Shown here: in pieces, positions 1 to 64,000 of the stretch
Numbering within the stretch: position 1 is the stretch's first letter
How the letters are laid out: each line of letters begins with the position of its first letter
Source of the DNA: Candidatus Eiseniibacteriota bacterium
GTDB taxonomy: Bacteria > Eisenbacteria > RBG-16-71-46 > CAIMUX01 > VGJL01
Length of the DNA: 64,000 nt
Direction of reading: 5' to 3'
NCBI GenBank assembly: GCA_041946735.1
Contig: JBHGAY010000005.1
Location: forward strand, 96,001-160,000
Notes under the pieces: model-generated
Told to the model about the DNA's origin: nothing
What the model saw: the letters and a program-made list of their open reading frames with translations, nothing else
The model's database searches: none
Made by a program: the position numbers and the translations under genes

Positions 1-823
1 CGTTCGAGTGCCTCTGATTCTCGCGGTCGGGCGCCTGGTCGAGAAGAAGGGATTCCATCCGCTGATCGAAGCTTTGGCAACGTTGCGCGACCGTGGGGTC
101 GCGTTTCGATGCATCGTGGCCGGTGAGGGTCCGGAGAAGGACCGGCTGCAGGATCGAATCCGAACGGCGCGGCTCGCCGGTCGGGTCCGTCTGGCAGGAC
201 CGGTGCCTTTGACTCGCCTGAAGAGCCGTCTTTACCCCGCCGCGCGCGTCCTGGCGCAGCCATGCGTCGTAAGCGGCGACGGGGACCAGGACGGGATCCC
301 CATCGTGCTCATGGAGGCGATGGCGAGCGGCCTGCCAATCGTCTCCACGCGCGTTTCGGGGATCCCTGAAGCGATCGAGGACGGGGTGGAAGGATTTCTG
401 ACCGAGCCGGGGGACGTCGAGGCCCTCGCCGGCCGGATCGAACAGCTCCTCACGCGCCCCATCCTCGCGGAGCGGATCGCGCACGCCGCCCGGGCGCGGG
501 CGGAGCGGCAGTTCAACCTGCACGCCAACGTCGGGTCGTTGCGGAAGCTGTTTCTTCGATCGCTCGCGGGATGGCCCGCCCCCGCTGTGCCGCCAGGGAT
601 CTCCCGGCCGGCCGAACGATCCGAAGCGGGAGCGGAAGCGGGAATCGCGCCATCCGGGATCTTCGTGCCCGAGGAGGAGACCGCGCCGGCGCAGGCCGCC
701 CCGGCGCAGGCACGGGGCGGCTGCGTGTCCGCCGCCGTTCCGGCCCATGCCGAGGCGGCTCTCCTCGCCGGCGCTCCTTGCGAGGCGCGCGGACAGTCCA
801 CCGCCTCCCGGGCCGGCTCATGA
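1..823 (+). CDS. Glycosyltransferase family 4 (WcaL-like), 5'-truncated by window edge
   Basis: ILAVGRLVEKKG, DGIPIVLMEAMASGLPIVST..SGIPEAIEDG GT-B motifs; frame is open to the window start; TGA overlaps the next ATG (ATGA 820-823). Confidence 0.9.
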   Translation, partial: VRVPLILAVGRLVEKKGFHPLIEALATLRDRGVAFRCIVAGEGPEKDRLQDRIRTARLAGRVRLAGPVPLTRLKSRLYPAARVLAQPCVVSGDGDQDGIPIVLMEAMASGLPIVSTRVSGIPEAIEDGVEGFLTEPGDVEALAGRIEQLLTRPILAERIAHAARARAERQFNLHANVGSLRKLFLRSLAGWPAPAVPPGISRPAERSEAGAEAGIAPSGIFVPEEETAPAQAAPAQARGGCVSAAVPAHAEAALLAGAPCEARGQSTASRAGS

Positions 824-2697
824 TCGCGACGGTGCGCCGGCGACTACGGGACTTGCGGCGCGCCCTGCGCCTTCAGAGCGAGTTCCGCGTCTATCTCCGC
901 CCGCATCGTGGCCGGCTGGCGATCGTGATCCTGCTCTCGGCGCTGTACGCGTCGCTGCGTCTGCTCGAGCCGTGGCCGCTGCAGATCGTCTTCGATGGCG
1001 TCTTGCTGGGCAAGACAGTCCACTTCCTCGGCATCGACGTGCTGAAACTCGCGGGAGGGGATCGCGGGACGCTGCTCGCCCTCGGATCGCTCGCCTTGCT
1101 CGGGGTCGCGAGCCTCTCCGGTTTCGTCTACTACATCCAGAGCGTGATGATCGCGAGGATCGGGCAGGACGTGGTGCGATCGATGCGCGAGGACGTGTTC
1201 CATCAGCTGCAGCGCCTCTCCCTCCCGTTCCATCACCGCACCACCAGCGGCGACCTGCTGATGCGACTGACGGGCGACATGATCCTGCTGCGCGAGATGA
1301 TCCTGGCAAGCCTGGTCACTCTCGCGACGCAGATGCTCGTCCTGATCGCCGTCCTCGCTCTCATGCTGACGGTCAGCCCGCCGCTCACGCTCGTGGCGGT
1401 CGTGCTGGCTCCGCTGCTGTTCCTCCTGTTCCGCTCCTTCCGCACGAAGATGGTGGCGGCCGCTCGCGCGCAACGCCGCCGCGAGGGGTCGCTCGCTTCC
1501 TCGCTCGAGGAAGTGCTGCTCTCGATGCCGATGATCCAGGCGTACACCGCGGAGGCTCTCGAGGATGAGCGATTCCGGCACCTGTCGAAGAGGAGCGCGC
1601 GCGCGGGCCTGCGTGGCGCGCGTCTCGAGGCGGGCATGCAGCGGATGGTGGAGATCAGCGTGGCGCTCGGAACCTGTCTGGTCCTCTGGATCGGGGCGCG
1701 CCAGGTGCTGGGCGGCTCTCTGACGCCCGGAGAGTTCCTCGTCTTCCTCGCCTACCTGAGAACCCTCTATCGTCCGGTGCGCGGAATCGCGAAGGTGGCG
1801 GAGCGAACGGCGCGCGCTTCGGCCGCGGCGGAGAGGGTGCTGGAGATCCTCCGGGCGAAGAGGGAGACGCGCGACAGCAAGGATGCCGTCGTCGCCCCGC
1901 CCCTGCGGGGAGAGATCCGTTTCACGAACGTCGGCTTCACGTACGAGAACGGGACGACCGCGCTGCGGGACGTCAGCTTCCACATTCGGCCCGGGGAGCG
2001 GATCGCGCTGGTCGGGCCGACGGGCGCGGGGAAGTCCACCCTGTTCGCGCTGCTGCTCCGCTTCTACCGCCCGGCTTCGGGCCGGATCGAGATCGACGGC
2101 CGGAAGGTCCGGCACTATACCCTCGCGAGCCTGCGGCGTCAGATCACCCTTCTTCCGCAGGAGCCTTTCCTCGTCGCCGCCACGGTGCGCGAGAACCTGC
2201 TGTACGGCAAGCCCGAGGCGAGCGATGAGGAACTGATCCTCGCGCTCCGGGCCGCGGCCTTGGAGGACTGGTTCGCCTCGCTCCCGCATGGGCTCGACAC
2301 GAGGATCCAGTCCCGTGGCCAGTCCCTCTCGGGCGGGCAGCGTCAAAGGATCGCGATCGCCCGCGCGACCCTGAAGGACGCGCCGATTCTCCTGCTCGAC
2401 GAGCCGACGACGGGTCTCGACGCGAGGAGCGAGCGGGAGGTGCTCGACAGCCTCGATCGCTTGCTGCACCGCCGGACCACGATCACGATCGCGCATCGCT
2501 TCTCCACGTTTCGCGGAGCAGACCGGGTCCTCGTCCTCGATCGGGGAGAGCTGATCGAGGATGGCTCCCCGGATCGCCTGCTCGCCACCGATTCGCTGTT
2601 TCGAGTGCTTTCGGAGATCCAGGGGGTGGCCGCCTCCGGCACGAACGAAGGCAGGCCGTCCCAGGGACCCAGGGAGGGGACGGTATGGTGTCCATGA
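820..2697 (+). CDS. ABC transporter, fused permease/ATP-binding (MsbA-like exporter)
   Basis: TM domain, then Walker A GPTGAGKST, signature LSGGQRQR, Walker B LLLDEPT; start M-I-A-T at 820 from the ATGA overlap. Confidence 0.93.
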   Translation: MIATVRRRLRDLRRALRLQSEFRVYLRPHRGRLAIVILLSALYASLRLLEPWPLQIVFDGVLLGKTVHFLGIDVLKLAGGDRGTLLALGSLALLGVASLSGFVYYIQSVMIARIGQDVVRSMREDVFHQLQRLSLPFHHRTTSGDLLMRLTGDMILLREMILASLVTLATQMLVLIAVLALMLTVSPPLTLVAVVLAPLLFLLFRSFRTKMVAAARAQRRREGSLASSLEEVLLSMPMIQAYTAEALEDERFRHLSKRSARAGLRGARLEAGMQRMVEISVALGTCLVLWIGARQVLGGSLTPGEFLVFLAYLRTLYRPVRGIAKVAERTARASAAAERVLEILRAKRETRDSKDAVVAPPLRGEIRFTNVGFTYENGTTALRDVSFHIRPGERIALVGPTGAGKSTLFALLLRFYRPASGRIEIDGRKVRHYTLASLRRQITLLPQEPFLVAATVRENLLYGKPEASDEELILALRAAALEDWFASLPHGLDTRIQSRGQSLSGGQRQRIAIARATLKDAPILLLDEPTTGLDARSEREVLDSLDRLLHRRTTITIAHRFSTFRGADRVLVLDRGELIEDGSPDRLLATDSLFRVLSEIQGVAASGTNEGRPSQGPREGTVWCP

Positions 2698-3854
2698 GGT
2701 TCCATCTGGAGGGAAGCCTGTCTCCCGATCCCGCGGTGCGAGGAGTGGAGCGGCTTCTGGAACCGGACGGGGCGCGGCGATTCGTGCGAGACCTGCGGGC
2801 GAACGGGATCGCGAGCCGGTCCGCACGCGTCCGCGCTGCCGTCGTCAAGCAACGGCCCGGCCAGCGCGCCGTCCTGCGGATCGAGGTGGAAGAAGGCGGA
2901 CCGGGAGATGGCAGCGATGCGGACATCACCCGGGACGAGGCAGTCGCGGTGTGGTACGCGAAGCTCTGCCGGTCCTCTTCGGCGTGGAAACGTCTCTACG
3001 ATCCCGGCCTCTTCGAGCTGGCGGACCGCGCCGCGCAGGCGGGTGTCCAGGTTCCGTTGCCGGTCGTCTGGCTCCCGCGCTTCCGGGCGCTCCTCACGAA
3101 GTACGCGCCGGGCACTCCTCTCGTCGGCATCCTCGGTACGGAGACTTCCGGCGACACGCTGGCGCAATTCGGGCTGGCGCTGGGACGCCTGCACCTGCTT
3201 CTCCCTTTGTGCGGCGAGGCGCGAGGCCCGGCGTTCGAGAGAGAGCAGATCCTTCATGCACGGGATCGCTACTTGAAGGACAACCGGCCGGAGCTGCTCG
3301 CCTCCTTCGACGAGAGGATGCGCGACTGGTGGGAGCAGCGTCCGGCGGAACTCGACGAAGCGGATCGCCCGCTCGTCTGTCTCCACGGGGACCTTCATCT
3401 CCGGCAGATCCTGTGCCGTGATCGGGACGAGGAGGCTTTCCCATTCGCGCTCCTCGACTGGGACAGCGTCTGTTCGGGGGATGCCGAGCGGGACGTGGCG
3501 AATCTCCTGGCGCATCTGCTGCTCGAGGCCGAAGCAGGACGCTGCCCGCGCGAGAAGTGCTACGCGGGGATCCGCCGCCTGCTCCATGGGTACGAGGCCG
3601 TTCGGTCCCTCGACCCTGCCCGCACGAACTGGTACCTGACGGGGACGCTGCTGCGCCTGGCCGCGCTCCACGCATCGCCCGTCTTCGGACCGATCACCCC
3701 TGTCCCGGCCTCACTCTCTCCGGCGATTCTCGCCGCCACGCGGAGGGTGGAGACGTTTGGCGGCGGGAACGGGATCGAAGGGTCCTCGGCACGCGAGACG
3801 CTCGAGAAAGGCGCGCCCTCGTGGCCGATAGGCAACGGTTCGGGTCTGTGCTAG
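2685..3854 (+). CDS. Phosphotransferase, APH/choline-kinase-like family
   Basis: Brenner-type HGDLHLRQIL and LLDWD motifs; overlaps the ABC gene stop. Confidence 0.8.
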   Translation: MVSMRFHLEGSLSPDPAVRGVERLLEPDGARRFVRDLRANGIASRSARVRAAVVKQRPGQRAVLRIEVEEGGPGDGSDADITRDEAVAVWYAKLCRSSSAWKRLYDPGLFELADRAAQAGVQVPLPVVWLPRFRALLTKYAPGTPLVGILGTETSGDTLAQFGLALGRLHLLLPLCGEARGPAFEREQILHARDRYLKDNRPELLASFDERMRDWWEQRPAELDEADRPLVCLHGDLHLRQILCRDRDEEAFPFALLDWDSVCSGDAERDVANLLAHLLLEAEAGRCPREKCYAGIRRLLHGYEAVRSLDPARTNWYLTGTLLRLAALHASPVFGPITPVPASLSPAILAATRRVETFGGGNGIEGSSARETLEKGAPSWPIGNGSGLC

Positions 3855-5143
3855 GCGGCTCGTGAGGCGCGCCGGTTTCGGATCGGCTCGCCCCGGAGCG
3901 AGCCGCCCCGGATCCCTTTCTCCTCGAGCAGCTCGTCGTAGAGCGCCTCGATGTCGCGTAGCAGGCGATCGGCGCCGAAGCGTTGCACGACCTTTGCGAC
4001 GTCCGAGCGTTCCGCGCGCTGCCCTGGACGATCGAGGTAGCGCCGCATCGCCGCGGCGAGAGCCCGCGGATCGCGATCGGCGACGAGCGTCGCCAGCGGA
4101 TAGCCGCGCACGATCTCCGGCACCCCACCCACGCTCGTGCAGACGACCGGGATGCCCGCCGCCATCGCTTCGATCACGGCGACCGGCGTCCCCTCGTTCT
4201 TCGAGGTGAGCAGCAGAAGGTCGAGATCGGCGAGGATTCGATCGAGATCGGTCCGGTAGCCGAGGAAGGTGATGCGTCCGGCAAGGCCGAGCGAACGCGC
4301 CTGCTCTTCGAGCGGCCCGCGTAGCGCGCCATCCCCGACGACGACGAACCGGACGGGATGGGGAAGCGTCTCGATGGCGGCCGACGCCGCCTGCAGAAGC
4401 AGGTCGGGGTTCTTCACATCCGTCAATCGTCCCACCCAACCGACCAGCCGTTCCCGTGCGCCCGCCCCGATCTCGGCCCGCAGCGAACGGCGCAGCGCGC
4501 TCGACGCGGCGAAGCGGGCGAGGTCCAACCCCAGCGGCACGACCCGCACCTTCTCGGGCGGGGCGACGCGATGCCGTTCGCACAGCTCGCGCTTCTGGCT
4601 CTCGGAGATCACGACGATCCGGTCGCTGACCGCCGCGAGCATCCGCTCCGCCTCGGTGAACGCCTGGCTGACCGGGGCTGCGAAATAGCCGTCGAGGACA
4701 TGTCCATGGAAGGTGTGGACGACGATCGGCACGCCGCACGCGCGCGCCGCAAGCCGGCCGAGGGCGCCGGCCTTCGCGGTATGCGTGTGGACGATCCAAG
4801 GCCGCTCCCGCCGGAAGATCCGGCAGAGATCGGCGAATGCGGCGACGTCGCGCACCGGATGGACGCTCCGGCGCATCCTACCAAGCCGGTGCGCCCGCAC
4901 GCCGATCGCCCGCGCCGCATCGAGGAGGTCCTTCTCGCCTGGCTCCGTCGCACCGCCGATCAGGACGGTCCGGAAGCGCGAGGGATTCAGCCGGGACGAG
5001 AGCAGGATCGTCTGCTGCGCCGGGCCGCCGACGCAGATCCGGCTCTGCACGCGGCAGATCGGAATCCGCCCGCCACGCTCGCTTCGCCCGCTCCGCCCGC
5101 TCCGGCCGCTCTTCTCGATCCGCCCGCTCCGCCCGCTCCTCAC
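3851..5143 (-). CDS. Glycosyltransferase family 4
   Basis: GGPAQQ, HTHTAKAG, HTFHG, VGRL..VKN, EGTPVAVIEAMAAG; GTGA overlap with the upstream gene. Confidence 0.92.
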   Translation of the reverse strand: MRSGRSGRIEKSGRSGRSGRSERGGRIPICRVQSRICVGGPAQQTILLSSRLNPSRFRTVLIGGATEPGEKDLLDAARAIGVRAHRLGRMRRSVHPVRDVAAFADLCRIFRRERPWIVHTHTAKAGALGRLAARACGVPIVVHTFHGHVLDGYFAAPVSQAFTEAERMLAAVSDRIVVISESQKRELCERHRVAPPEKVRVVPLGLDLARFAASSALRRSLRAEIGAGARERLVGWVGRLTDVKNPDLLLQAASAAIETLPHPVRFVVVGDGALRGPLEEQARSLGLAGRITFLGYRTDLDRILADLDLLLLTSKNEGTPVAVIEAMAAGIPVVCTSVGGVPEIVRGYPLATLVADRDPRALAAAMRRYLDRPGQRAERSDVAKVVQRFGADRLLRDIEALYDELLEEKGIRGGSLRGEPIRNRRASRAA

Positions 5144-7560
5144 GCGGCGCGCCGCTCCCGGTCGCCGTCGGGCCGGGGCGATCCCGCGTGCTCCGCCGGC
5201 CGTCCCGAGCCGTTGCCGCCGTTGCCGCCATTGGTCCCGTGGGTCCCGTTGGCGCCATAGGCGCCGCTGGCCCCGCTGCCTGCCGCGCTTCCCCCGGTCG
5301 TCGCCTCGAGCAGGCGCCGTTCGGGACGGTGATAGTAATAGCCGCCGTAGCGCTTGCCGCCGATCGGCGCCGGGTCGGCGTTCCAGACCATCCCGGCGAT
5401 CGTGACGCCGAGCGACCGCAGCACCTGGCCGGCATGGGCGAGCGCCTCGCAGTCGCTATGGCGGGCCCGCACGACGAGGAGCGTCGCGTCCGCGGCCCCG
5501 CTCAGAATGCCGGTATCGGCGACCGGCAGGATCGGTGGCGCGTCGACGATCACATAGTCGTATGCGGCGCGCAGCTCCTCGAAGAGCGGAGCGAGGCGCG
5601 GACTCGTCAGCACGTCGTACGGATTCTCCGCGGGGCCGTCGAGGGCGAGGAGGCTCAGATTGTGCAAGCTGGTGGTTACGATCGCCTCGCCGGGACGGAT
5701 CCGGCCCACGAGCAGATCGACCAGGCCGTAGCGAGGACGCACGCGGAAGCGTCGCGCAACCTGCGGGCGGCGCAGGTCGGCGTCGACCAGGAGCACGCGC
5801 GAGCCGGCGCCGGCGAGGACGAGCGCGAGGTTGCAGGAGACCATCGTCTTGCCGTCGCCCAGCCCCGGGCTCGTGACGACGAGACATTTCGCCTCGGGAC
5901 CGGACTGCCGCACGAGCGCGAGCCGCAGCGAGCGGAAGGCCTCGACCGTCCGTGACCAGGGATTCATCGCGAGGATGAGCGAGCCGGAGGCGACGAGAAG
6001 CTTGCGCTTGCGGCGGAGCCGCGCGCGCCGGATCGGTCCCGCCTTGAGCTGGACCGCCCATTCCTTCAGATCGGTTGTGGCGATCGCGGGGATCCGGCCG
6101 GTCGCGGCGAGCCCCGAGAGGCGCGACGCCTCGTGCACCGACTGGACGCGGTGGTGCAGGCGATCGGCGAGCAGGCAGGCGAAGGTGGCGACGATCCCGC
6201 CGAGCAGAACCCCGAAGAACAGGTTGAGCCGCCAATCGGGCCGCACGGGGAATCTCGGGACCGAGGCCCGGTCGATGATCCGCGCCGTTCCGACCATCCC
6301 CGCCTCCTCGATCCGCGCCTCCTCGTAGCGCTGGAGGAGCATCGCGAGGATCTTCTGATCGACCTCCGCGTTGTAGGCGAGTTGCCCCATCCGATACGAC
6401 TTCTCCGGCACGCCGGCGAGGCGGCGCGCGTGCTCGTCCATCGATCCCTTCAGCGCCTCGACGCGTGCCTGCAGCGCGCTCGTCTCCACCTCCTCGACGA
6501 GGATCTGGTCGAGGAGGTCCTCGAACTGCGCGAGCGGATCGAACGGCAGGTCCTTCCCCTTGACGACCTCGCCCACCGTCGCGGCGAGCCGTGCGCGGAT
6601 CTCCCCGATCTCCGCCTCCAGCTCCTGCATTTTCGGATGGTCGGGGTCGTAGCCTTGCGCGAGGAACTTCTCGCGATAGGTCATGCGATCGGCCAGCTCG
6701 GCGCGAAGCTGGTTCACGATCGGCCCGGTCACGACCGGGATCTCGTCGGCGAGGCGGGACTGCGCGGCGTCGAGCCGGCCCTGCAGCAGGCGCAGCCGCT
6801 CCTGATGGGCGAGCAGGTCGGCGCGCGCCTGGTTGTAGGAGACCTCGAACGTCGAAACCTGCTCGACGAGCGCGCGCGTCTCGTCCTCGAGGCTCGCGAC
6901 GTTCGACTGCCGCCGCACGTCGCGCAGGCTCGTCTCGCTCCCCTGCAGGCGGTCGCGGACGAGCGCGACCTGCTCGGCGAGGAACTCGCGGACGCGCCGC
7001 ACCTCGGAGCGGGCGCGGTCGCCGGAGATCTCGATGTAGACGTCGGCGCAGGCGTTGGCGATCCCCGCCGCCTCGCGCGGCGTGGATGCCTGCGCGCGGA
7101 TCTCGACGACGTCGGAGCCTTGGAGGGGCCGGATCGTCGTGTGATCGAGGATCCAGGCGGCGCGCAGGAGCGAATCGGCCGGAAGGCCCGGAAGGCCCGG
7201 AAGGCCTCGAAGGCTCGGAAGTTTCCGATGGCTCCGACCAGCCCCAAGGCTCGCGTCGTTGCCGGGATCGTCCGAGGCGAGGCGGCGCGCGACCGCGGCG
7301 GCGAGCGCGCGGCTGCGAAGCGTCTGGATCTCGTTGTTCGTGTCGGAGCGCGGCTGGAACGGGTTCTGCCCCGTGACGAGACTGATCTGATCCTGCGCCT
7401 GGTTCGTGTCGAGCAGGACGGCCGTCTTCGCCTCGAAGACCGGCGGCATCCGCCAGGTCACGAGCACCACGATCGCGAGGAAGGCGAGGAAGACTCCGGC
7501 AAAGAGCGCTTTCCTCTCGACGAGGATCCTTCCGATTCCTGGCGCGGTCTCCTGACTCAT
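5140..7560 (-). CDS. wzc: Polysaccharide co-polymerase / tyrosine autokinase (Wzc/GumC family)
   Basis: N-terminal TM and Wzz-like region, coiled coil, second TM, EAFRSLR, Walker A GLGDGKT, LVDADLRRP, IVDAPP, C-terminal RYGGYYY tyrosine cluster. Confidence 0.92.
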   Translation of the reverse strand: MSQETAPGIGRILVERKALFAGVFLAFLAIVVLVTWRMPPVFEAKTAVLLDTNQAQDQISLVTGQNPFQPRSDTNNEIQTLRSRALAAAVARRLASDDPGNDASLGAGRSHRKLPSLRGLPGLPGLPADSLLRAAWILDHTTIRPLQGSDVVEIRAQASTPREAAGIANACADVYIEISGDRARSEVRRVREFLAEQVALVRDRLQGSETSLRDVRRQSNVASLEDETRALVEQVSTFEVSYNQARADLLAHQERLRLLQGRLDAAQSRLADEIPVVTGPIVNQLRAELADRMTYREKFLAQGYDPDHPKMQELEAEIGEIRARLAATVGEVVKGKDLPFDPLAQFEDLLDQILVEEVETSALQARVEALKGSMDEHARRLAGVPEKSYRMGQLAYNAEVDQKILAMLLQRYEEARIEEAGMVGTARIIDRASVPRFPVRPDWRLNLFFGVLLGGIVATFACLLADRLHHRVQSVHEASRLSGLAATGRIPAIATTDLKEWAVQLKAGPIRRARLRRKRKLLVASGSLILAMNPWSRTVEAFRSLRLALVRQSGPEAKCLVVTSPGLGDGKTMVSCNLALVLAGAGSRVLLVDADLRRPQVARRFRVRPRYGLVDLLVGRIRPGEAIVTTSLHNLSLLALDGPAENPYDVLTSPRLAPLFEELRAAYDYVIVDAPPILPVADTGILSGAADATLLVVRARHSDCEALAHAGQVLRSLGVTIAGMVWNADPAPIGGKRYGGYYYHRPERRLLEATTGGSAAGSGASGAYGANGTHGTNGGNGGNGSGRPAEHAGSPRPDGDRERRAA

Positions 7561-8846
7561 CGTTCCTCCGATTCCATGGCGGTGGCTGCGAGGGGCTCAC
7601 AAGCGAAACGTGCGGACATCCCCTTGCGTCCTGTGGCGGCGTGCGAGCGGTATCGCTGCCGCGCGAGAAGATTCCGGTAGACGGCGGCGAGGGCCGCCGC
7701 GGACCGGCGGGTCGTGAACTGGGCCTCGAAGCGAGCGCGGCCCGCCTCTCCCATGCGGGCGGCTCGCGTGGGATCGGCGAAGAGCGCGGCGATCGCGCGG
7801 GCGAGGGCTTCCGGGTCGCGAGGGGGGACAAGGATGCCCTCGATCCCATCGCGGATCGCTTCGGGAATCCCGCTGACCGCCGTCGCCACGACCGGCCGGC
7901 GTGCGCGCATCGCCTCGAGGATCGAGATCGGCAGTCCCTCCCAATCCGAGGAGAGGACGAACAGGTCCGAGGCCGCGAGAAGCGCGTCGACGTCCGGACG
8001 CGGGCCGAGGAAGAGGACGGAGCCGGCGAGACCGGCCGCGGCGGCGCGCCGCTGGACCGCGCCGCCCATGCGATCCTCTCCAGCGAGAAGCAGGCGGGCG
8101 CCCGGGTGCTCCTCGCGAACGTGCGTGAACGCGTCGAGAAGCGTGGCGTGCCCCTTCATCGGGCGAAGGTTCGCGACGCAGAGCGCGACCGGATCGTTTG
8201 CGTCGATTCCGAGCGAGCGGCGCACGGCGGCGCGGAGGGGCGCCACGCCAGAGGCGGAGGCGAAGTCATCGTGGACCTCGATCCCGTCGTGGACGACGCA
8301 CACCGAAGCCGGAGCGAGGCGGTCGGACGCGATGCGCGCGCGCGCCACCGCGGCGGCGTTGGCGACGTGAAGGTCGTTGCCGATCCTCGTCACGCGCTCC
8401 GCGATCCACTGGGCGCGTGAACGGTCCGCGTTCGTGCTCAACAGCCCGGTGACGACACGCGGGCGCGGTCCGGAGCCTGCCGCGGCGAGATGGGCCGCGA
8501 TCCGGGAGGCGGCGATGGCGCGGGTCCCGTAGGCGTGCAGGACGTCGAAGCGGCCAGCGCGCACGATCGCCCGCAGCGCCAGGATCTGTTCGATGGGATG
8601 GCGGGCCGCGACGGCGTGGAACGCGAGTCCGCAGCGGCGGGCGAGGGACGCCGCCGGACCGTCCCCCGCAAGCCCCGCCGCCTCGATCTCGATCCCTTCA
8701 CGGAGGAGCGGTTCGCGCAGGCGCGGGAGCATCCGTTCGATCCCCCCGATGGCGGAGGAAGAGACGACCTGGAGAACGCGGACGTTCCGGGCGCCGTCTC
8801 CGGCCCCTACCCAGCCATTCGCGCGCGCGCCGTCCTTTTCGCTCAC
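7557..8846 (-). CDS. Glycosyltransferase family 4
   Basis: GGIER, VANLRPMKGH, EGLPISILEAM; GTG start at 8846 after GGAGG, overlapping the stop at 8843. Confidence 0.9.
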   Translation of the reverse strand: MSEKDGARANGWVGAGDGARNVRVLQVVSSSAIGGIERMLPRLREPLLREGIEIEAAGLAGDGPAASLARRCGLAFHAVAARHPIEQILALRAIVRAGRFDVLHAYGTRAIAASRIAAHLAAAGSGPRPRVVTGLLSTNADRSRAQWIAERVTRIGNDLHVANAAAVARARIASDRLAPASVCVVHDGIEVHDDFASASGVAPLRAAVRRSLGIDANDPVALCVANLRPMKGHATLLDAFTHVREEHPGARLLLAGEDRMGGAVQRRAAAAGLAGSVLFLGPRPDVDALLAASDLFVLSSDWEGLPISILEAMRARRPVVATAVSGIPEAIRDGIEGILVPPRDPEALARAIAALFADPTRAARMGEAGRARFEAQFTTRRSAAALAAVYRNLLARQRYRSHAATGRKGMSARFACEPLAATAMESEER

Positions 8847-9928
8847 GCCGCCGTCCTCCGTGCCGGCTCCTTCCGGCCGCCCGCGCGCCCGGCGTCGGCG
8901 CGCCCGGCGTCGGCGAGCCCGGCGTCCTCCAGGACGCGCTTCATGCGGCAGCGGTAGGTATGGTCCTGGTGGGCGCGCTCGCGCCCCCGCGCGCCGATCG
9001 CCTGCGCCTTTTCGGGACGGGCGAGGAGGTGATGGAGCTTGCCGCGCAGCTCGTCGACGCTCCGCCACGAGACGATCTCCTCTCCTTCACGGAAGAGGTT
9101 CGGCAGCTCCTCGGTCCATTCGGTGAGCGTGAGAGCGCCGCAGGCCGGGCCCTCGAACGTCCGCATGTTTTGCGCGAGCTTCGACTGTGGATGCTGGATG
9201 TTCAGCACGGCGCGGTGCCCGCTGTAGATCCGGACCATCTCCCCGCCGCTGGCCCTCCCTCGATAGTGGGGCGCGAGCGGATGCAGGGGCCGGCGGGCGA
9301 GAGCGAGCGGCCAGCCGCCTCCCCAGATGGAGAGCGGAAGGTCGCGGATCTCGCGCAGGAGCCGGTCGCGGTTCGGGTACCAGGTGCCGACGAAGCAGAG
9401 AATCCCTCCCAGCTCGCGGCGCTCCGCCTGGGAGAGCGGGATCGGCCGGTGCACCTTCGGATCGCACGCCATGGGGAGGTACTGCGGGCGGGCGACGCCG
9501 CGCTTGCGCAGCGCCTCTCGATAGTACGGGTCGAAGACGTAGACGAGATCGAACGCGGGGGCCGCTACGATCTCGCGGCCGCGCTGATACGGGTCGTCGG
9601 CGATCCACAGGGCCGTGCGGATCCCGCGGCGCGAGATCCGCTGGATCGTCCGCGCATCGAACACCTCGCCGCCGATCACGAACAGGAGCTGCGGGCGGAA
9701 CTCGTCGACCGCTCGAAGCAGTCCCTGCCGCCGCGGGGGATAGAGGACGTGACCGAGGGGGCGGAACTTGAGGCGCGCCCGATTGCCCAGCTTCCAGACG
9801 GCGTGATCGCGGAAACCGAGGTAGTCGAACAGGCGCACCTCATGGCCGATCTCCTCGAAGGCGCGGACCGTCCCGGTCGCCAAATGTCCGGGAAGGTGGG
9901 GAAAGGTGCCGGCGACGAGGACTCTCAT
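8843..9928 (-). CDS. CgeB-family (spore-coat type) glycosyltransferase
   Basis: WIADDP, YLPMACDP..H, FVGTWYPNR, NMRTFEGPACG, LFREGEEI; ATG 9928 overlaps the upstream stop. Confidence 0.85.
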   Translation of the reverse strand: MRVLVAGTFPHLPGHLATGTVRAFEEIGHEVRLFDYLGFRDHAVWKLGNRARLKFRPLGHVLYPPRRQGLLRAVDEFRPQLLFVIGGEVFDARTIQRISRRGIRTALWIADDPYQRGREIVAAPAFDLVYVFDPYYREALRKRGVARPQYLPMACDPKVHRPIPLSQAERRELGGILCFVGTWYPNRDRLLREIRDLPLSIWGGGWPLALARRPLHPLAPHYRGRASGGEMVRIYSGHRAVLNIQHPQSKLAQNMRTFEGPACGALTLTEWTEELPNLFREGEEIVSWRSVDELRGKLHHLLARPEKAQAIGARGRERAHQDHTYRCRMKRVLEDAGLADAGRADAGRAGGRKEPARRTAA

Positions 9929-11256
9929 GCGACTCGCCTCCTTTCGGACGTCTCGATCGAAGGAACGCGACCGGCGAGGACGCGGGCGAAAGCCGCGGCG
10001 ACGGCCCTGGCGCTCTCTTCCCATTCGAACCGGCCGGCGCGGGCGAGCCCGGCCGCCGTCATCGACCGGCGCAGGCCGGCGTCCCCCGCGATTCTCTCCA
10101 GCGCGGCGGCGATCTCCTCGATCGACGCGGGGTCGAAGCGCAGGAGCGCTTCCCCTCCGACCTCGGGTAGGCTCGACGCGTTCGATCCGAGGACGGGACA
10201 GCCGCACGCCATCGATTCCAGCACGGGGAAGCCGAACCCCTCGTAGAACGACGCGTCGACGCTGGCGAGCGCCCCGCCGTAGAGCAGGCGGATCTGCTCG
10301 CGCGAGAGAAAGCCGGGGAAGCGGACCCGCTCCTCGATCCCATGCATGCGCGAGCGGCGCCGCAGCTCCTCCACGTACTCCCCGTTGCCGCCGGCGCCGA
10401 TCCGCCCGGTCAGCACGAGGCTCGGCGCGGGGGCGCGGCTTCCGGCGCCGAACGCGCGCGCGAAGGCTTCCAAGATCCCGTGCGCGTTCTTGCGGGGCAG
10501 CAGTCCGGCGGTCGAGAGGAAGTACGGGCGCCGGATGCCGAGATCGCGGAGGCAATGCTGGAGCGCCGGCTCCTCGTGCGCGCCGAGCGGGCGGAAGATC
10601 GGCTCGCAGCCGTTCGGGATCGCTTCGATCCTCTCGCGCGGGACTGCGAGACGCGATTCGAGGTCGCGAGCCGACGCTTGCGAGACGGTGAGGACGAGAT
10701 CCGCCCGGCGCGCGCTGACGCGAAGCAGGGTGTGGTAGACGGCGCGCCGGGCGAGAGTCGCTTCGCGGGCGAAGACGAGAGGGATGACGTCGTGCATCGT
10801 GACGACGTGAGGGCGGTCCTTCCAGAGCGGAAGGACGAAGACGGGCGACCAGAGCAGGTCGCAGCCGTCGCGCACGATCGCGCGCGGCAGCAGCACCTGC
10901 TCGAAGAGCAGGTTCCCCGCGCGGCGGCCGACCGGCCGGCCGAGATCGCGCGTGACGACATTCGCTCCGCCCGGCGGAATCGTTCCCGGCTCGCGCTTCG
11001 CCCAATAGAGGTGGAAGGTGGCGGCGGGACAGAGGCGCGAGAGGCGCTCGACCAGCTGCCGCGTGTAGATTCCCGGGCCGGTCTCCACCGTCCCGATCGA
11101 GCGGGCGTCGATCGCGATGCGGCGGCCGGCCAGCTCGCCGGCTCCAGCGGCGACATCGGCCGCGGCGACATCGGCCGCGGCGACCGCGGCGGCAGCGACA
11201 TCGACGGCGGGGGCATCGGCGACGCGGGCGACGTCCTCGGCGTCTCGCGAGGTCAC
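9925..11256 (-). CDS. Glycosyltransferase family 4 (MtfB/WbpY-like)
   Basis: IAIDAR, TGPGIYT, VVTMHDVIP, PRKN, SFYEGFGFPVLESMACGCPV..SN.SSLPEV. Confidence 0.92.
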   Translation of the reverse strand: MTSRDAEDVARVADAPAVDVAAAAVAAADVAAADVAAGAGELAGRRIAIDARSIGTVETGPGIYTRQLVERLSRLCPAATFHLYWAKREPGTIPPGGANVVTRDLGRPVGRRAGNLLFEQVLLPRAIVRDGCDLLWSPVFVLPLWKDRPHVVTMHDVIPLVFAREATLARRAVYHTLLRVSARRADLVLTVSQASARDLESRLAVPRERIEAIPNGCEPIFRPLGAHEEPALQHCLRDLGIRRPYFLSTAGLLPRKNAHGILEAFARAFGAGSRAPAPSLVLTGRIGAGGNGEYVEELRRRSRMHGIEERVRFPGFLSREQIRLLYGGALASVDASFYEGFGFPVLESMACGCPVLGSNASSLPEVGGEALLRFDPASIEEIAAALERIAGDAGLRRSMTAAGLARAGRFEWEESARAVAAAFARVLAGRVPSIETSERRRVA

Positions 11257-12098
11257 GGCAGCCTCCGGAAGACGCCGGTCACGTTCATGAGCCACCACGG
11301 ACCGAAGCGCTCCTCGAGCGCGCGCCAGGGGGCCTCCCAGACCGGCTCGAGGAAGCGGGCGTGCAGGCGGTCGATCGAGCGCAGCGCCGCGCTCCGCTCG
11401 AGCGGGAGCCGCGAGGAGACCTTCCGCCACGGCCAGCGGGCGAGCGCCGAGTAGCGCTCGTACCCCCATCCGGAAAGGCGGAGCAGCTCGAGCGGCAACC
11501 CGAGGACGAGCCGCTCGATCTCGCGCGGCGTGTACTCGCGTTCCCAGCCCCAAGGCCAATCCCCCCGCCGCATCCGGAGCCGTTTGCGCAGCGTGTAGAG
11601 GTTGTACCGTTGCGGGACGTCCACCACCAGGATCCCGCCGGGACGGAGCAGCCGCACGTTCTCGGCGAGCAGCGGCCGTGGGTTTGCGAAATGCTCCAGC
11701 AGTCCCTGATGGAACAGGACGTCGAACGTCCCGCCGGCGAACGGAGCGCGGAAGCCATCCCCGCGATGCAGGTGCACCCGACGGGGAAAAAGCCGCCCGA
11801 CCCGGCGCGCATGCTCGGCGGCCGTCGCGGCGGCGTCGAGCGCGTGGAACTCCGCCTCGCACCGGGCGGCGAGCCAGCAGGAATCGATCGTCGATCCGGC
11901 GCCGACCTCGAGCACGCGGCGGGCCTCCGTCTCGGCGATCGCCTCGAGAAGGACCGCGTAGAGCGGGCGCTTCAGGTGCACCTGGTGCTCGATGTCGCGC
12001 ATCAGGCGCGCGTCGTCGGCCGCAAGCCGCCAGAAGGCGGCGTGGTCGGGGATCCGCTCGTCACCGCCTCGCGGGGCCTCGGCTAGAGCTGCACGCAC
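11253..12098 (-). CDS. Class I SAM-dependent methyltransferase
   Basis: VLEVGAG motif I, FDVLFHQGLLEHF, LLRPGG; GTG start at 12098 after a GGAGGAGG run (start inferred). Confidence 0.85.
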   Translation of the reverse strand: MRAALAEAPRGGDERIPDHAAFWRLAADDARLMRDIEHQVHLKRPLYAVLLEAIAETEARRVLEVGAGSTIDSCWLAARCEAEFHALDAAATAAEHARRVGRLFPRRVHLHRGDGFRAPFAGGTFDVLFHQGLLEHFANPRPLLAENVRLLRPGGILVVDVPQRYNLYTLRKRLRMRRGDWPWGWEREYTPREIERLVLGLPLELLRLSGWGYERYSALARWPWRKVSSRLPLERSAALRSIDRLHARFLEPVWEAPWRALEERFGPWWLMNVTGVFRRLP

Positions 12099-13090
12099 GA
12101 GTCCTCCTCCTCCTCGGGCCCGCCCGCCTCGGACGCCGGTTGTTCCGGAACGGGACGATCGAGCGCCACGAACGCGCGGCGCATCCAGCGCAGCTTGGCT
12201 GCCGCGGCGGCGTCGCGCAGAAGGCAAGAACGCGCCAAGGCCCTCGCCATGCGCGGAAGGAGCGAAAGGCGCAAGGCGAGGGCCAGCGCGACGGCGAAGG
12301 GGAGCCCGAAGCGCTTGCGCGCGTAGAGAACCTGGCTCCGCATCCCCTCGATCCGGGTCCGCCCTCCGTCCCTCCCGGGATTGCGCCGTGAGGATTGCGC
12401 GACGGAATGCGCGAGCGAGACGCCGCGGTGGCGGGCGATCCGGAATCCGTGGATGCGGAGGCGATGGCAGAGGTCGACGTCTTCCCGATAGAGGAAGAAC
12501 GATTCGTCGAAGGCGCCGGCCCGCTCGAGCGCGTCGCGGCGCAGGAACAGGCACGCTCCGGCGAGCCAGTCGGTCTCGTGCAGCTCCGGGCCGAGGAGGC
12601 GGCCGACGTCGTGGAGCCGTCCCGGGTCGCGCGGAGCGAGCAGGGCGTAGCGCAGCAGTCGTGCGCGCGTCGGGAAGCGGTCGTCGTATTCCCAGATGGA
12701 GCCGTCGCCGCGGAGGAGCAACGGGGCGAGCGCGCCGATGTCGGGGCGGGCCGCGAGGACTCCGGCGCACGCGCGGAGCGCCCGCGGCTCGATCGCGACG
12801 TCCGGATTCAAGATGCAGACGATGGAGGCGCGGGTGGCGGCGATCCCTTGGTTGGCGGCGCGGGCGAAACCCAGGTTCGCGCGGTTGGCGATCCGCACCG
12901 CCCAGGGATGTGCGCGCTCGACCAGGGCGGCGCTGCCGTCGCTCGAGGCGTTGTCGACCACCACCACTTCGGCCTCTCCGCCGATGGCGAGGGGACGGAG
13001 GGCGGAGAGCGCTTCGTCGAGGAGATCCGCGGTGTTCCAGTTCACCAGGACGTAGGCGACTCGCGGAGCGAGGCGGTCGCGGGGCGTCAT
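12083..13090 (-). CDS. Glycosyltransferase family 2 (WbbL/rhamnosyltransferase-like)
   Basis: VNWNT, VVDNASSDGS, NLGFARAANQG, LNPD, GACL, FDESFFLYREDVDLC. Confidence 0.92.
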   Translation of the reverse strand: MTPRDRLAPRVAYVLVNWNTADLLDEALSALRPLAIGGEAEVVVVDNASSDGSAALVERAHPWAVRIANRANLGFARAANQGIAATRASIVCILNPDVAIEPRALRACAGVLAARPDIGALAPLLLRGDGSIWEYDDRFPTRARLLRYALLAPRDPGRLHDVGRLLGPELHETDWLAGACLFLRRDALERAGAFDESFFLYREDVDLCHRLRIHGFRIARHRGVSLAHSVAQSSRRNPGRDGGRTRIEGMRSQVLYARKRFGLPFAVALALALRLSLLPRMARALARSCLLRDAAAAAKLRWMRRAFVALDRPVPEQPASEAGGPEEEEDSCVQL

Positions 13091-14709
13091 GGCGTGGGCT
13101 CCGCGAGAAGCGCGCCGGCGGCCCGGGGCGTCGGCTCAGGCGCTTGCGCGCTGCGCGCGACGGGCACGGGCGCGGCAGGCGCGTTGCGAACCACTGGCGC
13201 GGCGAGCGTGACGGCCGTGGCGGTCACGGCCGGCGCCGTCGCGGTCGCGGGCACGGCGGTCCGCGCGGCGCACGCGCAGCGCCTCGCCTCCGCCGTCCCG
13301 AGGACGAGTCCCGTCCAGGCGCAGCCGACATAGTGGGTGAGCCACGGAGCGGTCAGCGAGATCGCGAGGATCGCGACGAAGCCGGAGAGGAGCCCGGCCG
13401 CGAGGGCCTTCTCTTCCTCGTCAGGCGCGGCGCGCAGCCAGCCGGCGAACGCGGCGCTCCCGAGAGCGAGCAGCGCGCCGATCACGAGCGCGCCGGCCAG
13501 CCCGAGCTTCAGGAGGTAATGCGCGTAGCTGTTGTGGATGTACTCCCACTCCCGGAAGCCGTGCGCCTCGGGCGAGTAGAAGACGTAGGTGCCTCCCCAT
13601 CCGGTGCCGAACCACGGGGAACTGCGAAGCGCCTCCTTCACCCCCTCGGTCTCGGCGAGCCGTTCGAGCGCGGAGGTGTCCGGGCGGCCGGCGAGAAGTC
13701 CGCCGAGGCGCCCGCCGATCGGCTCCCAGAGCGCCCGCAGGGAGAAGCCTTCCACCATCCTCTGGACGACAAGAACGACGCAGGCGGCGGCGGTGGCGAA
13801 GCCGCACAGCTCCGCGAGGGCGGCGATTCCTTTGCGCGGCGGCCGGCAGAGGAGGAGCGCGGCGAGGCCGGCGGCGAGGCCGAGCCAGTAGCTCCGGGTC
13901 AGCGAGATCGCGAGGGCGAGGAAGAGCGGGGTGAGCGCGAACCATATCGCCACCCGTGCGCCGGCCCGGCGGATCCGGGGCGCGTTCGCGAGCAGCAGGA
14001 GAATCGCGAGGACGGGGAAGATCTCTCCGCCGTGCGCGATGACCCGCTTCGCGCCGCTGCTGTTCATGACGCGGGTCGCGAGGATCCGCTGCTCCTCTCC
14101 GCCCGGGATGCCGAGCGGAACGGAGGCGTAGACGAACAGGACCTTCACCGCGGTCGCCACGCTGACGGCGATCAGCGCGGCGAAGACGACCCGGTGCGTG
14201 AGACGCCAACCGCGCGCCGAAGCCGCCCCACCGTCCGTTCGAGTCCCCATCGCGCCGCGCGCGAGGGCGTAGGTCACGAGCAGGTAGAGGGGCGGGCGCA
14301 GCTCCGAGCGAAGGAGAGGGAAGTCTGCCCCGCGAGCGATCCCGCGATAGGCGCCGAAGAGGACCAGCGCGGCGAACGCGGCGAACGCGATATCGAGGCG
14401 CGTGGCGCGGAGCGATCCGCCGCCCGCGATCCAGCGCGCGGCCGCGCCGGCGCCCGCCGCGAGAAGGACGAGGTCCGCCTCGACGATCTCGACTCCGAGG
14501 CGCAGCCGCAGGATCGAGTCGGATCCGAGGAGGGCGATCCCGGCGAGGATCGTGACGAGGCCCACCGCCGGACTGCGCATCGACAGCAGGATCAGCGCGG
14601 TCCCGCCTGCCGCTCCGGCCGCGACGAGCGGGCGCCACGCGGCCAGGCCGGCGATCGCGAGCGAGCCGGCCGCGAAGAGGACGCAGGCGAGCGCGCGGCC
14701 GCGGGTCAT
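13087..14709 (-). CDS. O-antigen polymerase/ligase-family membrane protein (Wzy_C)
   Basis: Multi-TM; SLTRSYW, R..E, PWFGTGWG, HNSY...LLKLGLAG motifs; ATG 14709 overlaps the flippase stop. Confidence 0.85.
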   Translation of the reverse strand: MTRGRALACVLFAAGSLAIAGLAAWRPLVAAGAAGGTALILLSMRSPAVGLVTILAGIALLGSDSILRLRLGVEIVEADLVLLAAGAGAAARWIAGGGSLRATRLDIAFAAFAALVLFGAYRGIARGADFPLLRSELRPPLYLLVTYALARGAMGTRTDGGAASARGWRLTHRVVFAALIAVSVATAVKVLFVYASVPLGIPGGEEQRILATRVMNSSGAKRVIAHGGEIFPVLAILLLLANAPRIRRAGARVAIWFALTPLFLALAISLTRSYWLGLAAGLAALLLCRPPRKGIAALAELCGFATAAACVVLVVQRMVEGFSLRALWEPIGGRLGGLLAGRPDTSALERLAETEGVKEALRSSPWFGTGWGGTYVFYSPEAHGFREWEYIHNSYAHYLLKLGLAGALVIGALLALGSAAFAGWLRAAPDEEEKALAAGLLSGFVAILAISLTAPWLTHYVGCAWTGLVLGTAEARRCACAARTAVPATATAPAVTATAVTLAAPVVRNAPAAPVPVARSAQAPEPTPRAAGALLAEPTP

Positions 14710-16235
14710 CGGCCGGCTCCGGCGGCGCGGCTGCGCGCCGGCTCCTTGCCGGGGGCCCCGCAGTCCCCTTGGCGGACCCACCCGAGGCGCTCGAGAAGGC
14801 GGCGGGACCGGCCCGCGCCGGCGTTCGCCGCGAGCCACTCGCGATCGATCGGGCGGATCCCGCCGAGGGCGATCCAGATCGTCGCGTAGATCGCGCCGCC
14901 GAGGAACAAGCGCGGGAGCGGCGGCGCGCCCAGCGGCCCGACGATCGCCGCAGCGAGGAACGCCGCCGGAACGGCCGGGAGGAGCGATTCGCCGAGGACC
15001 ACCGCGCCGAAGCGATCGCGCAGAAGCCACAGGTTGCGTCCCACGACGAGCGCCTGCGTGGCCACGGCGGCGAGAGCCGCTCCGCGCAAGCCGGCCCGCG
15101 GGATCAGGAGCAGAGCGGCGGCGACGCTCGCGGCGAGGCCGATCGCCTCGCTCAGCAGCACCTGGCGCGCCCGGCCGAGCGCGTACAGCGCGCCGCCCGC
15201 GATGTGGTTCAGCGACAGGAGGGGCAGGCAGGCGACCAGTATCGCGAGGCAGGGGCCGGCCGTGGCGTAGTCCGGTCCGTAGACCCAGTCGATCCATCGT
15301 CCCGCATCGAACGCGAGGAGCGTCGCGAAGGGGATCGTGACGGCGAGAAGCCCGTGCGAGGCGAGCCGGCAGCTCGACGTGAACGAGGCGCCGGAGCGGT
15401 CGGCCGCGCGCGAGAGGATCGGATAGATCGCGGCGGCGACGCTCCCGGGGATGAGGATCCACAGGTCGACGACCTTGAAGGTCGCCGCGTACAGCCCGGT
15501 CGCGTGATCGTCGAGCAGCGCGGGCAGCAGCATCACGTTCATGCGGAAGTAGAGCGCGAAGAGGATCCCGGCGACGCCGAAGGAGGCGGAGCGCCGAAGC
15601 ATCGTGCCGACGAGGCGCCAGCGGAAGGTCAGGAAGCGGACCCGGCGGCGGCGCACGAGCGCCAGCCCGGCGAGCGCCCCGCAAAAGGAGGAGACGATCA
15701 TCGCTCCCGCGATTCCCGGCACTCCGAGGCCGCCGCGCAACGCCGCGTAGCCGAGCGCGACGCGTAGAAGATTCGTCGATGCCTCGACGATCACTCGCGG
15801 GGCGAACTCTTCCCGCGAGGAGAGGACCGCCAGACCGCAGCTACCGAGCAGCGAGAAGAGCGTCCCGGCCGCCATGAGCCCGACGGCGAGGCGGACGTCG
15901 GCCGCCTGGTGGAGCAGGAACGCGAGCGGGAGCAACGTGAGCATGCCGCAGGCCCAGAGCAGGGCGCGGGTCAGCATCGAAGCGGTGAAGACCTCCGAGC
16001 TTCCCCAAGGATCGCGCGCCATCTCGCGAATCGCGTGGAGGTCGATCCCGAAGGCGGCCCCGATCGAGAGGTAGGAGGCGAGCGCGACGGCGAGGGAGTA
16101 TTGCCCGAAGCGGTCGGTTCCCAGCTCGCGCGCCGCGAAGACGACGAAGGCGAGCGAGAATGCCTGGGTCGCGAGACGGCCGGACAGAATCCAGACCGAG
16201 TTGCGCGAGGCCCTCCGCATCGTCTTCCTGTCCAT
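14706..16235 (-). CDS. wzx: Polysaccharide flippase (Wzx/MOP family)
   Basis: RNSVW, ARELG...FGQYS, GLYAA, many hydrophobic segments; GGAGGAG before ATG 16235. Confidence 0.9.
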   Translation of the reverse strand: MDRKTMRRASRNSVWILSGRLATQAFSLAFVVFAARELGTDRFGQYSLAVALASYLSIGAAFGIDLHAIREMARDPWGSSEVFTASMLTRALLWACGMLTLLPLAFLLHQAADVRLAVGLMAAGTLFSLLGSCGLAVLSSREEFAPRVIVEASTNLLRVALGYAALRGGLGVPGIAGAMIVSSFCGALAGLALVRRRRVRFLTFRWRLVGTMLRRSASFGVAGILFALYFRMNVMLLPALLDDHATGLYAATFKVVDLWILIPGSVAAAIYPILSRAADRSGASFTSSCRLASHGLLAVTIPFATLLAFDAGRWIDWVYGPDYATAGPCLAILVACLPLLSLNHIAGGALYALGRARQVLLSEAIGLAASVAAALLLIPRAGLRGAALAAVATQALVVGRNLWLLRDRFGAVVLGESLLPAVPAAFLAAAIVGPLGAPPLPRLFLGGAIYATIWIALGGIRPIDREWLAANAGAGRSRRLLERLGWVRQGDCGAPGKEPARSRAAGAGR

Positions 16236-16415
16236 GCTCCTCCCGGACGTCCTGGCCGGAACGGCCATCCGCCCGCGCGCGAGCGACCCGTCGGGCCGCG
16301 CCGACGGCGCAGCCAGGGCGTTCCTCCCCGGCCCTCTTGGCCGGGGCGCGCGGTTTCCTCTCCTCCCCTGGTTTCGGCAGATCGGCCGGGCGAGAACATC
16401 CGAAAGAAATCGACG

Positions 16416-16433
16416 GTTGCGACCGAACGCAAC
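16416..16433. promoter_or_regulatory. Palindrome GTTGCG-N6-CGCAAC in the divergent wzx/wecA intergenic region
   Basis: Perfect 6-bp inverted repeat; a related motif occurs at 38923-38953. Confidence 0.3.
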
Positions 16434-16629
16434 GGATTGCGCGCCGCTTCCCGGACCTCAAGGAGCGGACGATTCCACCGATAGTGTGAGGGAGTGGACT
16501 TCCCGGGAGGGAATGCCGGGGGCCACGGCAGGAAGCATCGAGGAAAGGAAGGTTCGAGGAGAGGATCCGAGGACCCCGGATGGGGAGCGGCCGCGAGGGA
16601 CGAAGGATGGCGAGGGTTTGGCCGGTGGC

Positions 16630-17913
16630 ATGGACGCCTTCTGTTTGAGCTTCTGCGTCGCGATCGCGACGACGCTCGTTCTTACCCCCGCGGCCGCCAG
16701 GCTTGCCCGCCTCCGCCGCATCGTCGACGTTCCCGGAGGCCGCAAGACGCATTCCCGCCTGACACCGCTCCTCGGTGGCCTGTCGATCTTCCTTGGCGCC
16801 GCGATCCCGACCGCCTTCTTCCTGCTGCACGCCGGCGCCGCCGCCTCAGGCGGCCGGCCGTGGCTCGTGGCCGCCGCCGGCGCCGTGCTCGTTCTCTGTC
16901 TCGGGATCTGGGATGACGCGCGTGACCTTCGGCCGCGGCGCAAGCTCGCCGCGCAGCTCGCCATCGCGCTGCTGGTCGGCGTGGCTGGCGCGCGCGTCGC
17001 GGCGATCGATCTCCCCGGCTCCGTGCGGCTCGGCCTCGGCGTCGCGTCGCTGCCTTTGACCGTCCTCTGGATCACCGCGTCGATGAACGCGTGGAACCTG
17101 ATCGACGGGATGGACGGGCTCGCGGCGGGGCTCGCCGCTCTCGCCGCCGGCCTGCTCGGCTGGCGCGCGGCCGCCGCGGGCGAGATGGCCTGCGCGGTCC
17201 TCTACCTGTCGCTTGCCGGAGCGTGCCTGGCCTTCCTGCGCCACAACTTCCATCCGGCGTCGATCTTCATGGGGGACTGTGGAAGCCTCTTCCTCGGCTA
17301 CGTCTTCGCCGTCGGTCCGTTGATGGCCGGGCAGCGGGTGGCGGGACACGGCGCGACAGGATACGGCGCGACGGGATACGGCGCGGCGGGATATGCCGCG
17401 ACGGGATACGCAGGGGAGGGCGCGGCGCTCGATGCCGCCATTCCGATGCTGATCCTGCTCTTGCCGATCGCCGACATGACGGCCGCGGTCGTGCGGCGCG
17501 CGCGCCTGTTCGCGCGCGTGCGCGCCGCCTGGGGAATGCCGACCTGGGATGTGATCCGGATGGTCGGCGCTGCTGACCGCCGCCACGTCCACCATCTGCT
17601 GCTCGCGCGCGGTCTCGGCCAGCGTCGTGCGGCCATCGCGCTCTATGGAGTCGCCCTTCTGCTCGGCGGCGTGGCGATGGCGCGCGGGCCGATCGCGTTC
17701 CAGTGGGCCGCGCTCGCCGCCGGCCCTCTCGCTCTCGGCATCTTTCTCTTGCGGCTCGGCTGCGCGACACCCGGATCGGCGTCGCGCGCGAGAGCCGCGA
17801 CGGCACCGGGTGCGCCCATCGCCGCGACGCCGCCCCCGATGGCCGGCCTGCGCCGGCCCCGCCCGCGCCAGCCTCGCCCCCACCAGCCCGACGAGCGACG
17901 CTCCGCCGCGTGA
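16630..17913 (+). CDS. wecA: Undecaprenyl-phosphate GlcNAc-1-phosphate transferase (WecA/TagO, MraY-like)
   Basis: VDVPGGRKTH..TPLLGG, GIWDD, NAWNLIDGMDGLA, NFHPASIFMGDCGS, ADRRHVHH. Confidence 0.92.
   Translation: MDAFCLSFCVAIATTLVLTPAAARLARLRRIVDVPGGRKTHSRLTPLLGGLSIFLGAAIPTAFFLLHAGAAASGGRPWLVAAAGAVLVLCLGIWDDARDLRPRRKLAAQLAIALLVGVAGARVAAIDLPGSVRLGLGVASLPLTVLWITASMNAWNLIDGMDGLAAGLAALAAGLLGWRAAAAGEMACAVLYLSLAGACLAFLRHNFHPASIFMGDCGSLFLGYVFAVGPLMAGQRVAGHGATGYGATGYGAAGYAATGYAGEGAALDAAIPMLILLLPIADMTAAVVRRARLFARVRAAWGMPTWDVIRMVGAADRRHVHHLLLARGLGQRRAAIALYGVALLLGGVAMARGPIAFQWAALAAGPLALGIFLLRLGCATPGSASRARAATAPGAPIAATPPPMAGLRRPRPRQPRPHQPDERRSAA
17343..17412 (+). repeat. 15-bp in-frame tandem repeat (about 4.5 copies; GYGAT) inside wecA
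   Basis: ggga[ct]acggcgcgac units encoding GHGAT-GYGAT-GYGAA-GYAAT-GYA. Confidence 0.85.
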
Positions 17914-17963
17914 CGGGGAAAAGTCCCCAGCTCCAGATCGCCGATCGTCTGCCGCCATCCGAA

Positions 17964-17972
17964 TGTTAAAAT
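17964..17972 (+). promoter_or_regulatory. Extended -10 element TGTTAAAAT, probable leaderless transcript
   Basis: TGn-TAAAAT ends 6 nt before ATG 17979; no Shine-Dalgarno. Confidence 0.5.
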
Positions 17973-17978
17973 CGATGC

Positions 17979-19181
17979 ATGGCGAAACGCTCGCGGCTGC
18001 TCCCCCTCCTCCCCGCGATCCTCGGGATGGTCGTCCTCCTGATCCAGACCGCGCTGCCCGGTTGCCCGACGAAGCCTGCCGTCGCCGAGGAGCCGGAGCA
18101 TCCGGCGGAGTCCCCGGAGGACGGCGCGAATCTCGAGATCCGCCCGGGCGCGGAGATCGAGTCGCTTCTCGCCGCGGCTCCCGACGGCGGCACCGTCCGC
18201 CTCGCACGCGCCCGCTACCGGCTGAGCCGCTCCCTCGAGATCCGCCGCCCGGTCCATCTCCTCGGCGAGGACGGCACGGTCCTCGAGATGCAGCCGGGCG
18301 CCTCGACGAGCCTCTTCGACGTCCGTGACGTCGACGCGCGGGAAGACGGAGGGCCGGTCGTGATCGAGAGGATGATGCTCTCCGGCAATCGCGAAGCGCA
18401 GCGAGGAGGCAGCGGCATCCTGCTGCTCTCCTGCGCCGGGTGCATCGTTCGCGACGTCACGATCCGCTCCTTCTGGCAGGACGGCCTCTACGCCTCCGAC
18501 GCCCGCGAATGTCTCTTCGAGCGGATCATTCTCGAGGACTGCGGGCGCAACGGCCTCTCGTTCGGCGAGCGGATCGTCGAGCCGGCGAGCGAAGGAAACC
18601 GCATCCTAGGGGCGGCGGCGCGCGACAACGCGAGCATCGGATTCGACGTCGAGCCGGGGATCGGCAACCGGTTCGAGGATTGCGTCGCGACGGGGAACGG
18701 GAGCTACGGCTTTTCCGTCGGGGCGGGAGCGCGCAGCCACGGCAACGCTCTCGTGCGATGCCGGGCAGAAAGGAACGGCGACCACGGCATCAATCTCTGG
18801 AGCGGGGAAAACGAGGTCCTCTCGTGCGAATCGCGCCGCAACGCGGGCGACGGGATCTCGATCGTGCTCGCGGCCGGCAACACGATCTCCGATTGCGCCG
18901 CATCCGAGAACGGCCGCCATGGGATCGGCCTGGACCGCGCCAGCGGCTCGCTCCTCCGCGCCAACCTCGCCGAATCCAACGGACGAACCGGCCTCGGCGA
19001 CGGCATCGCGCTCGTCGCCGGAACGCCGGTCTACGACAATCTCCTGACCGGCAATCTCGTGCGCGGCGACTCCCACCGCTACGCGCTGGTCGTGACGGCG
19101 AAGGTGCTTCGCACCGTCCTCGAGGGGAATAGCTTCGAAGGCCCCCTCTCCGTGGCCGCGCGCGACGTCACCTGGCGCTGA
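17979..19181 (+). CDS. Exported right-handed parallel beta-helix protein (pectin-lyase-like fold)
   Basis: Hydrophobic signal region; repeated N..(D/H)GI and C.A..N rungs. Confidence 0.85.
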   Translation: MAKRSRLLPLLPAILGMVVLLIQTALPGCPTKPAVAEEPEHPAESPEDGANLEIRPGAEIESLLAAAPDGGTVRLARARYRLSRSLEIRRPVHLLGEDGTVLEMQPGASTSLFDVRDVDAREDGGPVVIERMMLSGNREAQRGGSGILLLSCAGCIVRDVTIRSFWQDGLYASDARECLFERIILEDCGRNGLSFGERIVEPASEGNRILGAAARDNASIGFDVEPGIGNRFEDCVATGNGSYGFSVGAGARSHGNALVRCRAERNGDHGINLWSGENEVLSCESRRNAGDGISIVLAAGNTISDCAASENGRHGIGLDRASGSLLRANLAESNGRTGLGDGIALVAGTPVYDNLLTGNLVRGDSHRYALVVTAKVLRTVLEGNSFEGPLSVAARDVTWR

Positions 19182-19196
19182 CCGGGACGGCCGGGT

Positions 19197-20030
19197 CTAG
19201 ATCAGGGTTCGCTTCCACGCGCGCGCCGGTTCGCTCGACCTCGCGCTCGTCGAGATCGAGGGAGCGCGGGCCGGCCGGGGGGCGTCGGCGGAGCCGTCGG
19301 TCCGGATCTCTTCGATCGACCGATCGGGCGCGATCCGCAGGACGAGGTCGGCGGGCTGGGAGGAGGCGAGAGCCTCCATGCGGCTGCGCGTCGACAGCAG
19401 GCACGAGAGCACCCGATTCACCGATTGATGCGCGAGGACGAGCGTCGGCGCGAACGCCAGCGCGGGTGCGGGCGCGAACGCCAGCGCGGGTACGGGTGCG
19501 AGCGCGAGCGCGGGTGCGGGCACGCGCGCGGGTGCGGGCGCGAGGGTTCGCGCCAGGGCGGGCGCGAGTTCCCCGCCCGCTGTCGTCGCCTCGGCCGCGA
19601 GATCCTGCACGAGCGAATGCAGCCGCGCGACTACGTCGGCGTAGCTTTCTCCTCCGGGCCAGCGGGCATGCCACTTGTCGCGCCGCCGCTGCTCGAGCAG
19701 CTCGGGAAAGCGCGCCTCGGCCTGAGCGACCGTGCCGCCCGAGCAGAGGCCGAAGTCCATCTCGACCAACTCTGCCCGCGTTTCCACGAGGGCGCCGGTT
19801 GCCTCGGCGACAATGCGGGCCGTCGCCTGGCAGCGTCCGAGGGGAGAGGCGAGGATCCTCGAGACGCCGCAGGTGCGCGCGAAGGCGGCGAGGCGCCGCG
19901 CCTGCTCCCAGCCAAGCGGCGTGAGCGGCGCGTCGCTCCGTCCCTGCATGCGTCCGTCCCGGTTCCAACGCGTCTCGCCATGGCGGGCCAGGTAGACCTC
20001 CCCGGCGAGGGCCGCGCTCGGCGCGTTCAT
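19197..20030 (-). CDS. Histidine phosphatase (phosphoglycerate mutase family)
   Basis: LARHGET, SPLGRC..T, LVEMDFG, PGGES, second His in VLAH; ATG 20030 overlaps the neuA stop. Confidence 0.9.
   Translation of the reverse strand: MNAPSAALAGEVYLARHGETRWNRDGRMQGRSDAPLTPLGWEQARRLAAFARTCGVSRILASPLGRCQATARIVAEATGALVETRAELVEMDFGLCSGGTVAQAEARFPELLEQRRRDKWHARWPGGESYADVVARLHSLVQDLAAEATTAGGELAPALARTLAPAPARVPAPALALAPVPALAFAPAPALAFAPTLVLAHQSVNRVLSCLLSTRSRMEALASSQPADLVLRIAPDRSIEEIRTDGSADAPRPARAPSISTSARSSEPARAWKRTLI
19447..19566 (-). repeat. Degenerate ~24-bp in-frame repeat (APAPALAF-type) inserted in the phosphatase
   Basis: Protein reads LAPALARTLAPAPARVPAPALALAPVPALAFAPAPALAFAP. Confidence 0.75.
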
Positions 20031-20809
20031 CCGGCCGTCCCGCATGCGGGAGAGCTGGAGTCCGAGGCCGCGGGGGCGGAGCGTGAGGGGGAGAGCGCGA
20101 GCGAGGCGGCCGCAGGAACGCTTCGGCCCGCCGCGCTCGCGACGCGCAAGCCCCGCCAGATCGCCTCGGCGAACTCGAAGTCCTCGACAGTGTTCACGTC
20201 GACCGCCTCGATTCGCGAGAGCCGCAGCAGCCGGCATCGGTCCGGGCTCAGGCGGCGCCCGGTGGCCAGGACCGCCTCGGTGCGGTTCGCGTAGAGGCCG
20301 GTCGTCTCGTAGACGAACGGCTCCATCTCGAAGGAGTTCGGGATCGTGCCGTCCGGGTGGTAGTACGCCGGCCTCCCGGCGCTCCACAGGTAGAGCGGCT
20401 CCGCGAAGACGCCGACGACGCTGTGCGCGAGCGGGTCTTCGAGGAGCATCTCGACGGCGCGGTCGATGCTCGTGGGCGAGAGAAACGGCGAGGTCGGCAC
20501 GACCTGCACGACGATCCGCGAGTCGGCGAAGCTCTGCGCCTGCCACAGGGCGAGGTCGTCGCCGGTGGCAAGGTTCGAGGCGAGCGAGGCGGGACGGCGC
20601 AACGCCTCCGCTCCCCACTCGCAGCCGATTCGCAGGATCTCCTCCGCTTCGCTGTCGATCACGACGCGATCGACCCTGCGCGCGGCGCGCGCGTTGGCGA
20701 TCGCGTGGCAGAAGAGGGGACGGTCCCCCAGCATCCGGAGATTCTTGCCAGGGACGCGAAGGCTCGTGCCTTTCGCATGGACGACGGCGATGACCTCGCC
20801 CGCGCTCAC
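20027..20809 (-). CDS. neuA: Acylneuraminate/ulosonate cytidylyltransferase (NeuA family)
   Basis: HAKGTSLRVPGKNLR, RPASLA, PTSPF, YETTGLY, VDVNTVEDF. Confidence 0.88.
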   Translation of the reverse strand: MSAGEVIAVVHAKGTSLRVPGKNLRMLGDRPLFCHAIANARAARRVDRVVIDSEAEEILRIGCEWGAEALRRPASLASNLATGDDLALWQAQSFADSRIVVQVVPTSPFLSPTSIDRAVEMLLEDPLAHSVVGVFAEPLYLWSAGRPAYYHPDGTIPNSFEMEPFVYETTGLYANRTEAVLATGRRLSPDRCRLLRLSRIEAVDVNTVEDFEFAEAIWRGLRVASAAGRSVPAAASLALSPSRSAPAASDSSSPACGTAG

Positions 20810-21885
20810 GCCGCCTTCCGGCGTCGCACCTCACCGGCCTCCTTCGCCTGCCTGGCTTCCTTCCCCTGCTCTGCCCCTCGCGTCGCTTGCTCCGCCGCGC
20901 GCGCGGCCTGCTCCGCCGTCTGCGCCCGCGCCGGAACCGGCGCCAGCTCGACCCCCGGCTCCCGCTTCGCCTTCGCCGTCCTGCCCGCCTCGAACCGGCT
21001 GGCGTCTCCGACGTAGCGATTGCCGTAGGTCTGCTCGACGAGGAAGCTTCGTTCGACGTTCGTCATCCCGAAATGGGTGGACAAGGCTGTCTCGGGGAGG
21101 TCTTCCCACCCTTCTCCCGGCCTGCGGCCCTCGCGATCGCGCCTCACCATCTCACGGAACTCATCGGGCTCGAGCGAGCACTCGATGTGATGGACGAAGG
21201 AATGGCGGGAGAGGCAGAAGTGGCGCTCGACGATCTTGGCTCCCTGGTCGATCGCGGCGAAGGTCGGCGCGATGCCGATCTCATGGCCGCTGTAGCCGAT
21301 CGTCACCCGCGGGCCTCCGAAGCGCCGCTCGAGGGAGAGGATGTTGCCCAGGCGCAACGATTCGGGTGGGCAAGGGTATTCCGCGACGCAGTGGAGCAGC
21401 CATACCGGGTGATGGCGGAAGATCGAGAGCGAATCTTCGATCTGGTCCAGCGTCGAGCCGCCGACCGACATCACGATGGTCCGGTCGCGCGGGATGTTGC
21501 GGGCCAGCTCCTCGAGGAAGGGACGGTTCCGCGCGTTCGACGACGCGACCTTGTAGCGCTTCAGGTCGAAGTCGAGCATGAACCGCAGGCTCGGGAGATC
21601 CTGGACCGTGCAGAACCATTCGATGCCGTGCTCCCGGCACTTCGCGTCGAAGCGGCGGAAGTCCTCTTCGCAGAACTCGAAGATCGTGCGGTAGTCGCGA
21701 TAGCTCTTGCCGTAAGGGCTCGCGAACGGGGCGTCGAGCTTCTCGCGTGAATAGAACGATTCCACGTCCTTCTTCTGCATCTTGATCGCGTCGCACCCGG
21801 CCCAGGCCGCGCGCTCGACCATCCGCTGGAGAACGTTCAGGTTCCCCATGTGGTTCGTCGTGAACTCCGCCACGAATCGGGTCAT
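20806..21885 (-). CDS. neuB: PEP-dependent ulosonate synthase (NeuB/SpsE family) without a C-terminal SAF domain
   Basis: AEFTTNHMG, KMQK, KVASS, MSVGG, LHCVAEYP, GYSGHE, ERHFCL, SLEP; AAGGAGG before ATG 21885. Confidence 0.88.
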   Translation of the reverse strand: MTRFVAEFTTNHMGNLNVLQRMVERAAWAGCDAIKMQKKDVESFYSREKLDAPFASPYGKSYRDYRTIFEFCEEDFRRFDAKCREHGIEWFCTVQDLPSLRFMLDFDLKRYKVASSNARNRPFLEELARNIPRDRTIVMSVGGSTLDQIEDSLSIFRHHPVWLLHCVAEYPCPPESLRLGNILSLERRFGGPRVTIGYSGHEIGIAPTFAAIDQGAKIVERHFCLSRHSFVHHIECSLEPDEFREMVRRDREGRRPGEGWEDLPETALSTHFGMTNVERSFLVEQTYGNRYVGDASRFEAGRTAKAKREPGVELAPVPARAQTAEQAARAAEQATRGAEQGKEARQAKEAGEVRRRKAA

Positions 21886-21909
21886 CCAATCCTCCTTGGC
21901 GCGCCGGAC

Positions 21910-21981
21910 GAGCCGGGTTCTGCGCTCGAGCCGGGTTCTGCGCTCCAGCCGGGTTCCTCGCTCGAGCCGGGTTCTTCGCTC
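21910..21981. repeat. 4 x 18-bp intergenic tandem repeat
   Basis: gagccgggttctgcgctc / gagccgggttctgcgctc / cagccgggttcctcgctc / gagccgggttcttcgctc. Confidence 0.92.
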
Positions 21982-22735
21982 ACCATCGGCCGATGCGGTC
22001 GTAGAGGGACTGCACGTCGTCGGTGCCCTCCAGAGCACGCCGCACCTCGTCCTCGCGCGCGAGGCGCTGGGAGGCGAGGTAGGCCACGCGCTCCGCGAGG
22101 TCCTGCGGAACGACGATCACGCCGTCCGGGTCACCGTAGACCAGGTCGCCCGGACGGACCGGAACCGGTCCTTCGATCCCGGACAGCGCGATCGGCTGCT
22201 GGTAGTCGACGATCTGCCAGCGCCCGAAGGCGTCGATCGGCTGGGCTCCGCGGCAGAAGACGGGGAAGCGGTCCTCCTCGAGGCGCCGCGCGTCGCGCGT
22301 CCACCCATCGACGACCGCTCCGGTCGCGCCGAACTTGCGGGCCAGCCTCCCGCTGATATCGCCGAAGTGGGCTACGGACGCGTCGCCCCCCGCGTCGATC
22401 ACCTGCACGCAGCCGGGGGTGAAGGAGCGGAACATGCGGATGCGCACGGTGTCGTCGACGTGACGCTCGTCCAAGACGCGAGCGCCGGTGCAGGTGAAGG
22501 CGGGACCGAAGAGGATCGCGCCGCGTGGCAGCGACCAGAGCGGCTTGACCGCCGCATGCACGACGAACGGCCGCGGCCAGTTGAGATCGAAGCGGAGGGC
22601 GTCGTAGATCACCCCCGCGTAGAGGCCGGCGTAAGCGTCGCGCAGATCGCTCCGTTCCAGGACATCGACCGCCGGTTTCGGTTTCGGCTGTGGCTTGGAC
22701 TCCCGCCTCGATTCCGGCTCCAGAATTGGCTCCAC
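21980..22735 (-). CDS. RraA-family / HMG-CHA aldolase-like protein
   Basis: IYDAL, GPAFT, AHFGDI, GAVVDGWTRD, FPVFCRG, VRPGDLVYGDPDGVIVVP; GGAGGAGG before GTG 22735. Confidence 0.88.
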   Translation of the reverse strand: MEPILEPESRRESKPQPKPKPAVDVLERSDLRDAYAGLYAGVIYDALRFDLNWPRPFVVHAAVKPLWSLPRGAILFGPAFTCTGARVLDERHVDDTVRIRMFRSFTPGCVQVIDAGGDASVAHFGDISGRLARKFGATGAVVDGWTRDARRLEEDRFPVFCRGAQPIDAFGRWQIVDYQQPIALSGIEGPVPVRPGDLVYGDPDGVIVVPQDLAERVAYLASQRLAREDEVRRALEGTDDVQSLYDRIGRW

Positions 22736-22781
22736 GGCATCCTCCTCCCCGCGACGCGGGTCGCTCCCGCGGCGGACCTCA

Positions 22782-22797
22782 AGCAAGAAGCCTGCCG
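22782..22797 (-). promoter_or_regulatory. Putative sigma54 (-24/-12) promoter
   Basis: Minus strand CGGCAGGCTTCTTGCT = GG-N10-GC, resembling TGGCACG-N4-TTGCW, about 47 nt upstream of the first gene of the operon. Confidence 0.5.
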
Positions 22798-22905
22798 GGG
22801 TGGGCGAGGACGCTAAGTGCCTTGAAAGCGCCCGATAAGGGTCGGCGGGGGGGTGGCCCGGTTCGGCCCGATGGGCGGAAGGACTTGCCGCGACAGCGGC
22901 CGCGG

Positions 22906-24750
22906 TTACCGCCCCGCGCCCGCCCGGGCGGGATCCGAAGCCGGCGCCTGCGCCCAGCGCGGCGGAGCGTCGGGGCGGATCGGGATCGAGTCGGGGATCA
23001 CCTCGCCGCCGATGGCTTCCTTCGCCTCGCGGAGGAGCGAGCGCACCTCTTCTCCTTCGGCCGATCGGAAGGTCGCTGCGGTCAGGCCGGACATCAGCGC
23101 GCGCTCCATCCGCTGCAACGTGCGGCGTTGCGCCTCGACCTCCTTGCGCGCCGGCCGCCGCCGGCCTCCCGGATCGCGGATCTTCTCGATCCAGGCGCGC
23201 ATCTCAGCCCTCGCCGAGTCCGGATCGAGGGGCAGGACGTCGAACCGTCCCGGCGCGCTGCGATACTCGTGATCGAACTCCTGGGACCACGCATAGCGCC
23301 AGGGACCGGGCTCCTCCGGATGGAAGCGAATCGTCCAGCGGTAATCGCCCTCGTAGCTCGCGAGCAGATCCCATCTTCGTCCGCTGGGCGACTGGAACGT
23401 CCAACGCACCTTCTGCTTCTCGGGAGCCGCGGTCCGGATCCAGGTGTCGCGCAGCTCCGCTTCGAAATCGCCGCCGAGCGGAATGGGATCGACGGCGGCG
23501 AGGATGCGCGCCTGCAAGCGGCGCGCTCCGGCGCAATCCCACAGCGGCTCGCGATGCCAGGCGGTGGCCCTGGCGCTGGTGGCGGTGGCGGCGAGGTCGG
23601 CCGCCATCGTTTCGCCACCTGCCGTCCGTATCTCGACGGTCGCGCGCGGCGAGCCGGGGTCGGGAAGCCACGTGCAGGCGATGCGCGCCGCGCCCGCCGC
23701 GAGATCGAGTTCCGGCAGGGCGAGCACGCGTCCCGGTTCCAGCCGCACCGCCTGCTCGATGCGAGCCACCTCGCCGGGCGCCTCCCATTCCAGCTCGAGT
23801 CGCGGGCGCCGGGCCACGTTGCGAGAGTCCCCCTCGTTGGCCGAATAGAGGGTGACGACACTGCCCGGCGTGTCTTCCTCGACGTCCCCGACCTTCAACA
23901 GGAAGAGGAGCGGACGGCCGGCCGCGATCCGGCGCGTTGCGCAGGACGCGAGCCCGGCGGAGTCGAAGATGACCCGCGAAGCGCCGGGGACGTACACCGC
24001 GTCCGCGAGCGGCATCGCGCCGGTGTCGGCCTGCCGATCGGTGTCAGAGGCGTAGCCCGCGCCGGGAAGGGCCCAGGCCTCCTCGCCGAAGGCGGCGTCG
24101 TTCCACCACACCTCGCCGGGGCGTGGGGGGCTCACGTTGTCTCCGAGCGTCCCGCCGCCGCCCGTTCGATAGTCCCTCTTCATCTCATAGAGAACGAGGC
24201 GCACGCTGTCGGCCGGGCCGCTCTCGACGCCGATCGTGAGCGTCCCGCGCGTTACGATCGCCCCCGGCGGCAGCTCGATCCCCTCCCAGCGCTGCACGAC
24301 GCGGAACAGCTCGTACTCCCCGTACGCTTCGCTCCCGTCGCGGCGCCCGACCCGCACGTGCACCTGTCGCGCCTGGTTCCACGCATGCTTGTACGTTCCG
24401 TCGAGGAACCCTCGCAGATCGTTGTCTTCCATCCCGGAATAGGTAGGGCCGTCGACGAATGTGAAAACGTGGCGCTGCGAGAGGACGCTCCTCGCGCCGC
24501 CTCGGGCGTCGCCGGCTCCGCCGGCGAAAGCGGAGACGCGAAGCGTCCCGGAGAAGGGGGCGGACAGCGCCACGTCGGAGCGAAACGGTTCGATCTCCAT
24601 CCGGCGAAGCAGGCGGCGGCCGGCGAGGAAGGCGCCGCCGGCGAGCGCGAGCGCAAGCGCGAGAAGCGCGAGGGCGAGAAGCGGGCGACGGATGGGGAGC
24701 AAGCGGTTTCGGCCCGGTCTGCCGCCGGGCGCGCGAGCCGTGACGGACAA
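22906..24750 (-). CDS. Membrane-anchored protein with a DNRLRE-like domain and a DUF5060-like domain
   Basis: N-terminal TM; LPPGAIVTRGTLTI...W..PGA...YSANE...RPRLELEW; then FQSPSG...YEGD..WTIRFHPEEPGPWRY; TTG start after GAGGAGG (inferred). Confidence 0.65.
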   Translation of the reverse strand: MSVTARAPGGRPGRNRLLPIRRPLLALALLALALALAGGAFLAGRRLLRRMEIEPFRSDVALSAPFSGTLRVSAFAGGAGDARGGARSVLSQRHVFTFVDGPTYSGMEDNDLRGFLDGTYKHAWNQARQVHVRVGRRDGSEAYGEYELFRVVQRWEGIELPPGAIVTRGTLTIGVESGPADSVRLVLYEMKRDYRTGGGGTLGDNVSPPRPGEVWWNDAAFGEEAWALPGAGYASDTDRQADTGAMPLADAVYVPGASRVIFDSAGLASCATRRIAAGRPLLFLLKVGDVEEDTPGSVVTLYSANEGDSRNVARRPRLELEWEAPGEVARIEQAVRLEPGRVLALPELDLAAGAARIACTWLPDPGSPRATVEIRTAGGETMAADLAATATSARATAWHREPLWDCAGARRLQARILAAVDPIPLGGDFEAELRDTWIRTAAPEKQKVRWTFQSPSGRRWDLLASYEGDYRWTIRFHPEEPGPWRYAWSQEFDHEYRSAPGRFDVLPLDPDSARAEMRAWIEKIRDPGGRRRPARKEVEAQRRTLQRMERALMSGLTAATFRSAEGEEVRSLLREAKEAIGGEVIPDSIPIRPDAPPRWAQAPASDPARAGAGR

Positions 24751-25034
24751 GTGCCCCTCCTCTTCCGTTCCCTTCGTGCGATCGCGTCCCTTCGTGCGAT
24801 CGCGCGTCTCTGTCGATCGCTTGGTCGCCAGGGTAGGCGAAAGGCGGCTCGGAGGCGATGCCGATCGTGCATGCGATCGGTCCATGGACGGCTGCCGCTC
24901 CCGGCCGGATTCCCGATCAGACGTTCCGCGTCGCCAGCGAGATGGCGATGGGTCTATGCTCACAGGCCGCGGATTCGGAGGGACCAAGGCTTCGCTGCGA
25001 CCGGCCGCTTTCGCCGACAGGGGAGGCGGCTATC

Positions 25035-25826
25035 ATGAGTCAACCCTCAGGTTCCGGTGCCGGCAGATTCCTGCTGAGCGGCCGGGTCGCGCTCGTTACC
25101 GGTGGAAACGGGGGGCTGGGACGCGCGATAGCGCTCGGACTCCGCGAAGCCGGGGCCTCGGTGGCTGTCACCGGCCGCGATCCCGCGAAGAACGCGGCGA
25201 TCGCTGCCGAGCTCGGCGGCGCGTCGCGAGCTTTCGCTGTCGACGTTCGCGATGAGGAAGCGGTTTCCCAGATGATCGGAGGCGTCGTCGAGCAGCTGGG
25301 GCGCCTGGACATCCTCGTATGCTGCGCGGGAGATTTCGCAGGAGGGCCAGCCCTCGATCTCTCCCTTGCCGACTGGGAGCGAGTGCTCGGGTCCCATCTG
25401 ACAGGGACGTTTCTTTGCGCAAAGCACGCCGCCCGCGAGATGGCGAAGGGCGGGGAGGGGGGGAAGATCGTGGCGATCGGCTCGATGTACTCCCTGTTCG
25501 GACCTCCCCGATACGCCAACTATGCCGCCGCCAAATCCGGCATTCTCGGTCTCACGCGCGCACTCGCGGTCGAACTGGCCATGCACCGGATCCAGGTAAA
25601 CGCGATCCTGCCTGGCTGGTTCGAGACCGCGCTCACAGGAACCTCGCGCCATACCGAATGGGGCGAGCGGATCCGGCGAAAGACCCCGGCGGCGAGGTGG
25701 GGCGAGCCCGAGGACCTTGTCGGGGCGGCGATCTTCCTCAGCTCGCGCGCGTCTGACTTCGTGACTGGAGTCGCGCTGCCCGTCGACGGCGGTTACGCGG
25801 TCGCCGATCGCCTCCTGCCGGAGTAG
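25035..25826 (+). CDS. SDR oxidoreductase (KduD/gluconate 5-dehydrogenase-like)
   Basis: TGGNGGLG, IGSM, YAAAK, VNAILPGW, VDGG; GGAGG before ATG 25035. Confidence 0.9.
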   Translation: MSQPSGSGAGRFLLSGRVALVTGGNGGLGRAIALGLREAGASVAVTGRDPAKNAAIAAELGGASRAFAVDVRDEEAVSQMIGGVVEQLGRLDILVCCAGDFAGGPALDLSLADWERVLGSHLTGTFLCAKHAAREMAKGGEGGKIVAIGSMYSLFGPPRYANYAAAKSGILGLTRALAVELAMHRIQVNAILPGWFETALTGTSRHTEWGERIRRKTPAARWGEPEDLVGAAIFLSSRASDFVTGVALPVDGGYAVADRLLPE

Positions 25827-25950
25827 GTCCGTTACGCGGGCCGCTTCCTGGACCGCCGCGCCGCGCGCCCCGGCGAAGAGTCGCATTCACTCAGGCCTCC
25901 CGGCCGGCGTGCGCGCCGTCGATGACCGATGACCCTTCTCCCCGCCGACG

Positions 25951-26525
25951 CTACGGCGATTCGGCCGCGAGCATCGCCCGGACGCCCGCCGCCTCGCTCG
26001 AGCGGCCACTTCCTTCGAGGAAGGCGATCGCGTGGGAGAAGGTCCGGCCTTCCAGGTCGACCGGGATCGAGGAAGGTCGGGCGAGCAGGATCTTCTTCCC
26101 CTGCTCCCATAGCCGGACCGCCTCCCCCGCCTGCTCCGTGCCCGCGGGACCTGTGAGGCAGCATGCGAGGTGGACCCGGGCGACGGCGCCGAGCCGCTCT
26201 TGATCCAGCCCGGCCCTCGCCGATTCCTCCAAGCATCGACGGAGGGCGGGGACGCCCTCGTCCTTCCGCCCCTCCTCGTCAAGGAGCATGCCGAGATCGA
26301 GAAGCGCGCGTGCGTTCTCGCGCGAGTCGGGAACCGCGGCCGTCTCGAGAGCGGCGTGCGATTCCGCGAGGAGCGATTCCGCTTCGGGGAACCGGCCTTC
26401 CCGCCGCCGCAGGTCTGCGAGAGCGCGTAGCAGGACACCGACGAGCACATCGTCCCGGCTGCCGATGAGGCGGGCCCGAGCATGGCTGGCGGCGAGGAGG
26501 CTCTCCGCCGGCGCGAAGCGCGCGC
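25951..26525 (-). pseudogene. C-terminal TPR remnant, probably of a Ser/Thr kinase-TPR gene
   Basis: ARFAPAESLLAASH / GRFPEAESLLAESH / ALLDLGMLL..EGR TPR-like units with no start codon or kinase domain. Confidence 0.65.
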
Positions 26526-26749
26526 TCGAGACGGAGATACGCCTCATGGACGAGCGCGGTCGGCTGAAGGGTCTGCCCGGGACCTTCGCGGCGAAGTATG
26601 TGGGCCGCCAGCTCGCGAAGCTCGCCATAGACCTGCTCGAAGAGCTTCTCCTGGATCGAAGGATCTCTCTGCTCGGGAAGCAGCGCGAAGATCGTCTGGG
26701 TGATGTCGCAGCGTTGCGGCTGCATGAGCGGCTTGCCCCCCGATTGCAT
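26526..26749 (-). pseudogene. Truncated ECF sigma factor (TIGR02999/ECF43-like), region 2 only
   Basis: DITQ...LFEQVYGELRELAA..LRRE.PGQTLQPTALVHEAYLRL, then similarity stops; no region 4. Confidence 0.8.
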
Positions 26750-26983
26750 GAAGCTCTCGCGGCCGAGTTACGGTTCGACGCTGCATGTGCGACGCAGAGG
26801 ATGGTGTGAAAACGGGGCAGTCTAGCACGGAATCGGAGGGCGTCCGAGCGAAACAAGTGTGTGGTGTGTGGGAGGGGGAAAGTCCGCGGTGGAGCAACAC
26901 CGGAACATGCGTCGGCTTGACGAAGACTCCGCGAAGGGCCGGGCTCGCGCTCGTAGCGCGTGGCGGCCCGCCCCATCCTCATC

Positions 26984-27211
26984 TCATGGGCGCCGGATGA
27001 CCGACGGGCCGTTTCTCGCCACTACCCTGCCCCTCTTGTCGAAGGTAGGACTCTCGGTGTATGTCCCCGTCTCAATGGAGATCGTCGTCCCGTGTCCGGC
27101 CGCGTCGATCCCCTCCTGGACCGTGTCGAAGGGGTGCGACAGGGAGCCATCCTCGTCTCCGGAATTGTTCCAGTCCACGTAGACGGTTCGAAGCGGGCGG
27201 CACCGGATCAT
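26984..27211 (-). pseudogene. Isolated DUF1565-like module (beta-helix cap), probably a fragment of a larger secreted protein
   Basis: VYVDW...GDEDGS..HPFDTVQEGIDAA..GTTISIETGTYTE; only 75 aa, no signal peptide, in-frame stop shortly upstream. Confidence 0.55.
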
Positions 27212-27431
27212 CCCCCGGCCATGGGTGGCTGGGACAGCGACGCGACCGGCGCCCCGCCGCGCTCACGTAGAGCCGTTCGGGGCCAGGCGAGAGACGTGTC
27301 TTTCGCCGCCCTGTCGCCTGCATGCGGGGGACCGATGCGAAGAATGGAGGCTTGGGCGATCGCGGCAATCGCCCTTTTCCTCGAAGCCAGGCGTCGAGGA
27401 CCGGGTTACAATCCCTTTCCCGGAGGTGACG

Positions 27432-28628
27432 ATGCAGCAATCGCAGCGGCAGGCATCCCAGGTGCGTACCGGACTCGACGTCGTCCTGCGCGATGGGATC
27501 GGCCTTCCCGGCGAAGGCCGGGCGGGACTGTTGTGCAATAGCGCGGCCACCGACCGGCTCCTGCGCGCGACCCCGCAGGCGCTCGCGCAGGTCCGCGGCC
27601 TCCGGCTCATCAGGATCTTCTCGCCGCAGCACGGATTCGCCGGCGAGAAGCAGGACAACATGGTCGAGTCGCCCGACGCGACGCACGAGCCGACCAGCTT
27701 GCCGATCGTGAGCCTCTACGGCCGCGTCCGCCGGCCGGAACCGGCGATGCTCGACGACCTTGACGCAGTGATCGTCGATCTTCCCGACGTCGGCACGCGC
27801 GTCTACACGTTCCTGACGACCGCTCTCTACATGCTCCGCGCGTGCGCCGAAGCGGGCGTGGCGGTGATCGTCCTCGACCGGCCCAATCCGATCGGAGGCG
27901 ATGCTGTCGAAGGCCCCATGCTCGAGGCCGGTTTCACCTCGTTCGTCGGGGAGATCCCGATCCCGCTGCGCCATGGCCTGACGCCGGGCGAGTTTCTCCG
28001 CCTCGGCGCGCGGGCGCTCGATCTCGAGCCGGCGCTCGATCTCACCGTCATCCCGATGGAGGGATGGCGCCGCGACCTCTGGTTCGACGAAACGGGGCTG
28101 ACCTGGGTCATGCCCTCTCCGAACCTTCCGACCCTCGAGAGCACCGTCGTCTACCCGGGCCAGGTGCTGCTCGAGGGCACGACCCTCTCCGAAGGGCGCG
28201 GGACGACCCGGCCGTTCGAGCTTTGGGGCGCCCCGTGGCTCGACACGCGGGCGGTCGCCAACGCGATCGGCCCGCTGGAGGGCTGCCTGCTGCGCGAGGT
28301 CGCCTTCGAGCCGACCTTCCAGAAGCACGCGGGGCAGTTGGTGCGCGGCTTCCAGATCCACGTGACGGACCGCGACCGCTATCGCCCGGTGCGCACCACC
28401 GTCGCGCTCCTCGCCGCCGTGCGCTCGATCCATCCGGAAAGGAAGCTCTGGCGCGAGCCGCCCTACGAGTACGAGACGAAGCGGATGCCGATCGACCTCA
28501 TCAGCGGGAGCGATCGGCTGCGGGCGGCGATCGACGCCGGCGCTTCCGTCGACGACATCGCCGGCCGTTGGGACGAGCAGGTCGCGGCGTTCCGCGAGCG
28601 GCGGCAGGGCTTCCTCCTCTACGAATGA
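27432..28628 (+). CDS. namZ: Exo-beta-N-acetylmuramidase NamZ family (DUF1343)
   Basis: VRTGLD, FSPQHGF, SLYG, DLPDVGTRVYTF, LDRPNPIGG, RHGLT.GE, PSPNLP, EGTTLSEGRGTTRPFE; GGAGGTGA SD. Confidence 0.92.
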   Translation: MQQSQRQASQVRTGLDVVLRDGIGLPGEGRAGLLCNSAATDRLLRATPQALAQVRGLRLIRIFSPQHGFAGEKQDNMVESPDATHEPTSLPIVSLYGRVRRPEPAMLDDLDAVIVDLPDVGTRVYTFLTTALYMLRACAEAGVAVIVLDRPNPIGGDAVEGPMLEAGFTSFVGEIPIPLRHGLTPGEFLRLGARALDLEPALDLTVIPMEGWRRDLWFDETGLTWVMPSPNLPTLESTVVYPGQVLLEGTTLSEGRGTTRPFELWGAPWLDTRAVANAIGPLEGCLLREVAFEPTFQKHAGQLVRGFQIHVTDRDRYRPVRTTVALLAAVRSIHPERKLWREPPYEYETKRMPIDLISGSDRLRAAIDAGASVDDIAGRWDEQVAAFRERRQGFLLYE

Positions 28629-30673
28629 GCGAAGAACGGCCAGGAAGGAGCGAAGAACGGCCAGGAAGGAGCGAAGCCGGGCTGCCCCGCTCCGCTCCGG
28701 CGCTCGACCGCCACGGCGCGCCCCTCCGCGCGATCGTGCTCGCCGCGGGATTCGGCACGCGGATGCTCCCGCTCACACGCACGATGCCGAAGGCGCTCCT
28801 CCCGGTCGCCGGCCGGCCGCTGCTCGAATGGACGCTGCGCCTCCTCGCCCGTTCCGGCATCGACGAGGCCGTCGTGAACGCTCACCATCATGCCGCGGCG
28901 ATCCGCGGCTGGATCGAGCAACGGCGCGGCGATCCGCGGCTCCCCCGCGTGGACGTCGTCGTCGAGGAGCCGGAGATCCTCGGTTCGGCGGGCGGCATCG
29001 CAAACGCCGCCGCTCTCGGGCTGCTGCAGTCCGACCCGATCGTCGTCGCGAACTCCGACCAGATCCTCCGCGTCGATCTCCGCGCGGTCCTCGCCCGGCA
29101 CCTGGAGCGCGGGGCGATCGCGACGCTCGTCTGCTCTCCGCATCCGCTGCTGCGCCAGGTCCGAGTCGCCGGCGAGCGCGTGACGGAGATCCTTCCCTAT
29201 CCGATGCCGACCGGCCAGTCGCTCTACAGCTTCACCGGGATCTGGCTCCTCGCGCGCGAAGGGCTCGAGGAGCTGCCCCGTGGCCGCTTCGAGGAGATCG
29301 GACCGCACTGGCGGCGATGGGTTGCGGCCGATCGCGTCGCGGCCGTCGTCGTGAAGGATGCGCCGTTCCGGGAAGCGGGGACCCCCGAGGCCTGGCTCGA
29401 GGTCGAGCGCGCCGTCGGCCGGCTTCGCGAGGAGCCGCCGGCGATCGAGGAATCGATCGTCCTGCCCGGAGCGAGCGTCGCTCCGGGAGCGCGCGTGCGT
29501 CGCTCGATCCTCGGTCCGGACGCCGTCCTGTCGGCGGGCGAGCAATGCTACCGGCGGATCGTGGCGGCCGGCGAGTCGCGCGCGCTGCGCGTGCTTTCGC
29601 GCGACGAAGAGGAGGCGCTGCGTGCGGTGCTCGAACGGTCGCGGGGGAAGCTGCCGGTCGTCGCGCGAACGCCGGCGTTCGGGATCCGCCTGCTCGCCGG
29701 GGACGGATCGAACCGGCGCTTCGCGCGCCTGCTCTTCGAGCGCGGGAGCCTGGTCGCCATCTTGAATCCACCGGGGGGGGCGCCGCCGGCTTCGGTCTAT
29801 CCGCATCGCGAGACCGCGGGCGGTCCCGACGAGAACGACAGCTACCTCTACGTGCAGCGGTTCCTCGCCGCGCGAGGCGTGCGCGTGCCGGCGATCCATG
29901 CGTTCGATCGCGAGAGCGGGACGATCCTGCTCGAGGATCTCGGCGATCGCCTACTGCTCGAGGAGATCCAAGGCCGGGACGAGGAGGCGCTGAAGGCACA
30001 CTACCGGCAAGCGCTCGAGATGCTCGAGCGGATGCAGGCGCCGGCGCCGCCGGCGTTCGACGCGGCGCAGACGTGGAACGTCGCGTACGACGAGGCGTTC
30101 GTGCTGCGCTTCGAGGCCGGGTATTTCCATCGGGAAATGGTCGAGTCGATCGCGGGACTCGCCGTCCCGTTCTCCGAGATGGAGGGGATCTACCGGCGCA
30201 TCGCGCAGCGGTCGCTGGCAGGCGCTCCGCGGGTCGCGATGCACCGCGATTTCCAGTCCCGCAACCTGATGATCGTCGAAGGCGGTCTCGCCCTTCTCGA
30301 CTTGCAGGGGATGCGTCTCGGGCCGCCGGAGTACGACCTCGCCTCGCTCCTCCTCGATCCGTATGCCGATCTGCCGGCGCGGCTGCGCGAGGAGCTGCTC
30401 GAGGAGGCGATCGCCGCGAGCGCGGGGCGGATCGATCGCGGCCGGTTCGTCGCTTCGGGGATCGACCGGATGATGCAGGCGCTCGGCGCCTACGCGTATC
30501 TAGGCGGGCGTCTCGGCAAGCCGGGATTCCTCGAGCACGCGCCGGTCGCGCTGCGGCGCCTGCGGGAGCTGGCCGAGGAGGCGTCGCTCCCGGAGATGGC
30601 GGGACTGGCCGACCGCGTCACCGAGGCGCTCACGCGCCGCGCGCACCGGGAGCACCGCGCCGAGCCGGCTTAG
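28625..30673 (+). CDS. Fusion of sugar-1-phosphate nucleotidyltransferase (MurU-like) and anomeric sugar kinase (AmgK-like)
   Basis: N-half LAAGFGTRM.PLT...PKAL, GSAGGI, NSD; C-half LAGDGSNRRF.R, LEDLGD, HRDFQSRNLM, LDLQG..GP.EYDLASLL.D; ATGA overlap with namZ. Confidence 0.85.
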   Translation: MSEERPGRSEERPGRSEAGLPRSAPALDRHGAPLRAIVLAAGFGTRMLPLTRTMPKALLPVAGRPLLEWTLRLLARSGIDEAVVNAHHHAAAIRGWIEQRRGDPRLPRVDVVVEEPEILGSAGGIANAAALGLLQSDPIVVANSDQILRVDLRAVLARHLERGAIATLVCSPHPLLRQVRVAGERVTEILPYPMPTGQSLYSFTGIWLLAREGLEELPRGRFEEIGPHWRRWVAADRVAAVVVKDAPFREAGTPEAWLEVERAVGRLREEPPAIEESIVLPGASVAPGARVRRSILGPDAVLSAGEQCYRRIVAAGESRALRVLSRDEEEALRAVLERSRGKLPVVARTPAFGIRLLAGDGSNRRFARLLFERGSLVAILNPPGGAPPASVYPHRETAGGPDENDSYLYVQRFLAARGVRVPAIHAFDRESGTILLEDLGDRLLLEEIQGRDEEALKAHYRQALEMLERMQAPAPPAFDAAQTWNVAYDEAFVLRFEAGYFHREMVESIAGLAVPFSEMEGIYRRIAQRSLAGAPRVAMHRDFQSRNLMIVEGGLALLDLQGMRLGPPEYDLASLLLDPYADLPARLREELLEEAIAASAGRIDRGRFVASGIDRMMQALGAYAYLGGRLGKPGFLEHAPVALRRLRELAEEASLPEMAGLADRVTEALTRRAHREHRAEPA

Positions 30674-32466
30674 CGGCGGAGGGAGATCTTGCGGGTCGTC
30701 TCGATCCCGCCGGCGGCCCCCCGGACGCGGACGAAGTAGATCCCGCTCGGCACCGGGTTGCCCGCCTCGTTCTCGCCGCGCCAGACGAAGGCGAGCGTTC
30801 CGCCGGCGGCGACCGGACCAGCGGTCGCAGCGAGCGAGCGCACGAGCCGCCCGCTTGCGTCGATGACCTCGACGTCCGCGGACCGCCCGTCTCCCACCGC
30901 CGCCGCAGCCCCCGCCGCCATCTCCAGCCGGAGCGTTACTTCGCCGGCGAACGGGTTCGGGTAGGCGGCGAGGCGGACCGGCGGGCGCAGCGTCGCGTCC
31001 GCCACCGAGGCCCCGGAGTCCTGTCGATAGCCGATCGAGAGCAGGTCCTGCTGCGTGATCCAGGTGTAGCCGTACCCGACCGCGTAGAGGTCGCCGAGCG
31101 GGCTTGCGGCGATCGCGGAAACCTCGTCGGTCAGGCCGTCCCCCGAATCCCGGATGGACGACCAGGCGATCGAGCCGTCTGCCGGGTCGAAGCCGACGAG
31201 GGTCGCGTCCCAACCGGTGGCGGCGGCGCTGCTGAAGCCGCCCGCAACGATCTCCCCGGATGCCGCCCCGGAGACGGCGATCGCGGACGCGCCGTCGTAG
31301 TCGTGCGCGGGCGCATCCCACAGGGACCGCCACTGCAGCTCGCCATCGCCACAGGCGAACTTGCACACGAGGAAGTCGCCGCTCTGCACGCCTGCCACGA
31401 GGAGGTTGCCGTCGCGATCGCTCGCGGCGGCGCGCGGATTGTCGGAGACGGCCCCAGGTGCGCCGTAGCGGGACTGCCAGACGACCTCGCCATCCGACGC
31501 ATCGAAGCGGAAGGCGACCACGTCGAAGAGGGTGGCCGGCTCCCACATCCGGTTCGTGACGAGAGCGTCGTCGTCCGAGCAGAGGAGGATCCATCCGGCC
31601 CGCTCGCCGATGTTGTTGACGGCCCCGGGCAGGACCTTCTGCCAGATCGTCGTGCCGTCGGCCGAGTCCAGCTTCGCCGTGCAGAAATCGGCGTTGCCGT
31701 CCGCGCGTCCGAAGATGCCGGTCAGGACGGGATCGCCGTCGGATCCGACGGCGATCGCCCAGGCTGCGTCGTCCTGATGGTCGGCGCCGCCGAGGAGCCT
31801 GGTCCAGACGACGTGCCCGTCGGCGGCGTCGAGCTTCATCGCGACGACGTCGTCCAGTTCCGATTCGCCGTTGTACATGCGGCCGGTCAGGAAGACGTTG
31901 CCGCCGGAGTCGCAGGCGATCGCGTAGACGGATTCGTTCGTTCCGGTGGGGCTGGCGTAGTGCTGCAACCAGAGAGACTCTCCGGTCTCACCGTCCCGCT
32001 TCAGGACGATGATGTCGTCGCCGTGCCCTCACCCGACGCAGCCGCGCACGTATCCGCCGACGAGCACGTCGCCGAACGGGTCGAGGACGATCGAGGTGAG
32101 CGCCATGTCGTTGCCGTCGGAGGCGAGGTACTCGGCCAGCCAGAGAAGGCGGCCGTCCTGGCGCGCGAGCCGGCGTACGGACATCGCCGAACCGTTGATG
32201 CCATCGCGCGTCTCGCCCCCGACGATCAGGTCGCCGTTGGGGGCGGCGACGGCGGCGGTCGCGTAGTCGGAGTAGGCGCCTCCGGCGTCGTAGAGGTCCA
32301 GCCACTGCTCGGACGGCTCGGCGGCCGCGGCGCGGGAAAGGGGGAGGGCGAGGACGAGGGCAAGGGCAGCGGCCAAGGCGCAGATGCGGATTGCGGCAGA
32401 GGCGGAAGCGGAAGCGGTGGTGGCGGCGGTGGCGACGACGGTGGCGGGACCGGCGGGTGTCTTCAT
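30670..32466 (-). CDS. Secreted 8-bladed beta-propeller protein with C-terminal FlgD-Ig/Por-like domain; in-frame TGA at codon 146 (candidate selenocysteine, CxxU)
   Basis: ORFs 32029..32466 and 30670..31968 share one frame and are separated only by TGA 32029-32031 (GGYVRGCVG*GHGDDIIVLKRD); signal peptide; 8 W..Y/L....D.A.AI..D..G...V.G blades; tail YPNPF...IDASGRLVRSL...WRGENEAG.PVPSGIYFVR. Confidence 0.8.
31988..32012 (-). promoter_or_regulatory. Candidate bacterial SECIS hairpin
   Basis: mRNA UCAUCGUCCU-GAAGC-GGGACGGUGA: 10-bp stem (2 G-U pairs), 5-nt loop starting with G, loop 26 nt after the UGA. Confidence 0.6.
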
Positions 32467-32562
32467 CGGATCTCCTGCGGCGGCCTTCGAATGCGTCTCG
32501 TCTGCCGTGTGCGGCGGCCGGTCGAACCGCGCCGGTCGAACGGCGTCGATCGAATCGTGTCG

Positions 32563-32571
32563 ATTGTAGCA
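32563..32571 (-). promoter_or_regulatory. Extended -10 element TGCTACAAT upstream of the beta-propeller gene
   Basis: TGn-TACAAT about 97 nt upstream of ATG 32466; SD GGAG present. Confidence 0.45.
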
Positions 32572-32767
32572 GGTCGGGACGGCGCCCGGCGACCTCGCGC
32601 TGGCTCGCCCGCTTCGAATGCGAGCGGAGGCGAGCCCCTTCCTGGTGCCTTCCGGACGGTGGGCGGGTATTCTCCCGACGGCGGCCGGGCGCGCCGGGTC
32701 AACCGGGCGCACCGGATCGAAGAGGCGCGCGCTGGCAGATCCGGCCCGGACAAGAGGAGGAGGAGGC

Positions 32768-33148
32768 ATGCCGGCAAGGGCGAAGGCGATCGACCGGACG
32801 ACGGGAAACGTGGCGCGGGCGGCGAAAGCAGCGAGCGCTATCTCGATCCTGATGCTCGCCGCGTTCTTGATCGGAGAACGGGCGAGCTTCTCCGCCCTCA
32901 CCTGGAAGGACTGGCTGGGCCTCGCCCTGTTCCCGGCCGGCGTCGTCGCCGGAATGGGGATCGCGTGGTGGCGGGAGATCCTGGGAGGCGCCATAGCCTG
33001 CGGGTCGCTCCTCGCCTTCTATCTGATCCACGGGTTGTGGCTGAGCGGCCGGCTCCCGAACGGGATCTTCTTCGTCCTGTTCGCCTCGCCGGGATTGCTG
33101 TTTCTCGTCAACGGCCTGATCCGCTACCGGAGAAGCCGGGGAAGGTAG
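32768..33148 (+). CDS. Small membrane protein of unknown function (about 4 TM)
   Basis: Four hydrophobic segments; GGAGGAGG before ATG 32768. Confidence 0.75.
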   Translation: MPARAKAIDRTTGNVARAAKAASAISILMLAAFLIGERASFSALTWKDWLGLALFPAGVVAGMGIAWWREILGGAIACGSLLAFYLIHGLWLSGRLPNGIFFVLFASPGLLFLVNGLIRYRRSRGR

Positions 33149-33154
33149 AAGCAG

Positions 33155-35026
33155 GTGCCCGGCCGCTCCTCGCGCCTGCGCCGTCTTCCGTCCGGGCTGC
33201 TGCCCGCCGTGCTCGCGCTCTCGCTGCTCGTGCTCGGCGCGCTCGCCCTCCGGCTCTGGGGGATCCGCTACGGGCTGCCCCACGTCTATCACACCGATGA
33301 GATCTTCGAGGTGAAGCGGGCGCTGAAGCTGGGGGCGGGGCAGTTCGACTTCCACCGTGCGTTCAAGGGGGGGCTCTACTACCTTCTCTTCATGGAGTAC
33401 GCGGTCTACTACGCGTGGCTCCGTCTCGGCGGCTCGATCCGCTCGAGCTACGACTTCCTCGTACTGTTCTTCCGCGATCCGACCGGATTCTGGATGATCG
33501 GGCGCTCCACGGTCGCGGTCATCGGCGCTGCGACGGCCGTCCCCGTGTTCCTTCTCGCGCGCCGCCTCGCCGGGCGGACGATCGCGGGGATCGCCGCCGC
33601 GCTCTTCCTCGCGATGAGCTTCGATCACGTCTGGTCGTCGCACTTCACGACGGTCGACGTGCCGATGGTGGCGCTGCTCGCGGTCGCGTTCCTCTTCCTC
33701 GAGCGGGCGGCTCACGAGAACGGAATGCGCGCGATCCTCGTCGCCTCGATCTTCGCGGCCTTGGCGACCGCCACGAAGCTCCCGGCGATCGTCTCCCTCG
33801 TGCCGCTGGCGATCGTCTCGCTCGCGCGGCCCGCGGCCGTTTCGCTCGCGCGGCCGGCCACGCGGCCGGCGGCCGTTTCGCGCCTGCGCCGGCTCGCCCT
33901 GGCGGCGCTCGTCTTCGCGGTCGTGACGGCGATCGTCAACCCGGGTTTCTATCCGGAGATCCTGCGTCTCGCCGGCAGCCGGCTCGGCCTCGCCACGCCC
34001 CCGCCGCAGCCGCCCGACGATCCCTATCCCTTGCGGACCGAGAACGTGTGGATCTACTACCTCGTCTCGATCGTGCATTCACTCGGGCTCCCGATCGTCG
34101 CGCTCTCCGCCGGCGGGGCGGTCCTCGCAATTCGCCGGCGGACGATGATCGACGTCTCGCTCCTCGCCTTCGCCGTGGCGCTCTATCTCTTCGTCTGTCT
34201 GCCCTGGTCGGAGGACTTGATCTATCCGCGCTACACGCTGCCGATCCAGCTCGTGCTCGTTCTCTTCGCCGGATGGTTCGTGTCGTGGCTGCTCCAATGG
34301 AGCTTCCTCGTTCGCCGGCAGAAACTCGCCGCCCCCGCCGCGGCCGTCTTGCTGGGGCTCGTCGCGCTTCCGCCGGCGATCGCCTCTCTGCGCTACGACG
34401 CGGGGGCGAGCCGTCCCGATAGCCGGACCATCGCGCGGCAGTGGATCGTGGAGCACCTTCCGCCCGAGTCGCGAATCCTGATCGAGGGCCGTGGCTATCA
34501 GACCTCCACCGGGACGGTCCCGCTCGTCAACCGTCCGGAGAACATCGAAGCCCTCGTCGCACGCTTTCGGTCTGCGGATGCGCGATGGAGCGGGAAAGCG
34601 GCCGGCGGGGGAGAGGACTCCGGCTCCGCCGGCTACGGCGCCGGCCCCGGTTCCGGCTCCGACTCCTACGCTCCGCTCAAGGATCGATTCCACCGGGCCG
34701 CCGTCGACGCTGCCGCCTCGACCCGGAGCTTCGACCTGATCCTCTTCGGCACCGAGACGCTTTCCTACCGGCGCCTGTCGGAGTACATCGAAGACGGAGC
34801 CGACTACGTCGTGATCGAAAAGGACCGGATGGAGAAGATGCGCGAGCCGGGCAACGCGGCTCGCTTCCCCGAAGCCGCCCGCTTTTATGAGGATGTCGCG
34901 AGCAACGGCGATCTCGAGCTTATGCGGGAGTTCGTGCCATCTGCCGGCGGTCTGGGCCCCGTGCTTCGGCTCTACCAGGTGCTGCGCGGGGACCCCGACG
35001 GCGCCGGATCACCAGGCCGCCGGTAG
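33155..35026 (+). CDS. GT-C fold glycosyltransferase (ArnT/PMT family)
   Basis: LRLWGI.YGLP...HTDE, SHFTTVDVP, ATATKLP, PRYTLP, DSRT.A..WI; multi-TM with a C-terminal soluble domain. Confidence 0.85.
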   Translation: MPGRSSRLRRLPSGLLPAVLALSLLVLGALALRLWGIRYGLPHVYHTDEIFEVKRALKLGAGQFDFHRAFKGGLYYLLFMEYAVYYAWLRLGGSIRSSYDFLVLFFRDPTGFWMIGRSTVAVIGAATAVPVFLLARRLAGRTIAGIAAALFLAMSFDHVWSSHFTTVDVPMVALLAVAFLFLERAAHENGMRAILVASIFAALATATKLPAIVSLVPLAIVSLARPAAVSLARPATRPAAVSRLRRLALAALVFAVVTAIVNPGFYPEILRLAGSRLGLATPPPQPPDDPYPLRTENVWIYYLVSIVHSLGLPIVALSAGGAVLAIRRRTMIDVSLLAFAVALYLFVCLPWSEDLIYPRYTLPIQLVLVLFAGWFVSWLLQWSFLVRRQKLAAPAAAVLLGLVALPPAIASLRYDAGASRPDSRTIARQWIVEHLPPESRILIEGRGYQTSTGTVPLVNRPENIEALVARFRSADARWSGKAAGGGEDSGSAGYGAGPGSGSDSYAPLKDRFHRAAVDAAASTRSFDLILFGTETLSYRRLSEYIEDGADYVVIEKDRMEKMREPGNAARFPEAARFYEDVASNGDLELMREFVPSAGGLGPVLRLYQVLRGDPDGAGSPGRR

Positions 35027-35030
35027 CCCT

Positions 35031-35837
35031 TCAACCGCGACGATCCGCGCGAACGATGACCGGCGAGCCGAAGCGGGCGAGCAGCCCCACCGCCCGTCCC
35101 GGCCTCTCGAGCAGGCGCCCGATCGCCGCCGATCCGTGCATCCGGTGGAAGACCATCGGCAGGACGAACTGCGGTCGCGCCTCCCGCACCTGGTAGCCGT
35201 GGGCGTCGAGCATCCGCTCGATCGCGGCCGGCGAGAAGACCCGGTACGGCCGCGTGTTCCCCTCGATCCTCCTCTTCACCGGGAATGTCTCCCTCGCGAT
35301 CCGATTGAAGCTGCGAGACGACGGATAGTCGAAGAGGACGGAGCGGCGGGCGACGCGGCACAACTCGCCGAGCAGCCGTTCCGGGTCGGAGACGTGGGGA
35401 AGGAGGCGGAAGCAGAGGACGGCGTCGAAGCTCCGCGATTCGTGCGGAAGCTCGCAGAGCGAGCCGGTCTCGAAGGAGACCCGCCCATCCGCGAGAAACG
35501 GCGTCAGGCGGCGCGCAGCTTCCGGCCGGCTCCCGAGGACGAGGAGGCGATGGCCGGCGTGCAGCAGCGCGGGCGCAAGCTGCGCATGTCCGCCCCCCAC
35601 GTCGAGCAGGAGGCCACCGGGCGGGAGGTCCGCGAGCAACGCGAGCGCCGACTGCGCCTGCCTGTCGAGGAACCACGCGCCGGCAGACCCGCGGAACCGC
35701 GCGGCGTAGGCGTCGGAAGCGGTGAACACGTCCGCCTCCTCGCAGTCGGATCCGATGCCGGCGCCGGCTCCGGCTCCGGCATTCGCGGCGGCGGCGACCG
35801 TCGCCGCCGGATCCCGCTCATGCCCGGGCCGGCTCAT
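35031..35837 (-). CDS. Class I SAM-dependent methyltransferase
   Basis: LLDVGGGH, LPHESRSFDAVLCFRLLPHV, ELCRVAR. Confidence 0.85.
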   Translation of the reverse strand: MSRPGHERDPAATVAAAANAGAGAGAGIGSDCEEADVFTASDAYAARFRGSAGAWFLDRQAQSALALLADLPPGGLLLDVGGGHAQLAPALLHAGHRLLVLGSRPEAARRLTPFLADGRVSFETGSLCELPHESRSFDAVLCFRLLPHVSDPERLLGELCRVARRSVLFDYPSSRSFNRIARETFPVKRRIEGNTRPYRVFSPAAIERMLDAHGYQVREARPQFVLPMVFHRMHGSAAIGRLLERPGRAVGLLARFGSPVIVRADRRG

Positions 35838-37794
35838 GCCTCGCCTCCCGCTCGCTCGCGCGCTCGATCCATTCGATGACGCTCTCGATCCCTTCCCCCT
35901 CGAGATGGAGCCGGTGCCAGACCTCGAGGTTGAGGAGCACCCAGAGCCGGTAGTTGTGGTCCCGGCGCCCGCCCGTATGCTCGTCGACCAGCTCGCGTAG
36001 CGCTTCGCGCCGGAAGATCCCTTCCTCGACCATCCGCGAGGAACGGACCATCTCGCGCAACAGCTCTGCGAGCTCTTCGCGCATCCACCGCGCGAGAGGG
36101 AATCCGAACCCCTGCTTCGGGCGGTCGACGAGCGCCGCATCGAGATGCCGGGCGGCGATCCGGCGGAGCGCGTATTTGAGCGTGCGGCCGCGCAGCTTGA
36201 GGCGGCTCGGCACGCGGCACGCGAACTCGACCATCCGGTGCTCGAGCAGCGGCGGGCGCACCTCGAGGCCGTGAGCCATCGACATCCGGTCGACGATCGC
36301 GAGCAGGTGATCCGGCATGCGGGTCGAGAGATCGGTGTAGAGCATCCGCTCGATTTCGTCGCATCCGGTCGCGCCGTCGAAGTGCTCCAGGATCTTCGCG
36401 CGCGAATCGAGCGCGCCGATGCGTCCGAGCGCGTCGCCGGTGAAGAGACGGCGCTTCGCCGCTTCGGTGAAGCGCAGCCACGAGAGGCTTTCCGCGTAGC
36501 GCTCCCCCTCGCTCAGCAGCGACATCTCGTTCACCCAGCGGAGCCGGTGCGACAGCCCCTTGTAGCCGTAGCTCTCCGGGACCAGGTCGATCATCTTCCG
36601 CAGGACGGTCCTGCGTACCGGCGCAGGGACGACGCGCAGCCGGTCCGCCAGCCGGTTGCCGGAGAAGCGATCGTAGCCCGCGAAGAGCTCGTCCCCTCCG
36701 TCGCCGGAGAGGACGACCTTCACGTGCCGCGCCGCGAGACGCGAAGCGAGGTAGACGCCGGCCGCGAACGGGTCGGACGGCTCGTCCATGTGCCAGACCA
36801 TGCGCGGCACCAGGTGGACCAGGTCCGCGCTCACGACCTCCTCGTGGTGATCGGTGCCGTAGCGGGCCGCCACGAGCCGCGCGTAGGGAAGCTCGTCGAA
36901 CTCCTCCTCGCGCACGCCGATCGAGAAGGTCGGGAACGGTCTGCGCGAGGCGGACTCCGTCGCCGCGAGCGCGGTGATCAGGCTCGAGTCGATCCCCCCA
37001 CTCAAGAAGGCGCCGACCGGAACGTCGGCGAGCAGGTGCGCGCGCACCGTCTCGCGCAGCCGCTCCTCGAGGCGATCGAGGATTTCTTCGTCGGTCCCTT
37101 CGAGTCGCGGCCCGAAGGCGAGCTTCCAGTACCGGGTGATCCGGGTCGTGCCGTCACGCTCGCGGACGAGGAGATGCCCGGCCGGCAGCTTCGCGATGCC
37201 GGAGAAGAGGGTCAGGCGGTCGGGGATCGTCCGTAGCGAGACGTAGTGATAGAGCGCTTCGAGATCGACGCGCGGCGCGTGCAGCCCGGTCGCGAGGATC
37301 GCTTTGACTTCCGACGCGAAGATGAAGCAGGGCGCGCCGCCCGCCGTCGTCTCGAGATGGAACAGCGGCTTCTGCCCCATCGGGTCGCGCGCGAGGAGCA
37401 GCCTCCCGCGCGGTTCGTCCCAGATTGCGAAGGCGAACATTCCGTCGAGTCGCTCCACGCATCGCTCGCCCATCTTGTCGTACAGGTGCAGGAGGACTTC
37501 CGCCTCGGATCGAGTCCGGAACGGGTAGCCCTCGCGCGAGAGCTCCTCGCGCAGGTCGTGGAAGTTGTAGATCTCGCCGTTGAAGACGATCGCCCGCCGC
37601 TTCTCGGGGTCGACGATCGGCTGCCGTCCGGTTTCGAGATCGAGGATGCTCAGGCGCCGGTGGCCGAGGACGGCGCCGGGGAACTCCGCCCGCCCCTCGT
37701 CGTCGGGTCCGCGATGGGCGATCGCGTCAAGGGCGCGCGGGAGCCGCTCCCGGACGGAGGGGTCGGTCGAAAGGATTCCCGCGATTCCGCACAT
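35818..37794 (-). CDS. asnB: Asparagine synthase-like amidotransferase (glutamine-hydrolysing)
   Basis: MCGIAG, HRGPD, RRLSILD, FNGEIYN, LSGGIDSS, LSGDGGDELFAGY, DRMSMAHGLEVR, RPKQGF. Confidence 0.95.
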   Translation of the reverse strand: MCGIAGILSTDPSVRERLPRALDAIAHRGPDDEGRAEFPGAVLGHRRLSILDLETGRQPIVDPEKRRAIVFNGEIYNFHDLREELSREGYPFRTRSEAEVLLHLYDKMGERCVERLDGMFAFAIWDEPRGRLLLARDPMGQKPLFHLETTAGGAPCFIFASEVKAILATGLHAPRVDLEALYHYVSLRTIPDRLTLFSGIAKLPAGHLLVRERDGTTRITRYWKLAFGPRLEGTDEEILDRLEERLRETVRAHLLADVPVGAFLSGGIDSSLITALAATESASRRPFPTFSIGVREEEFDELPYARLVAARYGTDHHEEVVSADLVHLVPRMVWHMDEPSDPFAAGVYLASRLAARHVKVVLSGDGGDELFAGYDRFSGNRLADRLRVVPAPVRRTVLRKMIDLVPESYGYKGLSHRLRWVNEMSLLSEGERYAESLSWLRFTEAAKRRLFTGDALGRIGALDSRAKILEHFDGATGCDEIERMLYTDLSTRMPDHLLAIVDRMSMAHGLEVRPPLLEHRMVEFACRVPSRLKLRGRTLKYALRRIAARHLDAALVDRPKQGFGFPLARWMREELAELLREMVRSSRMVEEGIFRREALRELVDEHTGGRRDHNYRLWVLLNLEVWHRLHLEGEGIESVIEWIERASEREARHEPARA

Positions 37795-37835
37795 TCTTCC
37801 GCTCCCTCGCTTCGCCTTGCTGCCGCCGCGCTTCG

Positions 37836-38819
37836 CTAGAGGAGCCGGCGCTCCCGATACCAGGCCGCGGTCCGCCGCAGCCCCTCGTCGAGCTCGATCT
37901 TCGGATCGTACCCCAGCTCCGCGACCGCCCGGCCGATGTCGAACGCGCGGTTCTGGCGGTACCAGTCGACGCGTCGCGGAAAGATCGGGGGCGTTACTCC
38001 GAACGGGCGGCAGACGGCCGCGACGACGTGCCCCGCGACGATGAGTGGCGCGAGCGGATACCGGGGGAGCCGCACGTCGACCTCGAGCGCCGCCGCCACC
38101 TTCCGCACGATCTCCTCGATCGTGTAGTAGCGCCGGTCGGCGATCAGGTAGGTCCGCCCGTCGCCGCGCCCCGGCTCCTGCACGAGCAGGAACGCGTCGA
38201 CGAGATTGTCGATGTAGAGGGGATGGTAGAACGTCCGGCACGATCCGAAGAGCGGGAAGCTGCCGCGCGCGACGCGCCGGAAGATCATGTAGAAGCGCTC
38301 CGGATCGCCCGGGCCGTAGATCGCCGCCGGTCGCAGGATCGTCGTCCGCATGCCACGCGCCGCATGCTCCTGCACGATCGGCTCCGCGAGATACTTCGTC
38401 CGCTGGTAGTAGTCGGCCGGCGCGATCGGCGCGTCCTCGTTCGCCGGCGGATCCGCGACGTCCCCGTGGACCCCGCAGGTGCTGCAGTAGACGAACTTCT
38501 CGACCCCTTCGCGCGCGGCCTCTTCGAGAACGTTGCGCGTTCCCTCGACGTTCACCGCTGCGTAGTGCGCCTCGGGGACGTTCATCTCCCGGAAGGCGGC
38601 GGCGAGGTGGTGTACGATCCGGGCGCCGCGCATCGCCTCCCGGACCGCGATCGGATCGGTGACCGATCCGAGGACGATGCGAGCCCCGCGCGCGCGCAGC
38701 GAATCGCTCGCCAACCCCTCTTTGTTGTCGAGCGCCGTGACCTCGTGCCCCTCGTCCAGAAGGCGGCGGACGAGCGCGGCCCCGGTGAACCCGGTCCCCC
38801 CCGTGACCAGGATCTTCAA
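37836..38819 (-). CDS. NAD-dependent epimerase/dehydratase (extended SDR)
   Basis: LVTGGTGFTG, HLAA, NVEGT, ST, YQRTK, RP..IYGPGD; TTG start after GGAGG. Confidence 0.9.
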   Translation of the reverse strand: MKILVTGGTGFTGAALVRRLLDEGHEVTALDNKEGLASDSLRARGARIVLGSVTDPIAVREAMRGARIVHHLAAAFREMNVPEAHYAAVNVEGTRNVLEEAAREGVEKFVYCSTCGVHGDVADPPANEDAPIAPADYYQRTKYLAEPIVQEHAARGMRTTILRPAAIYGPGDPERFYMIFRRVARGSFPLFGSCRTFYHPLYIDNLVDAFLLVQEPGRGDGRTYLIADRRYYTIEEIVRKVAAALEVDVRLPRYPLAPLIVAGHVVAAVCRPFGVTPPIFPRRVDWYRQNRAFDIGRAVAELGYDPKIELDEGLRRTAAWYRERRLL

Positions 38820-38922
38820 GGCGACCTCCCCTCCCTGCGAACCGGCGCTCCGCGGGGCCCGCTTACGGGCCGGGCGCGCTCCGCCGCGCCTGCGCCCGTG
38901 CCCGGGCCCGCGCCCGCGCACG

Positions 38923-38953
38923 GCGTTGCGACCGCACGACGGTATCGCAACGC
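38923..38953. promoter_or_regulatory. Inverted repeat GCGTTGCGA-N13-TCGCAACGC in a divergent intergenic region
   Basis: Perfect 9-bp arms; 13/14 nt shared with 16416-16429. Confidence 0.35.
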
Positions 38954-39142
38954 GTGTGGCGAGGCAACGTCCGACCGGCGGCCGGTTTTGCGGCATACAT
39001 CCTCCTTTATCATTTCGTCTCCCCGCTGCTACGCTAGCGCGACTCCCGTTTTTCGCCGTCCGCGGATGAAAGAGCGTTCATCTCTCGCGGGGACGCGGCG
39101 CGCACCGGGAGCGGGAAACGGCGACGGAGGGGCGAGCCCACG

Positions 39143-40963
39143 ATGCGGATCCTCGGTATCACGGACGGCCAGACGAGCGGAGCGGCCGTCCTCGAGAACG
39201 GCCGGCTGCTGGCGGCGATCAACGAAGAGCGGATCGTCCGTGTGAAGATGGCGCGGGGATTCCCGTGGAAGGCGATCCACGAGGCGCTGGCGCTGAGCGG
39301 CACGCGTCCCGAGGATGTCGGCGCGGTCGGCGTCGCGCAGGTGAACATGGAGCTGCGCGAAGAAGTCACCGGCTGGCCGGGTTGGTTCGAGGCGCGCGAC
39401 GAAGAGGAGGACGTCCACAGCTCGTTCTTCCGCGTCGCGTCGCGCTACGGCGGTCTCGTCCCGTTCGTCCCCGGCCTGAAGCAGGCATACTACGCGCTGC
39501 GGCGTCCCGTCTACGCGAAGCGCCGGGCGAGGATCGAGGAGATCCTCCGCGAGGACTACGGGATCGCCGCGCCGGTGCGCTTCTTCCATCACCACTACGC
39601 ACATGCGACCTCGGCGTACTACACCTCGAACTTCGACGACGCCCTCGTCGTCACGATGGACGGCGGCGGCGACGGCCACTCGTCGCACGTCTACAGCGCG
39701 CGCGGCGGCGCCTTCCAGTCGCTCGCGACGGCCGACTCCTACGACTCGCTCGGCAACTACTACGCCTACGTCACGGCGCTCTGCGGCTTCAAGGCGAAGC
39801 GGCACGAAGGGAAGATCACCGGTCTCGCGGCGCGCGGCCGGCCCGCCTATCGCGACCTCTTCGACCGAATGATCGCTTGCGAGGAGGGGCGCCTCACGAA
39901 CAAGGGGCGCGTGCTCTTCCACCGGGCGATGGAGAAGATCAGCGCGTCGCTTCCCGAACGATGGGAGATGGAGGATCTCGCGGCGACGATCCAGGCGGTC
40001 GCCGAGGACGTCGCACGCGAGTACGTTCGCTACTGGATCGGCCGAACGGGACACCGGGACGTCGCGCTGGCCGGCGGCCTCTTCGCGAACGTCCGGATCA
40101 ACGAGGAGATCCTGCGGATTCCCGAGGTCCGCAACGTCTTCGTGCATCCCGGCATGTCGGATGAAGGACTCGCGGTGGGCGCCGCATACGCGTACCAGGC
40201 GCTCCTCGACCGGCGCGAAGGGCGCCGATTCCAGCCGCGGGAGCTGCCCCACGTCTACCTCGGCAACGGGTACGGAGAGGAGGAGGTCGCCGCGGCTCTG
40301 CGCGAAGCGGGGCTCGAGGCGCGCCATCTTCCCGGGACGATCGAGGCCGCGATCGCCGAGCAGCTTGCGCAGGGCAAGGTGGTCGCGCGCTTCCACGGGC
40401 GCATGGAATACGGCCCCCGCGCTCTCGGCAACCGCTCGATCCTCTATCAGCCAGGCGATCCGACGGTGAACGACTGGCTGAACGAGCTGCTTCGCCGCAC
40501 CGAGTTCATGCCGTTCGCGCCTTCGTCGATGGCCGAACATTCCGCGTCGCTTTACGAAGATCCGGACGGCGGGCTCGATCCCGCTCGCTTCATGACGATC
40601 ACCTTCCACTGCAAGCCGGTCATGCGCGAGCGGTGCTCCGGCGTCGTCCACGTGGACGGAACCGCTCGGCCGCAGATCGTCCGGCGGGAAGACAATCCCT
40701 CCTACTACCGGATCCTGGAGGAGTACCACGCGCGCACCGGCACTCCGGTCGTGATCAACACCTCGTTCAACATCCACGAAGAGCCGATCGTTCGCTCCCC
40801 GCAGGATGCCATCCGCGCCTTCCTCGACAGCGCCCTCGATTGCCTCGCGATCGGGGACTTCCTCGTCGCCGGCCCAGTCGGTAGCATGGCGACGCGAAAG
40901 AAGTGGGAGGGCAAGAGCCGCTGGGGCAGGATCGTCGACTCTCCGACCTCCCGCCTCGCTTGA
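39143..40963 (+). CDS. Carbamoyltransferase (NodU/CmcH/TobZ family)
   Basis: EERI.R.K, HHYAHA.SAY, DGGGD, EGKITGLA, LAGGLFANV, EYGPRALGNRS, PFAP, HVDGTARPQ, NTSFNIHEEPIV. Confidence 0.95.
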   Translation: MRILGITDGQTSGAAVLENGRLLAAINEERIVRVKMARGFPWKAIHEALALSGTRPEDVGAVGVAQVNMELREEVTGWPGWFEARDEEEDVHSSFFRVASRYGGLVPFVPGLKQAYYALRRPVYAKRRARIEEILREDYGIAAPVRFFHHHYAHATSAYYTSNFDDALVVTMDGGGDGHSSHVYSARGGAFQSLATADSYDSLGNYYAYVTALCGFKAKRHEGKITGLAARGRPAYRDLFDRMIACEEGRLTNKGRVLFHRAMEKISASLPERWEMEDLAATIQAVAEDVAREYVRYWIGRTGHRDVALAGGLFANVRINEEILRIPEVRNVFVHPGMSDEGLAVGAAYAYQALLDRREGRRFQPRELPHVYLGNGYGEEEVAAALREAGLEARHLPGTIEAAIAEQLAQGKVVARFHGRMEYGPRALGNRSILYQPGDPTVNDWLNELLRRTEFMPFAPSSMAEHSASLYEDPDGGLDPARFMTITFHCKPVMRERCSGVVHVDGTARPQIVRREDNPSYYRILEEYHARTGTPVVINTSFNIHEEPIVRSPQDAIRAFLDSALDCLAIGDFLVAGPVGSMATRKKWEGKSRWGRIVDSPTSRLA

Positions 40964-40980
40964 TCCAGCACGTCGGGTAC

Positions 40981-41088
40981 GGCGGTCTCGATGGGCGCCC
41001 GGGGCGCCGCGGTCACGATGGGCGTGCCCTGTGCGGCGGTCCCGATGAGCGCGCCGGACGCCGCGGTCGCGGCGGGCACCGCGGGCGC
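40981..41088. repeat. 4 x 27-bp degenerate intergenic tandem repeat
   Basis: ggcggtctcgatgggcgcccggggcgc / cgcggtcacgatgggcgtgccctgtgc / ggcggtcccgatgagcgcgccggacgc / cgcggtcgcggcgggcaccgcgggcgc. Confidence 0.7.
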
Positions 41089-41189
41089 GCGCACGGCTCG
41101 ATGCGGGATCGAGGAGCCGCCGGCCGGAAGGCGGGCCGGACGCCCACAGAGGCGCCCGCGCGAGTCGCGCGGGCGAGGGGAGGGAGCCG

Positions 41190-42851
41190 ATGAAGCGCGA
41201 CCTCGAGGCGCTCGCCTCGCGTCGCCACGACCTGCTGATCGTCGGTGGCGGGATCCACGGCGCCTGCATCGCGCGCGACGCGGCGCTGCGCGGGCTTTCC
41301 GTCGCCCTCGTCGACCGGTCGGACTTCGGCTCGGGCGCTTCTCAGAACAGCCTGAAGATCCTGCACGGCGGCCTTCGCTATCTGCAGGGCTTCGATCTCG
41401 CCCGCATGCGCGCCTCGATCCTGGAACGCTCCATCCTGGCCCGCATCGCGCCGCATCTCGTCGAGCCGCTCGGCTTCCTTCTGCCGCTCGGCGGCGGCCG
41501 CGGCCCGGACCCTCTCGCGATGGCGCTCGCGCTTCGCGTGGCCGACCTGGCCGGCAGCGATCGCAACCGCGACCTCCCGCCCGAGCTGCGGATCCCGGGC
41601 GGCAGGATCACCGGGCGCCGCTTCCTCCGCTCCCTCGCGCTCCCGGCCGGCTTCGACGGCGCGCGCTCGGTCGCGCTTTGGCACGACCTGCGCGTCCGCA
41701 ACACGGAGCGGATGACGATGGCGTTTCTGCTCTCGGCCTGCGAGCACGGGGCGATCGCGATCAACCACGCGCGGGTCGACAGGCTTCTCCGTCTGGAGGA
41801 CGGAGCGATCGCCGGCGTGCACGTCGCCGACACGCTCGGCGACAACCGGATCGACGTCCGCGCGAAGGCGGTCGTGGTCGCGGCCGGCTCGTGGACGGCC
41901 GAGATCCTCGACGATCTCCAGGGACGTCCGGCCTCGCCGGACCGCCCGCAGGCGCTCGCCGTCAACCTCCTCACGCGCCGGCCGGCTCCTCCTTTCGCGC
42001 TCGGCTTTCGCTCTGCGGCTGCGCCCCCCGGCGATCCTGCGGGACGCGGCCGCACCTGCTTCCTCGTGCCCCATCGCGGCGCGACGATGATCGGCACCTT
42101 CTACCGCGTGCACCGGGGTCCCTCCGACGGCTACGCGATCACCGAGGAACTGCTCGCCTCGTTCGTCGAGGAGTGCAATGCCGCCTGGCCGGAGCTGCGC
42201 CTGCGCGTCGAGGAGATCGAGGGGTGTCACCATGGGCTGCTGCCGTGCGACATCTCGGCCGACGGCTTGCGTCTCGCTCAGCGCCCACGGATTCGCGACC
42301 ACGCCGCGGGCGACGGGCACCCGGGTCTCATCTCGGTCGAAGGGGTGAAGTACACGACGGCGCGGCTCGTCGCGGAGAAGGTGTCGAACCTGGTCTTCGA
42401 GCGGCTCCACCGGCGTTCGCCGCCGTGCTGGGGGAGGGTCGAGGCGCTGCCGGGCGGCGAGAAGGGGACGATGCGCGCGGAGGAGTCGGCGGCCGGCAGT
42501 CCCGCGGTGGCGCGGTTGATCCGGCTGCACGGCAGCCGCTACCGGAGCCTCCCTTCGCGCGGCGAGGAGCCGGAGTCCTCCTGGATCTCTCCGATGCCCG
42601 GAATCGGCGCTTCCCGGGCGGAGATCCTCCATCCGATCCGCGAAGAGGCGGCGATGCGGCTCTCGGATCTCGTTCTCCGCAGGACCGAGATTGCGGCGGA
42701 CGGTCCGCCCGGCGAAGCATGCGTTGCGGCGATTGCGGCCGCCATCGCTCCCGAGATGGGATGGCCGGCGTCGCGATGGGAGGCCGAGGTGGCGGACACG
42801 CTCGCCGAGCTCCGGCCATGGGAGGAGAAGGCTTGGGCGTCCGCCCCCTGA
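41190..42851 (+). CDS. FAD-dependent oxidoreductase, glycerol-3-phosphate dehydrogenase/oxidase-like
   Basis: IVGGGIHG, ARDAALRGL, DFGSGASQNSLKILHGGLRYL, GVKYTTAR, LSDLVLRRT. Confidence 0.88.
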   Translation: MKRDLEALASRRHDLLIVGGGIHGACIARDAALRGLSVALVDRSDFGSGASQNSLKILHGGLRYLQGFDLARMRASILERSILARIAPHLVEPLGFLLPLGGGRGPDPLAMALALRVADLAGSDRNRDLPPELRIPGGRITGRRFLRSLALPAGFDGARSVALWHDLRVRNTERMTMAFLLSACEHGAIAINHARVDRLLRLEDGAIAGVHVADTLGDNRIDVRAKAVVVAAGSWTAEILDDLQGRPASPDRPQALAVNLLTRRPAPPFALGFRSAAAPPGDPAGRGRTCFLVPHRGATMIGTFYRVHRGPSDGYAITEELLASFVEECNAAWPELRLRVEEIEGCHHGLLPCDISADGLRLAQRPRIRDHAAGDGHPGLISVEGVKYTTARLVAEKVSNLVFERLHRRSPPCWGRVEALPGGEKGTMRAEESAAGSPAVARLIRLHGSRYRSLPSRGEEPESSWISPMPGIGASRAEILHPIREEAAMRLSDLVLRRTEIAADGPPGEACVAAIAAAIAPEMGWPASRWEAEVADTLAELRPWEEKAWASAP

Positions 42852-44158
42852 AGATCCTGTTCCTCGCTCCGCACCCGTTCTTCCAGGATCGAGGGACGCC
42901 GATCGCCGACCGCGCCGTTCTCGAGGCGCTCGTCGAACGAGGACACGAGGTCGATCTGCTCGTGTTTCCCGAAGGCCGGGAGATCGATCTCCCCGGCTGC
43001 ACGATCCATCGCGTGCCGCGCATCCGGGGGATCGGGCCGATCCGTCCCGGCTTCTCGGCCGGCAAGCTCCTCTACGACGTCCGGATGCTGCGGGCCGCCG
43101 CCCGCCTCGCTCGCGAGCGCGGGTACGACCTCGTCCACGCGGTGGAGGAATCGGCGCTGATCGCATGCTGGTTGCAGCGCCGCTTCGGGATCCCGTTCGT
43201 CTATGACATGGACTCCTCGATCCCGCAGCAGATGACGGAGAAGCTCGCGTGGCTGCGTCCGGCGCGGCCGCTGCTCGAAGCGGCGATGCGGCCGGCGCTG
43301 CGCGACAGCCTCGCCGTGATCGCCGTTTGCCGCACGCTGGAGGAGGAGGTGCGGCGCCTCGCGCCGCTGGCGGATGTGCACCGGATCGAGGACTTCAGCC
43401 TGCTCGACGAAGCGGGCGAGACGGGTGCGGGCGGGCAAGAGGACGGGCGAGCGGGCGGGCAGGAGGGCGCCGGCCCGCCCGACCTGGATCGCGCGGCGGG
43501 ACCGATCGTCCTCTACGCCGGCAACCTCGAGCCGTATCAGGGGATCGACCTGCTCCTCCGCGCATTCGCCGTGGTCGCCCGTGCGGAGACGCGGGCGCAG
43601 CTCGTGCTGATCGGCGGCCGGGCGGACGACATCGCGCGCTACCGCAAGCGCGCGGCGCGCCTGGGGATCGAGTCGCGCGCGCACTTCCTCGGCCCCAGTC
43701 CGATCGGCTCCCTGCGCGCAAGCCTGGCCCAGGCGGACGTTCTCGTCTCCCCGCGCATCCGCGGACGGAACACGCCGATGAAGATCTACTCCTACCTCGA
43801 CAGCGGGTGCGCGCTCGTCGCGACGCGCCTGCCGGTGCACACGCAGGTGCTGGACGACGAGATCGCTCTGCTCGCCGAACCGCAGCCCGAGGTGTACGCC
43901 GAGGCGATCCTCGCGCTGCTCCGCGATCCCGCCCGGCGCAACGCGCTCGGCCGCGCCGCCGCGGAGCGAGCGCGCCGCCTCTACAGCCGCGCCGCATTCC
44001 GGGCGAAGATCGACAAGCTCTACGGGGCGATCGAGGAGAGGCTATCGGCGTCCTCGCCGGCGTCGCCGTCGCCGTCGTCGCCGTCGTCGCCATCGCCACT
44101 GTCGCCATCGCCGTTTCCGGCTCCGCCGGGAGAGCAGCCCGGCGAGAGGCGCGCCTGA
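42833..44158 (+). CDS. Glycosyltransferase family 4
   Basis: LAPHPFFQDRGTPI, HAVEE, YAGNLEPYQGID, PMKIYSYL; start TTG 42833 (or ATG 42818). Confidence 0.88.
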   Translation: MGVRPLKILFLAPHPFFQDRGTPIADRAVLEALVERGHEVDLLVFPEGREIDLPGCTIHRVPRIRGIGPIRPGFSAGKLLYDVRMLRAAARLARERGYDLVHAVEESALIACWLQRRFGIPFVYDMDSSIPQQMTEKLAWLRPARPLLEAAMRPALRDSLAVIAVCRTLEEEVRRLAPLADVHRIEDFSLLDEAGETGAGGQEDGRAGGQEGAGPPDLDRAAGPIVLYAGNLEPYQGIDLLLRAFAVVARAETRAQLVLIGGRADDIARYRKRAARLGIESRAHFLGPSPIGSLRASLAQADVLVSPRIRGRNTPMKIYSYLDSGCALVATRLPVHTQVLDDEIALLAEPQPEVYAEAILALLRDPARRNALGRAAAERARRLYSRAAFRAKIDKLYGAIEERLSASSPASPSPSSPSSPSPLSPSPFPAPPGEQPGERRA

Positions 44159-44166
44159 GGCGGGCG

Positions 44167-45084
44167 ATGGCGGCAGCGAGCGCGTCGCCCGATCGCAGGG
44201 CGGAATGGGCGGAGAAGCTCTTCCGCCGCTCGGTCCTCAAGCAGCAGAAGGTGCGGGCGATCGTCTCGATGCTGCCGCCGATCGCGGCGGCCGCCGCGCC
44301 GGACACCGCGGGGCGCCGCGGCGCCGGTCCCCTCCCGGATCGCTTCACCTGCCTCGACATCGGAGGCGACAACGGGATCGTCAGCCTCCTGCTGCGCGCG
44401 CAGGGCGGGCGCTGGACCAGCGCGGATCTCGACGAGAGGGCGGTCGCTTCGATCGCGGATCTGCTCGGCGAAGAGGTCTGCCGGATCGGCGAGGACCGGC
44501 TGCCGTTCTCCGATGGCAGCTTCGACTTGATCGTGATCGTCGACTTCCTCGAGCACACGCGCGCCGACCGCCGGTTCGCGGCCGATTGCGCGCGCGTGCT
44601 TCGACCGGGTGGCTGGCTGATCGCCAACGTCCCGCATCTCGTGCCGGGCTCGATCCTGGGCCGGGCGCGGCGCGCCGTGGGATGGACCGATGAGATGCAC
44701 GGCCACGTCCGTCCCGGCTACGATCTCGCGGGACTGTGCGACGTGGTCGGCGCCGCCTTCGCGCTCGAGGAGGCGCGCGGCTACGGGCGCGCGTTCTCGG
44801 AGGTCGTCGACATCGCGCTGAACGCTCTGTACTCGCGCCGGCGTGCGCCCGATGCAGCGGGCGCCGCAGCGGGCGCCGCGGCGGGCGCCGCCGCGGCCGC
44901 CGCCGCTCCGCCGTCTCTCAAAGGGACGGTCGTGACCGCCGCCGACGTCCAGCAGCGGCGCAAGGAGATGGCGGCGCTCGCCCTCGCCTACCCCGCGTTG
45001 AAGGCGTTCGCCTCGCTCGACGCGCTCCTCTTCCGGCATCCGGGCTATCGCCTGATCGCGCGCTTCCGGCGGCTCGGGCCATGA
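44167..45084 (+). CDS. Class I SAM-dependent methyltransferase
   Basis: CLDIGGDNG, LPFSDGSFD, FLEH, RVLRPGG, GHVRPGY. Confidence 0.85.
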   Translation: MAAASASPDRRAEWAEKLFRRSVLKQQKVRAIVSMLPPIAAAAAPDTAGRRGAGPLPDRFTCLDIGGDNGIVSLLLRAQGGRWTSADLDERAVASIADLLGEEVCRIGEDRLPFSDGSFDLIVIVDFLEHTRADRRFAADCARVLRPGGWLIANVPHLVPGSILGRARRAVGWTDEMHGHVRPGYDLAGLCDVVGAAFALEEARGYGRAFSEVVDIALNALYSRRRAPDAAGAAAGAAAGAAAAAAAPPSLKGTVVTAADVQQRRKEMAALALAYPALKAFASLDALLFRHPGYRLIARFRRLGP

Positions 45085-46133
45085 GGCGCTGGCTCCCCTG
45101 GCTGCGCGCACTGGCGGGCGTCGCGATCCTCGCCGCCCTGCTCGCGTGGGTCGACGTCCGCAGCGTCCTCGGCCTTGTGGCGCGAATCGGTCCCGGGATT
45201 GCGCTGCTCCTCTTCGTCCTCTACGTGGTCGATCGCGTCGCCATGGCTTGGAAGTGGTGGTGGCTACTGCGGTCGGTCCATCCGGGGATCCGCCTGGCGC
45301 CGTTGATCCGCGCCTACTTCTACAGCGCGTTCGTGGTCACCTTCCTGCCGTTCTCCGCCGGAGCGGAGCTGGTGAGGCTCGGCGCGGTGCTGGGCGAGCC
45401 GGTGCCGAAGCGCGACCTCTTCGCGTCGATGGTCGTCGAGCGGACCCTCGGCTTCCTCTCGATGGTCGCGATGGCTCTGCTTGCCGCGCTGCTGCTCTTC
45501 GCCACGCATTCCGGCGAAGCCGCCGCGCAGATCGCGGGCATGACGGCCCTCCTCGCGACGGGCGCCCTTGTCGCGTTCACCGTCGCGGCGATTCTCGTGC
45601 TCCGGCCGCCAAGCGCCCTGCGCTCCCTGCTCTCCCGCGTCCGCCTCCCCGGCGCCTCGCTCTTCGGCCGGATCGTCGCCTCTATGCGGCTGTTCGTCGC
45701 CGATCGGCGCACGCTCGTCCTGTTCTATGGGATCTCGTTCTTCGAGCAGCTCGTCCCGGTGTGGATGCTTTGGCTTCTTGCGCGCGATCTCGGCGTCCTG
45801 ATCGGCTTCGTGCAGATGCTCTCCGTCGTTCTCCTGTCGCTGCTCCTGACACGGATTCCGGTCTCGCTGAGCGGCCTGGGCGTGCAAGAGGGGGTGTTCG
45901 TCGGCCTCTTTCTGCTCTTGGGTCGGACGAAGGAGGAAGGCCTGGCGGTCTCCCTCGCGGCGCGCGTCCTGGACATCCTCTTTCCGCTTCCGGTGATCGC
46001 CCTCTTCTACTCCGATACGGTTCGGGCGATCCGGGCGGCCCGGCGGGAAGCGAGCGGCCAAGCTGTTGTCGACCCGTCGAGTCCAGCGTCGACGGCCGCG
46101 GACGGGACGGAGAAGGTAACGGGGACGTCATGA
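45081..46133 (+). CDS. LPG-synthase TM / AglD2-like putative flippase (UPF0104)
   Basis: Multi-TM; WKW..LL, FLP...G.E..R, S.VVER..G, IPVSLSGLGVQEG; ATGA overlap. Confidence 0.85.
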   Translation: MRRWLPWLRALAGVAILAALLAWVDVRSVLGLVARIGPGIALLLFVLYVVDRVAMAWKWWWLLRSVHPGIRLAPLIRAYFYSAFVVTFLPFSAGAELVRLGAVLGEPVPKRDLFASMVVERTLGFLSMVAMALLAALLLFATHSGEAAAQIAGMTALLATGALVAFTVAAILVLRPPSALRSLLSRVRLPGASLFGRIVASMRLFVADRRTLVLFYGISFFEQLVPVWMLWLLARDLGVLIGFVQMLSVVLLSLLLTRIPVSLSGLGVQEGVFVGLFLLLGRTKEEGLAVSLAARVLDILFPLPVIALFYSDTVRAIRAARREASGQAVVDPSSPASTAADGTEKVTGTS

Positions 46134-46266
46134 GATCCATTCGCTGAGGAGCCGACAGGATCGCTAAACTATTGCTCGCGGCGTGTGGCGGTTCGCATTT
46201 GCCCTTTGCGCAAGGGGCCGGCCCGCTGTCGCCCAGGAATCCGCAAGGTCCACCAACGAGAGATAG

Positions 46267-47283
46267 ATGACGACTGTTCGTGATCCCCTCTCCTCTCCGG
46301 CTGCCGGGCTCAGGCTCGGGCCGGAGGTGTCGATCATCATCCCCGTGTACAACGAGGAGGAGAGTCTCCCGCTGCTCTGCGCTTCGATCCGCGACGCGCT
46401 GCACGGCTGGCCGTACTCCTATGAGGTTCTACTGATCGACGACGGGAGCACCGACGGAACCATCGACCGCTCCCGCGAGGAGATGCGACGCGATCCGCGG
46501 ATTCGCGTCCTTCGCTTCCCTGTCAATCAGGGACAGACGGCGGCGATGGCGTGCGGATTCCGGCGGGCTCGCGGACGGATCCTCGTCACCCTCGACGCCG
46601 ATCTCCAGAACGATCCGCGAGACATTCCGCTCCTGGTCGAACGGCTCGAGGAGGGCTACGGCATGGTCTGCGGCTGGCGGAAGGACCGGCACGATTCCTT
46701 CACGCGGACGCTCCCCTCGAAGATCGCGAACCGCTTGATCGCCTGGACCGCCGGCACGCAGATCCGCGACACGGGATGCACGCTCAAGGCGTACCGGCTC
46801 GAGGTGGTGCGCGCGCTCCGCCTCTACTCCGAGATGCACCGTTTCCTTCCCGCGCTCGCCTCGATGACCGGCGCCAGGATCAGCGAGGTCGTCGTCCGGC
46901 ATCACCCGCGCCGTCACGGGCGGAGCAAGTACGGCATCAGCAGGACGGTGAAGGTCCTGATCGACCTCCTCATGATCAAGATGGTCACGCAGTTCGCGAG
47001 CCGCCCGGGGAGCTGGTTCGGCCTGCTCGCCCTTCCGTGGCTGATCCTCGGAATTCTCGCGAGCCTGTACTGGGGGATCCGCCTGATCGGCGGGGTGCAG
47101 TCGCTGATCGTCGCCCCGACGCTCGCGATCCTTTTCTTCTACATGTTCGGGCACATGATGATGCTGTCGGTGCTGAGCGAGATGCTTCTCGCCTACGGCG
47201 ACCGCCGGTTCTTGCGGCGGATCGCCGAAGCGCTGAGCGTGCAGGACCGGGTCGAGAGTCAGGAAGAGGAGGAGGTCTCATGA
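46267..47283 (+). CDS. Polyprenol-phosphate glycosyltransferase, GT2 (ArnC/GtrB/DPM-synthase-like)
   Basis: SIIIPVYNEEE, IDDGSTDGT, GQTAA, TLDADLQNDP, DTGCTLKAYR, HRFLP, SKYG; two C-terminal TMs. Confidence 0.93.
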   Translation: MTTVRDPLSSPAAGLRLGPEVSIIIPVYNEEESLPLLCASIRDALHGWPYSYEVLLIDDGSTDGTIDRSREEMRRDPRIRVLRFPVNQGQTAAMACGFRRARGRILVTLDADLQNDPRDIPLLVERLEEGYGMVCGWRKDRHDSFTRTLPSKIANRLIAWTAGTQIRDTGCTLKAYRLEVVRALRLYSEMHRFLPALASMTGARISEVVVRHHPRRHGRSKYGISRTVKVLIDLLMIKMVTQFASRPGSWFGLLALPWLILGILASLYWGIRLIGGVQSLIVAPTLAILFFYMFGHMMMLSVLSEMLLAYGDRRFLRRIAEALSVQDRVESQEEEEVS

Positions 47284-48257
47284 ACGGGCCGCAGCACGAT
47301 CCCGCCGCCGGCCGCTACGGCCTTTCCATCGTCTGCGTGCCGAGCGATTACGCCGGCGATCTCGCGCAGGTGCACCGCGACTTCCGCGACGTCCTCGCAC
47401 GCGGCAGCTACACCGCCGAGTTCCTCTACGTGCTCGACGGTCCGCGTCCGGCGGCCGAGAAATCGCTGGCCAGCCTGCAGGAGAGCCGCTTCCCTGTCTC
47501 GGTCCACAGGATGGCGAAAGGATTCGGCCAGTCGGCCGCGCTCCAGTACGCCTTCGAGCGCGCGCAGGGGCGGTTCGTCCTCACCATCCCCGACAGGCAG
47601 CAAGTGGAACCGGAAGCGATCCTTCAGGTGATCGCCGAGTTGGAGAAGGGGGAGGAGGCGGTCGTGACGCGGAGGGAGCCGCGCAAGGATCCGCTGCTCA
47701 ACCGGATCCAGTCGAAGGTCTTTCACTCCCTCGTCCGGCGGCTCTCGGGCCAATCGTTCCGCGACATGACGTGCGGGCTGCGCGGGTTCACGCGCGAAGC
47801 GGCGGCCCGTCTCGACCTCTATGGGGACCTCCACCGGTTCATCCCGGTGCTCGTCGCGCGGCGAGGCTACCTCGTCAAGGAGATCCCGGTGCGGCAGCGG
47901 GAGGAAGACCGCCAGCTCCGGATGTTCGGCCCGGGCGTCTACGCCCGCCGCCTCCTCGACATCCTTCACGTCTTCTTCCTCACGAGGTTCACGCGCAAGC
48001 CGCTCCGTTTCTTCGGACTCGTCGGCTTCGCGCTCTCCTTCGTCGGCCTCGCGATCGCCGGGCTGCTTGCGCTGCTGCGGATCTTCGGCGGGACTTCCCT
48101 GGCGGATCGCCCTCTTCTCGTCCTCGCGATCGTGTTGATCATTCTCGGCGTACAGGTGATCTCCATCGGACTGATCGGCGAGATCGTGATCTTCCTGTCG
48201 CCCAAGCAGGAGGAACCGAACGTGCGCGAGCTGGAAAGGGAGACGCGGGCGCACTGA
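47280..48257 (+). CDS. Second ArnC/GtrB-like GT2 with degenerate catalytic motifs
   Basis: FGQSAAL, DMTCGLRGF, LYGDLHRFIPVL, two TMs, IGLIGE; the DxD position reads IPDRQQ. Confidence 0.85.
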   Translation: MNGPQHDPAAGRYGLSIVCVPSDYAGDLAQVHRDFRDVLARGSYTAEFLYVLDGPRPAAEKSLASLQESRFPVSVHRMAKGFGQSAALQYAFERAQGRFVLTIPDRQQVEPEAILQVIAELEKGEEAVVTRREPRKDPLLNRIQSKVFHSLVRRLSGQSFRDMTCGLRGFTREAAARLDLYGDLHRFIPVLVARRGYLVKEIPVRQREEDRQLRMFGPGVYARRLLDILHVFFLTRFTRKPLRFFGLVGFALSFVGLAIAGLLALLRIFGGTSLADRPLLVLAIVLIILGVQVISIGLIGEIVIFLSPKQEEPNVRELERETRAH

Positions 48258-48448
48258 CCGCCCGGGCGCGAGCGTCCAGCCCGCCCGCGCCGTGCCTTCG
48301 CGCCGCTCGCCTCTCCCCTCGTCCACTCCCGTCGCTCGCCTTTCGTGCACGCTGCGAACATGCGGCGCGGTCCTCTGGCCGCGCTCCCTGCCGTATGGTG
48401 GGGGCGACGGGGCAGGCAGACGGCCGCCGGAACACGGAGGGGAACGCA

Positions 48449-48739
48449 GTGGCGAGATTCGACGGCAAAGTCGTGCTGGTGACCGGGGCGGGTCGCGGGA
48501 TCGGACAGGCGATCGCCCGGCAATTCGCGAGCGAGGGAGCGCGGACGATCGTGACCGACTCCGATGGAGCGGCAGCCGATGATCGAAGGGCTCGAGGAAT
48601 CGGTCCGGTCCCTCCATCCGTGGGGAGGATCGCGGAGGCGACGGAGGTCGACGGCCTCGTCACCTTTCGCGCTTCGCCCGACGCGACGTTCATGACCGGC
48701 GCGACCTACCTCGTCGACGGCGGGTACGCGGCGCAATGA
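48449..48739 (+). pseudogene. Internally deleted SDR oxidoreductase
   Basis: 96 aa: GKVVLVTGAGRGIG N-terminus joined to GRIAEATEV...FMTGATYLVDGG C-terminus; no NAG or YxxxK core. Confidence 0.8.
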
Positions 48740-49614
48740 AGGCGCCGGCCCGCGTCCGCCGGCTCGTGGACCGGCGGCTCGTCGCACCGGCGCTCGCTGC
48801 CATGCTGCTCGTCGCGCTGATGCTCGGCGCCGGCGGCTGCACCGTTCGTGAGTCGCGACCGCCAACATCCCGCGCCGGCGCCGGCGGCTCGCCGCGCCCC
48901 GCCGACTCCGTGTCGATGACGATCCCGTCCGAAACCGCTCCGCCCGCCGGCGACAGGGAGACCTCCGGCACGGCGCCTGCCCCGCCAGCGACGTCGCGCC
49001 CGGTGCCTGCGCCGCCACCAGCGCCGGCGCCGCGCCCGGCCAGCCCTTTTGTCGATCCCGCCTTCCAGACCGGGATTCTTCGCGAAGTGAACTTCGCGCG
49101 CACCCGCCCCGCCGACTACGCGGATCTCGTCGAGCAATGGGAGCGCTACTTCGATGGAGACGTGTTGCGGCGGCCGGGGCACCTGCCGGTCGTCACGAGG
49201 GAGGGAGCGGCCGCCGTGCGCGGAGCGGTCCGCTTCTTGCGCGAGGTCCACCCGGTCTCGCCCGTCCGTCTGTCCGAAGGGATGTCCTGGGCTGCCGTTG
49301 ATCATGTCCTCGATCAGGGACCGCGCGCCGCGGTCGGTCACGAGGGGAGCGACGGTAGCCAGTCCTGGGATCGGATGGAACGCTACGGCGAGTGGAGCGG
49401 CAGCGCCGGGGAGGACATCTGGTACGGCCGGGGCAATCCCCGGGACGTCGTGATCGCGCTGATCGTTGACGACGGCGTTCCCGCCCGCGGCCACCGGCAG
49501 AACCTCTTTGATCCGGACTTCCGCGTGATCGGCGTCGGTTGCGGCACGCACGCCTACTACGACTCGATGTGCGTCCTCACGTTCGCGGGCGGCTATCAGG
49601 AGCGGGCGCGCTAG
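48736..49614 (+). CDS. CAP (SCP/PR-1) domain protein, probable lipoprotein
   Basis: Signal ending AGGC, Pro-rich linker, EVNFAR..P, AA.DH..DQG, GH.GSDGS, IVDDGVP.RGHRQNL, GVGCG.H. Confidence 0.88.
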   Translation: MKAPARVRRLVDRRLVAPALAAMLLVALMLGAGGCTVRESRPPTSRAGAGGSPRPADSVSMTIPSETAPPAGDRETSGTAPAPPATSRPVPAPPPAPAPRPASPFVDPAFQTGILREVNFARTRPADYADLVEQWERYFDGDVLRRPGHLPVVTREGAAAVRGAVRFLREVHPVSPVRLSEGMSWAAVDHVLDQGPRAAVGHEGSDGSQSWDRMERYGEWSGSAGEDIWYGRGNPRDVVIALIVDDGVPARGHRQNLFDPDFRVIGVGCGTHAYYDSMCVLTFAGGYQERAR

Positions 49615-51671
49615 CGGCCTCGCGGATCCTCGCCTTCCCTTTCGCCCTCTTCGAGCCGTGCTGCCCGCGCCAGCGCGGCGACGGCAGCGATCACCTCCGC
49701 GGCCGAGAACGGCTTGCTCAGGTGCTTCTGGAAGCCGGACTCGAGGGAGCGATGACGGTCCTCGACGCGCGCGAAGGCGGTGAGAGCGAGCGCGGGAATC
49801 CTCGCCAGCTCTCCTTGCGTCGCGCGGATCCTGCGAATGAGGCTGTATCCGTCCTCCCCCGGCATGCCGATGTCGCTGACGAGAACGTCGGGCCGCGTCT
49901 CCTCGAGGATCGTCTCGGCCTGCTGCGCCGAGGAGGCGGTGGTGACTTCGGCCCCGGCGTCCTCCAGGATGCGGCGGAGAAGCGCCAGCGATTCCGGCTC
50001 GTCGTCGATCGCCATCACGCGCACGCCGCGCAGCGGATGCTCCTCGACCGGGAGCACCTCCTCGCGGAACGCGGGCGCGCTGGCCGGAGCCGGCGGATCG
50101 GCCGGGGGCGCCGTCTCTCCCGCCCGGGCGGGGATCGTCACGACGAAGAGGGAGCCGGCGCCGATCCCCGCGCTTTCCGCGTGGATCGTGCCGCCGTGCA
50201 GCTCGACCAGGTTCTTCACGATGGCGAGCCCGAGACCGAGACCGCGGTGCTTGCGCGTGGTCGAAGCGTCGGACTGGCGGAAGCGCTCGAAGACGAACGG
50301 CAGAAACTCCGCAGCGATGCCGATCCCGTCGTCCTGCACTTCGAAGCACACCGTCTCTTCTCGACGCTCGACGCGCAGAGCGACCTTCCCACCGGCCGGC
50401 GTGAACTTCACGGCGTTGGAGAGCAGGTTCCAGAGAACCTGCTGCAAGCGTGGCGCGTCGGCCTGGAACGTTCCGGCGGCGTCCGGATCGATTCGCGACT
50501 CGATCTCGATCCCCTTCGCCTCCGCGGTCGGCCGGATGGAAGCGATCGACTCGGCGCACAGTTCGAGCACGGAAACGGGTCGCAACGAGAGGCGGATCTT
50601 CCCGGAGACGATGCGGCTCATGTCGAGGAGGTCCTCGATCAGTTCTTTCTGCAGGAGGGCGTTGCGCTCGATCACCTCGATCGCCTCGGCGATCTCCTCC
50701 TGGCTCCAGCGTTCCATCCGCTTCAAGATCTGGGACCATCCGAGGATCGCGTTGAGAGGCGTGCGAAGCTCATGGGAGAGCGAAGCGAGGAAGTCCTCCT
50801 TCAGGCGGCTCTGTCGCTCCGCCTCTCCGCGCGCCGCGCGTTCGCTGTCGAGGAGCCGCTCGCGCTCTTGCTGCGCGACCTTCTGGTCGTGGATGTCGGT
50901 CGCGGTGCCGAACCACTTCACCACGGCGCCCGCCTCGTCGCGAACCGGGATCGCCCGGCTGACGTACCAGCGGTAGGAGCCGTCCGAGGAGCGGATCCGG
51001 TGCTCGATCTGATACGGCTCGCCGGAGGCGACGGCCCGGCCCCACCCCGCGCGCACGAGCGCCTCGTCATCCGGATGCAGCACCCACTCCCACCCGCGCG
51101 CGAGCGCCCGCGAAGCGTCTCGGCCGGTCACGCTCTCGAAGCGGCCGTTGTAGTAGTCGATCGTCCCGTCGGGGCGGGCCGTCCAGACGATGTCCGGCAG
51201 CGCTTCCGCCAGCGTCCGGAATCTCTGTTCGCTCTCCGAGAGCGCGAGATCGGCGCGCCGCCGCTCCGTGACGTCCTCGATGACGCCGAGCGCGAACCGC
51301 AGACCGCGATCCGGCCCGCGGACCGCGGAGACGCGCAGCCTCGCCCAGATCAGCGAACCGTCCTTGCGCTGATAGCGCTTCTCGATGCTCACGGCGTCCC
51401 GTGCCCCCTCGCGAAGCGATTCGAGAGCGGTGCGGCCGATCGGAAGGTCCTCGGGCGGCGTGAAGGAGTCCGCCGGCCGGCCGACGATCTCCTTCTCGTC
51501 GTATCCGAGTATGCGGCAGAACTCCGGATTCACGCTCTCGAAGCTGCCGTCAGGACCGAGATGCGCGATGCCGATCGGCGCCTGCTCGAAGCTCCACCGG
51601 TATCGCTCCTCGCGCTCGCGCAAAGCTTCCCAGGACTCGTCGCGTGGCGCGAAAGGAAGGGACTGCTGCAT
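49611..51671 (-). CDS. Hybrid sensor histidine kinase (2 PAS/PAC + HisKA + HATPase + receiver)
   Basis: PAS/PAC motifs, SHELRTPLNAI, NLLSNAVKFT, DDGIGI, GLGLGL, VSDIGMPGEDG; start M-Q-Q at 51671 inferred. Confidence 0.93.
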   Translation of the reverse strand: MQQSLPFAPRDESWEALREREERYRWSFEQAPIGIAHLGPDGSFESVNPEFCRILGYDEKEIVGRPADSFTPPEDLPIGRTALESLREGARDAVSIEKRYQRKDGSLIWARLRVSAVRGPDRGLRFALGVIEDVTERRRADLALSESEQRFRTLAEALPDIVWTARPDGTIDYYNGRFESVTGRDASRALARGWEWVLHPDDEALVRAGWGRAVASGEPYQIEHRIRSSDGSYRWYVSRAIPVRDEAGAVVKWFGTATDIHDQKVAQQERERLLDSERAARGEAERQSRLKEDFLASLSHELRTPLNAILGWSQILKRMERWSQEEIAEAIEVIERNALLQKELIEDLLDMSRIVSGKIRLSLRPVSVLELCAESIASIRPTAEAKGIEIESRIDPDAAGTFQADAPRLQQVLWNLLSNAVKFTPAGGKVALRVERREETVCFEVQDDGIGIAAEFLPFVFERFRQSDASTTRKHRGLGLGLAIVKNLVELHGGTIHAESAGIGAGSLFVVTIPARAGETAPPADPPAPASAPAFREEVLPVEEHPLRGVRVMAIDDEPESLALLRRILEDAGAEVTTASSAQQAETILEETRPDVLVSDIGMPGEDGYSLIRRIRATQGELARIPALALTAFARVEDRHRSLESGFQKHLSKPFSAAEVIAAVAALARAARLEEGEREGEDPRGR

Positions 51672-51906
51672 CCTGTGGCTCCTTCTCGACGTCTGCTTCC
51701 CTGCGATGGACGATCGAGCGGGTTCGTGCGCGTGAGACTCGCTCGCCGACGGCTCTCTACAAGTCGCGAATTCTATCATCCACTCGCGATCGCTCAGCGG
51801 GATTGCGCATGACGAAGCGTTCACCGCTCTTTGCTAGAATCGCCCCGGCTCGTACGAGCGGCCGGTGGCACGGAAGCCGGTGGCACAGGAGAGGAGGGAT
51901 GAGCGG

Positions 51907-53646
51907 ATGACGCGGATGGAGCGGATGGATCGGAGGGTGTTCTTGCGGAGCAGCGCCGCGTGCGCGATGGCGGCGATCGGTTCGGCCGCGCGTTCGGAGG
52001 CGGGAAGTCGCGCGGCGCAACCGCGAGGCGGCGCGGCGGTGGAAATCCCGGCCAACGGGCGGACCGGAACGCTCGCGTCCGGCATCGAGGAGGCGACGAT
52101 CGACGATCTCGCCGCCGGCATGCAGCAAGGCCGCTTCACTTCGCTCGAGCTGGTCCGCGCGTATCGAGAGCGGATCGAGGCGACGAATCTACGCGGGCCC
52201 GAGCTGCGGGCGGTCCTCGAGCTGAACCCCGACGCGGAGGCGATCGCCGCGGCCCTCGACGAGGAGCGGCGAGCCGGAAACGTGCGCGGCCCGCTCCATG
52301 GCATCCCGGTGCTCCTCAAGGACAACATCGACACAGCCGACCGCATGCGGACGACGGCGGGATCGCTCGCGCTGCTCGGCTCCCGCCCGCGCCAGGATGC
52401 GACGGTCGCGGCGCGCCTCCGCGAGGCGGGCGCCGTCCTTCTCGGCAAGACGAACCTCAGCGAATGGGCCAACATCCGTTCCAGCCGATCCTCGAGCGGA
52501 TGGAGCGCGCGCGGCGGACAGTGCCGCAACCCGTACGTCCTCACCCACAGTCCGTGCGGGTCGAGTTCGGGCTCCGCCGTGGCCGTCGCGGCGAGCCTCT
52601 GCGCCGTCGCGGTCGGCACCGAGACCGACGGATCGATCGTGTGCCCCTCGCATCAGAACGGAGTCGTGGGGATCAAACCGACCGTCGGACTGACCAGCCG
52701 CGCCGGAGTCGTTCCGATCTCGCATACCCAGGACACGATCGGACCGCACGCCCGAACCGTGCGGGACGCGGCGATCCTTCTCTCCGCGCTTGCGAGCGGC
52801 GGCGTCGATCCTCGCGACCCCGCCACGGGCGATGGGGCCGCGCACCGCGCCGCCGACTACGGGCGCTTCCTCGATCCGGACGGACTGCGCGGCGCCCGCG
52901 TGGGCATCCCTCGCATGCTGTTCAAGGGGGGAAGCCCGCACTCGGACGCGGTGATCGACTCGGCGATCGCCGTCATGCGAGCGGCCGGGGCGGAGATCGT
53001 CGACCCGGCCGACATCCCGAGCTTGGAGGCGATCGGGTCGGGCGCCGATGAGTTGAACGTCCTGCTCTATGAGCTGAAGGCGGACATGGAAGCGTATCTC
53101 GCCGGGCGCGAGGAGGAGCCGGGGGCCGCCCGCCGCCCGCCGCGCACGCTGGCCGATCTGATCGCCTTCAACGAGGAAACGCGCCGCGAGGAGATGCTCT
53201 ACTTCGGTCAGGAGCTGTTCGTGCAAGCGCAGGAGAAGGGGACGCTCGAGGACCCCGAGTATCTCGAAGCGCTCGAGCGGAGCCAGCGGCTCGCCGGCCC
53301 GGAAGGGATCGACGCGGCCCTCGCGCGGCACGGCTGCGATGCGCTCGTCGCGCCGACCGGGGGCCCGGCCTGGCCGATCGACCTCGTCAACGGGGACCAC
53401 TTTCTGGTCGGAAGCTCCGGCCCGGCGGCGATGGCCGGCTATCCCTTGATCAATGTCCCCGCGGGGTGGTCGTTCGGTCTTCCGCTCGGGATCAGCTTCA
53501 TGGGGACCGCCTGGTCGGAGCCGGTCCTGATCCGTCTCGCGTATGCCTTCGAGCAGACGGCGCGCGCCCGCCGTCCGCCTCGCTACCTGCCCGGTCTCGC
53601 GTCGCTCGACGTTGCTCCGTCCCCGGGACCGTCGAGGACGCGCTGA
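51907..53646 (+). CDS. Amidase-signature enzyme with a Tat-like signal peptide
   Basis: DRRVFL, LHGIPVLLKDNI, GKTNLSEWAN, GSSSGS, GTETDGSI; extended -10 TGCTAGAAT at 51832-51840. Confidence 0.92.
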   Translation: MTRMERMDRRVFLRSSAACAMAAIGSAARSEAGSRAAQPRGGAAVEIPANGRTGTLASGIEEATIDDLAAGMQQGRFTSLELVRAYRERIEATNLRGPELRAVLELNPDAEAIAAALDEERRAGNVRGPLHGIPVLLKDNIDTADRMRTTAGSLALLGSRPRQDATVAARLREAGAVLLGKTNLSEWANIRSSRSSSGWSARGGQCRNPYVLTHSPCGSSSGSAVAVAASLCAVAVGTETDGSIVCPSHQNGVVGIKPTVGLTSRAGVVPISHTQDTIGPHARTVRDAAILLSALASGGVDPRDPATGDGAAHRAADYGRFLDPDGLRGARVGIPRMLFKGGSPHSDAVIDSAIAVMRAAGAEIVDPADIPSLEAIGSGADELNVLLYELKADMEAYLAGREEEPGAARRPPRTLADLIAFNEETRREEMLYFGQELFVQAQEKGTLEDPEYLEALERSQRLAGPEGIDAALARHGCDALVAPTGGPAWPIDLVNGDHFLVGSSGPAAMAGYPLINVPAGWSFGLPLGISFMGTAWSEPVLIRLAYAFEQTARARRPPRYLPGLASLDVAPSPGPSRTR

Positions 53647-53688
53647 ACGAACCGGTAGCGCAGGGGCGCGCCGCGCTACGCGGGATCG

Positions 53689-54429
53689 TCAGCGCCGCGC
53701 GAAGAGCAGCATGAAGACGCCGAGCGCCAGAACGAGCGCGGCGACGATTCGCCTGTAGATCGGCTCCGGAACGCGGCGGAGGACCCGCGCCCCGAGGAGG
53801 GTGCCGAGAACCGCGCCCGCGCTCGCGACGAGAAGCAGGGGCCAGAGATCCGCGGTGTCGCGTCCCTGCGTGGCCAGGTAGACCGGCAGCCGCGCGGCGT
53901 CCACGACCAGGCCGACGGCGGTCGCCGTGGCGACGAACACGCGTGGCCGCAGATCGAAGGCGAGCATCGCGGCGGAGCGGATGCCGCCCTGGTTCCCGAC
54001 GAGGCCGCCGAGAAGACCGGATACCGCTCCCGCGACCCAGGCGATCCAGCCACGGAAGCGCATGCGGCCGGCAATCCCGCTTAGCTGCGTGACTCCGACG
54101 AAGACGAGAAGAGATCCGAAGACCACGGTCAGAATCGGATTGCCGGCGGCCGCGTGCAGCAGAGCTCCGGTCAAGCCACCGGCCGCGCTGGTGATGCCGA
54201 AGCTTGCCAGGACCTTCCGGTCGACATGCCGCCGGAGAAGCCAGAAGCGCAGCGCGGTCGCGACGGCGTGCGGGACCGAGACCGCGGCGACGGCGAGTTT
54301 CGTGGGGACGCGCAGCGCGAAGAGCGGAGTGAGGAGGGACCCGATCCCGAAGCCGCTGATCGAGGCGATCGCGCCGGCGAGGAACGCGACGGCGGCGACC
54401 ACGAGCACGAACCCGCCGCCGCCCGTCAT
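53689..54429 (-). CDS. Sulfite exporter TauE/SafE family membrane protein
   Basis: AGAIASISGFGIG..LTP repeated as SGLLGGLVGNQGG; multi-TM. Confidence 0.85.
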   Translation of the reverse strand: MTGGGGFVLVVAAVAFLAGAIASISGFGIGSLLTPLFALRVPTKLAVAAVSVPHAVATALRFWLLRRHVDRKVLASFGITSAAGGLTGALLHAAAGNPILTVVFGSLLVFVGVTQLSGIAGRMRFRGWIAWVAGAVSGLLGGLVGNQGGIRSAAMLAFDLRPRVFVATATAVGLVVDAARLPVYLATQGRDTADLWPLLLVASAGAVLGTLLGARVLRRVPEPIYRRIVAALVLALGVFMLLFARR

Positions 54430-54471
54430 CGAGCGCCGGTCATCGCGGGGCGGGCTCCCCGACGTCGGCGG

Positions 54472-55266
54472 TCATCGCGGCGTGAACTGCTCGAGCGCGT
54501 AGATTCCGAGCTGCTGCTCGATGGAGGCGATCCTTTCGACCGTCCTCTCGAAGCCGTCCTCGCCGAACAGCCGATGCTCGCGTTCCTCGAACTCCTCACC
54601 TAGCTGCCGGTACGCGTCCCGGCCGACGACGCGGCGGAAGGCGGGGAAGAGGACCGTATCCTCGCGCGCCGCGTGCGGGCGGTACATCCGCTCGAAGGAG
54701 CGGAGGAGCGTCGCGAGGCCCGAAGGGTCGCTCGAAGCCGGCCCGGCGGCGAGACGGGCGATCTCCGCTGTCACCTCGCGTCCCCGCTGGTGCTGTTGTC
54801 GAAGGACGGCGACGAGATCGGTCTGGACGCGCGCCGATTCGAGGCGCGGAAAGAGGAAGTCCTCCTCGAGCTTCTCGTGGTAGTCCTCGACGAAGGTGCG
54901 CACGATCTCGGCGCCGGCTGCAGCGGCGGCGAACGCCGCGGCATCGATCCGGCCGCCGCCCTCGGAACGGCGCGCGACCTCGTCGTAGATCAGCAGCACC
55001 CGCTCGAGCACCCCATGCTCCTGCATCAGATCCTCGCCGGGCGTGACTTCGGCCTCGTCGGCCTCTTGGGCCTCGTCGGCTTCGTCGGCCTTCGCGGCTT
55101 CCTTGGCTTCCTTGGCTTCGTCGGCTTCGCCGGCTTCCTCCTTGGCGTCCTCCCCGAATGCGGCGCCCGCGGCCGCCCCGAGCGCGAGCCCGGCCGTCGC
55201 GACGATGCCTCCGAGCAAGGCCCGGCGGACCGGGTCGGCTACCTCACTTCCGTCTCTCCGCTTCAC
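54472..55266 (-). CDS. Hemerythrin-like (HHE) domain protein with a Tat-like signal
   Basis: RRALLG plus hydrophobic stretch; EHG..ER, YHEKLEEDFLFP, QHQRGR, HAAREDTVLFP. Confidence 0.85.
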   Translation of the reverse strand: MKRRDGSEVADPVRRALLGGIVATAGLALGAAAGAAFGEDAKEEAGEADEAKEAKEAAKADEADEAQEADEAEVTPGEDLMQEHGVLERVLLIYDEVARRSEGGGRIDAAAFAAAAAGAEIVRTFVEDYHEKLEEDFLFPRLESARVQTDLVAVLRQQHQRGREVTAEIARLAAGPASSDPSGLATLLRSFERMYRPHAAREDTVLFPAFRRVVGRDAYRQLGEEFEEREHRLFGEDGFERTVERIASIEQQLGIYALEQFTPR

Positions 55267-55375
55267 GATCCTGCTCCTTCCCCGCGGCCTCGGATTGCCT
55301 CGCTGCGGCTACTCCGCCGGCTTTGCGGCGCACTCGGCCCACTCTGCCGCCGCCTTCTCCCCGCCGCGATCCGGC

Positions 55376-56425
55376 TCAACCTGCGCTCGATCCCCGGAGG
55401 AGCGCCGACAGCGCGGCCCCCGGGCGCGCCACCTGCTCGAAGGTGCACTGCTCCGGCGCCTTGTCCGGCCGCCACCGAAGCAGCTGCGTGCCGTGCCGGA
55501 AGCGACCGCCGGTGAAGTGGTCGTAGCGGACTTCGACCACCAGCTCCGGCCGCACCGGCTCCCACTCGTCCGATTCGCGGTCGCGCGACCAGCGGCTCGG
55601 CCCGCCTGGGCCTCCGCCGGTGAATCCCGGGGGACCGTGGAGCGCCATGAGCTTCGGCGAGAGCGCGCGCCGCTCCTCGTTCGTCAGGCTCGAGGTGTAG
55701 CCGACGTGATGGAGGAGGCCGTCGTCCGCGTAGAGGCCGAGCAGGAGGGAGCCGATCTCCGTCCCCTTGCGGTGCCAGCGGAATCCGCCGACCACGCAGT
55801 CGGCGGTCCGCAGGAGCTTCACCTTGACCACCGCGTCGCGTTCTCCCGCGCGGTAGGGCGCGTCGAGCCGCTTCGCGACGACTCCGTCCAGGTTGCCGCC
55901 GGCGCCGGAGAACCAGGCGCGCCCCGCTTCGATCGCGCGCGAGGCGGGGGAAAGGAGGATCGAGCGGCTGCCCGCGAGATGTTTCGCGGCGAACGCTTCC
56001 AGGCGCGCGCGCCGCGTCTCGAGCGGCATGTCGAGGAGCGAGGCGCCCCGCTCGCCGACCAGCAGATCGAAGAGGATCATCCGCGCCGGATGCGCGGCGG
56101 CAAGCTTCGCCACCCGGCTCGCCGCCGGATGCAGGCGAAGCTGCAGCTCCTCGAACGAGAGCTTCCCGCCGATCGGGATCACCAGCTCCCCGTCGACGAC
56201 GAACCGCTTCGGCCCGAGCCCGAGCATCGCGGCGGCGACGTCGGGGAAGTAGCGGGCGAGCGGCTTCTGCGCTTTCGACTGGAGGTAGATCTCCTCTCCG
56301 TCCCGGAAGGCGAGGCATCGGAAGCCATCCCACTTCGGCTCGTACTGCCAGCCGTCCTCTTCGGGGATCCGCGAAACCGAGATCGCCTCCATCGGAGGAA
56401 GTGGCGGGACGACCGGAAGGTTCAC
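55376..56425 (-). CDS. ligC: ATP-dependent DNA ligase (LigC-like)
   Basis: WQYEPKWDGFR, DGEL, FDLL, DGVVAK, KVK..RTADCVVGGFR, SLLLGLY, RFRHG....RWRPDK.PEQC. Confidence 0.9.
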   Translation of the reverse strand: MNLPVVPPLPPMEAISVSRIPEEDGWQYEPKWDGFRCLAFRDGEEIYLQSKAQKPLARYFPDVAAAMLGLGPKRFVVDGELVIPIGGKLSFEELQLRLHPAASRVAKLAAAHPARMILFDLLVGERGASLLDMPLETRRARLEAFAAKHLAGSRSILLSPASRAIEAGRAWFSGAGGNLDGVVAKRLDAPYRAGERDAVVKVKLLRTADCVVGGFRWHRKGTEIGSLLLGLYADDGLLHHVGYTSSLTNEERRALSPKLMALHGPPGFTGGGPGGPSRWSRDRESDEWEPVRPELVVEVRYDHFTGGRFRHGTQLLRWRPDKAPEQCTFEQVARPGAALSALLRGSSAG

Positions 56426-56492
56426 CGCGCCGGTCCTCGCGTGTCGCAAGCCTCGCCCATGGCTCCCCGCGCGCCGCGCATCCGAGCAGCGC

Positions 56493-57458
56493 TCACAGGA
56501 ACCGTTCGAGGCGAACGCGGTCCGTCTCGGCGAGCATCGGTGCCCAGCAGTCCCCGTTGCGTCGGACGAGACGCGGCACGTTGTCGATGCGGAAGTCCTC
56601 GATCTTCACGCCGCGCTCGATCCGGCTCCAGGTGACCGGCATCGAGACCGAGGGGGTCGGCCGTGCGCGGACCGAGTAGACCGAGGCGAGCGTTCGTCCC
56701 CAGGCGTTCTGGTTGTAGTCGACGAGGACGCGCCCCGGCGGGCGCTTCGCGATGCGATACTCCGCCGTCACGACGTCCGGCCGCTGCTGCGCGATCGCCT
56801 GCGCGAAGAGCTTCGCGAATCCCCAGACCTGCTTCTGCGTCGGCCCCCGGACGATCGGCACGTAGACATGGATCCCTTTCGAGCCGGTCGTCTTGGCGTA
56901 GCACGGCATCCCGAGCCCCTCGAGCCCGCGCCGGACGAGCAGCGCCGCCTCGCGCACGCGATCGAAACCGGCCGGCGGCACCGGATCGAGGTCGAAATGG
57001 AGGACGTCGGGGCGATCGACGTCGTCGCAGGTCGCGTACCACGGGTTCAAGTCGATGCAGCCGAGGTTCACGATCCAGAGGAGCGAGGCGAGGTCGTCGA
57101 CGATCGGGAAGTCGATCACGTTGCCGGAGGCGTGCGTGATCGAGCAGGTGCGGATCCACTCGGGATGCGGCTCGGGAATCCTCTTCATGAAGAAGAAGGA
57201 GCCCGCCACCCCATGCGGATATCGTTTCATCACCATCGCGCGGCCGCGCAGATGCGGGACGAGCGCGTGCGCGACGTCCGCGTAGTAGCGGAGCAGATCC
57301 CCCTTCGTCACGCCGAGGTCGGGCCAGAAGGGCTTCCGCAGGTTCGTCAGCGGGACTTCGCGCGGCGCGGCGCCCATCGTGACGACGACGCGCGCCTGAT
57401 CGACGTCGCGCGGGATCACGACCTTCTCGGCGGCGCGCGCGGCGGCCCGCGGGGTCAT
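56493..57458 (-). CDS. Stand-alone LigD-type primase-polymerase domain
   Basis: LTNL.KPFWP, TKGDLLRYY, RYPHG, FDLDP, KTTGSKGIHVYVP, VDYNQN...RT.ASVYSVR. Confidence 0.9.
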   Translation of the reverse strand: MTPRAAARAAEKVVIPRDVDQARVVVTMGAAPREVPLTNLRKPFWPDLGVTKGDLLRYYADVAHALVPHLRGRAMVMKRYPHGVAGSFFFMKRIPEPHPEWIRTCSITHASGNVIDFPIVDDLASLLWIVNLGCIDLNPWYATCDDVDRPDVLHFDLDPVPPAGFDRVREAALLVRRGLEGLGMPCYAKTTGSKGIHVYVPIVRGPTQKQVWGFAKLFAQAIAQQRPDVVTAEYRIAKRPPGRVLVDYNQNAWGRTLASVYSVRARPTPSVSMPVTWSRIERGVKIEDFRIDNVPRLVRRNGDCWAPMLAETDRVRLERFL

Positions 57459-58105
57459 CCGGCGCTCCGCTGCGGCTGCTGCTTCCATCGAATCGGCACG
57501 AGCTTCGGCGGACGGGGACCATGGCGCGTCGCGCCCAGCACCGGCGCGTAGCCGAGTTCCTCCCCTTCGAGCACCGCGCGGAGCATCAGGCCGCCGCGGC
57601 TCATGTCTCCGCGTCCCACGAATGCGCTGGGGAAGAGCAGGCGCTCGCCGAAGCGAGCGATGAGCAGGTCGACGTACTTCCCCGTGGCGATCGAACCGAG
57701 AAGGACGACGCGGCCCTCCGGTCCGACTTGTTTCTCCAAAGCCCGAAGCGTCTCGTCGAGCGGAAGGCGATAGCGCGGATCGGCCGGGTCGATCGGCACG
57801 GAAGCGAACTCGAGGAGATCCTCGCGGCGAACGATCGTCTCCGGCCGCTCCAGCCCTCGCGACGTCGTGATGACGCGGACGATCCCGCCTTCGCCGGCGA
57901 ACGCGCGCGCGTAGCCGAGCTTTCCGCGGAAGTAGAGGCCGCTGAGGAAGTTGAACGCCTCGCCGAGCGGGACGCCGCCGGCGCCGAGCCGTCGGGCCAG
58001 ATCGAACGCGGCCTGCTCGCGGACGAGGATCTCCGCGCGCTTGCCCGAACAGGAAGCGGGGGAGAGGAGGAAGGCGCTCGGGCGCCCGGTACGACGATGG
58101 GCCAT
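57455..58105 (-). CDS. Hypothetical protein, weakly YaaA/DUF328-like
   Basis: FLLSPASCSGKRA, FLSGLYFRGK, LLGSIATGKY, FVGRGDMSRGGLML; stop overlaps the polymerase ATG. Confidence 0.7.
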   Translation of the reverse strand: MAHRRTGRPSAFLLSPASCSGKRAEILVREQAAFDLARRLGAGGVPLGEAFNFLSGLYFRGKLGYARAFAGEGGIVRVITTSRGLERPETIVRREDLLEFASVPIDPADPRYRLPLDETLRALEKQVGPEGRVVLLGSIATGKYVDLLIARFGERLLFPSAFVGRGDMSRGGLMLRAVLEGEELGYAPVLGATRHGPRPPKLVPIRWKQQPQRSAG

Positions 58106-58111
58106 GCGGCG

Positions 58112-58120
58112 ACGATAGCA
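58112..58120 (-). promoter_or_regulatory. Extended -10-like element TGCTATCGT, probable leaderless start
   Basis: Ends 6 nt before ATG 58105; no SD. Confidence 0.35.
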
Positions 58121-58250
58121 GAGGGAGAGCGTCTTGAGCGGCGGCGCTGCAGTCGGTATCGTCGCCCGTTCGCTTCGCCGGAAACTCGTCGCAGATCGCG
58201 CTGAGCGCCGGAGGATCGATAACGAAGCCCCCACTCACACAGGAGGAAGG

Positions 58251-59177
58251 ATGTCGTTTCGCCGCCGCTCGCGCTCCCGCTCATGCTCCCGCTCCCACTC
58301 ATGCGCACACTCCCCCTACCGCTTCCGCCTTCGCTCGTTCGCACGCCTGCCCCTCGCTCTCCTGCTGGCCATCGCGGCGTCCTTGACGATTCGGGCGGCT
58401 GGCGCCGCCGATCCCGCTCCTCCCTCGGCGGCTCGGGCTCCAGGATCCGCACCGGCCGGCGCGTCCGCTCCCGCCCCCGCCCCTCGGCAAGAGGAGCCGA
58501 TGAAGAACCTGCAGGTGTTCCCGAAGGACACGCCGCGCGCCGAGGTCCTCCAGGCGATGCGATCCTTCACGCAGGCGCTCGGCGTGCGCTGCGACCACTG
58601 CCACGTCGACGAGCACGGCGGCCCGAATCCGCGAGAGGACATGGCGAGCGACGAGAAGCTGCCGAAACGGCAGGCGCGCGAGATGCTCCGGATGACCCAA
58701 CGGATCAATGCGGACCTGCTGACCGCGCTGCCGCAACGCCACGATCCGCCCGTGGCCGTGCGCTGCGTGACGTGTCACCGCGGCCTTCCGGTTCCCGAGA
58801 CGCTCGCCGACCGCCTCGGGTCCGTGCTCGAGAAGGCCGGACTCGACTCGGCACTCGCCACCTACCGCTCCCTGCGCGCCGACCCGTTCCATGGCTGGTT
58901 CGACTTGAGCGAGTCGAGCTTGGCCGGCTTCGCCCGGCAGCTCTCGAGCGCCGGAAAGAACGACGAAGCTCTCGCATTCCTTGAGCTCGATCGCGAGTTC
59001 TATCCGGAATCGCGCATGCTCCCGCTGGCGGTGGCCGACGTCTACGTCGCGAAGGGGGACCGCGCGGCGGCGCTCGCCGAGCTGGAGCGCCTCGTCGCCG
59101 CCGATCCAGGGAACATGCGCGCCGCGCAGCGGCTGAACGAGCTGAACGAGGCGAAGGAGCTGAAGGAGTCGAAGTAG
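58251..59177 (+). CDS. Exported diheme c-type cytochrome (reaction-centre cytochrome-c-like domain) with C-terminal TPR
   Basis: KNLQV, M..F..ALGVRCDHCH, AREMLRM...IN, CVTCHRG; TPR-like tail; AGGAGG SD. Confidence 0.85.
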   Translation: MSFRRRSRSRSCSRSHSCAHSPYRFRLRSFARLPLALLLAIAASLTIRAAGAADPAPPSAARAPGSAPAGASAPAPAPRQEEPMKNLQVFPKDTPRAEVLQAMRSFTQALGVRCDHCHVDEHGGPNPREDMASDEKLPKRQAREMLRMTQRINADLLTALPQRHDPPVAVRCVTCHRGLPVPETLADRLGSVLEKAGLDSALATYRSLRADPFHGWFDLSESSLAGFARQLSSAGKNDEALAFLELDREFYPESRMLPLAVADVYVAKGDRAAALAELERLVAADPGNMRAAQRLNELNEAKELKESK

Positions 59178-59222
59178 GTGAAGGAGCCGAAGTAGGCGAA
59201 GGAGCTGAAGGAGCCGAAGTAG
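59130..59222 (+). repeat. About 10 x 9-bp tandem repeat spanning the cytochrome stop codon
   Basis: gagctgaac gaggcgaag gagctgaag gagtcgaag TAGgtgaag gagccgaag TAGgcgaag gagctgaag gagccgaag TAG. Confidence 0.9.
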
Positions 59223-59286
59223 GTGGTGGAGCAACGGAAGGGACGAACGGGCGAAGCCGGCGAAGCGAACGGGTCGGGTTCGCTCC

Positions 59287-60129
59287 TCAGGCGCGCGGCT
59301 GGGGCCGGGGCCGGGGCACCCCCGCCCGTTTCCGGACGGTGAAGAGCAGCCCCGACCAGGTCGCATCGATCGAGCAGATCTTGTAGTCGACGAGACCGCG
59401 AGCGAGGCCGGCGCCCCGCACTTCCTTCTCGCCGATCGCGCTCGGACTCGTGCCGCCGCCGGCGCCCGGGGCCCTCTTCTTCGGCCAGGCGATCCATGCG
59501 CTGCCGCGAGGCGGCGAGGTCGCGATGCGCTCCACCGCCTTTGTCAGCTCCCCTTGGTCATGAACGAACCAGAGGACCAGATCGGCGGCGGCCGAGTAGC
59601 GGCGCGTGAGCCGGGCGGTCGCCGGCAGCCCGTCGAGCAAGGCCTCGAAAGCGCCCGGGGCGCGAAGGAGCGCGACCGTGTCGCCGGGCCGGATTCCGAG
59701 TTTCACGACGAGCGGACGTCCCGAGTAGGCGTCCATGGAGGAGCGAGGCGTGACGGGGTCGGACGGAGGATGCGCGATCGCCCTGCGCAGATCCGCGCGC
59801 ACGCGCTTCCACGCGCTGTACACCGCATCCGGGAGGTGCTCGCGGATGCCCGCGACCTTTTCCGGGTCCCCCTCGACGAAGACGAGCGGAACCGCGCGGG
59901 TCGCCTTCGCCGCGCGAATCGACATGCCGGCGTCCCGCCCCTGGGAAGGAATCCTGGAGAGATCGATCACGACGGCGTCGGGCGGCGACTCGCGCAGGGC
60001 TCGCAGGGATGGCGGGCCTGCGAACCGTCCCGCCTCGACCTCGTAGCCCGCAGCCCGCAGGAACGCGGCACGCTCCTCGGCCTCCGCTTCGTGCCAGTGG
60101 ATCAGACGAATCTTCCGCGGAGTCCTCAT
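59287..60129 (-). CDS. Receiver-like N-terminal domain fused to a DUF3052-like domain
   Basis: PDAVVIDL..PSQG, TRAVPLVFV; then YSGRPL..KLGI, WIAWPKK, VR..GL..GLVDYKICSIDATWSGL.F. Confidence 0.7.
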   Translation of the reverse strand: MRTPRKIRLIHWHEAEAEERAAFLRAAGYEVEAGRFAGPPSLRALRESPPDAVVIDLSRIPSQGRDAGMSIRAAKATRAVPLVFVEGDPEKVAGIREHLPDAVYSAWKRVRADLRRAIAHPPSDPVTPRSSMDAYSGRPLVVKLGIRPGDTVALLRAPGAFEALLDGLPATARLTRRYSAAADLVLWFVHDQGELTKAVERIATSPPRGSAWIAWPKKRAPGAGGGTSPSAIGEKEVRGAGLARGLVDYKICSIDATWSGLLFTVRKRAGVPRPRPQPRA

Positions 60130-61091
60130 CGCGCCGGACCCTGCATGCCGTCCTCTTCGCCCCCTTCCGACGAGCCGCCTCGCAGGATTGCGAGAGCCTC
60201 TTCGTGGAGAAGCCCGTTCGTCGTCAAGAGACTGCCGCCGTCGACGCTCGCGCGGCCTTCGAGGGAGGTCGAGCGTCCTCCGGCCTCTTCGACGATGACG
60301 AGGAGCGGGCCGATGTCCCACGGCTTCATGACCGGATCGATCGCGATCTCTCCCGCCCCTTCGGCGACGAGGATGTGCTGCCAGAAGTCGCCGAACCCGC
60401 GCGTGCGGTACGCGCGAGCGAGGAGCGCCGCGAATCCCGGCATCGACGGGATGTCGGCGAGACGCAAGCCGCTGTGGAAGACCTGCGCCTCGTCGAGCAC
60501 GGAGATCGAGGAGACGTGAAGGCGTCGCGGGACGGTGGGGCCGTGGCCGCCGTGGCCGCCGGCGCCGTCGAGGCCGCCGGGGCCGCCGGGGCCGCCCGCG
60601 CTGCGCGTGCCGCCTGCGCCGCCCGCGCGCAGGTCGCGGGCGAGGCAGAACGCCCCGGCGCCGCGCGCCGCCTGCCAGCGCGTCCCGAGAGCCGGCGCCG
60701 AGACCAGCCCGGCGACGACCGCCCCGTCCTCCTCCACCGCGAGCAGGGTCGCGAAGATCGGGATGCCGCGGCGGAAGTTCTCCGTGCCGTCGATCGGATC
60801 AACGATCAGGCGGCGGACCCCCGGCTGTGCCGCCGCGCCGTCAGTCCCCTCTCCCGCGCCGCATTCCTCGCCGAAGACGGCGAGGCCGGCAGCCCGCTCC
60901 TCGACCAGCGCTCGGATCGCCTGCTCGATCTCTCGGTCGGCGCGAGTGACGACCGTCCGGTCTGCCTTGCGCTCGGTCGCCAACTCGGGCGATCGGTAGT
61001 AGGAGAGGGCGATCGCATCGGCGGAATCGGCGATGTCCGTGAGCAGCGGGATCCAGTCGGCCGGCTTTGTGCGACTGCTGCCGATCTCCAT
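60126..61091 (-). CDS. hisN: Histidinol-phosphatase, inositol monophosphatase family
   Basis: KADRTVVT.AD, GEE, DPIDGTENF.RG.PIFATL, RTRGFGDFW, WDIGPL..IVEEAGG. Confidence 0.85.
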   Translation of the reverse strand: MEIGSSRTKPADWIPLLTDIADSADAIALSYYRSPELATERKADRTVVTRADREIEQAIRALVEERAAGLAVFGEECGAGEGTDGAAAQPGVRRLIVDPIDGTENFRRGIPIFATLLAVEEDGAVVAGLVSAPALGTRWQAARGAGAFCLARDLRAGGAGGTRSAGGPGGPGGLDGAGGHGGHGPTVPRRLHVSSISVLDEAQVFHSGLRLADIPSMPGFAALLARAYRTRGFGDFWQHILVAEGAGEIAIDPVMKPWDIGPLLVIVEEAGGRSTSLEGRASVDGGSLLTTNGLLHEEALAILRGGSSEGGEEDGMQGPAR

Positions 61092-61302
61092 TTCTGTCCT
61101 CCCTGAATGGACTCGACCCGATTCTAACGCCCCGGCGCAACCATGCCCGTCCGCGATTCGGCGGGCCTCCTGCGCGACGCGGCCGACCCCATGCGCACGG
61201 CCGGCCGTCCTGTCGTCCCATCGTGGACGCTCGCTCTCTCCGCTGCTACGATCGCCCGCGACGATCGACGATGGGAACGAGGGAGCACGGGGGAGGCGAG
61301 CG

Positions 61303-63225
61303 ATGAGCAACGCGCCGGAAGCTGCGGCGGCTTCTCGATCGACCGCGGCGATCGCGGCCACGTCCCAGCCCGCGAAGACGCAGACGCCGATGGCCGCGGC
61401 CGCATGGGGGGCGGTCCTGCTGCTGCTCGTCCTGCTGCTCTTCACCGCGTGGCAGGGTCCGGACATCTTCTATCACCTCGCGCTCGGTCAAAAGGTGCTG
61501 GAGACGGGACGGCCGCAGCCGCCCGAGATCGTCCTCGCCACGCAGCCCGCCTACGTGAACGTCTATTGGCTCTTCCAGGTCGTCTGCGCCGGCATCTTCG
61601 GCCTCGCGGGCCCGGTCGGCCTCACCCTGTTCTTCGCCGCCGCATGGGTCGCGACGTTTCTGCTGTGGATTTCGATCGCCGGTCTCGCGCGCCGCCCCGC
61701 TCTCGGGCTTCCGCTCGCGCTTGCGGCCGTCCTCGTCCTGCAAGGACGCTTCGACCCGCGCCCCGAAGTCATCAGCTATCTGCTTCTCGCGATCCAGCTG
61801 CGCTGGCTCCTCTCCTGGGACTTCGATCGCCCGGTCAACGTCCGGCGCCTCGCCCTCTTCGGCCTCGTCCAGGCGATCTGGACGAACGTGCACGGCTTCT
61901 TCGTCCTCGGGCCGTTTCTCGTCGCGGCGATGCTCGTCTCCCGTGCGTTGCATCCCGGCAATGTCGCGCCGGGCGGGGAGCGCCGGGCGGTTCGCGAGCT
62001 GGCGAAACTCCTTGCCGTCACCGCCGTCGCTTCGCTCGTCTCGCCGTTCGGTCCGAAGGGATGGGCCTTCGTCGCGACCCTCTGGCGGCTGGGAAGCAAG
62101 ATGCCGCAATCGATTCTCGAGCTGCGTCCGCCGACGGCAGCGGTCTTCCGGCACGTCTGGACGATCGACGTCTTCTATGCCGTCTGGATCGCGACCGCGC
62201 TCGCCGTCGTGTGGCTTCTCGCCAGGCGGCGCTTCCGAGCGTTCCCCATCCTGACGGCGCTCCCCGCTCTCGCGCTCAGCGCCACCGGAGTCCGGTACAT
62301 GCCGGTTCTGGTGCTGCTCGGCGCTCCGGTGTGGCGGGAGATCTTCCGCGGCGCATCCGCGCAGCGGACGGAGCAGGAGCCCGGGCCCGGCCCCGATCGT
62401 CCACGCCGCCCGCTCGCGACAGCCGCGATCGCCGCGACCGGCATCGTCGCTCTGGCTCTCGCCGGCTGGGCGGTGACCGGCGGCTTCTACCGCTCGCTCC
62501 AGAGTCCCACGAGCCTGGGCCTCGGGCTTCGCGGGAGCGCCTATCCGGTCGCCCTCGCGCAGCACCTCCGCGATGCCGGCTTCTCCGGGCGGATCTACAA
62601 CGATTCGGCCGACGGGGGCTTCCTCGCCTTCCGGTTGGGCCGGGCCGGGGTGCTGCCGTACATCGACTCGCGCTACATCGAGCCGCCGGTCGTGGAGGAA
62701 TACTTCGCGAGCCTGCGCGATCCGCGGGGGTTCGCGCGGCTCGACGCACGGTATCGCTTCGACGGCGCCGTCCTGCGTGTCGCCGAGAGCCCGGAGCTGA
62801 CCGCGACGCTCCTGAAGAGGCCCGAGTGGAAGCTCGAGTACGCCGACCTCCATCGCGCGTTCTTCGTGAAGGCGGAGCGCGCGAGCGCAGCCGGGATGAC
62901 CGGCGCGCCATCGGCCTCCATCTGGAATGGAGAGGATCTGTCCGAGCGCGTGGAGGGCATGTCGGCGATCCAGTGGATCTTCCTCCTCGCGAAGTCCGGA
63001 CAGCGGGACCTTCTGCTGTCCGCGCTCGAGCAGCTGGCCCGCGCCCCGAAGGTTCCGTCGTACGCGATCGCCTACGCTCTCGACTACGGAACGCAGAGGC
63101 GCGATCGCGAGATCGTGGAGCGCGCCCGCGCGCTGTACCCGAAGCTCTTCGCTCTCGACGAGAAGGAGCGCGCGATGGTCGCGCGCCTGATGCAGCAGTC
63201 CGCGGTAGCGATGCCGGAACGTTGA
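61303..63225 (+). CDS. Multi-TM membrane protein, putative GT-C-fold glycosyltransferase
   Basis: DIFYHLALG, WLFQV, RPE, WTNVHG.F..G, SPFG, IYND...GGFL, YIDSR; GGAGG before ATG 61303. Confidence 0.7.
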   Translation: MSNAPEAAAASRSTAAIAATSQPAKTQTPMAAAAWGAVLLLLVLLLFTAWQGPDIFYHLALGQKVLETGRPQPPEIVLATQPAYVNVYWLFQVVCAGIFGLAGPVGLTLFFAAAWVATFLLWISIAGLARRPALGLPLALAAVLVLQGRFDPRPEVISYLLLAIQLRWLLSWDFDRPVNVRRLALFGLVQAIWTNVHGFFVLGPFLVAAMLVSRALHPGNVAPGGERRAVRELAKLLAVTAVASLVSPFGPKGWAFVATLWRLGSKMPQSILELRPPTAAVFRHVWTIDVFYAVWIATALAVVWLLARRRFRAFPILTALPALALSATGVRYMPVLVLLGAPVWREIFRGASAQRTEQEPGPGPDRPRRPLATAAIAATGIVALALAGWAVTGGFYRSLQSPTSLGLGLRGSAYPVALAQHLRDAGFSGRIYNDSADGGFLAFRLGRAGVLPYIDSRYIEPPVVEEYFASLRDPRGFARLDARYRFDGAVLRVAESPELTATLLKRPEWKLEYADLHRAFFVKAERASAAGMTGAPSASIWNGEDLSERVEGMSAIQWIFLLAKSGQRDLLLSALEQLARAPKVPSYAIAYALDYGTQRRDREIVERARALYPKLFALDEKERAMVARLMQQSAVAMPER

Positions 63226-63525
63226 AGATCCGTACTTTCTCCGGATTTCGCGGATCGAAGAGCTCCAGGCAAAGACGGGTCTTGTTTTCCACCATACCGT
63301 AGGACGATGCCGTTCACGGCAGCATGAAAAGAACCGCGACTCGCTTCGATCCGCTCGCTCGGTTTGATATTTCCAGGTTCGAGACCTATTCTCCCCGCGG
63401 CTGCATCTAGCCAGGCGCAGCCCACGATCGTTCCATCAACCTCACGTTCAAGCTCCGGCGAGCCCTCGTTTCCTGATCCGGTTTCGTGCGATCAGGACGA
63501 CTACGCTCGGCGGGCGGAGGTCACC

Positions 63526-64000
63526 ATGCGAAGGTTGTTTCCACTCCTACTCGTCGCCCCGCTTCTGGCGATCGTTCTGAGCGGATGCGTGGAGGACGGC
63601 AGGACACCCACCGGACCCCCGACGGGCTCCGGTTCCGCCTACTCCACTCAACAAATGGCGACCGAGCTGGTGCAGAAAGGCGATTGGCTGGAGGAGGGGG
63701 AGTCGCTGCCCGAAGAGATGGCGCGCGCTGTCACGATGGACAGCCAGAATCTTGTCTACGACTTCGATCGAGAGGTCATCACGGGCAACATCGTGCATTA
63801 CAGCGCCACTCTGCAGACCGGTCCCGGTCCTTACGACCGGATTGGCATCCATCGCGTCGTTCGGGAGACTCGGCCTTTCCGTCCGGTCCGCACCCGGAAG
63901 GCGCTCTTCATGCTCCACGGCGACCTGAAACGTTTCGAGACGATGTTCCTACCCGGCCAGTACTCTCCGAACCTGCCGGACGATTTCGGAATCGCCGCGT
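63526..64000 (+). CDS. Lipoprotein, probable alpha/beta hydrolase; 3'-truncated by window edge (absent from the ORF track)
   Basis: GGAGG SD; MRRLFPLLLVAPLLAIVLSGC lipobox; ...IGIHRVVRE...ALFMLHGD...; frame open to the window end. Confidence 0.7.
   Translation, partial: MRRLFPLLLVAPLLAIVLSGCVEDGRTPTGPPTGSGSAYSTQQMATELVQKGDWLEEGESLPEEMARAVTMDSQNLVYDFDREVITGNIVHYSATLQTGPGPYDRIGIHRVVRETRPFRPVRTRKALFMLHGDLKRFETMFLPGQYSPNLPDDFGIAA

Follow-up and report, generated by a model that had tools for sequence, protein, structure and literature searches.

Which ulosonic acid would be made by a four-gene locus of a Candidatus Eiseniibacteriota bacterium, in which genes for NeuB, NeuA and a histidine phosphatase are preceded by an RraA-like gene? 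The locus lies in a 64,000-nucleotide stretch of DNA (GCA_041946735.1, JBHGAY010000005.1:96001-160000; the window), and the original prediction, made from the sequence of this stretch, described four co-oriented genes, three of them with overlapping stop and start codons, beside a Wzx/Wzy locus. Four minus-strand ORFs with Pfam matches passing the cut-offs are present there, encoding an RraA-like protein (22735-21980, 251 aa; PF03737, 83 bits), NeuB (21885-20806, 359 aa; PF03102, 182 bits), a NeuA-like cytidylyltransferase (20809-20027, 260 aa; PF02348, 66 bits) and a histidine phosphatase of branch 1 (20030-19197, 277 aa; PF00300, 145 bits); the overlaps were confirmed as GTGA (NeuB/NeuA) and ATGA (NeuA/phosphatase). 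The RraA and NeuB genes are 94 bp apart in the window, the gap being occupied by four 18-bp direct repeats (21909..21980), and are almost contiguous in close relatives. The sequence GGAGGAGG stands immediately 5' of the GTG start of the RraA gene; no promoter was found for the module, and a single plus-strand terminator-like site was at chance level. The Wzx/Wzy locus is nearby but does not directly adjoin the module, since two plus-strand genes intervene, encoding a beta-helix protein (17979-19181) and a GT4/MraY-like protein (ending at 17913). The profile scan, which covered the window ORFs up to about 49.6 kb, apart from two short ones near 32 kb, and one ORF beyond, revealed no NeuC, Pse or Leg families, as had been predicted, and, unlike the Neu5Ac, Pse and Leg pathways, the module has no amino-sugar supply genes. 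The genome contains a single NeuB, that of the module, and two epimerases on other contigs, classed at the level of PF02350.

The grouping of the four genes is far beyond chance, and they constitute a conserved, mobile module. Of 50 non-redundant loci with a NeuB of this clade, 40 encode RraA, all 50 NeuA and 36 the histidine phosphatase, with all four genes together in 26; the RraA gene almost always precedes NeuB immediately. RraA occurs in five of 50 more distant NeuB loci, all within one sister group, and in the window's phylum the module RraA was found in 5/206 genomes, the identical five that have the clade NeuB, always adjacent. The neighbourhood survey thus bears out the conservation of RraA beside NeuB homologues; a strict requirement for RraA does not follow, as 10/50 loci do without it. 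The phosphatase is encoded in 25 of the 25 clade loci from cellular genomes with enough flanking sequence, and the 14 loci without it comprise seven from the viral collection and seven metagenome contigs, several with phage genes; the viral-collection loci all retain RraA, and most have no phosphatase. The clade includes 31 genome loci, many marine and phage contigs and a cultured carrier, Eilatimonas milleporae DSM 25217 (locus L028). Neither the clade NeuB nor the module RraA was found in annotated collections of phages (50,697 records; best NeuB match 32%) and plasmids (72,556 records; best 38%), and a literature search, confined largely to papers outside subscription, revealed no account of the module.

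The window NeuB retains the PEP- and metal-binding residues of NeuB/PseI: E7, K35, Q37, T93, K112, S115, S140, Y170, S199, H201, E220 and H222 align with E25, K53, Q55, T110, K129, S132, S154, Y186, S213, H215, E234 and H236 of Neisseria SiaC (2WQP). The TIM-barrel fold is also shared with Neisseria NeuB, PseI and LegI, whereas no SAF domain was matched, R314 is absent, the aldose site is changed (D247 to H, N184 to A, E134 to N, F112 to Q), and the scores lie below the equivalog cut-offs for NeuB (170.5 vs 399.65 bits) and PseI (127.3 vs 340.25 bits). The rebuilt aldose site of the clade contains T9-T10, R66, Q95, N117, A168, H232-H233 and E235, and a C-terminal segment, FGM..E..FL..Y, is specific to it; V-H-H stands here where 48/49 other NeuBs, a set without a characterised KDN-9-P synthase, have G-S-D. 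A role of NeuB as a replacement for KdsA was rejected, the genome having, near KdsB on contig C13, a gene that resembles KdsA (305 bits against a cut-off of 314).

The RraA-like protein contains the motifs AHFGDI and DGWTRD, from which the original prediction concluded that it keeps the residues of class II pyruvate aldolases. Profile alignment supports this at the level of sequence: D126, R147 and D148, with 20 residues from D to RD, and E228 correspond to D102, R123, D124 and E199 of the HMG/CHA aldolase (LigK/GalC, 3NOJ), so that the metal ligands and the pyruvate-binding Arg are kept. In an alignment of 47 sequences the R, D and E are invariant and D126 is conserved in at least 90%; the subfamily is marked by D126, R147, D148, E228 and R232 together with YxG..YD, AHFGD, PxD..GRW and a C-terminal GRW. 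The predicted structure (pLDDT 96.5) has 5IR2, 3K4I, 2C5Q and 3NOJ as its closest folds. The fold is shared with 3NOJ (TM 0.78), whereas the identity is 23%, the pocket has invariant residues of its own besides the C-terminal GRW, and the scores are below the HMG/CHA aldolase equivalog cut-offs (52.4 vs 304.5 bits, TIGR02798; 57.2 vs 179, NF006731). A 5-residue gap falls at the loop of 3NOJ Lys147, the residue that binds the C4 carboxylate in HMG/CHA aldolase. That aldolase serves aromatic catabolism, whereas the module RraA stands in a biosynthetic glycan context; its products are 4-hydroxy-4-carboxy-2-oxo acids from pyruvate and a 2-oxo acid, according to PMC5065237. Another RraA-family metal enzyme, FlDet, which can be set beside the module RraA by its description, acts on a 2-keto-3-deoxy sugar acid and is catabolic, being presented in PMC8563752 as a 2-keto-3-deoxy-glucarate dehydratase/decarboxylase, not an aldolase. 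For 5IR2, the closest solved RraA structure, 10.1101/516542 reports a cellulase whose active site is unknown, and this structure offered no functional lead. A regulator of RNase E was also considered and rejected, given an equivalog score of 42.5 vs 136 bits and a length of 251 aa vs about 160 residues; RraA structures rank lower in the fold comparison than long aldolase-like forms. Longer, fused RraA forms were absent from the 8000 candidates scored, which is weak evidence, and an RraA domain was found on 0 of the 150 nearest NeuB representatives; complex prediction for NeuB and RraA gave a score of 0.00, counted neither for nor against binding.

Alignment of the window NeuA to Neisseria NeuA (1EYR) indicates a conserved CTP-binding region, with K21, N22, R71 and D209 retained as K22, N23, R72 and D204, and a different sugar pocket, in which N158-S159 stand where Neisseria has P164-R165, and G83, V104, R186 and N206 replace S82, Q104, F192 and D211; the HMMER alignment is off by one in the R165 loop, with no Arg at either neighbouring position. 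In the Neisseria enzyme, Arg165 binds the C1 carboxylate, Ser82 contacts the sugar and D211 is a metal ligand (PMC2901514), and the Ser is positioned at O4 (PMC6580227); the S82 position is Gly or Ala among RraA-type NeuAs. No information on these pocket residues is given in PMC12654856. The phosphatase of the window belongs to PF00300 rather than to the HAD family, and the RHG/RHA motif is present in 50 of its 51 relatives. Its residues R16-H17-G18, R66, E90 and H201 correspond to the RHG motif, the second Arg, the acid Glu and the second His, and an Ala/Pro repeat insertion precedes the latter. Its occurrence in all of the cellular loci with enough flank supports the proposal that it fills the slot of the HAD phosphatase of KDN routes; PMC6200933 ascribes functional redundancy to sugar phosphatases.

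The loci lacking RraA are informative about its place in the route. T9, T10, R66, Q95, N117, G143 and H232 of NeuB are kept in 13/13 RraA-less sequences, and H233 in all 12 that extend to it. At the first position of the NeuA Arg motif, Asn is found in 60/60 RraA-bearing loci with usable NeuA, which are related and not 60 independent cases, and also in 9/42 outgroup NeuAs. The five RraA-less loci outside the Geminicoccaceae type, by contrast with these, have a NeuA from other branches with Arg in the motif and Asp at the D211 position; they represent three lineages (L032; L038 and L168; L170 and L183), so the independent swaps number three. One locus (L036) contains RraA and both NeuA types side by side. 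Since the NeuB site is unchanged and NeuA was swapped three times upon RraA loss, this covariation makes it fairly probable that RraA acts after NeuB and alters the product. Two roles had been suggested for RraA, and its supply of the NeuB acceptor is disfavoured by the unchanged substrate site in the 13 sequences, while the changes in NeuA agree with the building of a branched or extended sugar. Nine Geminicoccaceae-type loci (seven with enough flank) keep the Asn-type NeuA without an adjacent RraA ortholog, which counts against the pathway proposed below. In 7/8 such genomes the best RraA match elsewhere is a sister family (about 140 bits), and supply in trans from this family is possible; it occurs in 31/81 Geminicoccaceae genomes, 25 of these 31 being without the clade NeuB, and monophyly of the module RraAs relative to it has a support of 43. 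When neighbours were compared by ORF starts, no NeuB was found beside the sister RraA, and some of the ORF starts there presumably belong to tetronate-catabolism-like genes. The RraA-less genomes G005 and G010 have no RraA-like match at E<=0.001.

In the NeuB supergroup tree (86 rows, midpoint root, LG+G4), a GT-fused NeuB family joins the RraA clade and the viral sister of that clade in one group (support 99/97); a quick NeuB tree instead placed a single GT-fused row, on a long branch, with the outgroup. The GT-fused NeuB of E. coli (35% identity to the window NeuB; H-F/D vs H-H) is encoded in a group 3 locus that matches K3 by gene order and internal identities, the strain not being a typed one. 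This locus resembles the module in having a synthase of the same supergroup, a phosphatase and a CMP-transferase, and differs in having no RraA, a NeuB fused to a transferase-like domain, another NeuA and a phosphatase of the inositol-monophosphatase family instead of a histidine phosphatase. An Enterobacter NeuB is 94% identical to the E. coli one, and its NeuA groups (100/99) with those of L032, L038 and L168. No characterisation of the enzymes of the K3-matching locus was found in the literature covered. The K3 capsule consists of a rhamnan branched with a hexulosonic acid (bioRxiv 2025.01.29.635457), and the product of the locus is probably the K3 deoxy-hexulosonic acid; the sugar is, by title, a 4-deoxy-2-hexulosonic acid, not given directly by 3-deoxy NeuB chemistry, which also counts against the pathway below. 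The 99/97 grouping and the K3 hexulosonic acid together argue for a short acceptor of NeuB, and the six-carbon product suggests triose phosphate for the K3-type group.

The module may be read as a four-step route to a single CMP-activated ulosonic acid. NeuB, whose chemistry gives 3-deoxy products, would condense PEP with a short aldose phosphate of central metabolism, most likely triose phosphate, to a 3-deoxy-hexulosonate phosphate. The RraA-fold enzyme would act on this 2-keto acid, most likely adding a pyruvate enolate to the C2 ketone in a reversal of the HMG/CHA aldolase reaction; the product would be a 4-C-carboxy-3,5-dideoxy ulosonate, capable of pyranose closure and having an eight-carbon backbone if the acceptor has six carbons. 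The histidine phosphatase, assigned by family, would take off the terminal phosphate, and NeuA with its remodelled sugar pocket would form the CMP-sugar for CMP-ulosonate transferases of several families, here most likely a KpsS/GT99-like one. Both this pathway as a whole and the change of NeuB's product by pyruvate addition are put forward as plausible, somewhat short of probable. Several points weigh against the pathway: ketones are often thermodynamically unfavourable aldol acceptors, NeuA would be expected to have acquired a binding Arg for a dicarboxylic product rather than to have lost one, FlDet is not an aldolase, the Asn of the NeuA motif recurs among outgroup NeuAs and the independent swaps are no more than three, and the comparison with K3 is by pattern, through a NeuB that has 35% identity and H-F/D instead of H-H.

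An alternative in which RraA also follows NeuB, adding no carbon, accounts just as well for the constant NeuB site and for the exchanges of NeuA: inversion at C4 by retro-aldol and aldol steps, or elimination of the C4 hydroxyl, via the enolised ulosonate would give an epimeric, 4-deoxy or anhydro ulosonate needing its own NeuA. Gly or Ala at the Ser82 position near O4 suits such a product, a second carboxylate, and hence an extra Arg, becomes unnecessary, and both dehydration and decarboxylation of a 2-keto-3-deoxy sugar acid are known from FlDet. PMC8563752, however, reports FlDet as inactive on KDG or KDPG; the loci have no conserved reductase to complete the dehydration route, and the divergent NeuB could itself set the C4 stereochemistry, so that this alternative seems rather unlikely, if worth retaining. 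It is doubtful that RraA works upstream, making a carbonyl acceptor such as a 4-hydroxy-2-oxo acid or its cleavage product: the His-His, Arg and Glu gained by the NeuB site could bind an acidic acceptor, the position of RraA directly before NeuB agrees with this, and a different acceptor would also alter the NeuA substrate, but the NeuB site is constant upon RraA loss, including in G005 and G010, pyruvate aldolases yield ketones and not the aldehydes known as NeuB substrates, and the acceptor would in any case have to be phosphorylated for the phosphatase to act.

NeuB, phosphatase and NeuA might by themselves make a simple short-chain ulosonate, with RraA as a helper that returns surplus product, or product of the wrong isomer, to pyruvate and an aldose, decarboxylates oxaloacetate or regulates NeuB by binding. 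The ten loci without RraA and the Geminicoccaceae loci with the same NeuA type speak for this, as does the usual operation of class II pyruvate aldolases as cleavage enzymes (PMC5065237); yet viral-collection loci that have mostly lost the phosphatase all keep RraA, unlike a dispensable helper, its catalytic residues and subfamily pocket are invariant or nearly so, and three NeuA swaps after its loss are not predicted, which leaves the helper role improbable. It is very improbable that the module is a standard KDN (or Neu5Ac) pathway in which the phosphatase was exchanged and RraA is a passenger. The gene layout resembles the phosphorylated KDN routes of Bacteroides (BT1714) and Prymnesium parvum, with a PEP-dependent NeuB-type synthase, phosphatase and CMP-transferase (PMC6200933), and SAF-less NeuBs are common among environmental bacteria (PMC8208679). 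The module differs from these routes in its histidine instead of HAD phosphatase, its extra RraA-fold enzyme, a NeuB without SAF domain and a rebuilt aldose site and CMP-transferase sugar pocket; the D247, N184, E134 and F112 positions are changed and R314 is absent in a comparison with Neu-type, not KDN-9-P, synthases, the NeuA positions R165, Q104 and D211 are changed, and the co-occurrence of RraA and NeuB holds in both directions. The KDN framing of the original prediction found no support, since residues that bind substrate set both enzymes, synthase and CMP-transferase, apart from the Neu/KDN types.

Neighbours of the module across loci encode CMP-ulosonate transferase-like proteins (GT29, MptE/Maf-like, GT38/52-like and KpsS/GT99-like). 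The genome of the window encodes a KpsS/GT99-like protein, the usual partner type, on contig C8 (61138-63066), which is probably the partner using the CMP-sugar; the neighbouring Wzx/Wzy locus has no recognisable CMP-sugar transferase, and the suggested tie to it was therefore dropped. A role in flagellar glycosylation is possible; the link comes from this genome and one locus, as its flagellin and FlbT have no match in related loci.

In its most far-reaching form the proposal is a tandem-aldol route, in which a triose-phosphate NeuB, an RraA aldolase running in the direction of synthesis and a specialised NeuA would yield a CMP-activated dicarboxylic ulosonic acid with a 4-C-carboxy branch, the genes being shared by horizontal transfer among Myxococcota, Eisenbacteria, Pelagibacter, Prochlorococcus, Melainabacteria, Bacillota and phages; taken whole, it is offered tentatively. 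If true, it would give the RraA family a biosynthetic role and trace the hexulosonic acid of E. coli K3 to a NeuB, which is thereby a candidate for the synthase of that capsule sugar. The product of the module is probably a sugar structure not yet described, and the module points to an ulosonic acid that either carries a second carboxylate or is changed at C4. The four enzymes offer a one-pot system to probe biosynthetic function in the large RraA-like family, and the cultured E. milleporae DSM 25217 makes the product directly searchable. NeuB together with NeuA is routinely annotated as making sialic acid; this clade probably makes something else, which would make that annotation erroneous for Pelagibacter, Prochlorococcus and phages.

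The RraA-like (22735–21980), NeuB (21885–20806), NeuA-like (20809–20027) and histidine phosphatase (20030–19197) genes occupy the minus strand of the window, and their products match Pfam RraA-like, NeuB, CTP_transf_3 and His_Phos_1, respectively, above the cut-offs, in agreement with the gene content originally predicted. The NeuB/NeuA and NeuA/phosphatase genes overlap (GTGA and ATGA), and a gap of 94 bp separates RraA from the NeuB gene downstream of it. No NCBIfam equivalog cut-off was reached by any of the four proteins. The genome (4.89 Mb, 94.8% complete) carries a single copy each of NeuB, the RraA-like gene and a NeuA of the module type. Features absent from close relatives include an Ala/Pro repeat expansion within the phosphatase gene (19423–19560), an Ala/Glu/Lys-rich NeuB tail (20806–20950) and four 18-bp repeats between the RraA and NeuB genes (21909–21980); neighbouring genes have low-complexity repeats resembling those of the module genes. 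A gene for a secreted-looking beta-helix repeat protein (17979–19181) converges on the module end and a weak DUF5060 protein (22906–24702) precedes the module; related loci have no DUF5060 protein, and a search of them revealed no beta-helix protein.

A protein search revealed 764 NeuB relatives (58–100% identity for the best 120). Motifs of alignment A1 were used to fetch 31 genome loci, the 80 best of the 93 viral stretches and the 80 best of the 110 from metagenomes; adding two loci from plasmids and that of the window gave 194 loci, or 150 at 95% identity, 95 of them in the window-type NeuB clade and 55 more distant. Loci flanked by 1.7 kb or more on each side were counted (50 clade and 50 distant, the remainder being left out). 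The neighbourhood survey suggested with the original prediction places RraA beside clade NeuB in 40/50 loci, with NeuA in 50/50, the phosphatase in 36/50 and all four genes in 26/50, versus RraA in 5/50 distant loci, every one in a single viral sister group; these counts are not independent, since the loci are related and nearly all of the distant set comes from viral contigs. Conversely, module RraA (>300 bits) was found in 5 of the 206 genomes of the phylum, and the same five carry clade NeuB, always adjacent to RraA (in one genome the NeuB gene is truncated where the contig stops); the four other phylum genomes with distant NeuBs had no module RraA. Both genes are absent from the five other genomes of the window's family, which points to horizontal spread. 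Named hosts include Myxococcota, Ca. Eisenbacteria, Geminicoccaceae, Eilatimonas, Pelagibacteraceae, Prochlorococcus, Gastranaerophilales and Bacillota.

All eight viral loci found with an RraA-alignment search, on contigs known beforehand, have NeuB. Viral contigs L042–L050, L054, L071, L073, L076 and L080 combine RraA-NeuB-NeuA with GT29-like or Maf-like transferases, methyltransferases and a sulfotransferase, which suggests phage-encoded glycosylation; in L048 the module adjoins a phage portal gene. In Gastranaerophilales (L035:9473–10864; L029:3195–4577, the latter judged from ORF length), a second, KdsB-like cytidylyltransferase domain is joined to the module NeuA. An apparent frameshift, which may be a sequencing error, interrupts NeuB in L041 (7992–8890) and L035 (7992–8887).

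The PEP and metal residues of the window NeuB align with Neisseria SiaC; the SAF domain and R314 are missing, and SiaC D247, N184, E134 and F112 are replaced by His, Ala, Asn and Gln. The roles of these residues follow in part PMC8208679. The clade has T9–T10, R66, Q95 and H232–H233 versus G-I, K, W/F and S-D in 49 distant NeuBs, with SH-aLRT support of 99 (87/80 once more divergent representatives join the tree). The structures nearest to the RraA model (pLDDT 96.5) are 5IR2, 3K4I, yeast YER010C and the HMG/CHA aldolase 3NOJ; D126, R147, D148 and E228 align with D102, R123, D124 and E199 of 3NOJ, bearing out the predicted class II pyruvate aldolase residues, a motif known as D-X20-R-D. The stand-alone RraA sister family (L204–L208, L216–L218, L241), present in 31/81 Geminicoccaceae-family genomes, has Glu as the first metal ligand.

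RraA is absent from 10/50 clade loci, or 12/67 with sufficient upstream DNA. The RraA-less loci fall into three or more lineages (L032; L038 and L168; L170, L183 and Geminicoccaceae), and the clade-specific NeuB site is unaltered in all 13 RraA-less NeuBs examined. In 60/60 RraA-bearing loci, NeuA has Asn followed by Ser/Gly/Thr/Ala in the loop holding Neisseria Arg165, with Ser82 replaced by Gly or Ala and Asp211 mostly by Asn, while L032, L038, L168, L170 and L183 have NeuAs from other branches, with Arg and Asp at those positions. Arg165 is the residue that binds the C1 carboxylate, and the R165A variant is inactive (PMC2901514); O4 is contacted by a Ser in this loop, which different papers number 81 or 82 (PMC6580227). 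The simplest reading of these sequences is that NeuB would yield one and the same product whether RraA is there or not, and NeuA would meet a different sugar where RraA is present. Against this, nine Geminicoccaceae-type loci keep an Asn-type NeuA without RraA (a sister RraA lies elsewhere in 7/8 such genomes, but also in 25 family genomes without clade NeuB), and Asn occupies this column in 9/42 outgroup NeuAs. L036 (Oscillospiraceae) has RraA plus both NeuA types; its region 4177–11422 contains four NeuA-like genes, an HMGL-like (DmpG-type) aldolase gene, RraA, NeuB, and histidine and HAD phosphatases, and may make several ulosonates.

Families, catalytic residues, co-inheritance and NeuA covariation were observed directly, and the route that we tentatively favour, at somewhat below even chances, extends from them. 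NeuB would join PEP and a short aldose phosphate; RraA, in the manner of HMG/CHA aldolase acting on 2-oxo acids, would attach pyruvate at the C2 ketone and yield a putative 4-C-carboxy-3,5-dideoxy ulosonate; closure of its new pyranose ring, together with CMP-activation, could drive this reaction forward, and the phosphatase and NeuA would complete the route. Homologues with such motifs are mostly probable class II pyruvate aldolases (PMC5065237), but the family is not aldolases alone, because the RraA-family enzyme FlDet dehydrates and decarboxylates 2-keto-3-deoxy-glucarate (PMC8563752), and C4 epimerisation or dehydration by RraA is a less probable alternative. The branched or extended sugar originally proposed fits the NeuA covariation and would correspond to the putative carboxy ulosonate; the other proposed role, RraA supplying the NeuB acceptor, is unlikely, as the NeuB site is unaltered without RraA. 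RraA as a helper is equally unlikely; its loss in several lineages speaks for such a role, the NeuA covariation against it. An ordinary KDN pathway is very improbable. The module would resemble a KDN-type phosphorylated ulosonate route in its workings, but its proteins fall outside the Neu, Pse and HMG-aldolase equivalogs.

A tie to the adjoining Wzx/Wzy locus was not supported: GT2, GT4-type and methyltransferase genes were found there, with no recognisable CMP-sugar transferase, and a KpsS/GT99-like ortholog lies on another contig, C8 (61138–63066; Pfam Capsule_synth, 29.8 bits; structural neighbours KpsS/LipB and GT99). In 14 related loci, as in 3/4 other phylum carriers, a gene of this type (600 residues) is oriented convergently with that of the phosphatase; other loci have GT29-like, MptE/Maf-like, GT38/52-like or GT99 genes. 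The C8 gene is about 16 kb from a flagellar cluster, with genes named from their motifs, which also holds an ortholog of the HAD-domain gene upstream of the module in three loci; that a flagellar glycan is the acceptor here is a weak guess. A region between flagellin-like genes (G000:C8:113667–117754; L243:13667–17754) encodes a TPR protein and an 850-aa protein that has no Pfam match, its relatives matching HAD and its orthologs preceding the module in L016, L020 and L040; a role in flagellin glycosylation is possible. Elsewhere in the window, a NamZ exo-muramidase adjoins a nucleotidyltransferase-phosphotransferase fusion (27462–30673), an arrangement that resembles a MurU/AmgK peptidoglycan recycling unit, and a second glycosylation region (33155–48257) encodes a PMT-like transferase, an asparagine-synthase-like amidotransferase, an epimerase, a carbamoyltransferase, GT4, GT2s and a flippase-like protein.

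A whole-library profile search revealed a neighbouring family of NeuBs of about 500 residues with an extra N-terminal domain, which had no match in a Pfam scan but carries a sialyltransferase/Maf-like motif. In a tree of 86 hand-chosen rows, these NeuBs share a single branch with the RraA clade and the viral sister group (99/97). The fused family occurs in 15/5426 E. coli genomes; in CU532-9 (L253:12319–16030), the fused NeuB accompanies a cytidylyltransferase, an O-acetyltransferase and an inositol-monophosphatase-family gene within a group 3-like capsule locus with rfbBDAC. An Enterobacter plasmid (L203:3927–6837) combines fused NeuB (NeuB domain 94% identical to that of E. coli), an inositol-monophosphatase-family gene and a NeuA that clusters with the NeuAs from L032, L038 and L168 (100/99); the E. 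coli NeuA is on another branch. By pattern, the CU532-9 locus matches the K3 type: eleven genes lie ahead of rfbB, as K3_5 to K3_15 do in a supplement of PMC13171606, where no counterpart of K3_8 to K3_11 is listed for the related K145, and internal identities agree (51.2, 41.9 and 25% in CU532-9; 51.2, 41.7 and 23.9% in K3). K3 is a rhamnan bearing a hexulosonic acid branch (bioRxiv 2025.01.29.635457), 4-deoxy by the title of the 1988 structure paper (as listed in PMC10433991), and the CU532-9 and Enterobacter genes are a candidate pathway to this acid.

No account of an RraA gene together with NeuB was found in the literature searched; the SugarBase passages covered report undescribed higher-carbon CMP-ulosonates in Magnetospirillum but mention neither RraA nor an aldolase. 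The module is a real, widespread and undescribed variant of CMP-ulosonate biosynthesis, with a predicted extra enolate-chemistry step and a putative product, and, if the K3 match is true, its NeuB supergroup would take a three-carbon acceptor.

Follow-up and report, generated by a model that had tools for sequence, protein, structure and literature searches.

A candidate exported selenoprotein in an Eisenbacteria genome: an eight-bladed beta-propeller with an in-frame TGA in a CxxU motif and two conserved downstream hairpins

Does the TGA codon that interrupts a long minus-strand reading frame in a Candidatus Eiseniibacteriota contig mark a damaged gene, the boundary between two genes, or a site at which selenocysteine is inserted? 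Within the window (the whole stretch of DNA that was analysed, 64,000 nucleotides), this frame runs from an ATG at 32466-32464 to a TAA at 30672-30670, and its sole in-frame stop is the TGA at 32031-32029 (codon 146). Under translation table 11 the frame is split into two ORFs (32029..32994 and 30670..31968). A preliminary description, made from the sequence, had reported two ORFs sharing one frame with a single TGA between them and a read-through product of 598 aa; translation of the frame confirmed the arrangement, and a protein of that length was obtained from ATG 32466 to TAA 30670. The codon context is GGYVRG-C143-V-G-U146-GHGDDIIVLKRDGETGESLW, with GHGDD directly after the TGA. A Shine-Dalgarno-like AGGAG (32472..32476, minus strand) lies 5 nt upstream of the ATG, and a GGAG-type purine-rich stretch precedes the ATG in most full-length orthologues. 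Our analysis indicates that this is very probably one intact gene encoding an exported selenoprotein (30670..32466, minus strand; 598 codons plus TAA), in which the TGC codon of Cys143 (32038..32040, minus strand) specifies the partner of a putative selenocysteine 146 (TGA, 32029..32031, minus strand) in a CxxU motif.

The idea that the gene is broken, by a nonsense mutation or by an assembly or sequencing error, or that the frame holds two separate genes, finds some encouragement in existing annotation. Standard gene callers split this frame, as they split every member of the family, and public protein sets contain only the downstream part, that is, C-terminal fragments of the orthologues. 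Database ORF calls of this part begin at differing positions (131-185 of the profile). Comparison of the orthologues gives a different answer. Cys-x-x-TGA occupied the same alignment column in 44 of 44 orthologous genes examined, at 35-49% protein identity to the window's protein and with strong conservation on both sides of the TGA, which argues against damage. The orthologues come from genomes labelled by their submitters as Eisenbacteria, Krumholzibacteriota, Latescibacterota and others; a quick tree served for taxon labels only. Sequencing confirmation of the TGA, which the preliminary description had called for, is provided by a contig of an independent study (run X2, record 10) that spans 31755-32466 with zero differences, TGA included, so the codon is no assembly error. 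The downstream part has a secretion tail and lacks a signal peptide; with the frame's predicted signal peptide encoded before the TGA and the tail after it, the frame is better read as one gene than as two. A broken gene or a pair of genes is thus contradicted already by the comparative data, and we assign these explanations a negligible probability.

Conservation was examined at several scales. Among 206 genomes of the phylum, 12 carried an orthologue, with exactly one TGA in each of the 12. In a species-representative collection, C-x-x-TGA-x-x-G-D-[DE] was present in 41 of 41 orthologous loci, and neither C143 nor U146 varies in the 44-row alignment, where the two residues belong to the best-conserved segment of the protein. 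It had been predicted that homologues would have either TGA or Cys (CxxC) at residue 146. The first part of this prediction held, with TGA retained in all 44 genes and the Cys three residues before it invariant, but the second did not, as no Cys form was found. Neither a full-length nor a Cys form was among the 150 best matches in 1.84 billion representatives or the 21 word-index matches. A Cys homologue aligned to the selenocysteine is usual for nearly all selenoprotein families, though not strictly defining, and with no Cys orthologue the usual Sec/Cys-pair argument is unavailable for this gene. The absence of a Cys version suggests that sulfur cannot substitute. Variable residues at codon 146, which had been named in advance as the mark of a nonsense mutation, were confined, as were those at the Cys codon, to paralogous propeller repeats of about 25-30% identity. 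These repeats have no Cys at either position, and the loop there usually falls short by about 3 residues.

The genome encodes selA (478.9 bits), selB (349.1 bits) and a Sec-type selD (388 bits), all over curated cut-offs, and a tRNA-Sec (72 bits, anticodon TCA) that is also over its curated cut-off. The search for selA, selB, selC and selD that had been proposed earlier therefore returned selA, selB, selD and tRNA-Sec, all in this genome; the selD gene itself holds one in-frame TGA. Across the phylum selA was present in 182 of 206 genomes, a tally that takes in the unpublished genome G072, and in 11 of the 12 carriers of the gene, the twelfth carrier being an 81%-complete genome. Because selA is so common in the phylum, its co-occurrence with the gene does not discriminate, and co-occurrence with the Sec trait was set aside as evidence. 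TGA otherwise acts as a stop in these genomes. Four of the 12 phylum orthologues terminate in TGA, and a genome-wide scan returned only 30 TGAs with coding signal on both sides, mostly between adjacent same-frame genes.

Two adjoining hairpins with compensatory changes and extreme synonymous-codon constraint lie downstream of the UGA. Hairpin 1 (31989..32011, minus strand) consists of stem columns 21-26/38-43 plus the pair 28-37, with column 27 bulged. Its 8-nt loop begins 25 nt past the UGA and its helix is 92.1% paired; the pair 22-42 is GC in 19 sequences, AU in 16, GU in 4 and unpaired in 2. In hairpin 2 (31967..31987, minus strand) a G(G/U)(U/C) triloop, 50 nt from the UGA, caps a stem of 9 bp. 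The helix is 98.6% paired, and the loop reads GGT in 34, GTT in 5 and GTC in 2 sequences (n=41). Nowhere in the gene is synonymous choice more constrained than in the codons covered by this hairpin, where rare codons are fixed (Val GTT in 36/37, Leu CTC in 42/42, Gly GGG or GGA in 44/44). Over the RNA structure 95.6% of cells were paired, compared to at most 56.4% when the partners were slid. Six pairs had changed on both sides, both hairpins were backed by covariation, and on each of five measures the observed value was beyond that of all 500 shuffles. An alternative pairing of UGAGGCC (columns 1-7) with GGUCYCA (columns 62-68), judged by eye, was dropped because column 6 varies against an invariant G in column 63, uncompensated, and because it competes with hairpin 2.

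Neither hairpin fits in full the published bSECIS model, which specifies a loop of 3-9 nt, a stem of 4-16 bp, a G in the first two loop positions and a UGA-to-loop distance of 16-37 nt. The 25 nt spacing of hairpin 1 fits, but just 24 of its 41 sequences have the G that is specified for the start of the loop; in hairpin 2 every one of the 41 sequences shows a G[G/U] loop, yet its distance of 50 nt from the UGA exceeds the 16-37 nt allowed. Rfam gave no match across 31800-32200 at E up to 1. In the genome's own selD, the hairpin after the Sec codon is a GGA triloop on an 8-bp stem, and hairpin 2, with its G[G/U]N loop above a G-rich stem, is similar to it.

Conserved RNA structures past stop codons can also drive Sec-independent read-through. 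The TGA might accordingly be a conserved regulated stop, or a site of Sec-independent read-through, at which the hairpins modulate termination to give a short secreted N-terminal peptide and, by near-cognate decoding, a full-length product in which residue 146 is Trp, Cys or Arg. Structures of the kind required are conserved after this stop, and their incomplete match to the bSECIS model would suit such a role. If Trp, Cys or Arg were the residue at 146, however, some of the 44 lineages should have TGG, TGC/TGT or CGA, and none of these codons is fixed in any of them. The presence of selA in all carriers of the phylum except the incomplete genome and the likeness of hairpin 2 to the selD hairpin also weigh against it, and a regulated stop would leave a 145-aa fragment of one and a half blades, which cannot form a propeller. 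We consider this explanation very improbable. Under selenocysteine insertion, SelB with Sec-tRNA(Sec) would be recruited to UGA 146 by the two adjacent hairpins, selenocysteine would be inserted, and translation would run on to the TAA.

The N-terminus of the protein has the features of a signal peptide (about residues 1-48, ending AAAA-EP; 32323..32466, minus strand), recognised by inspection and as a modelled helix. It has a basic start, and the hydrophobic helix spans residues 20-43 of the AlphaFold model. By inspection, the orthologues have a short basic, hydrophobic N-terminus and Ala-rich ends before a near-invariant A49-x-P51. The body (residues 52-481; 31024..32313, minus strand) is an SBBP/PQQ-like beta-propeller by both model and Pfam. 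The AlphaFold model (pLDDT 88.1, pTM 0.77) places 32 strands in residues 52-481, giving eight four-stranded blades with the first strand closing blade 8; PQQ_2 (PF13360) scored 47.1 bits (cut-off 27.6) and SBBP (PF06739) 20.7 bits vs a cut-off of 20.5. At the C-terminus is a beta-sandwich sorting domain of the FlgD_ig / T9SS type A tail kind (residues 497-598; 30673..30978, minus strand). FlgD_ig (PF13860) matched at 35.8 bits (cut-off 27) and the TIGR04183 T9SS tail marginally at 24.7 bits vs a cut-off of 23, while Por_Secre_tail (PF18962), at 19.6 bits, was under its Pfam cut-off of 27. More than 100 other matches to the same tail occur elsewhere in the genome, and the T9SS machinery is represented by a PorU sortase (596 bits, cut-off 420) and by SprA, over its cut-off. 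The signal peptide would direct export of the 598-aa product across the inner membrane, and the type IX sorting domain its transfer across the outer membrane, probably with attachment to the cell surface.

The layout given in the preliminary description, with the signal peptide before the TGA and the tail after it, agrees with the translation, the domain matches and the model. Its total of eight blades also stood, but the two blades that it placed before the TGA are closer to one and a half, as the TGA is in the loop that joins strands 2 and 3 of blade 2. The further claim that the TGA sits in an inter-strand loop three residues after a Cys was matched by the model, in which both residues lie in the loop that joins strand 134-141 to strand 151-157. 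Bridge residues 143 and 148 flank a 4-residue turn in the model, and strand order suggests that the loop is on the 'top' face of the propeller. The feature that would set this family apart is the lengthened blade 2 loop, G-C-x-G-U-G-x-G-D-D, with Cys143 and Sec146 modelled three residues apart in a tight turn.

On the cell surface this Cys-Sec loop may serve in redox chemistry or in metal binding; the preliminary description had likewise proposed a selenenyl-sulfide loop for redox, metal binding or covalent capture. We give roughly even odds to a reversible selenenyl-sulfide serving as redox centre, its substrate being extracellular or periplasmic and held by the propeller face. It is also possible, if rather unlikely, that selenocysteine is inserted but the loop is a metal- or metalloid-binding site or a site of covalent capture, the propeller being a surface binding protein with Hg, Cu, As, or selenium and sulfur species as candidate ligands. 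The loop is rich in groups that could coordinate a metal (C, U, the H/Q/E/S position, and, in the 44-row alignment, the invariant D150 and the near-invariant D151), several bacterial selenoproteins in Table 1 of PMC13188914 are predicted metal binders, and the nearest solved folds include binding proteins, e.g., BamB and lectins. Yet position 148 is not kept as a metal ligand, being H, Q, E, S or L among orthologues, and no metal-transport or resistance gene was found among the conserved neighbours in 42 loci. The data here do not separate the metal-site from the redox reading. When ORFs of at least 90 aa in the 42 loci were clustered, there was no conserved neighbour gene: the widely shared clusters came from the two parts of this gene itself and from the frames antisense to them, the best other cluster reached 8 of 42 loci, and no operon partner emerged. 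The explanation as a whole, comprising selenocysteine insertion, export, the propeller and Cys-Sec chemistry, is in our judgement likely to be correct.

The view that no family with this architecture had been described was upheld by a comparison, short of the full BSepDB family list (Table S2), with the May 2026 catalogue of 119 selenoprotein families (PMC13188914) and with NCBIfam; neither gave a matching family, and the 119 families as compared include no propeller. The bacterial selenoproteins catalogued so far are mostly thioredoxin-like or other redox proteins, almost all with Cys relatives. Those that combine SelB/SECIS decoding with a CxxU motif (e.g., SelW-like, AhpD-like, GrdA and DUF1858 in Table 1 of PMC13188914) have in common with the window's protein a UGA three residues after a Cys, structured RNA inside the ORF directly downstream and a genome with selA, selB, selD and tRNA-Sec. 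Unlike them, the window's protein is predicted to be an exported 8-bladed beta-propeller and not a thioredoxin-like or small redox fold, its family yielded no Cys orthologue, and its hairpin pair fits the consensus only partly.

A cell-envelope type of selenoprotein is present in the same Table 1, where NF045500, the 'Omp28-related selenoprotein', appears as 'Hypothetical protein GOS_C' (PMC13188914). Two distant NF045500 relatives in the same genome (L102 and L101) have a signal peptide and a T9SS/FlgD_ig tail, with the TGA kept in most of their relatives, and are a precedent for T9SS-sorted selenoproteins in the phylum. NF045500 differs in having a UxxC thioredoxin-like site within an Omp28-like domain, and the window's protein had no match to it at E up to 0.1. 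An outer-membrane beta-barrel receptor with a CxxU motif shares the type of location and the motif but has no propeller with a sorting tail, and the family search of the window's protein gave no match to it. The same arrangement of signal peptide, propeller and tail occurs in Sec-free SBBP/PQQ-like T9SS cargo proteins (PF06739, PF13360), such as the paralogue G000:C63:200-1840, which also have the same repeat type at 27-31% identity. These differ in having no TGA, no Cys at either position and the shorter loop noted above for the paralogous repeats. The best Foldseek matches to the model were CylK (7RON, 7FH6; E 8e-16, TM ~0.49), BamB (3PRW; TM normalised to target ~0.66-0.69) and PorZ (5M11). 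At only 12-22% identity, and with no selenoprotein among them, their likeness to the modelled structure is that of the general propeller fold and is uninformative on function. The search returned generic propellers only; tetrathionate hydrolase (Foldseek rank 34) was set aside as a functional lead.

With somewhat less than even confidence, we suggest that the gene could be one of the founders of a large surface selenoproteome that is still uncatalogued, representing an obligate-Sec family with no Cys form and a two-hairpin signal. If so, Eisenbacteria, Krumholzibacteriota and neighbouring candidate phyla would export several unrelated Sec-requiring cargo proteins by type IX secretion. Given such sorting, selenium chemistry would act outside the bacterial cell. 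The SelB-binding loop would then be that of hairpin 2, well beyond the accepted distance from the UGA, with hairpin 1 as a folded spacer. The consensus SECIS model would overlook or mis-score a signal of this kind, and searches by the present SECIS rules would systematically fail to find such genes. The propeller family would offer a clean natural test of how far from the UGA a SelB-binding hairpin may lie. At least one further T9SS-tailed candidate in the same genome (L103) is apparently uncatalogued. As gene callers split every member of the present family and this further candidate exists, selenoproteome counts for these phyla from soil and sediment are probably too low.

The minus-strand gene at 30670..32466 is a genuine but mis-annotated selenoprotein gene of a family that we did not find described, and the reading of its TGA codon 146 as selenocysteine is well supported by sequence comparison. 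The frame extends on the minus strand from an ATG at 32466-32464, preceded 5 nt upstream by AGGAG, to a TAA at 30672-30670. As the preliminary description stated, two ORFs lie in one frame and are separated by a single TGA (32031-32029), which is the sole in-frame interruption; translation of this codon as U yields 598 residues, with the context GGYVRG-C143-V-G-U146-GHGDDIIVLK at the break. Translation table 11 yields two ORFs instead, the downstream one of 432 aa and with a TTG start that falls within a beta-strand. G+C content is ~70% across the whole window. The TGA, for which a sequencing check had been suggested, was borne out by the contig of a separate study (run X2, record 10), which showed zero differences over 31755-32466.

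The TGA is conserved in every orthologue. A six-frame search with stop read-through of 41 related genomes gave ten strong places, including that in the window (E 0 to 3.9e-118, 40-49% identity), each with exactly one TGA; the next tier of matches (E at least 1e-33, ~30% identity) had none. An orthologue was present in 10 of 35 genomes of the order and in 12 of 206 genomes of the phylum, and all 12 carried one TGA. The species-representative collection yielded 44 loci, made up of 41 orthologues (E 1e-150 to 7e-79) and three weak matches lacking the motif. All 41 orthologous loci contained C-x-x-TGA-x-x-G-D-[DE], and they shared a common architecture: an ATG start (40 of 41), a hydrophobic N-terminus, U at residue 115-158 and a total length of 544-596 aa, one locus being cut at a contig end. 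In the 44-row protein alignment of orthologous genes, C143 and U146 were invariant within the most conserved block of the protein and the codon at the Sec column was TGA in 44/44, in line with the proposed check that homologues should keep TGA or have Cys. Submitters' own, unverified labels, missing from 23 orthologue rows, gave the remainder as Eisenbacteria/Eiseniibacteriota, Krumholzibacteriota, Latescibacterota, 'Fibrobacteraceae' and, once, 'Gemmatimonadetes'; in a quick tree the window's protein grouped with Eisenbacteria-labelled rows.

These organisms use TGA as an ordinary stop codon, and 4 of the 12 orthologues in the phylum terminate with it. In the 4.9-Mb genome only 30 TGAs are flanked on each side by at least 50 open codons with a GC3 pattern of the coding type, and these are mostly junctions of adjacent genes in the same frame. 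The possibility of a separate gene downstream of the TGA was considered and rejected, because its product would have a tail with no route across the inner membrane and would be missing one and a half blades. The locus is a single gene, with the predicted signal peptide encoded before the TGA and the secretion tail after it. Public protein collections hold only downstream fragments of the family. The closest matches in a word-index search were fragments of 432 (the window's own), 424, 423 and 394 aa. Among the best 150 profile matches from 1.84 billion representatives, 15 were single-stretch matches of 375-432 aa that start at profile positions 131-185, the remainder were long multi-propeller repeat proteins, and none was a single-stretch protein of full length (500-650 aa). 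The database fragments start at differing residues (e.g. MLKLDG..., MTGEVLW..., MQHYAS...). Homologues with Cys in place of U had been anticipated, but C-x-x-C followed by G-x-G-D-[DE] occurred in none of 170 other proteins among the database matches (for the profile search, the best 150). Paralogous repeats have neither Cys at the site and their loop is usually ~3 residues shorter; the CxxU loop is therefore an insertion into a blade of the SBBP type that is particular to this family.

The RNA downstream of the UGA is constrained. Over the 70 nt that begin at the UGA, per-column identity was 87% among 41 distinct sequences, while the proteins are only ~35-49% identical to that of the window. 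RNAalifold placed hairpin 1 at columns 21-43 (minus strand, 32011-31989), with 21-26 paired to 38-43, an additional pair 28-37, column 27 bulged and an 8-nt loop. Hairpin 2, at columns 45-65 (minus strand, 31987-31967), has a 9-bp stem and a 3-nt loop. In this two-hairpin structure 95.6% of cells were paired, compared to at most 56.4% when partners were slid by 1-3 columns, and six pairs had changed on both sides among the 41 sequences; pair 22-42 was GC in 19, AU in 16, GU in 4 and unpaired in 2. None of 500 shuffles matched the observed value on any of five measures, although kinship among sequences may beat shuffles even without structure, which makes sliding the partners the stronger control of the two. 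Synonymous sites pointed to the same region. Within codons U+15 to U+19, Thr was ACC in 38/38 and Glu was GAG in 42/42, while Gly was GGG/GGA in 44/44 (28.7% of Gly codons in these genes), Val was GTT in 36/37 (10.5% gene-wide) and Leu was CTC in 42/42 (32% gene-wide). Synonymous constraint was strongest in eight of 108 sliding 22-codon windows, all of which begin 6-15 codons past U.

Hairpin 1 lies 25 nt from the UGA, the correct spacing for a bSECIS element, but at its second loop base only 24 of the 41 sequences have G, 15 having C and 2 T. The loop of hairpin 2 was G[G/U] in 41/41 (GGT 34, GTT 5, GTC 2), yet it is 50 nt from the UGA. Hairpin 2 resembles the GGA-triloop hairpin of selD and the GGU- or GUG-type loops of other likely selenoprotein genes in the source genome. 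The insertion element may be bipartite: SelB would more likely bind hairpin 2, and hairpin 1 would serve as a folded spacer or co-determinant.

The machinery that the preliminary description proposed to look for is all present. The source genome (94.8% complete) encodes selA (478.9 bits), selB (349.1 bits), selD (388 bits, with its own in-frame TGA) and a tRNA-Sec (72.1 bits; called by ARAGORN as tRNA-SeC with anticodon TCA). selA was found in 11 of the 12 carriers of the orthologue, the exception being an 81%-complete genome. Almost every genome of the phylum has selA, however (182 of 206, with the unpublished genome G072 counted), so co-occurrence tells little. selD (L010, at G000:C2:108941-109867 in the source genome) is itself a selenoprotein gene (...AACAG-U-ASK...), and ~20 nt past its UGA comes an 8-bp stem capped by a GGA triloop.

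Pfam matches to the protein were PQQ_2 (47.1 bits, cut-off 27.6), FlgD_ig (35.8 bits, cut-off 27) and, marginally, SBBP; Por_Secre_tail fell under its cut-off (19.6 vs 27 bits). Among NCBIfam models, the T9SS type A sorting domain TIGR04183 was slightly above its cut-off (24.7 vs 23) and no selenoprotein-specific model matched. An AlphaFold model built from the 44-sequence alignment (mean pLDDT 88.1, pTM 0.77) showed a hydrophobic N-terminal helix (residues 20-43), 32 strands forming eight four-stranded blades (residues 52-481), the last completed by the first strand, and a C-terminal beta-sandwich (residues 497-596), in agreement with the eight-bladed propeller expected from read-through. Strands 134-141 and 151-157, which by the repeat pattern would be strands two and three of blade 2, flank Cys143 and U146. 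The TGA is thus in an inter-strand loop as described, but about one and a half blades, rather than two, precede it. By DSSP, bridge residues 143 and 148 flank a four-residue turn, so the side chains of Cys143 and U146 can be close. From strand order alone we infer that the loop may be on the usual ligand-binding face of propellers; any chemistry of the Cys-Sec loop is likewise inferred. The best matches among solved structures were generic propellers (CylK, BamB, PorZ).

Table 1 of a May 2026 review catalogues 119 prokaryotic selenoprotein families and subfamilies (PMC13188914), and no propeller, PQQ-like, SBBP or T9SS-tailed family is among them in the available version of that table. The available main texts of the review and of deep-Sep make no mention of propeller, PQQ, FlgD, secreted/secret or signal peptide; the first four terms are also absent from the accessible main text of BSepDB, its family table aside, and T9SS is absent from that of the review. 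Literature searches found nothing joining selenocysteine with Eisenbacteria, nothing related for selenoprotein plus type IX secretion and nothing relevant under other phylum names. Within the limits of these sources, the earlier view that no family of this architecture has been described still holds. Compared with bacterial selenoprotein genes as a class, the locus has the conserved UGA and the machinery and fits the SECIS model in part, but the usual Sec/Cys pair was not found among the database matches. Among exported selenoproteins with such a tail, the closest precedent is the Omp28-related type (NF045500), distant relatives of which lie in the source genome.

Other candidates were seen outside the window. 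L102 (G000:C23:230-2428; FGYVS-U-PYC) and L101 (G000:C18:15226-16263; ADYFG-U-PPC) encode exported UxxC proteins with T9SS/FlgD_ig tails; L102 matched NF045500 distantly (60 bits, cut-off 200), and relatives have several members of the family per genome, most with one TGA. L103 (G000:C38:125-2062) encodes 646 aa with a signal peptide, a Por_Secre_tail and an in-frame TGA (...TTVGC-U-GESP...), after which comes a strong hairpin whose loop is GGUG. One TGA was present in 25 of its 26 matches in the 41 related genomes (E at most 1e-25) and no NCBIfam selenoprotein model matched; it is possibly another uncatalogued family of T9SS-sorted selenoproteins. L098 (G000:C1:81082-82476) encodes a lipoprotein-like UshA-type protein (APCG-U-HASQ) with a C-terminal multihaem cytochrome c554 domain, which scored 209 bits against NF041198 UshA_like_PCGU, under the 275-bit cut-off. 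L104, on the window's contig (G000:C45:59552-60331), is a 260-aa frame with an in-frame TGA (...VEGSGIS-U-SSANYDW...) and no Pfam or NCBIfam match; it is either a candidate selenoprotein or two adjacent genes.

The source genome encodes a PorU-type sortase (596 bits, cut-off 420) and SprA (above its cut-off). The C-terminal FlgD_ig/T9SS-like tail of the window's protein matches >100 other places in the genome, which points to a very large tail-dependent secretome. No neighbour gene is conserved across 42 loci. Upstream of the selenoprotein gene, on the plus strand, is a 623-aa PMT_2 (dolichyl-phosphate-mannose-type glycosyltransferase) membrane protein (33155-35026). A plus-strand gene for a fused NTP_transferase and APH-type kinase (28700-30673) converges on the 3' end of the selenoprotein gene, and the stop codons of the two genes overlap by a few bases (30670-30673).
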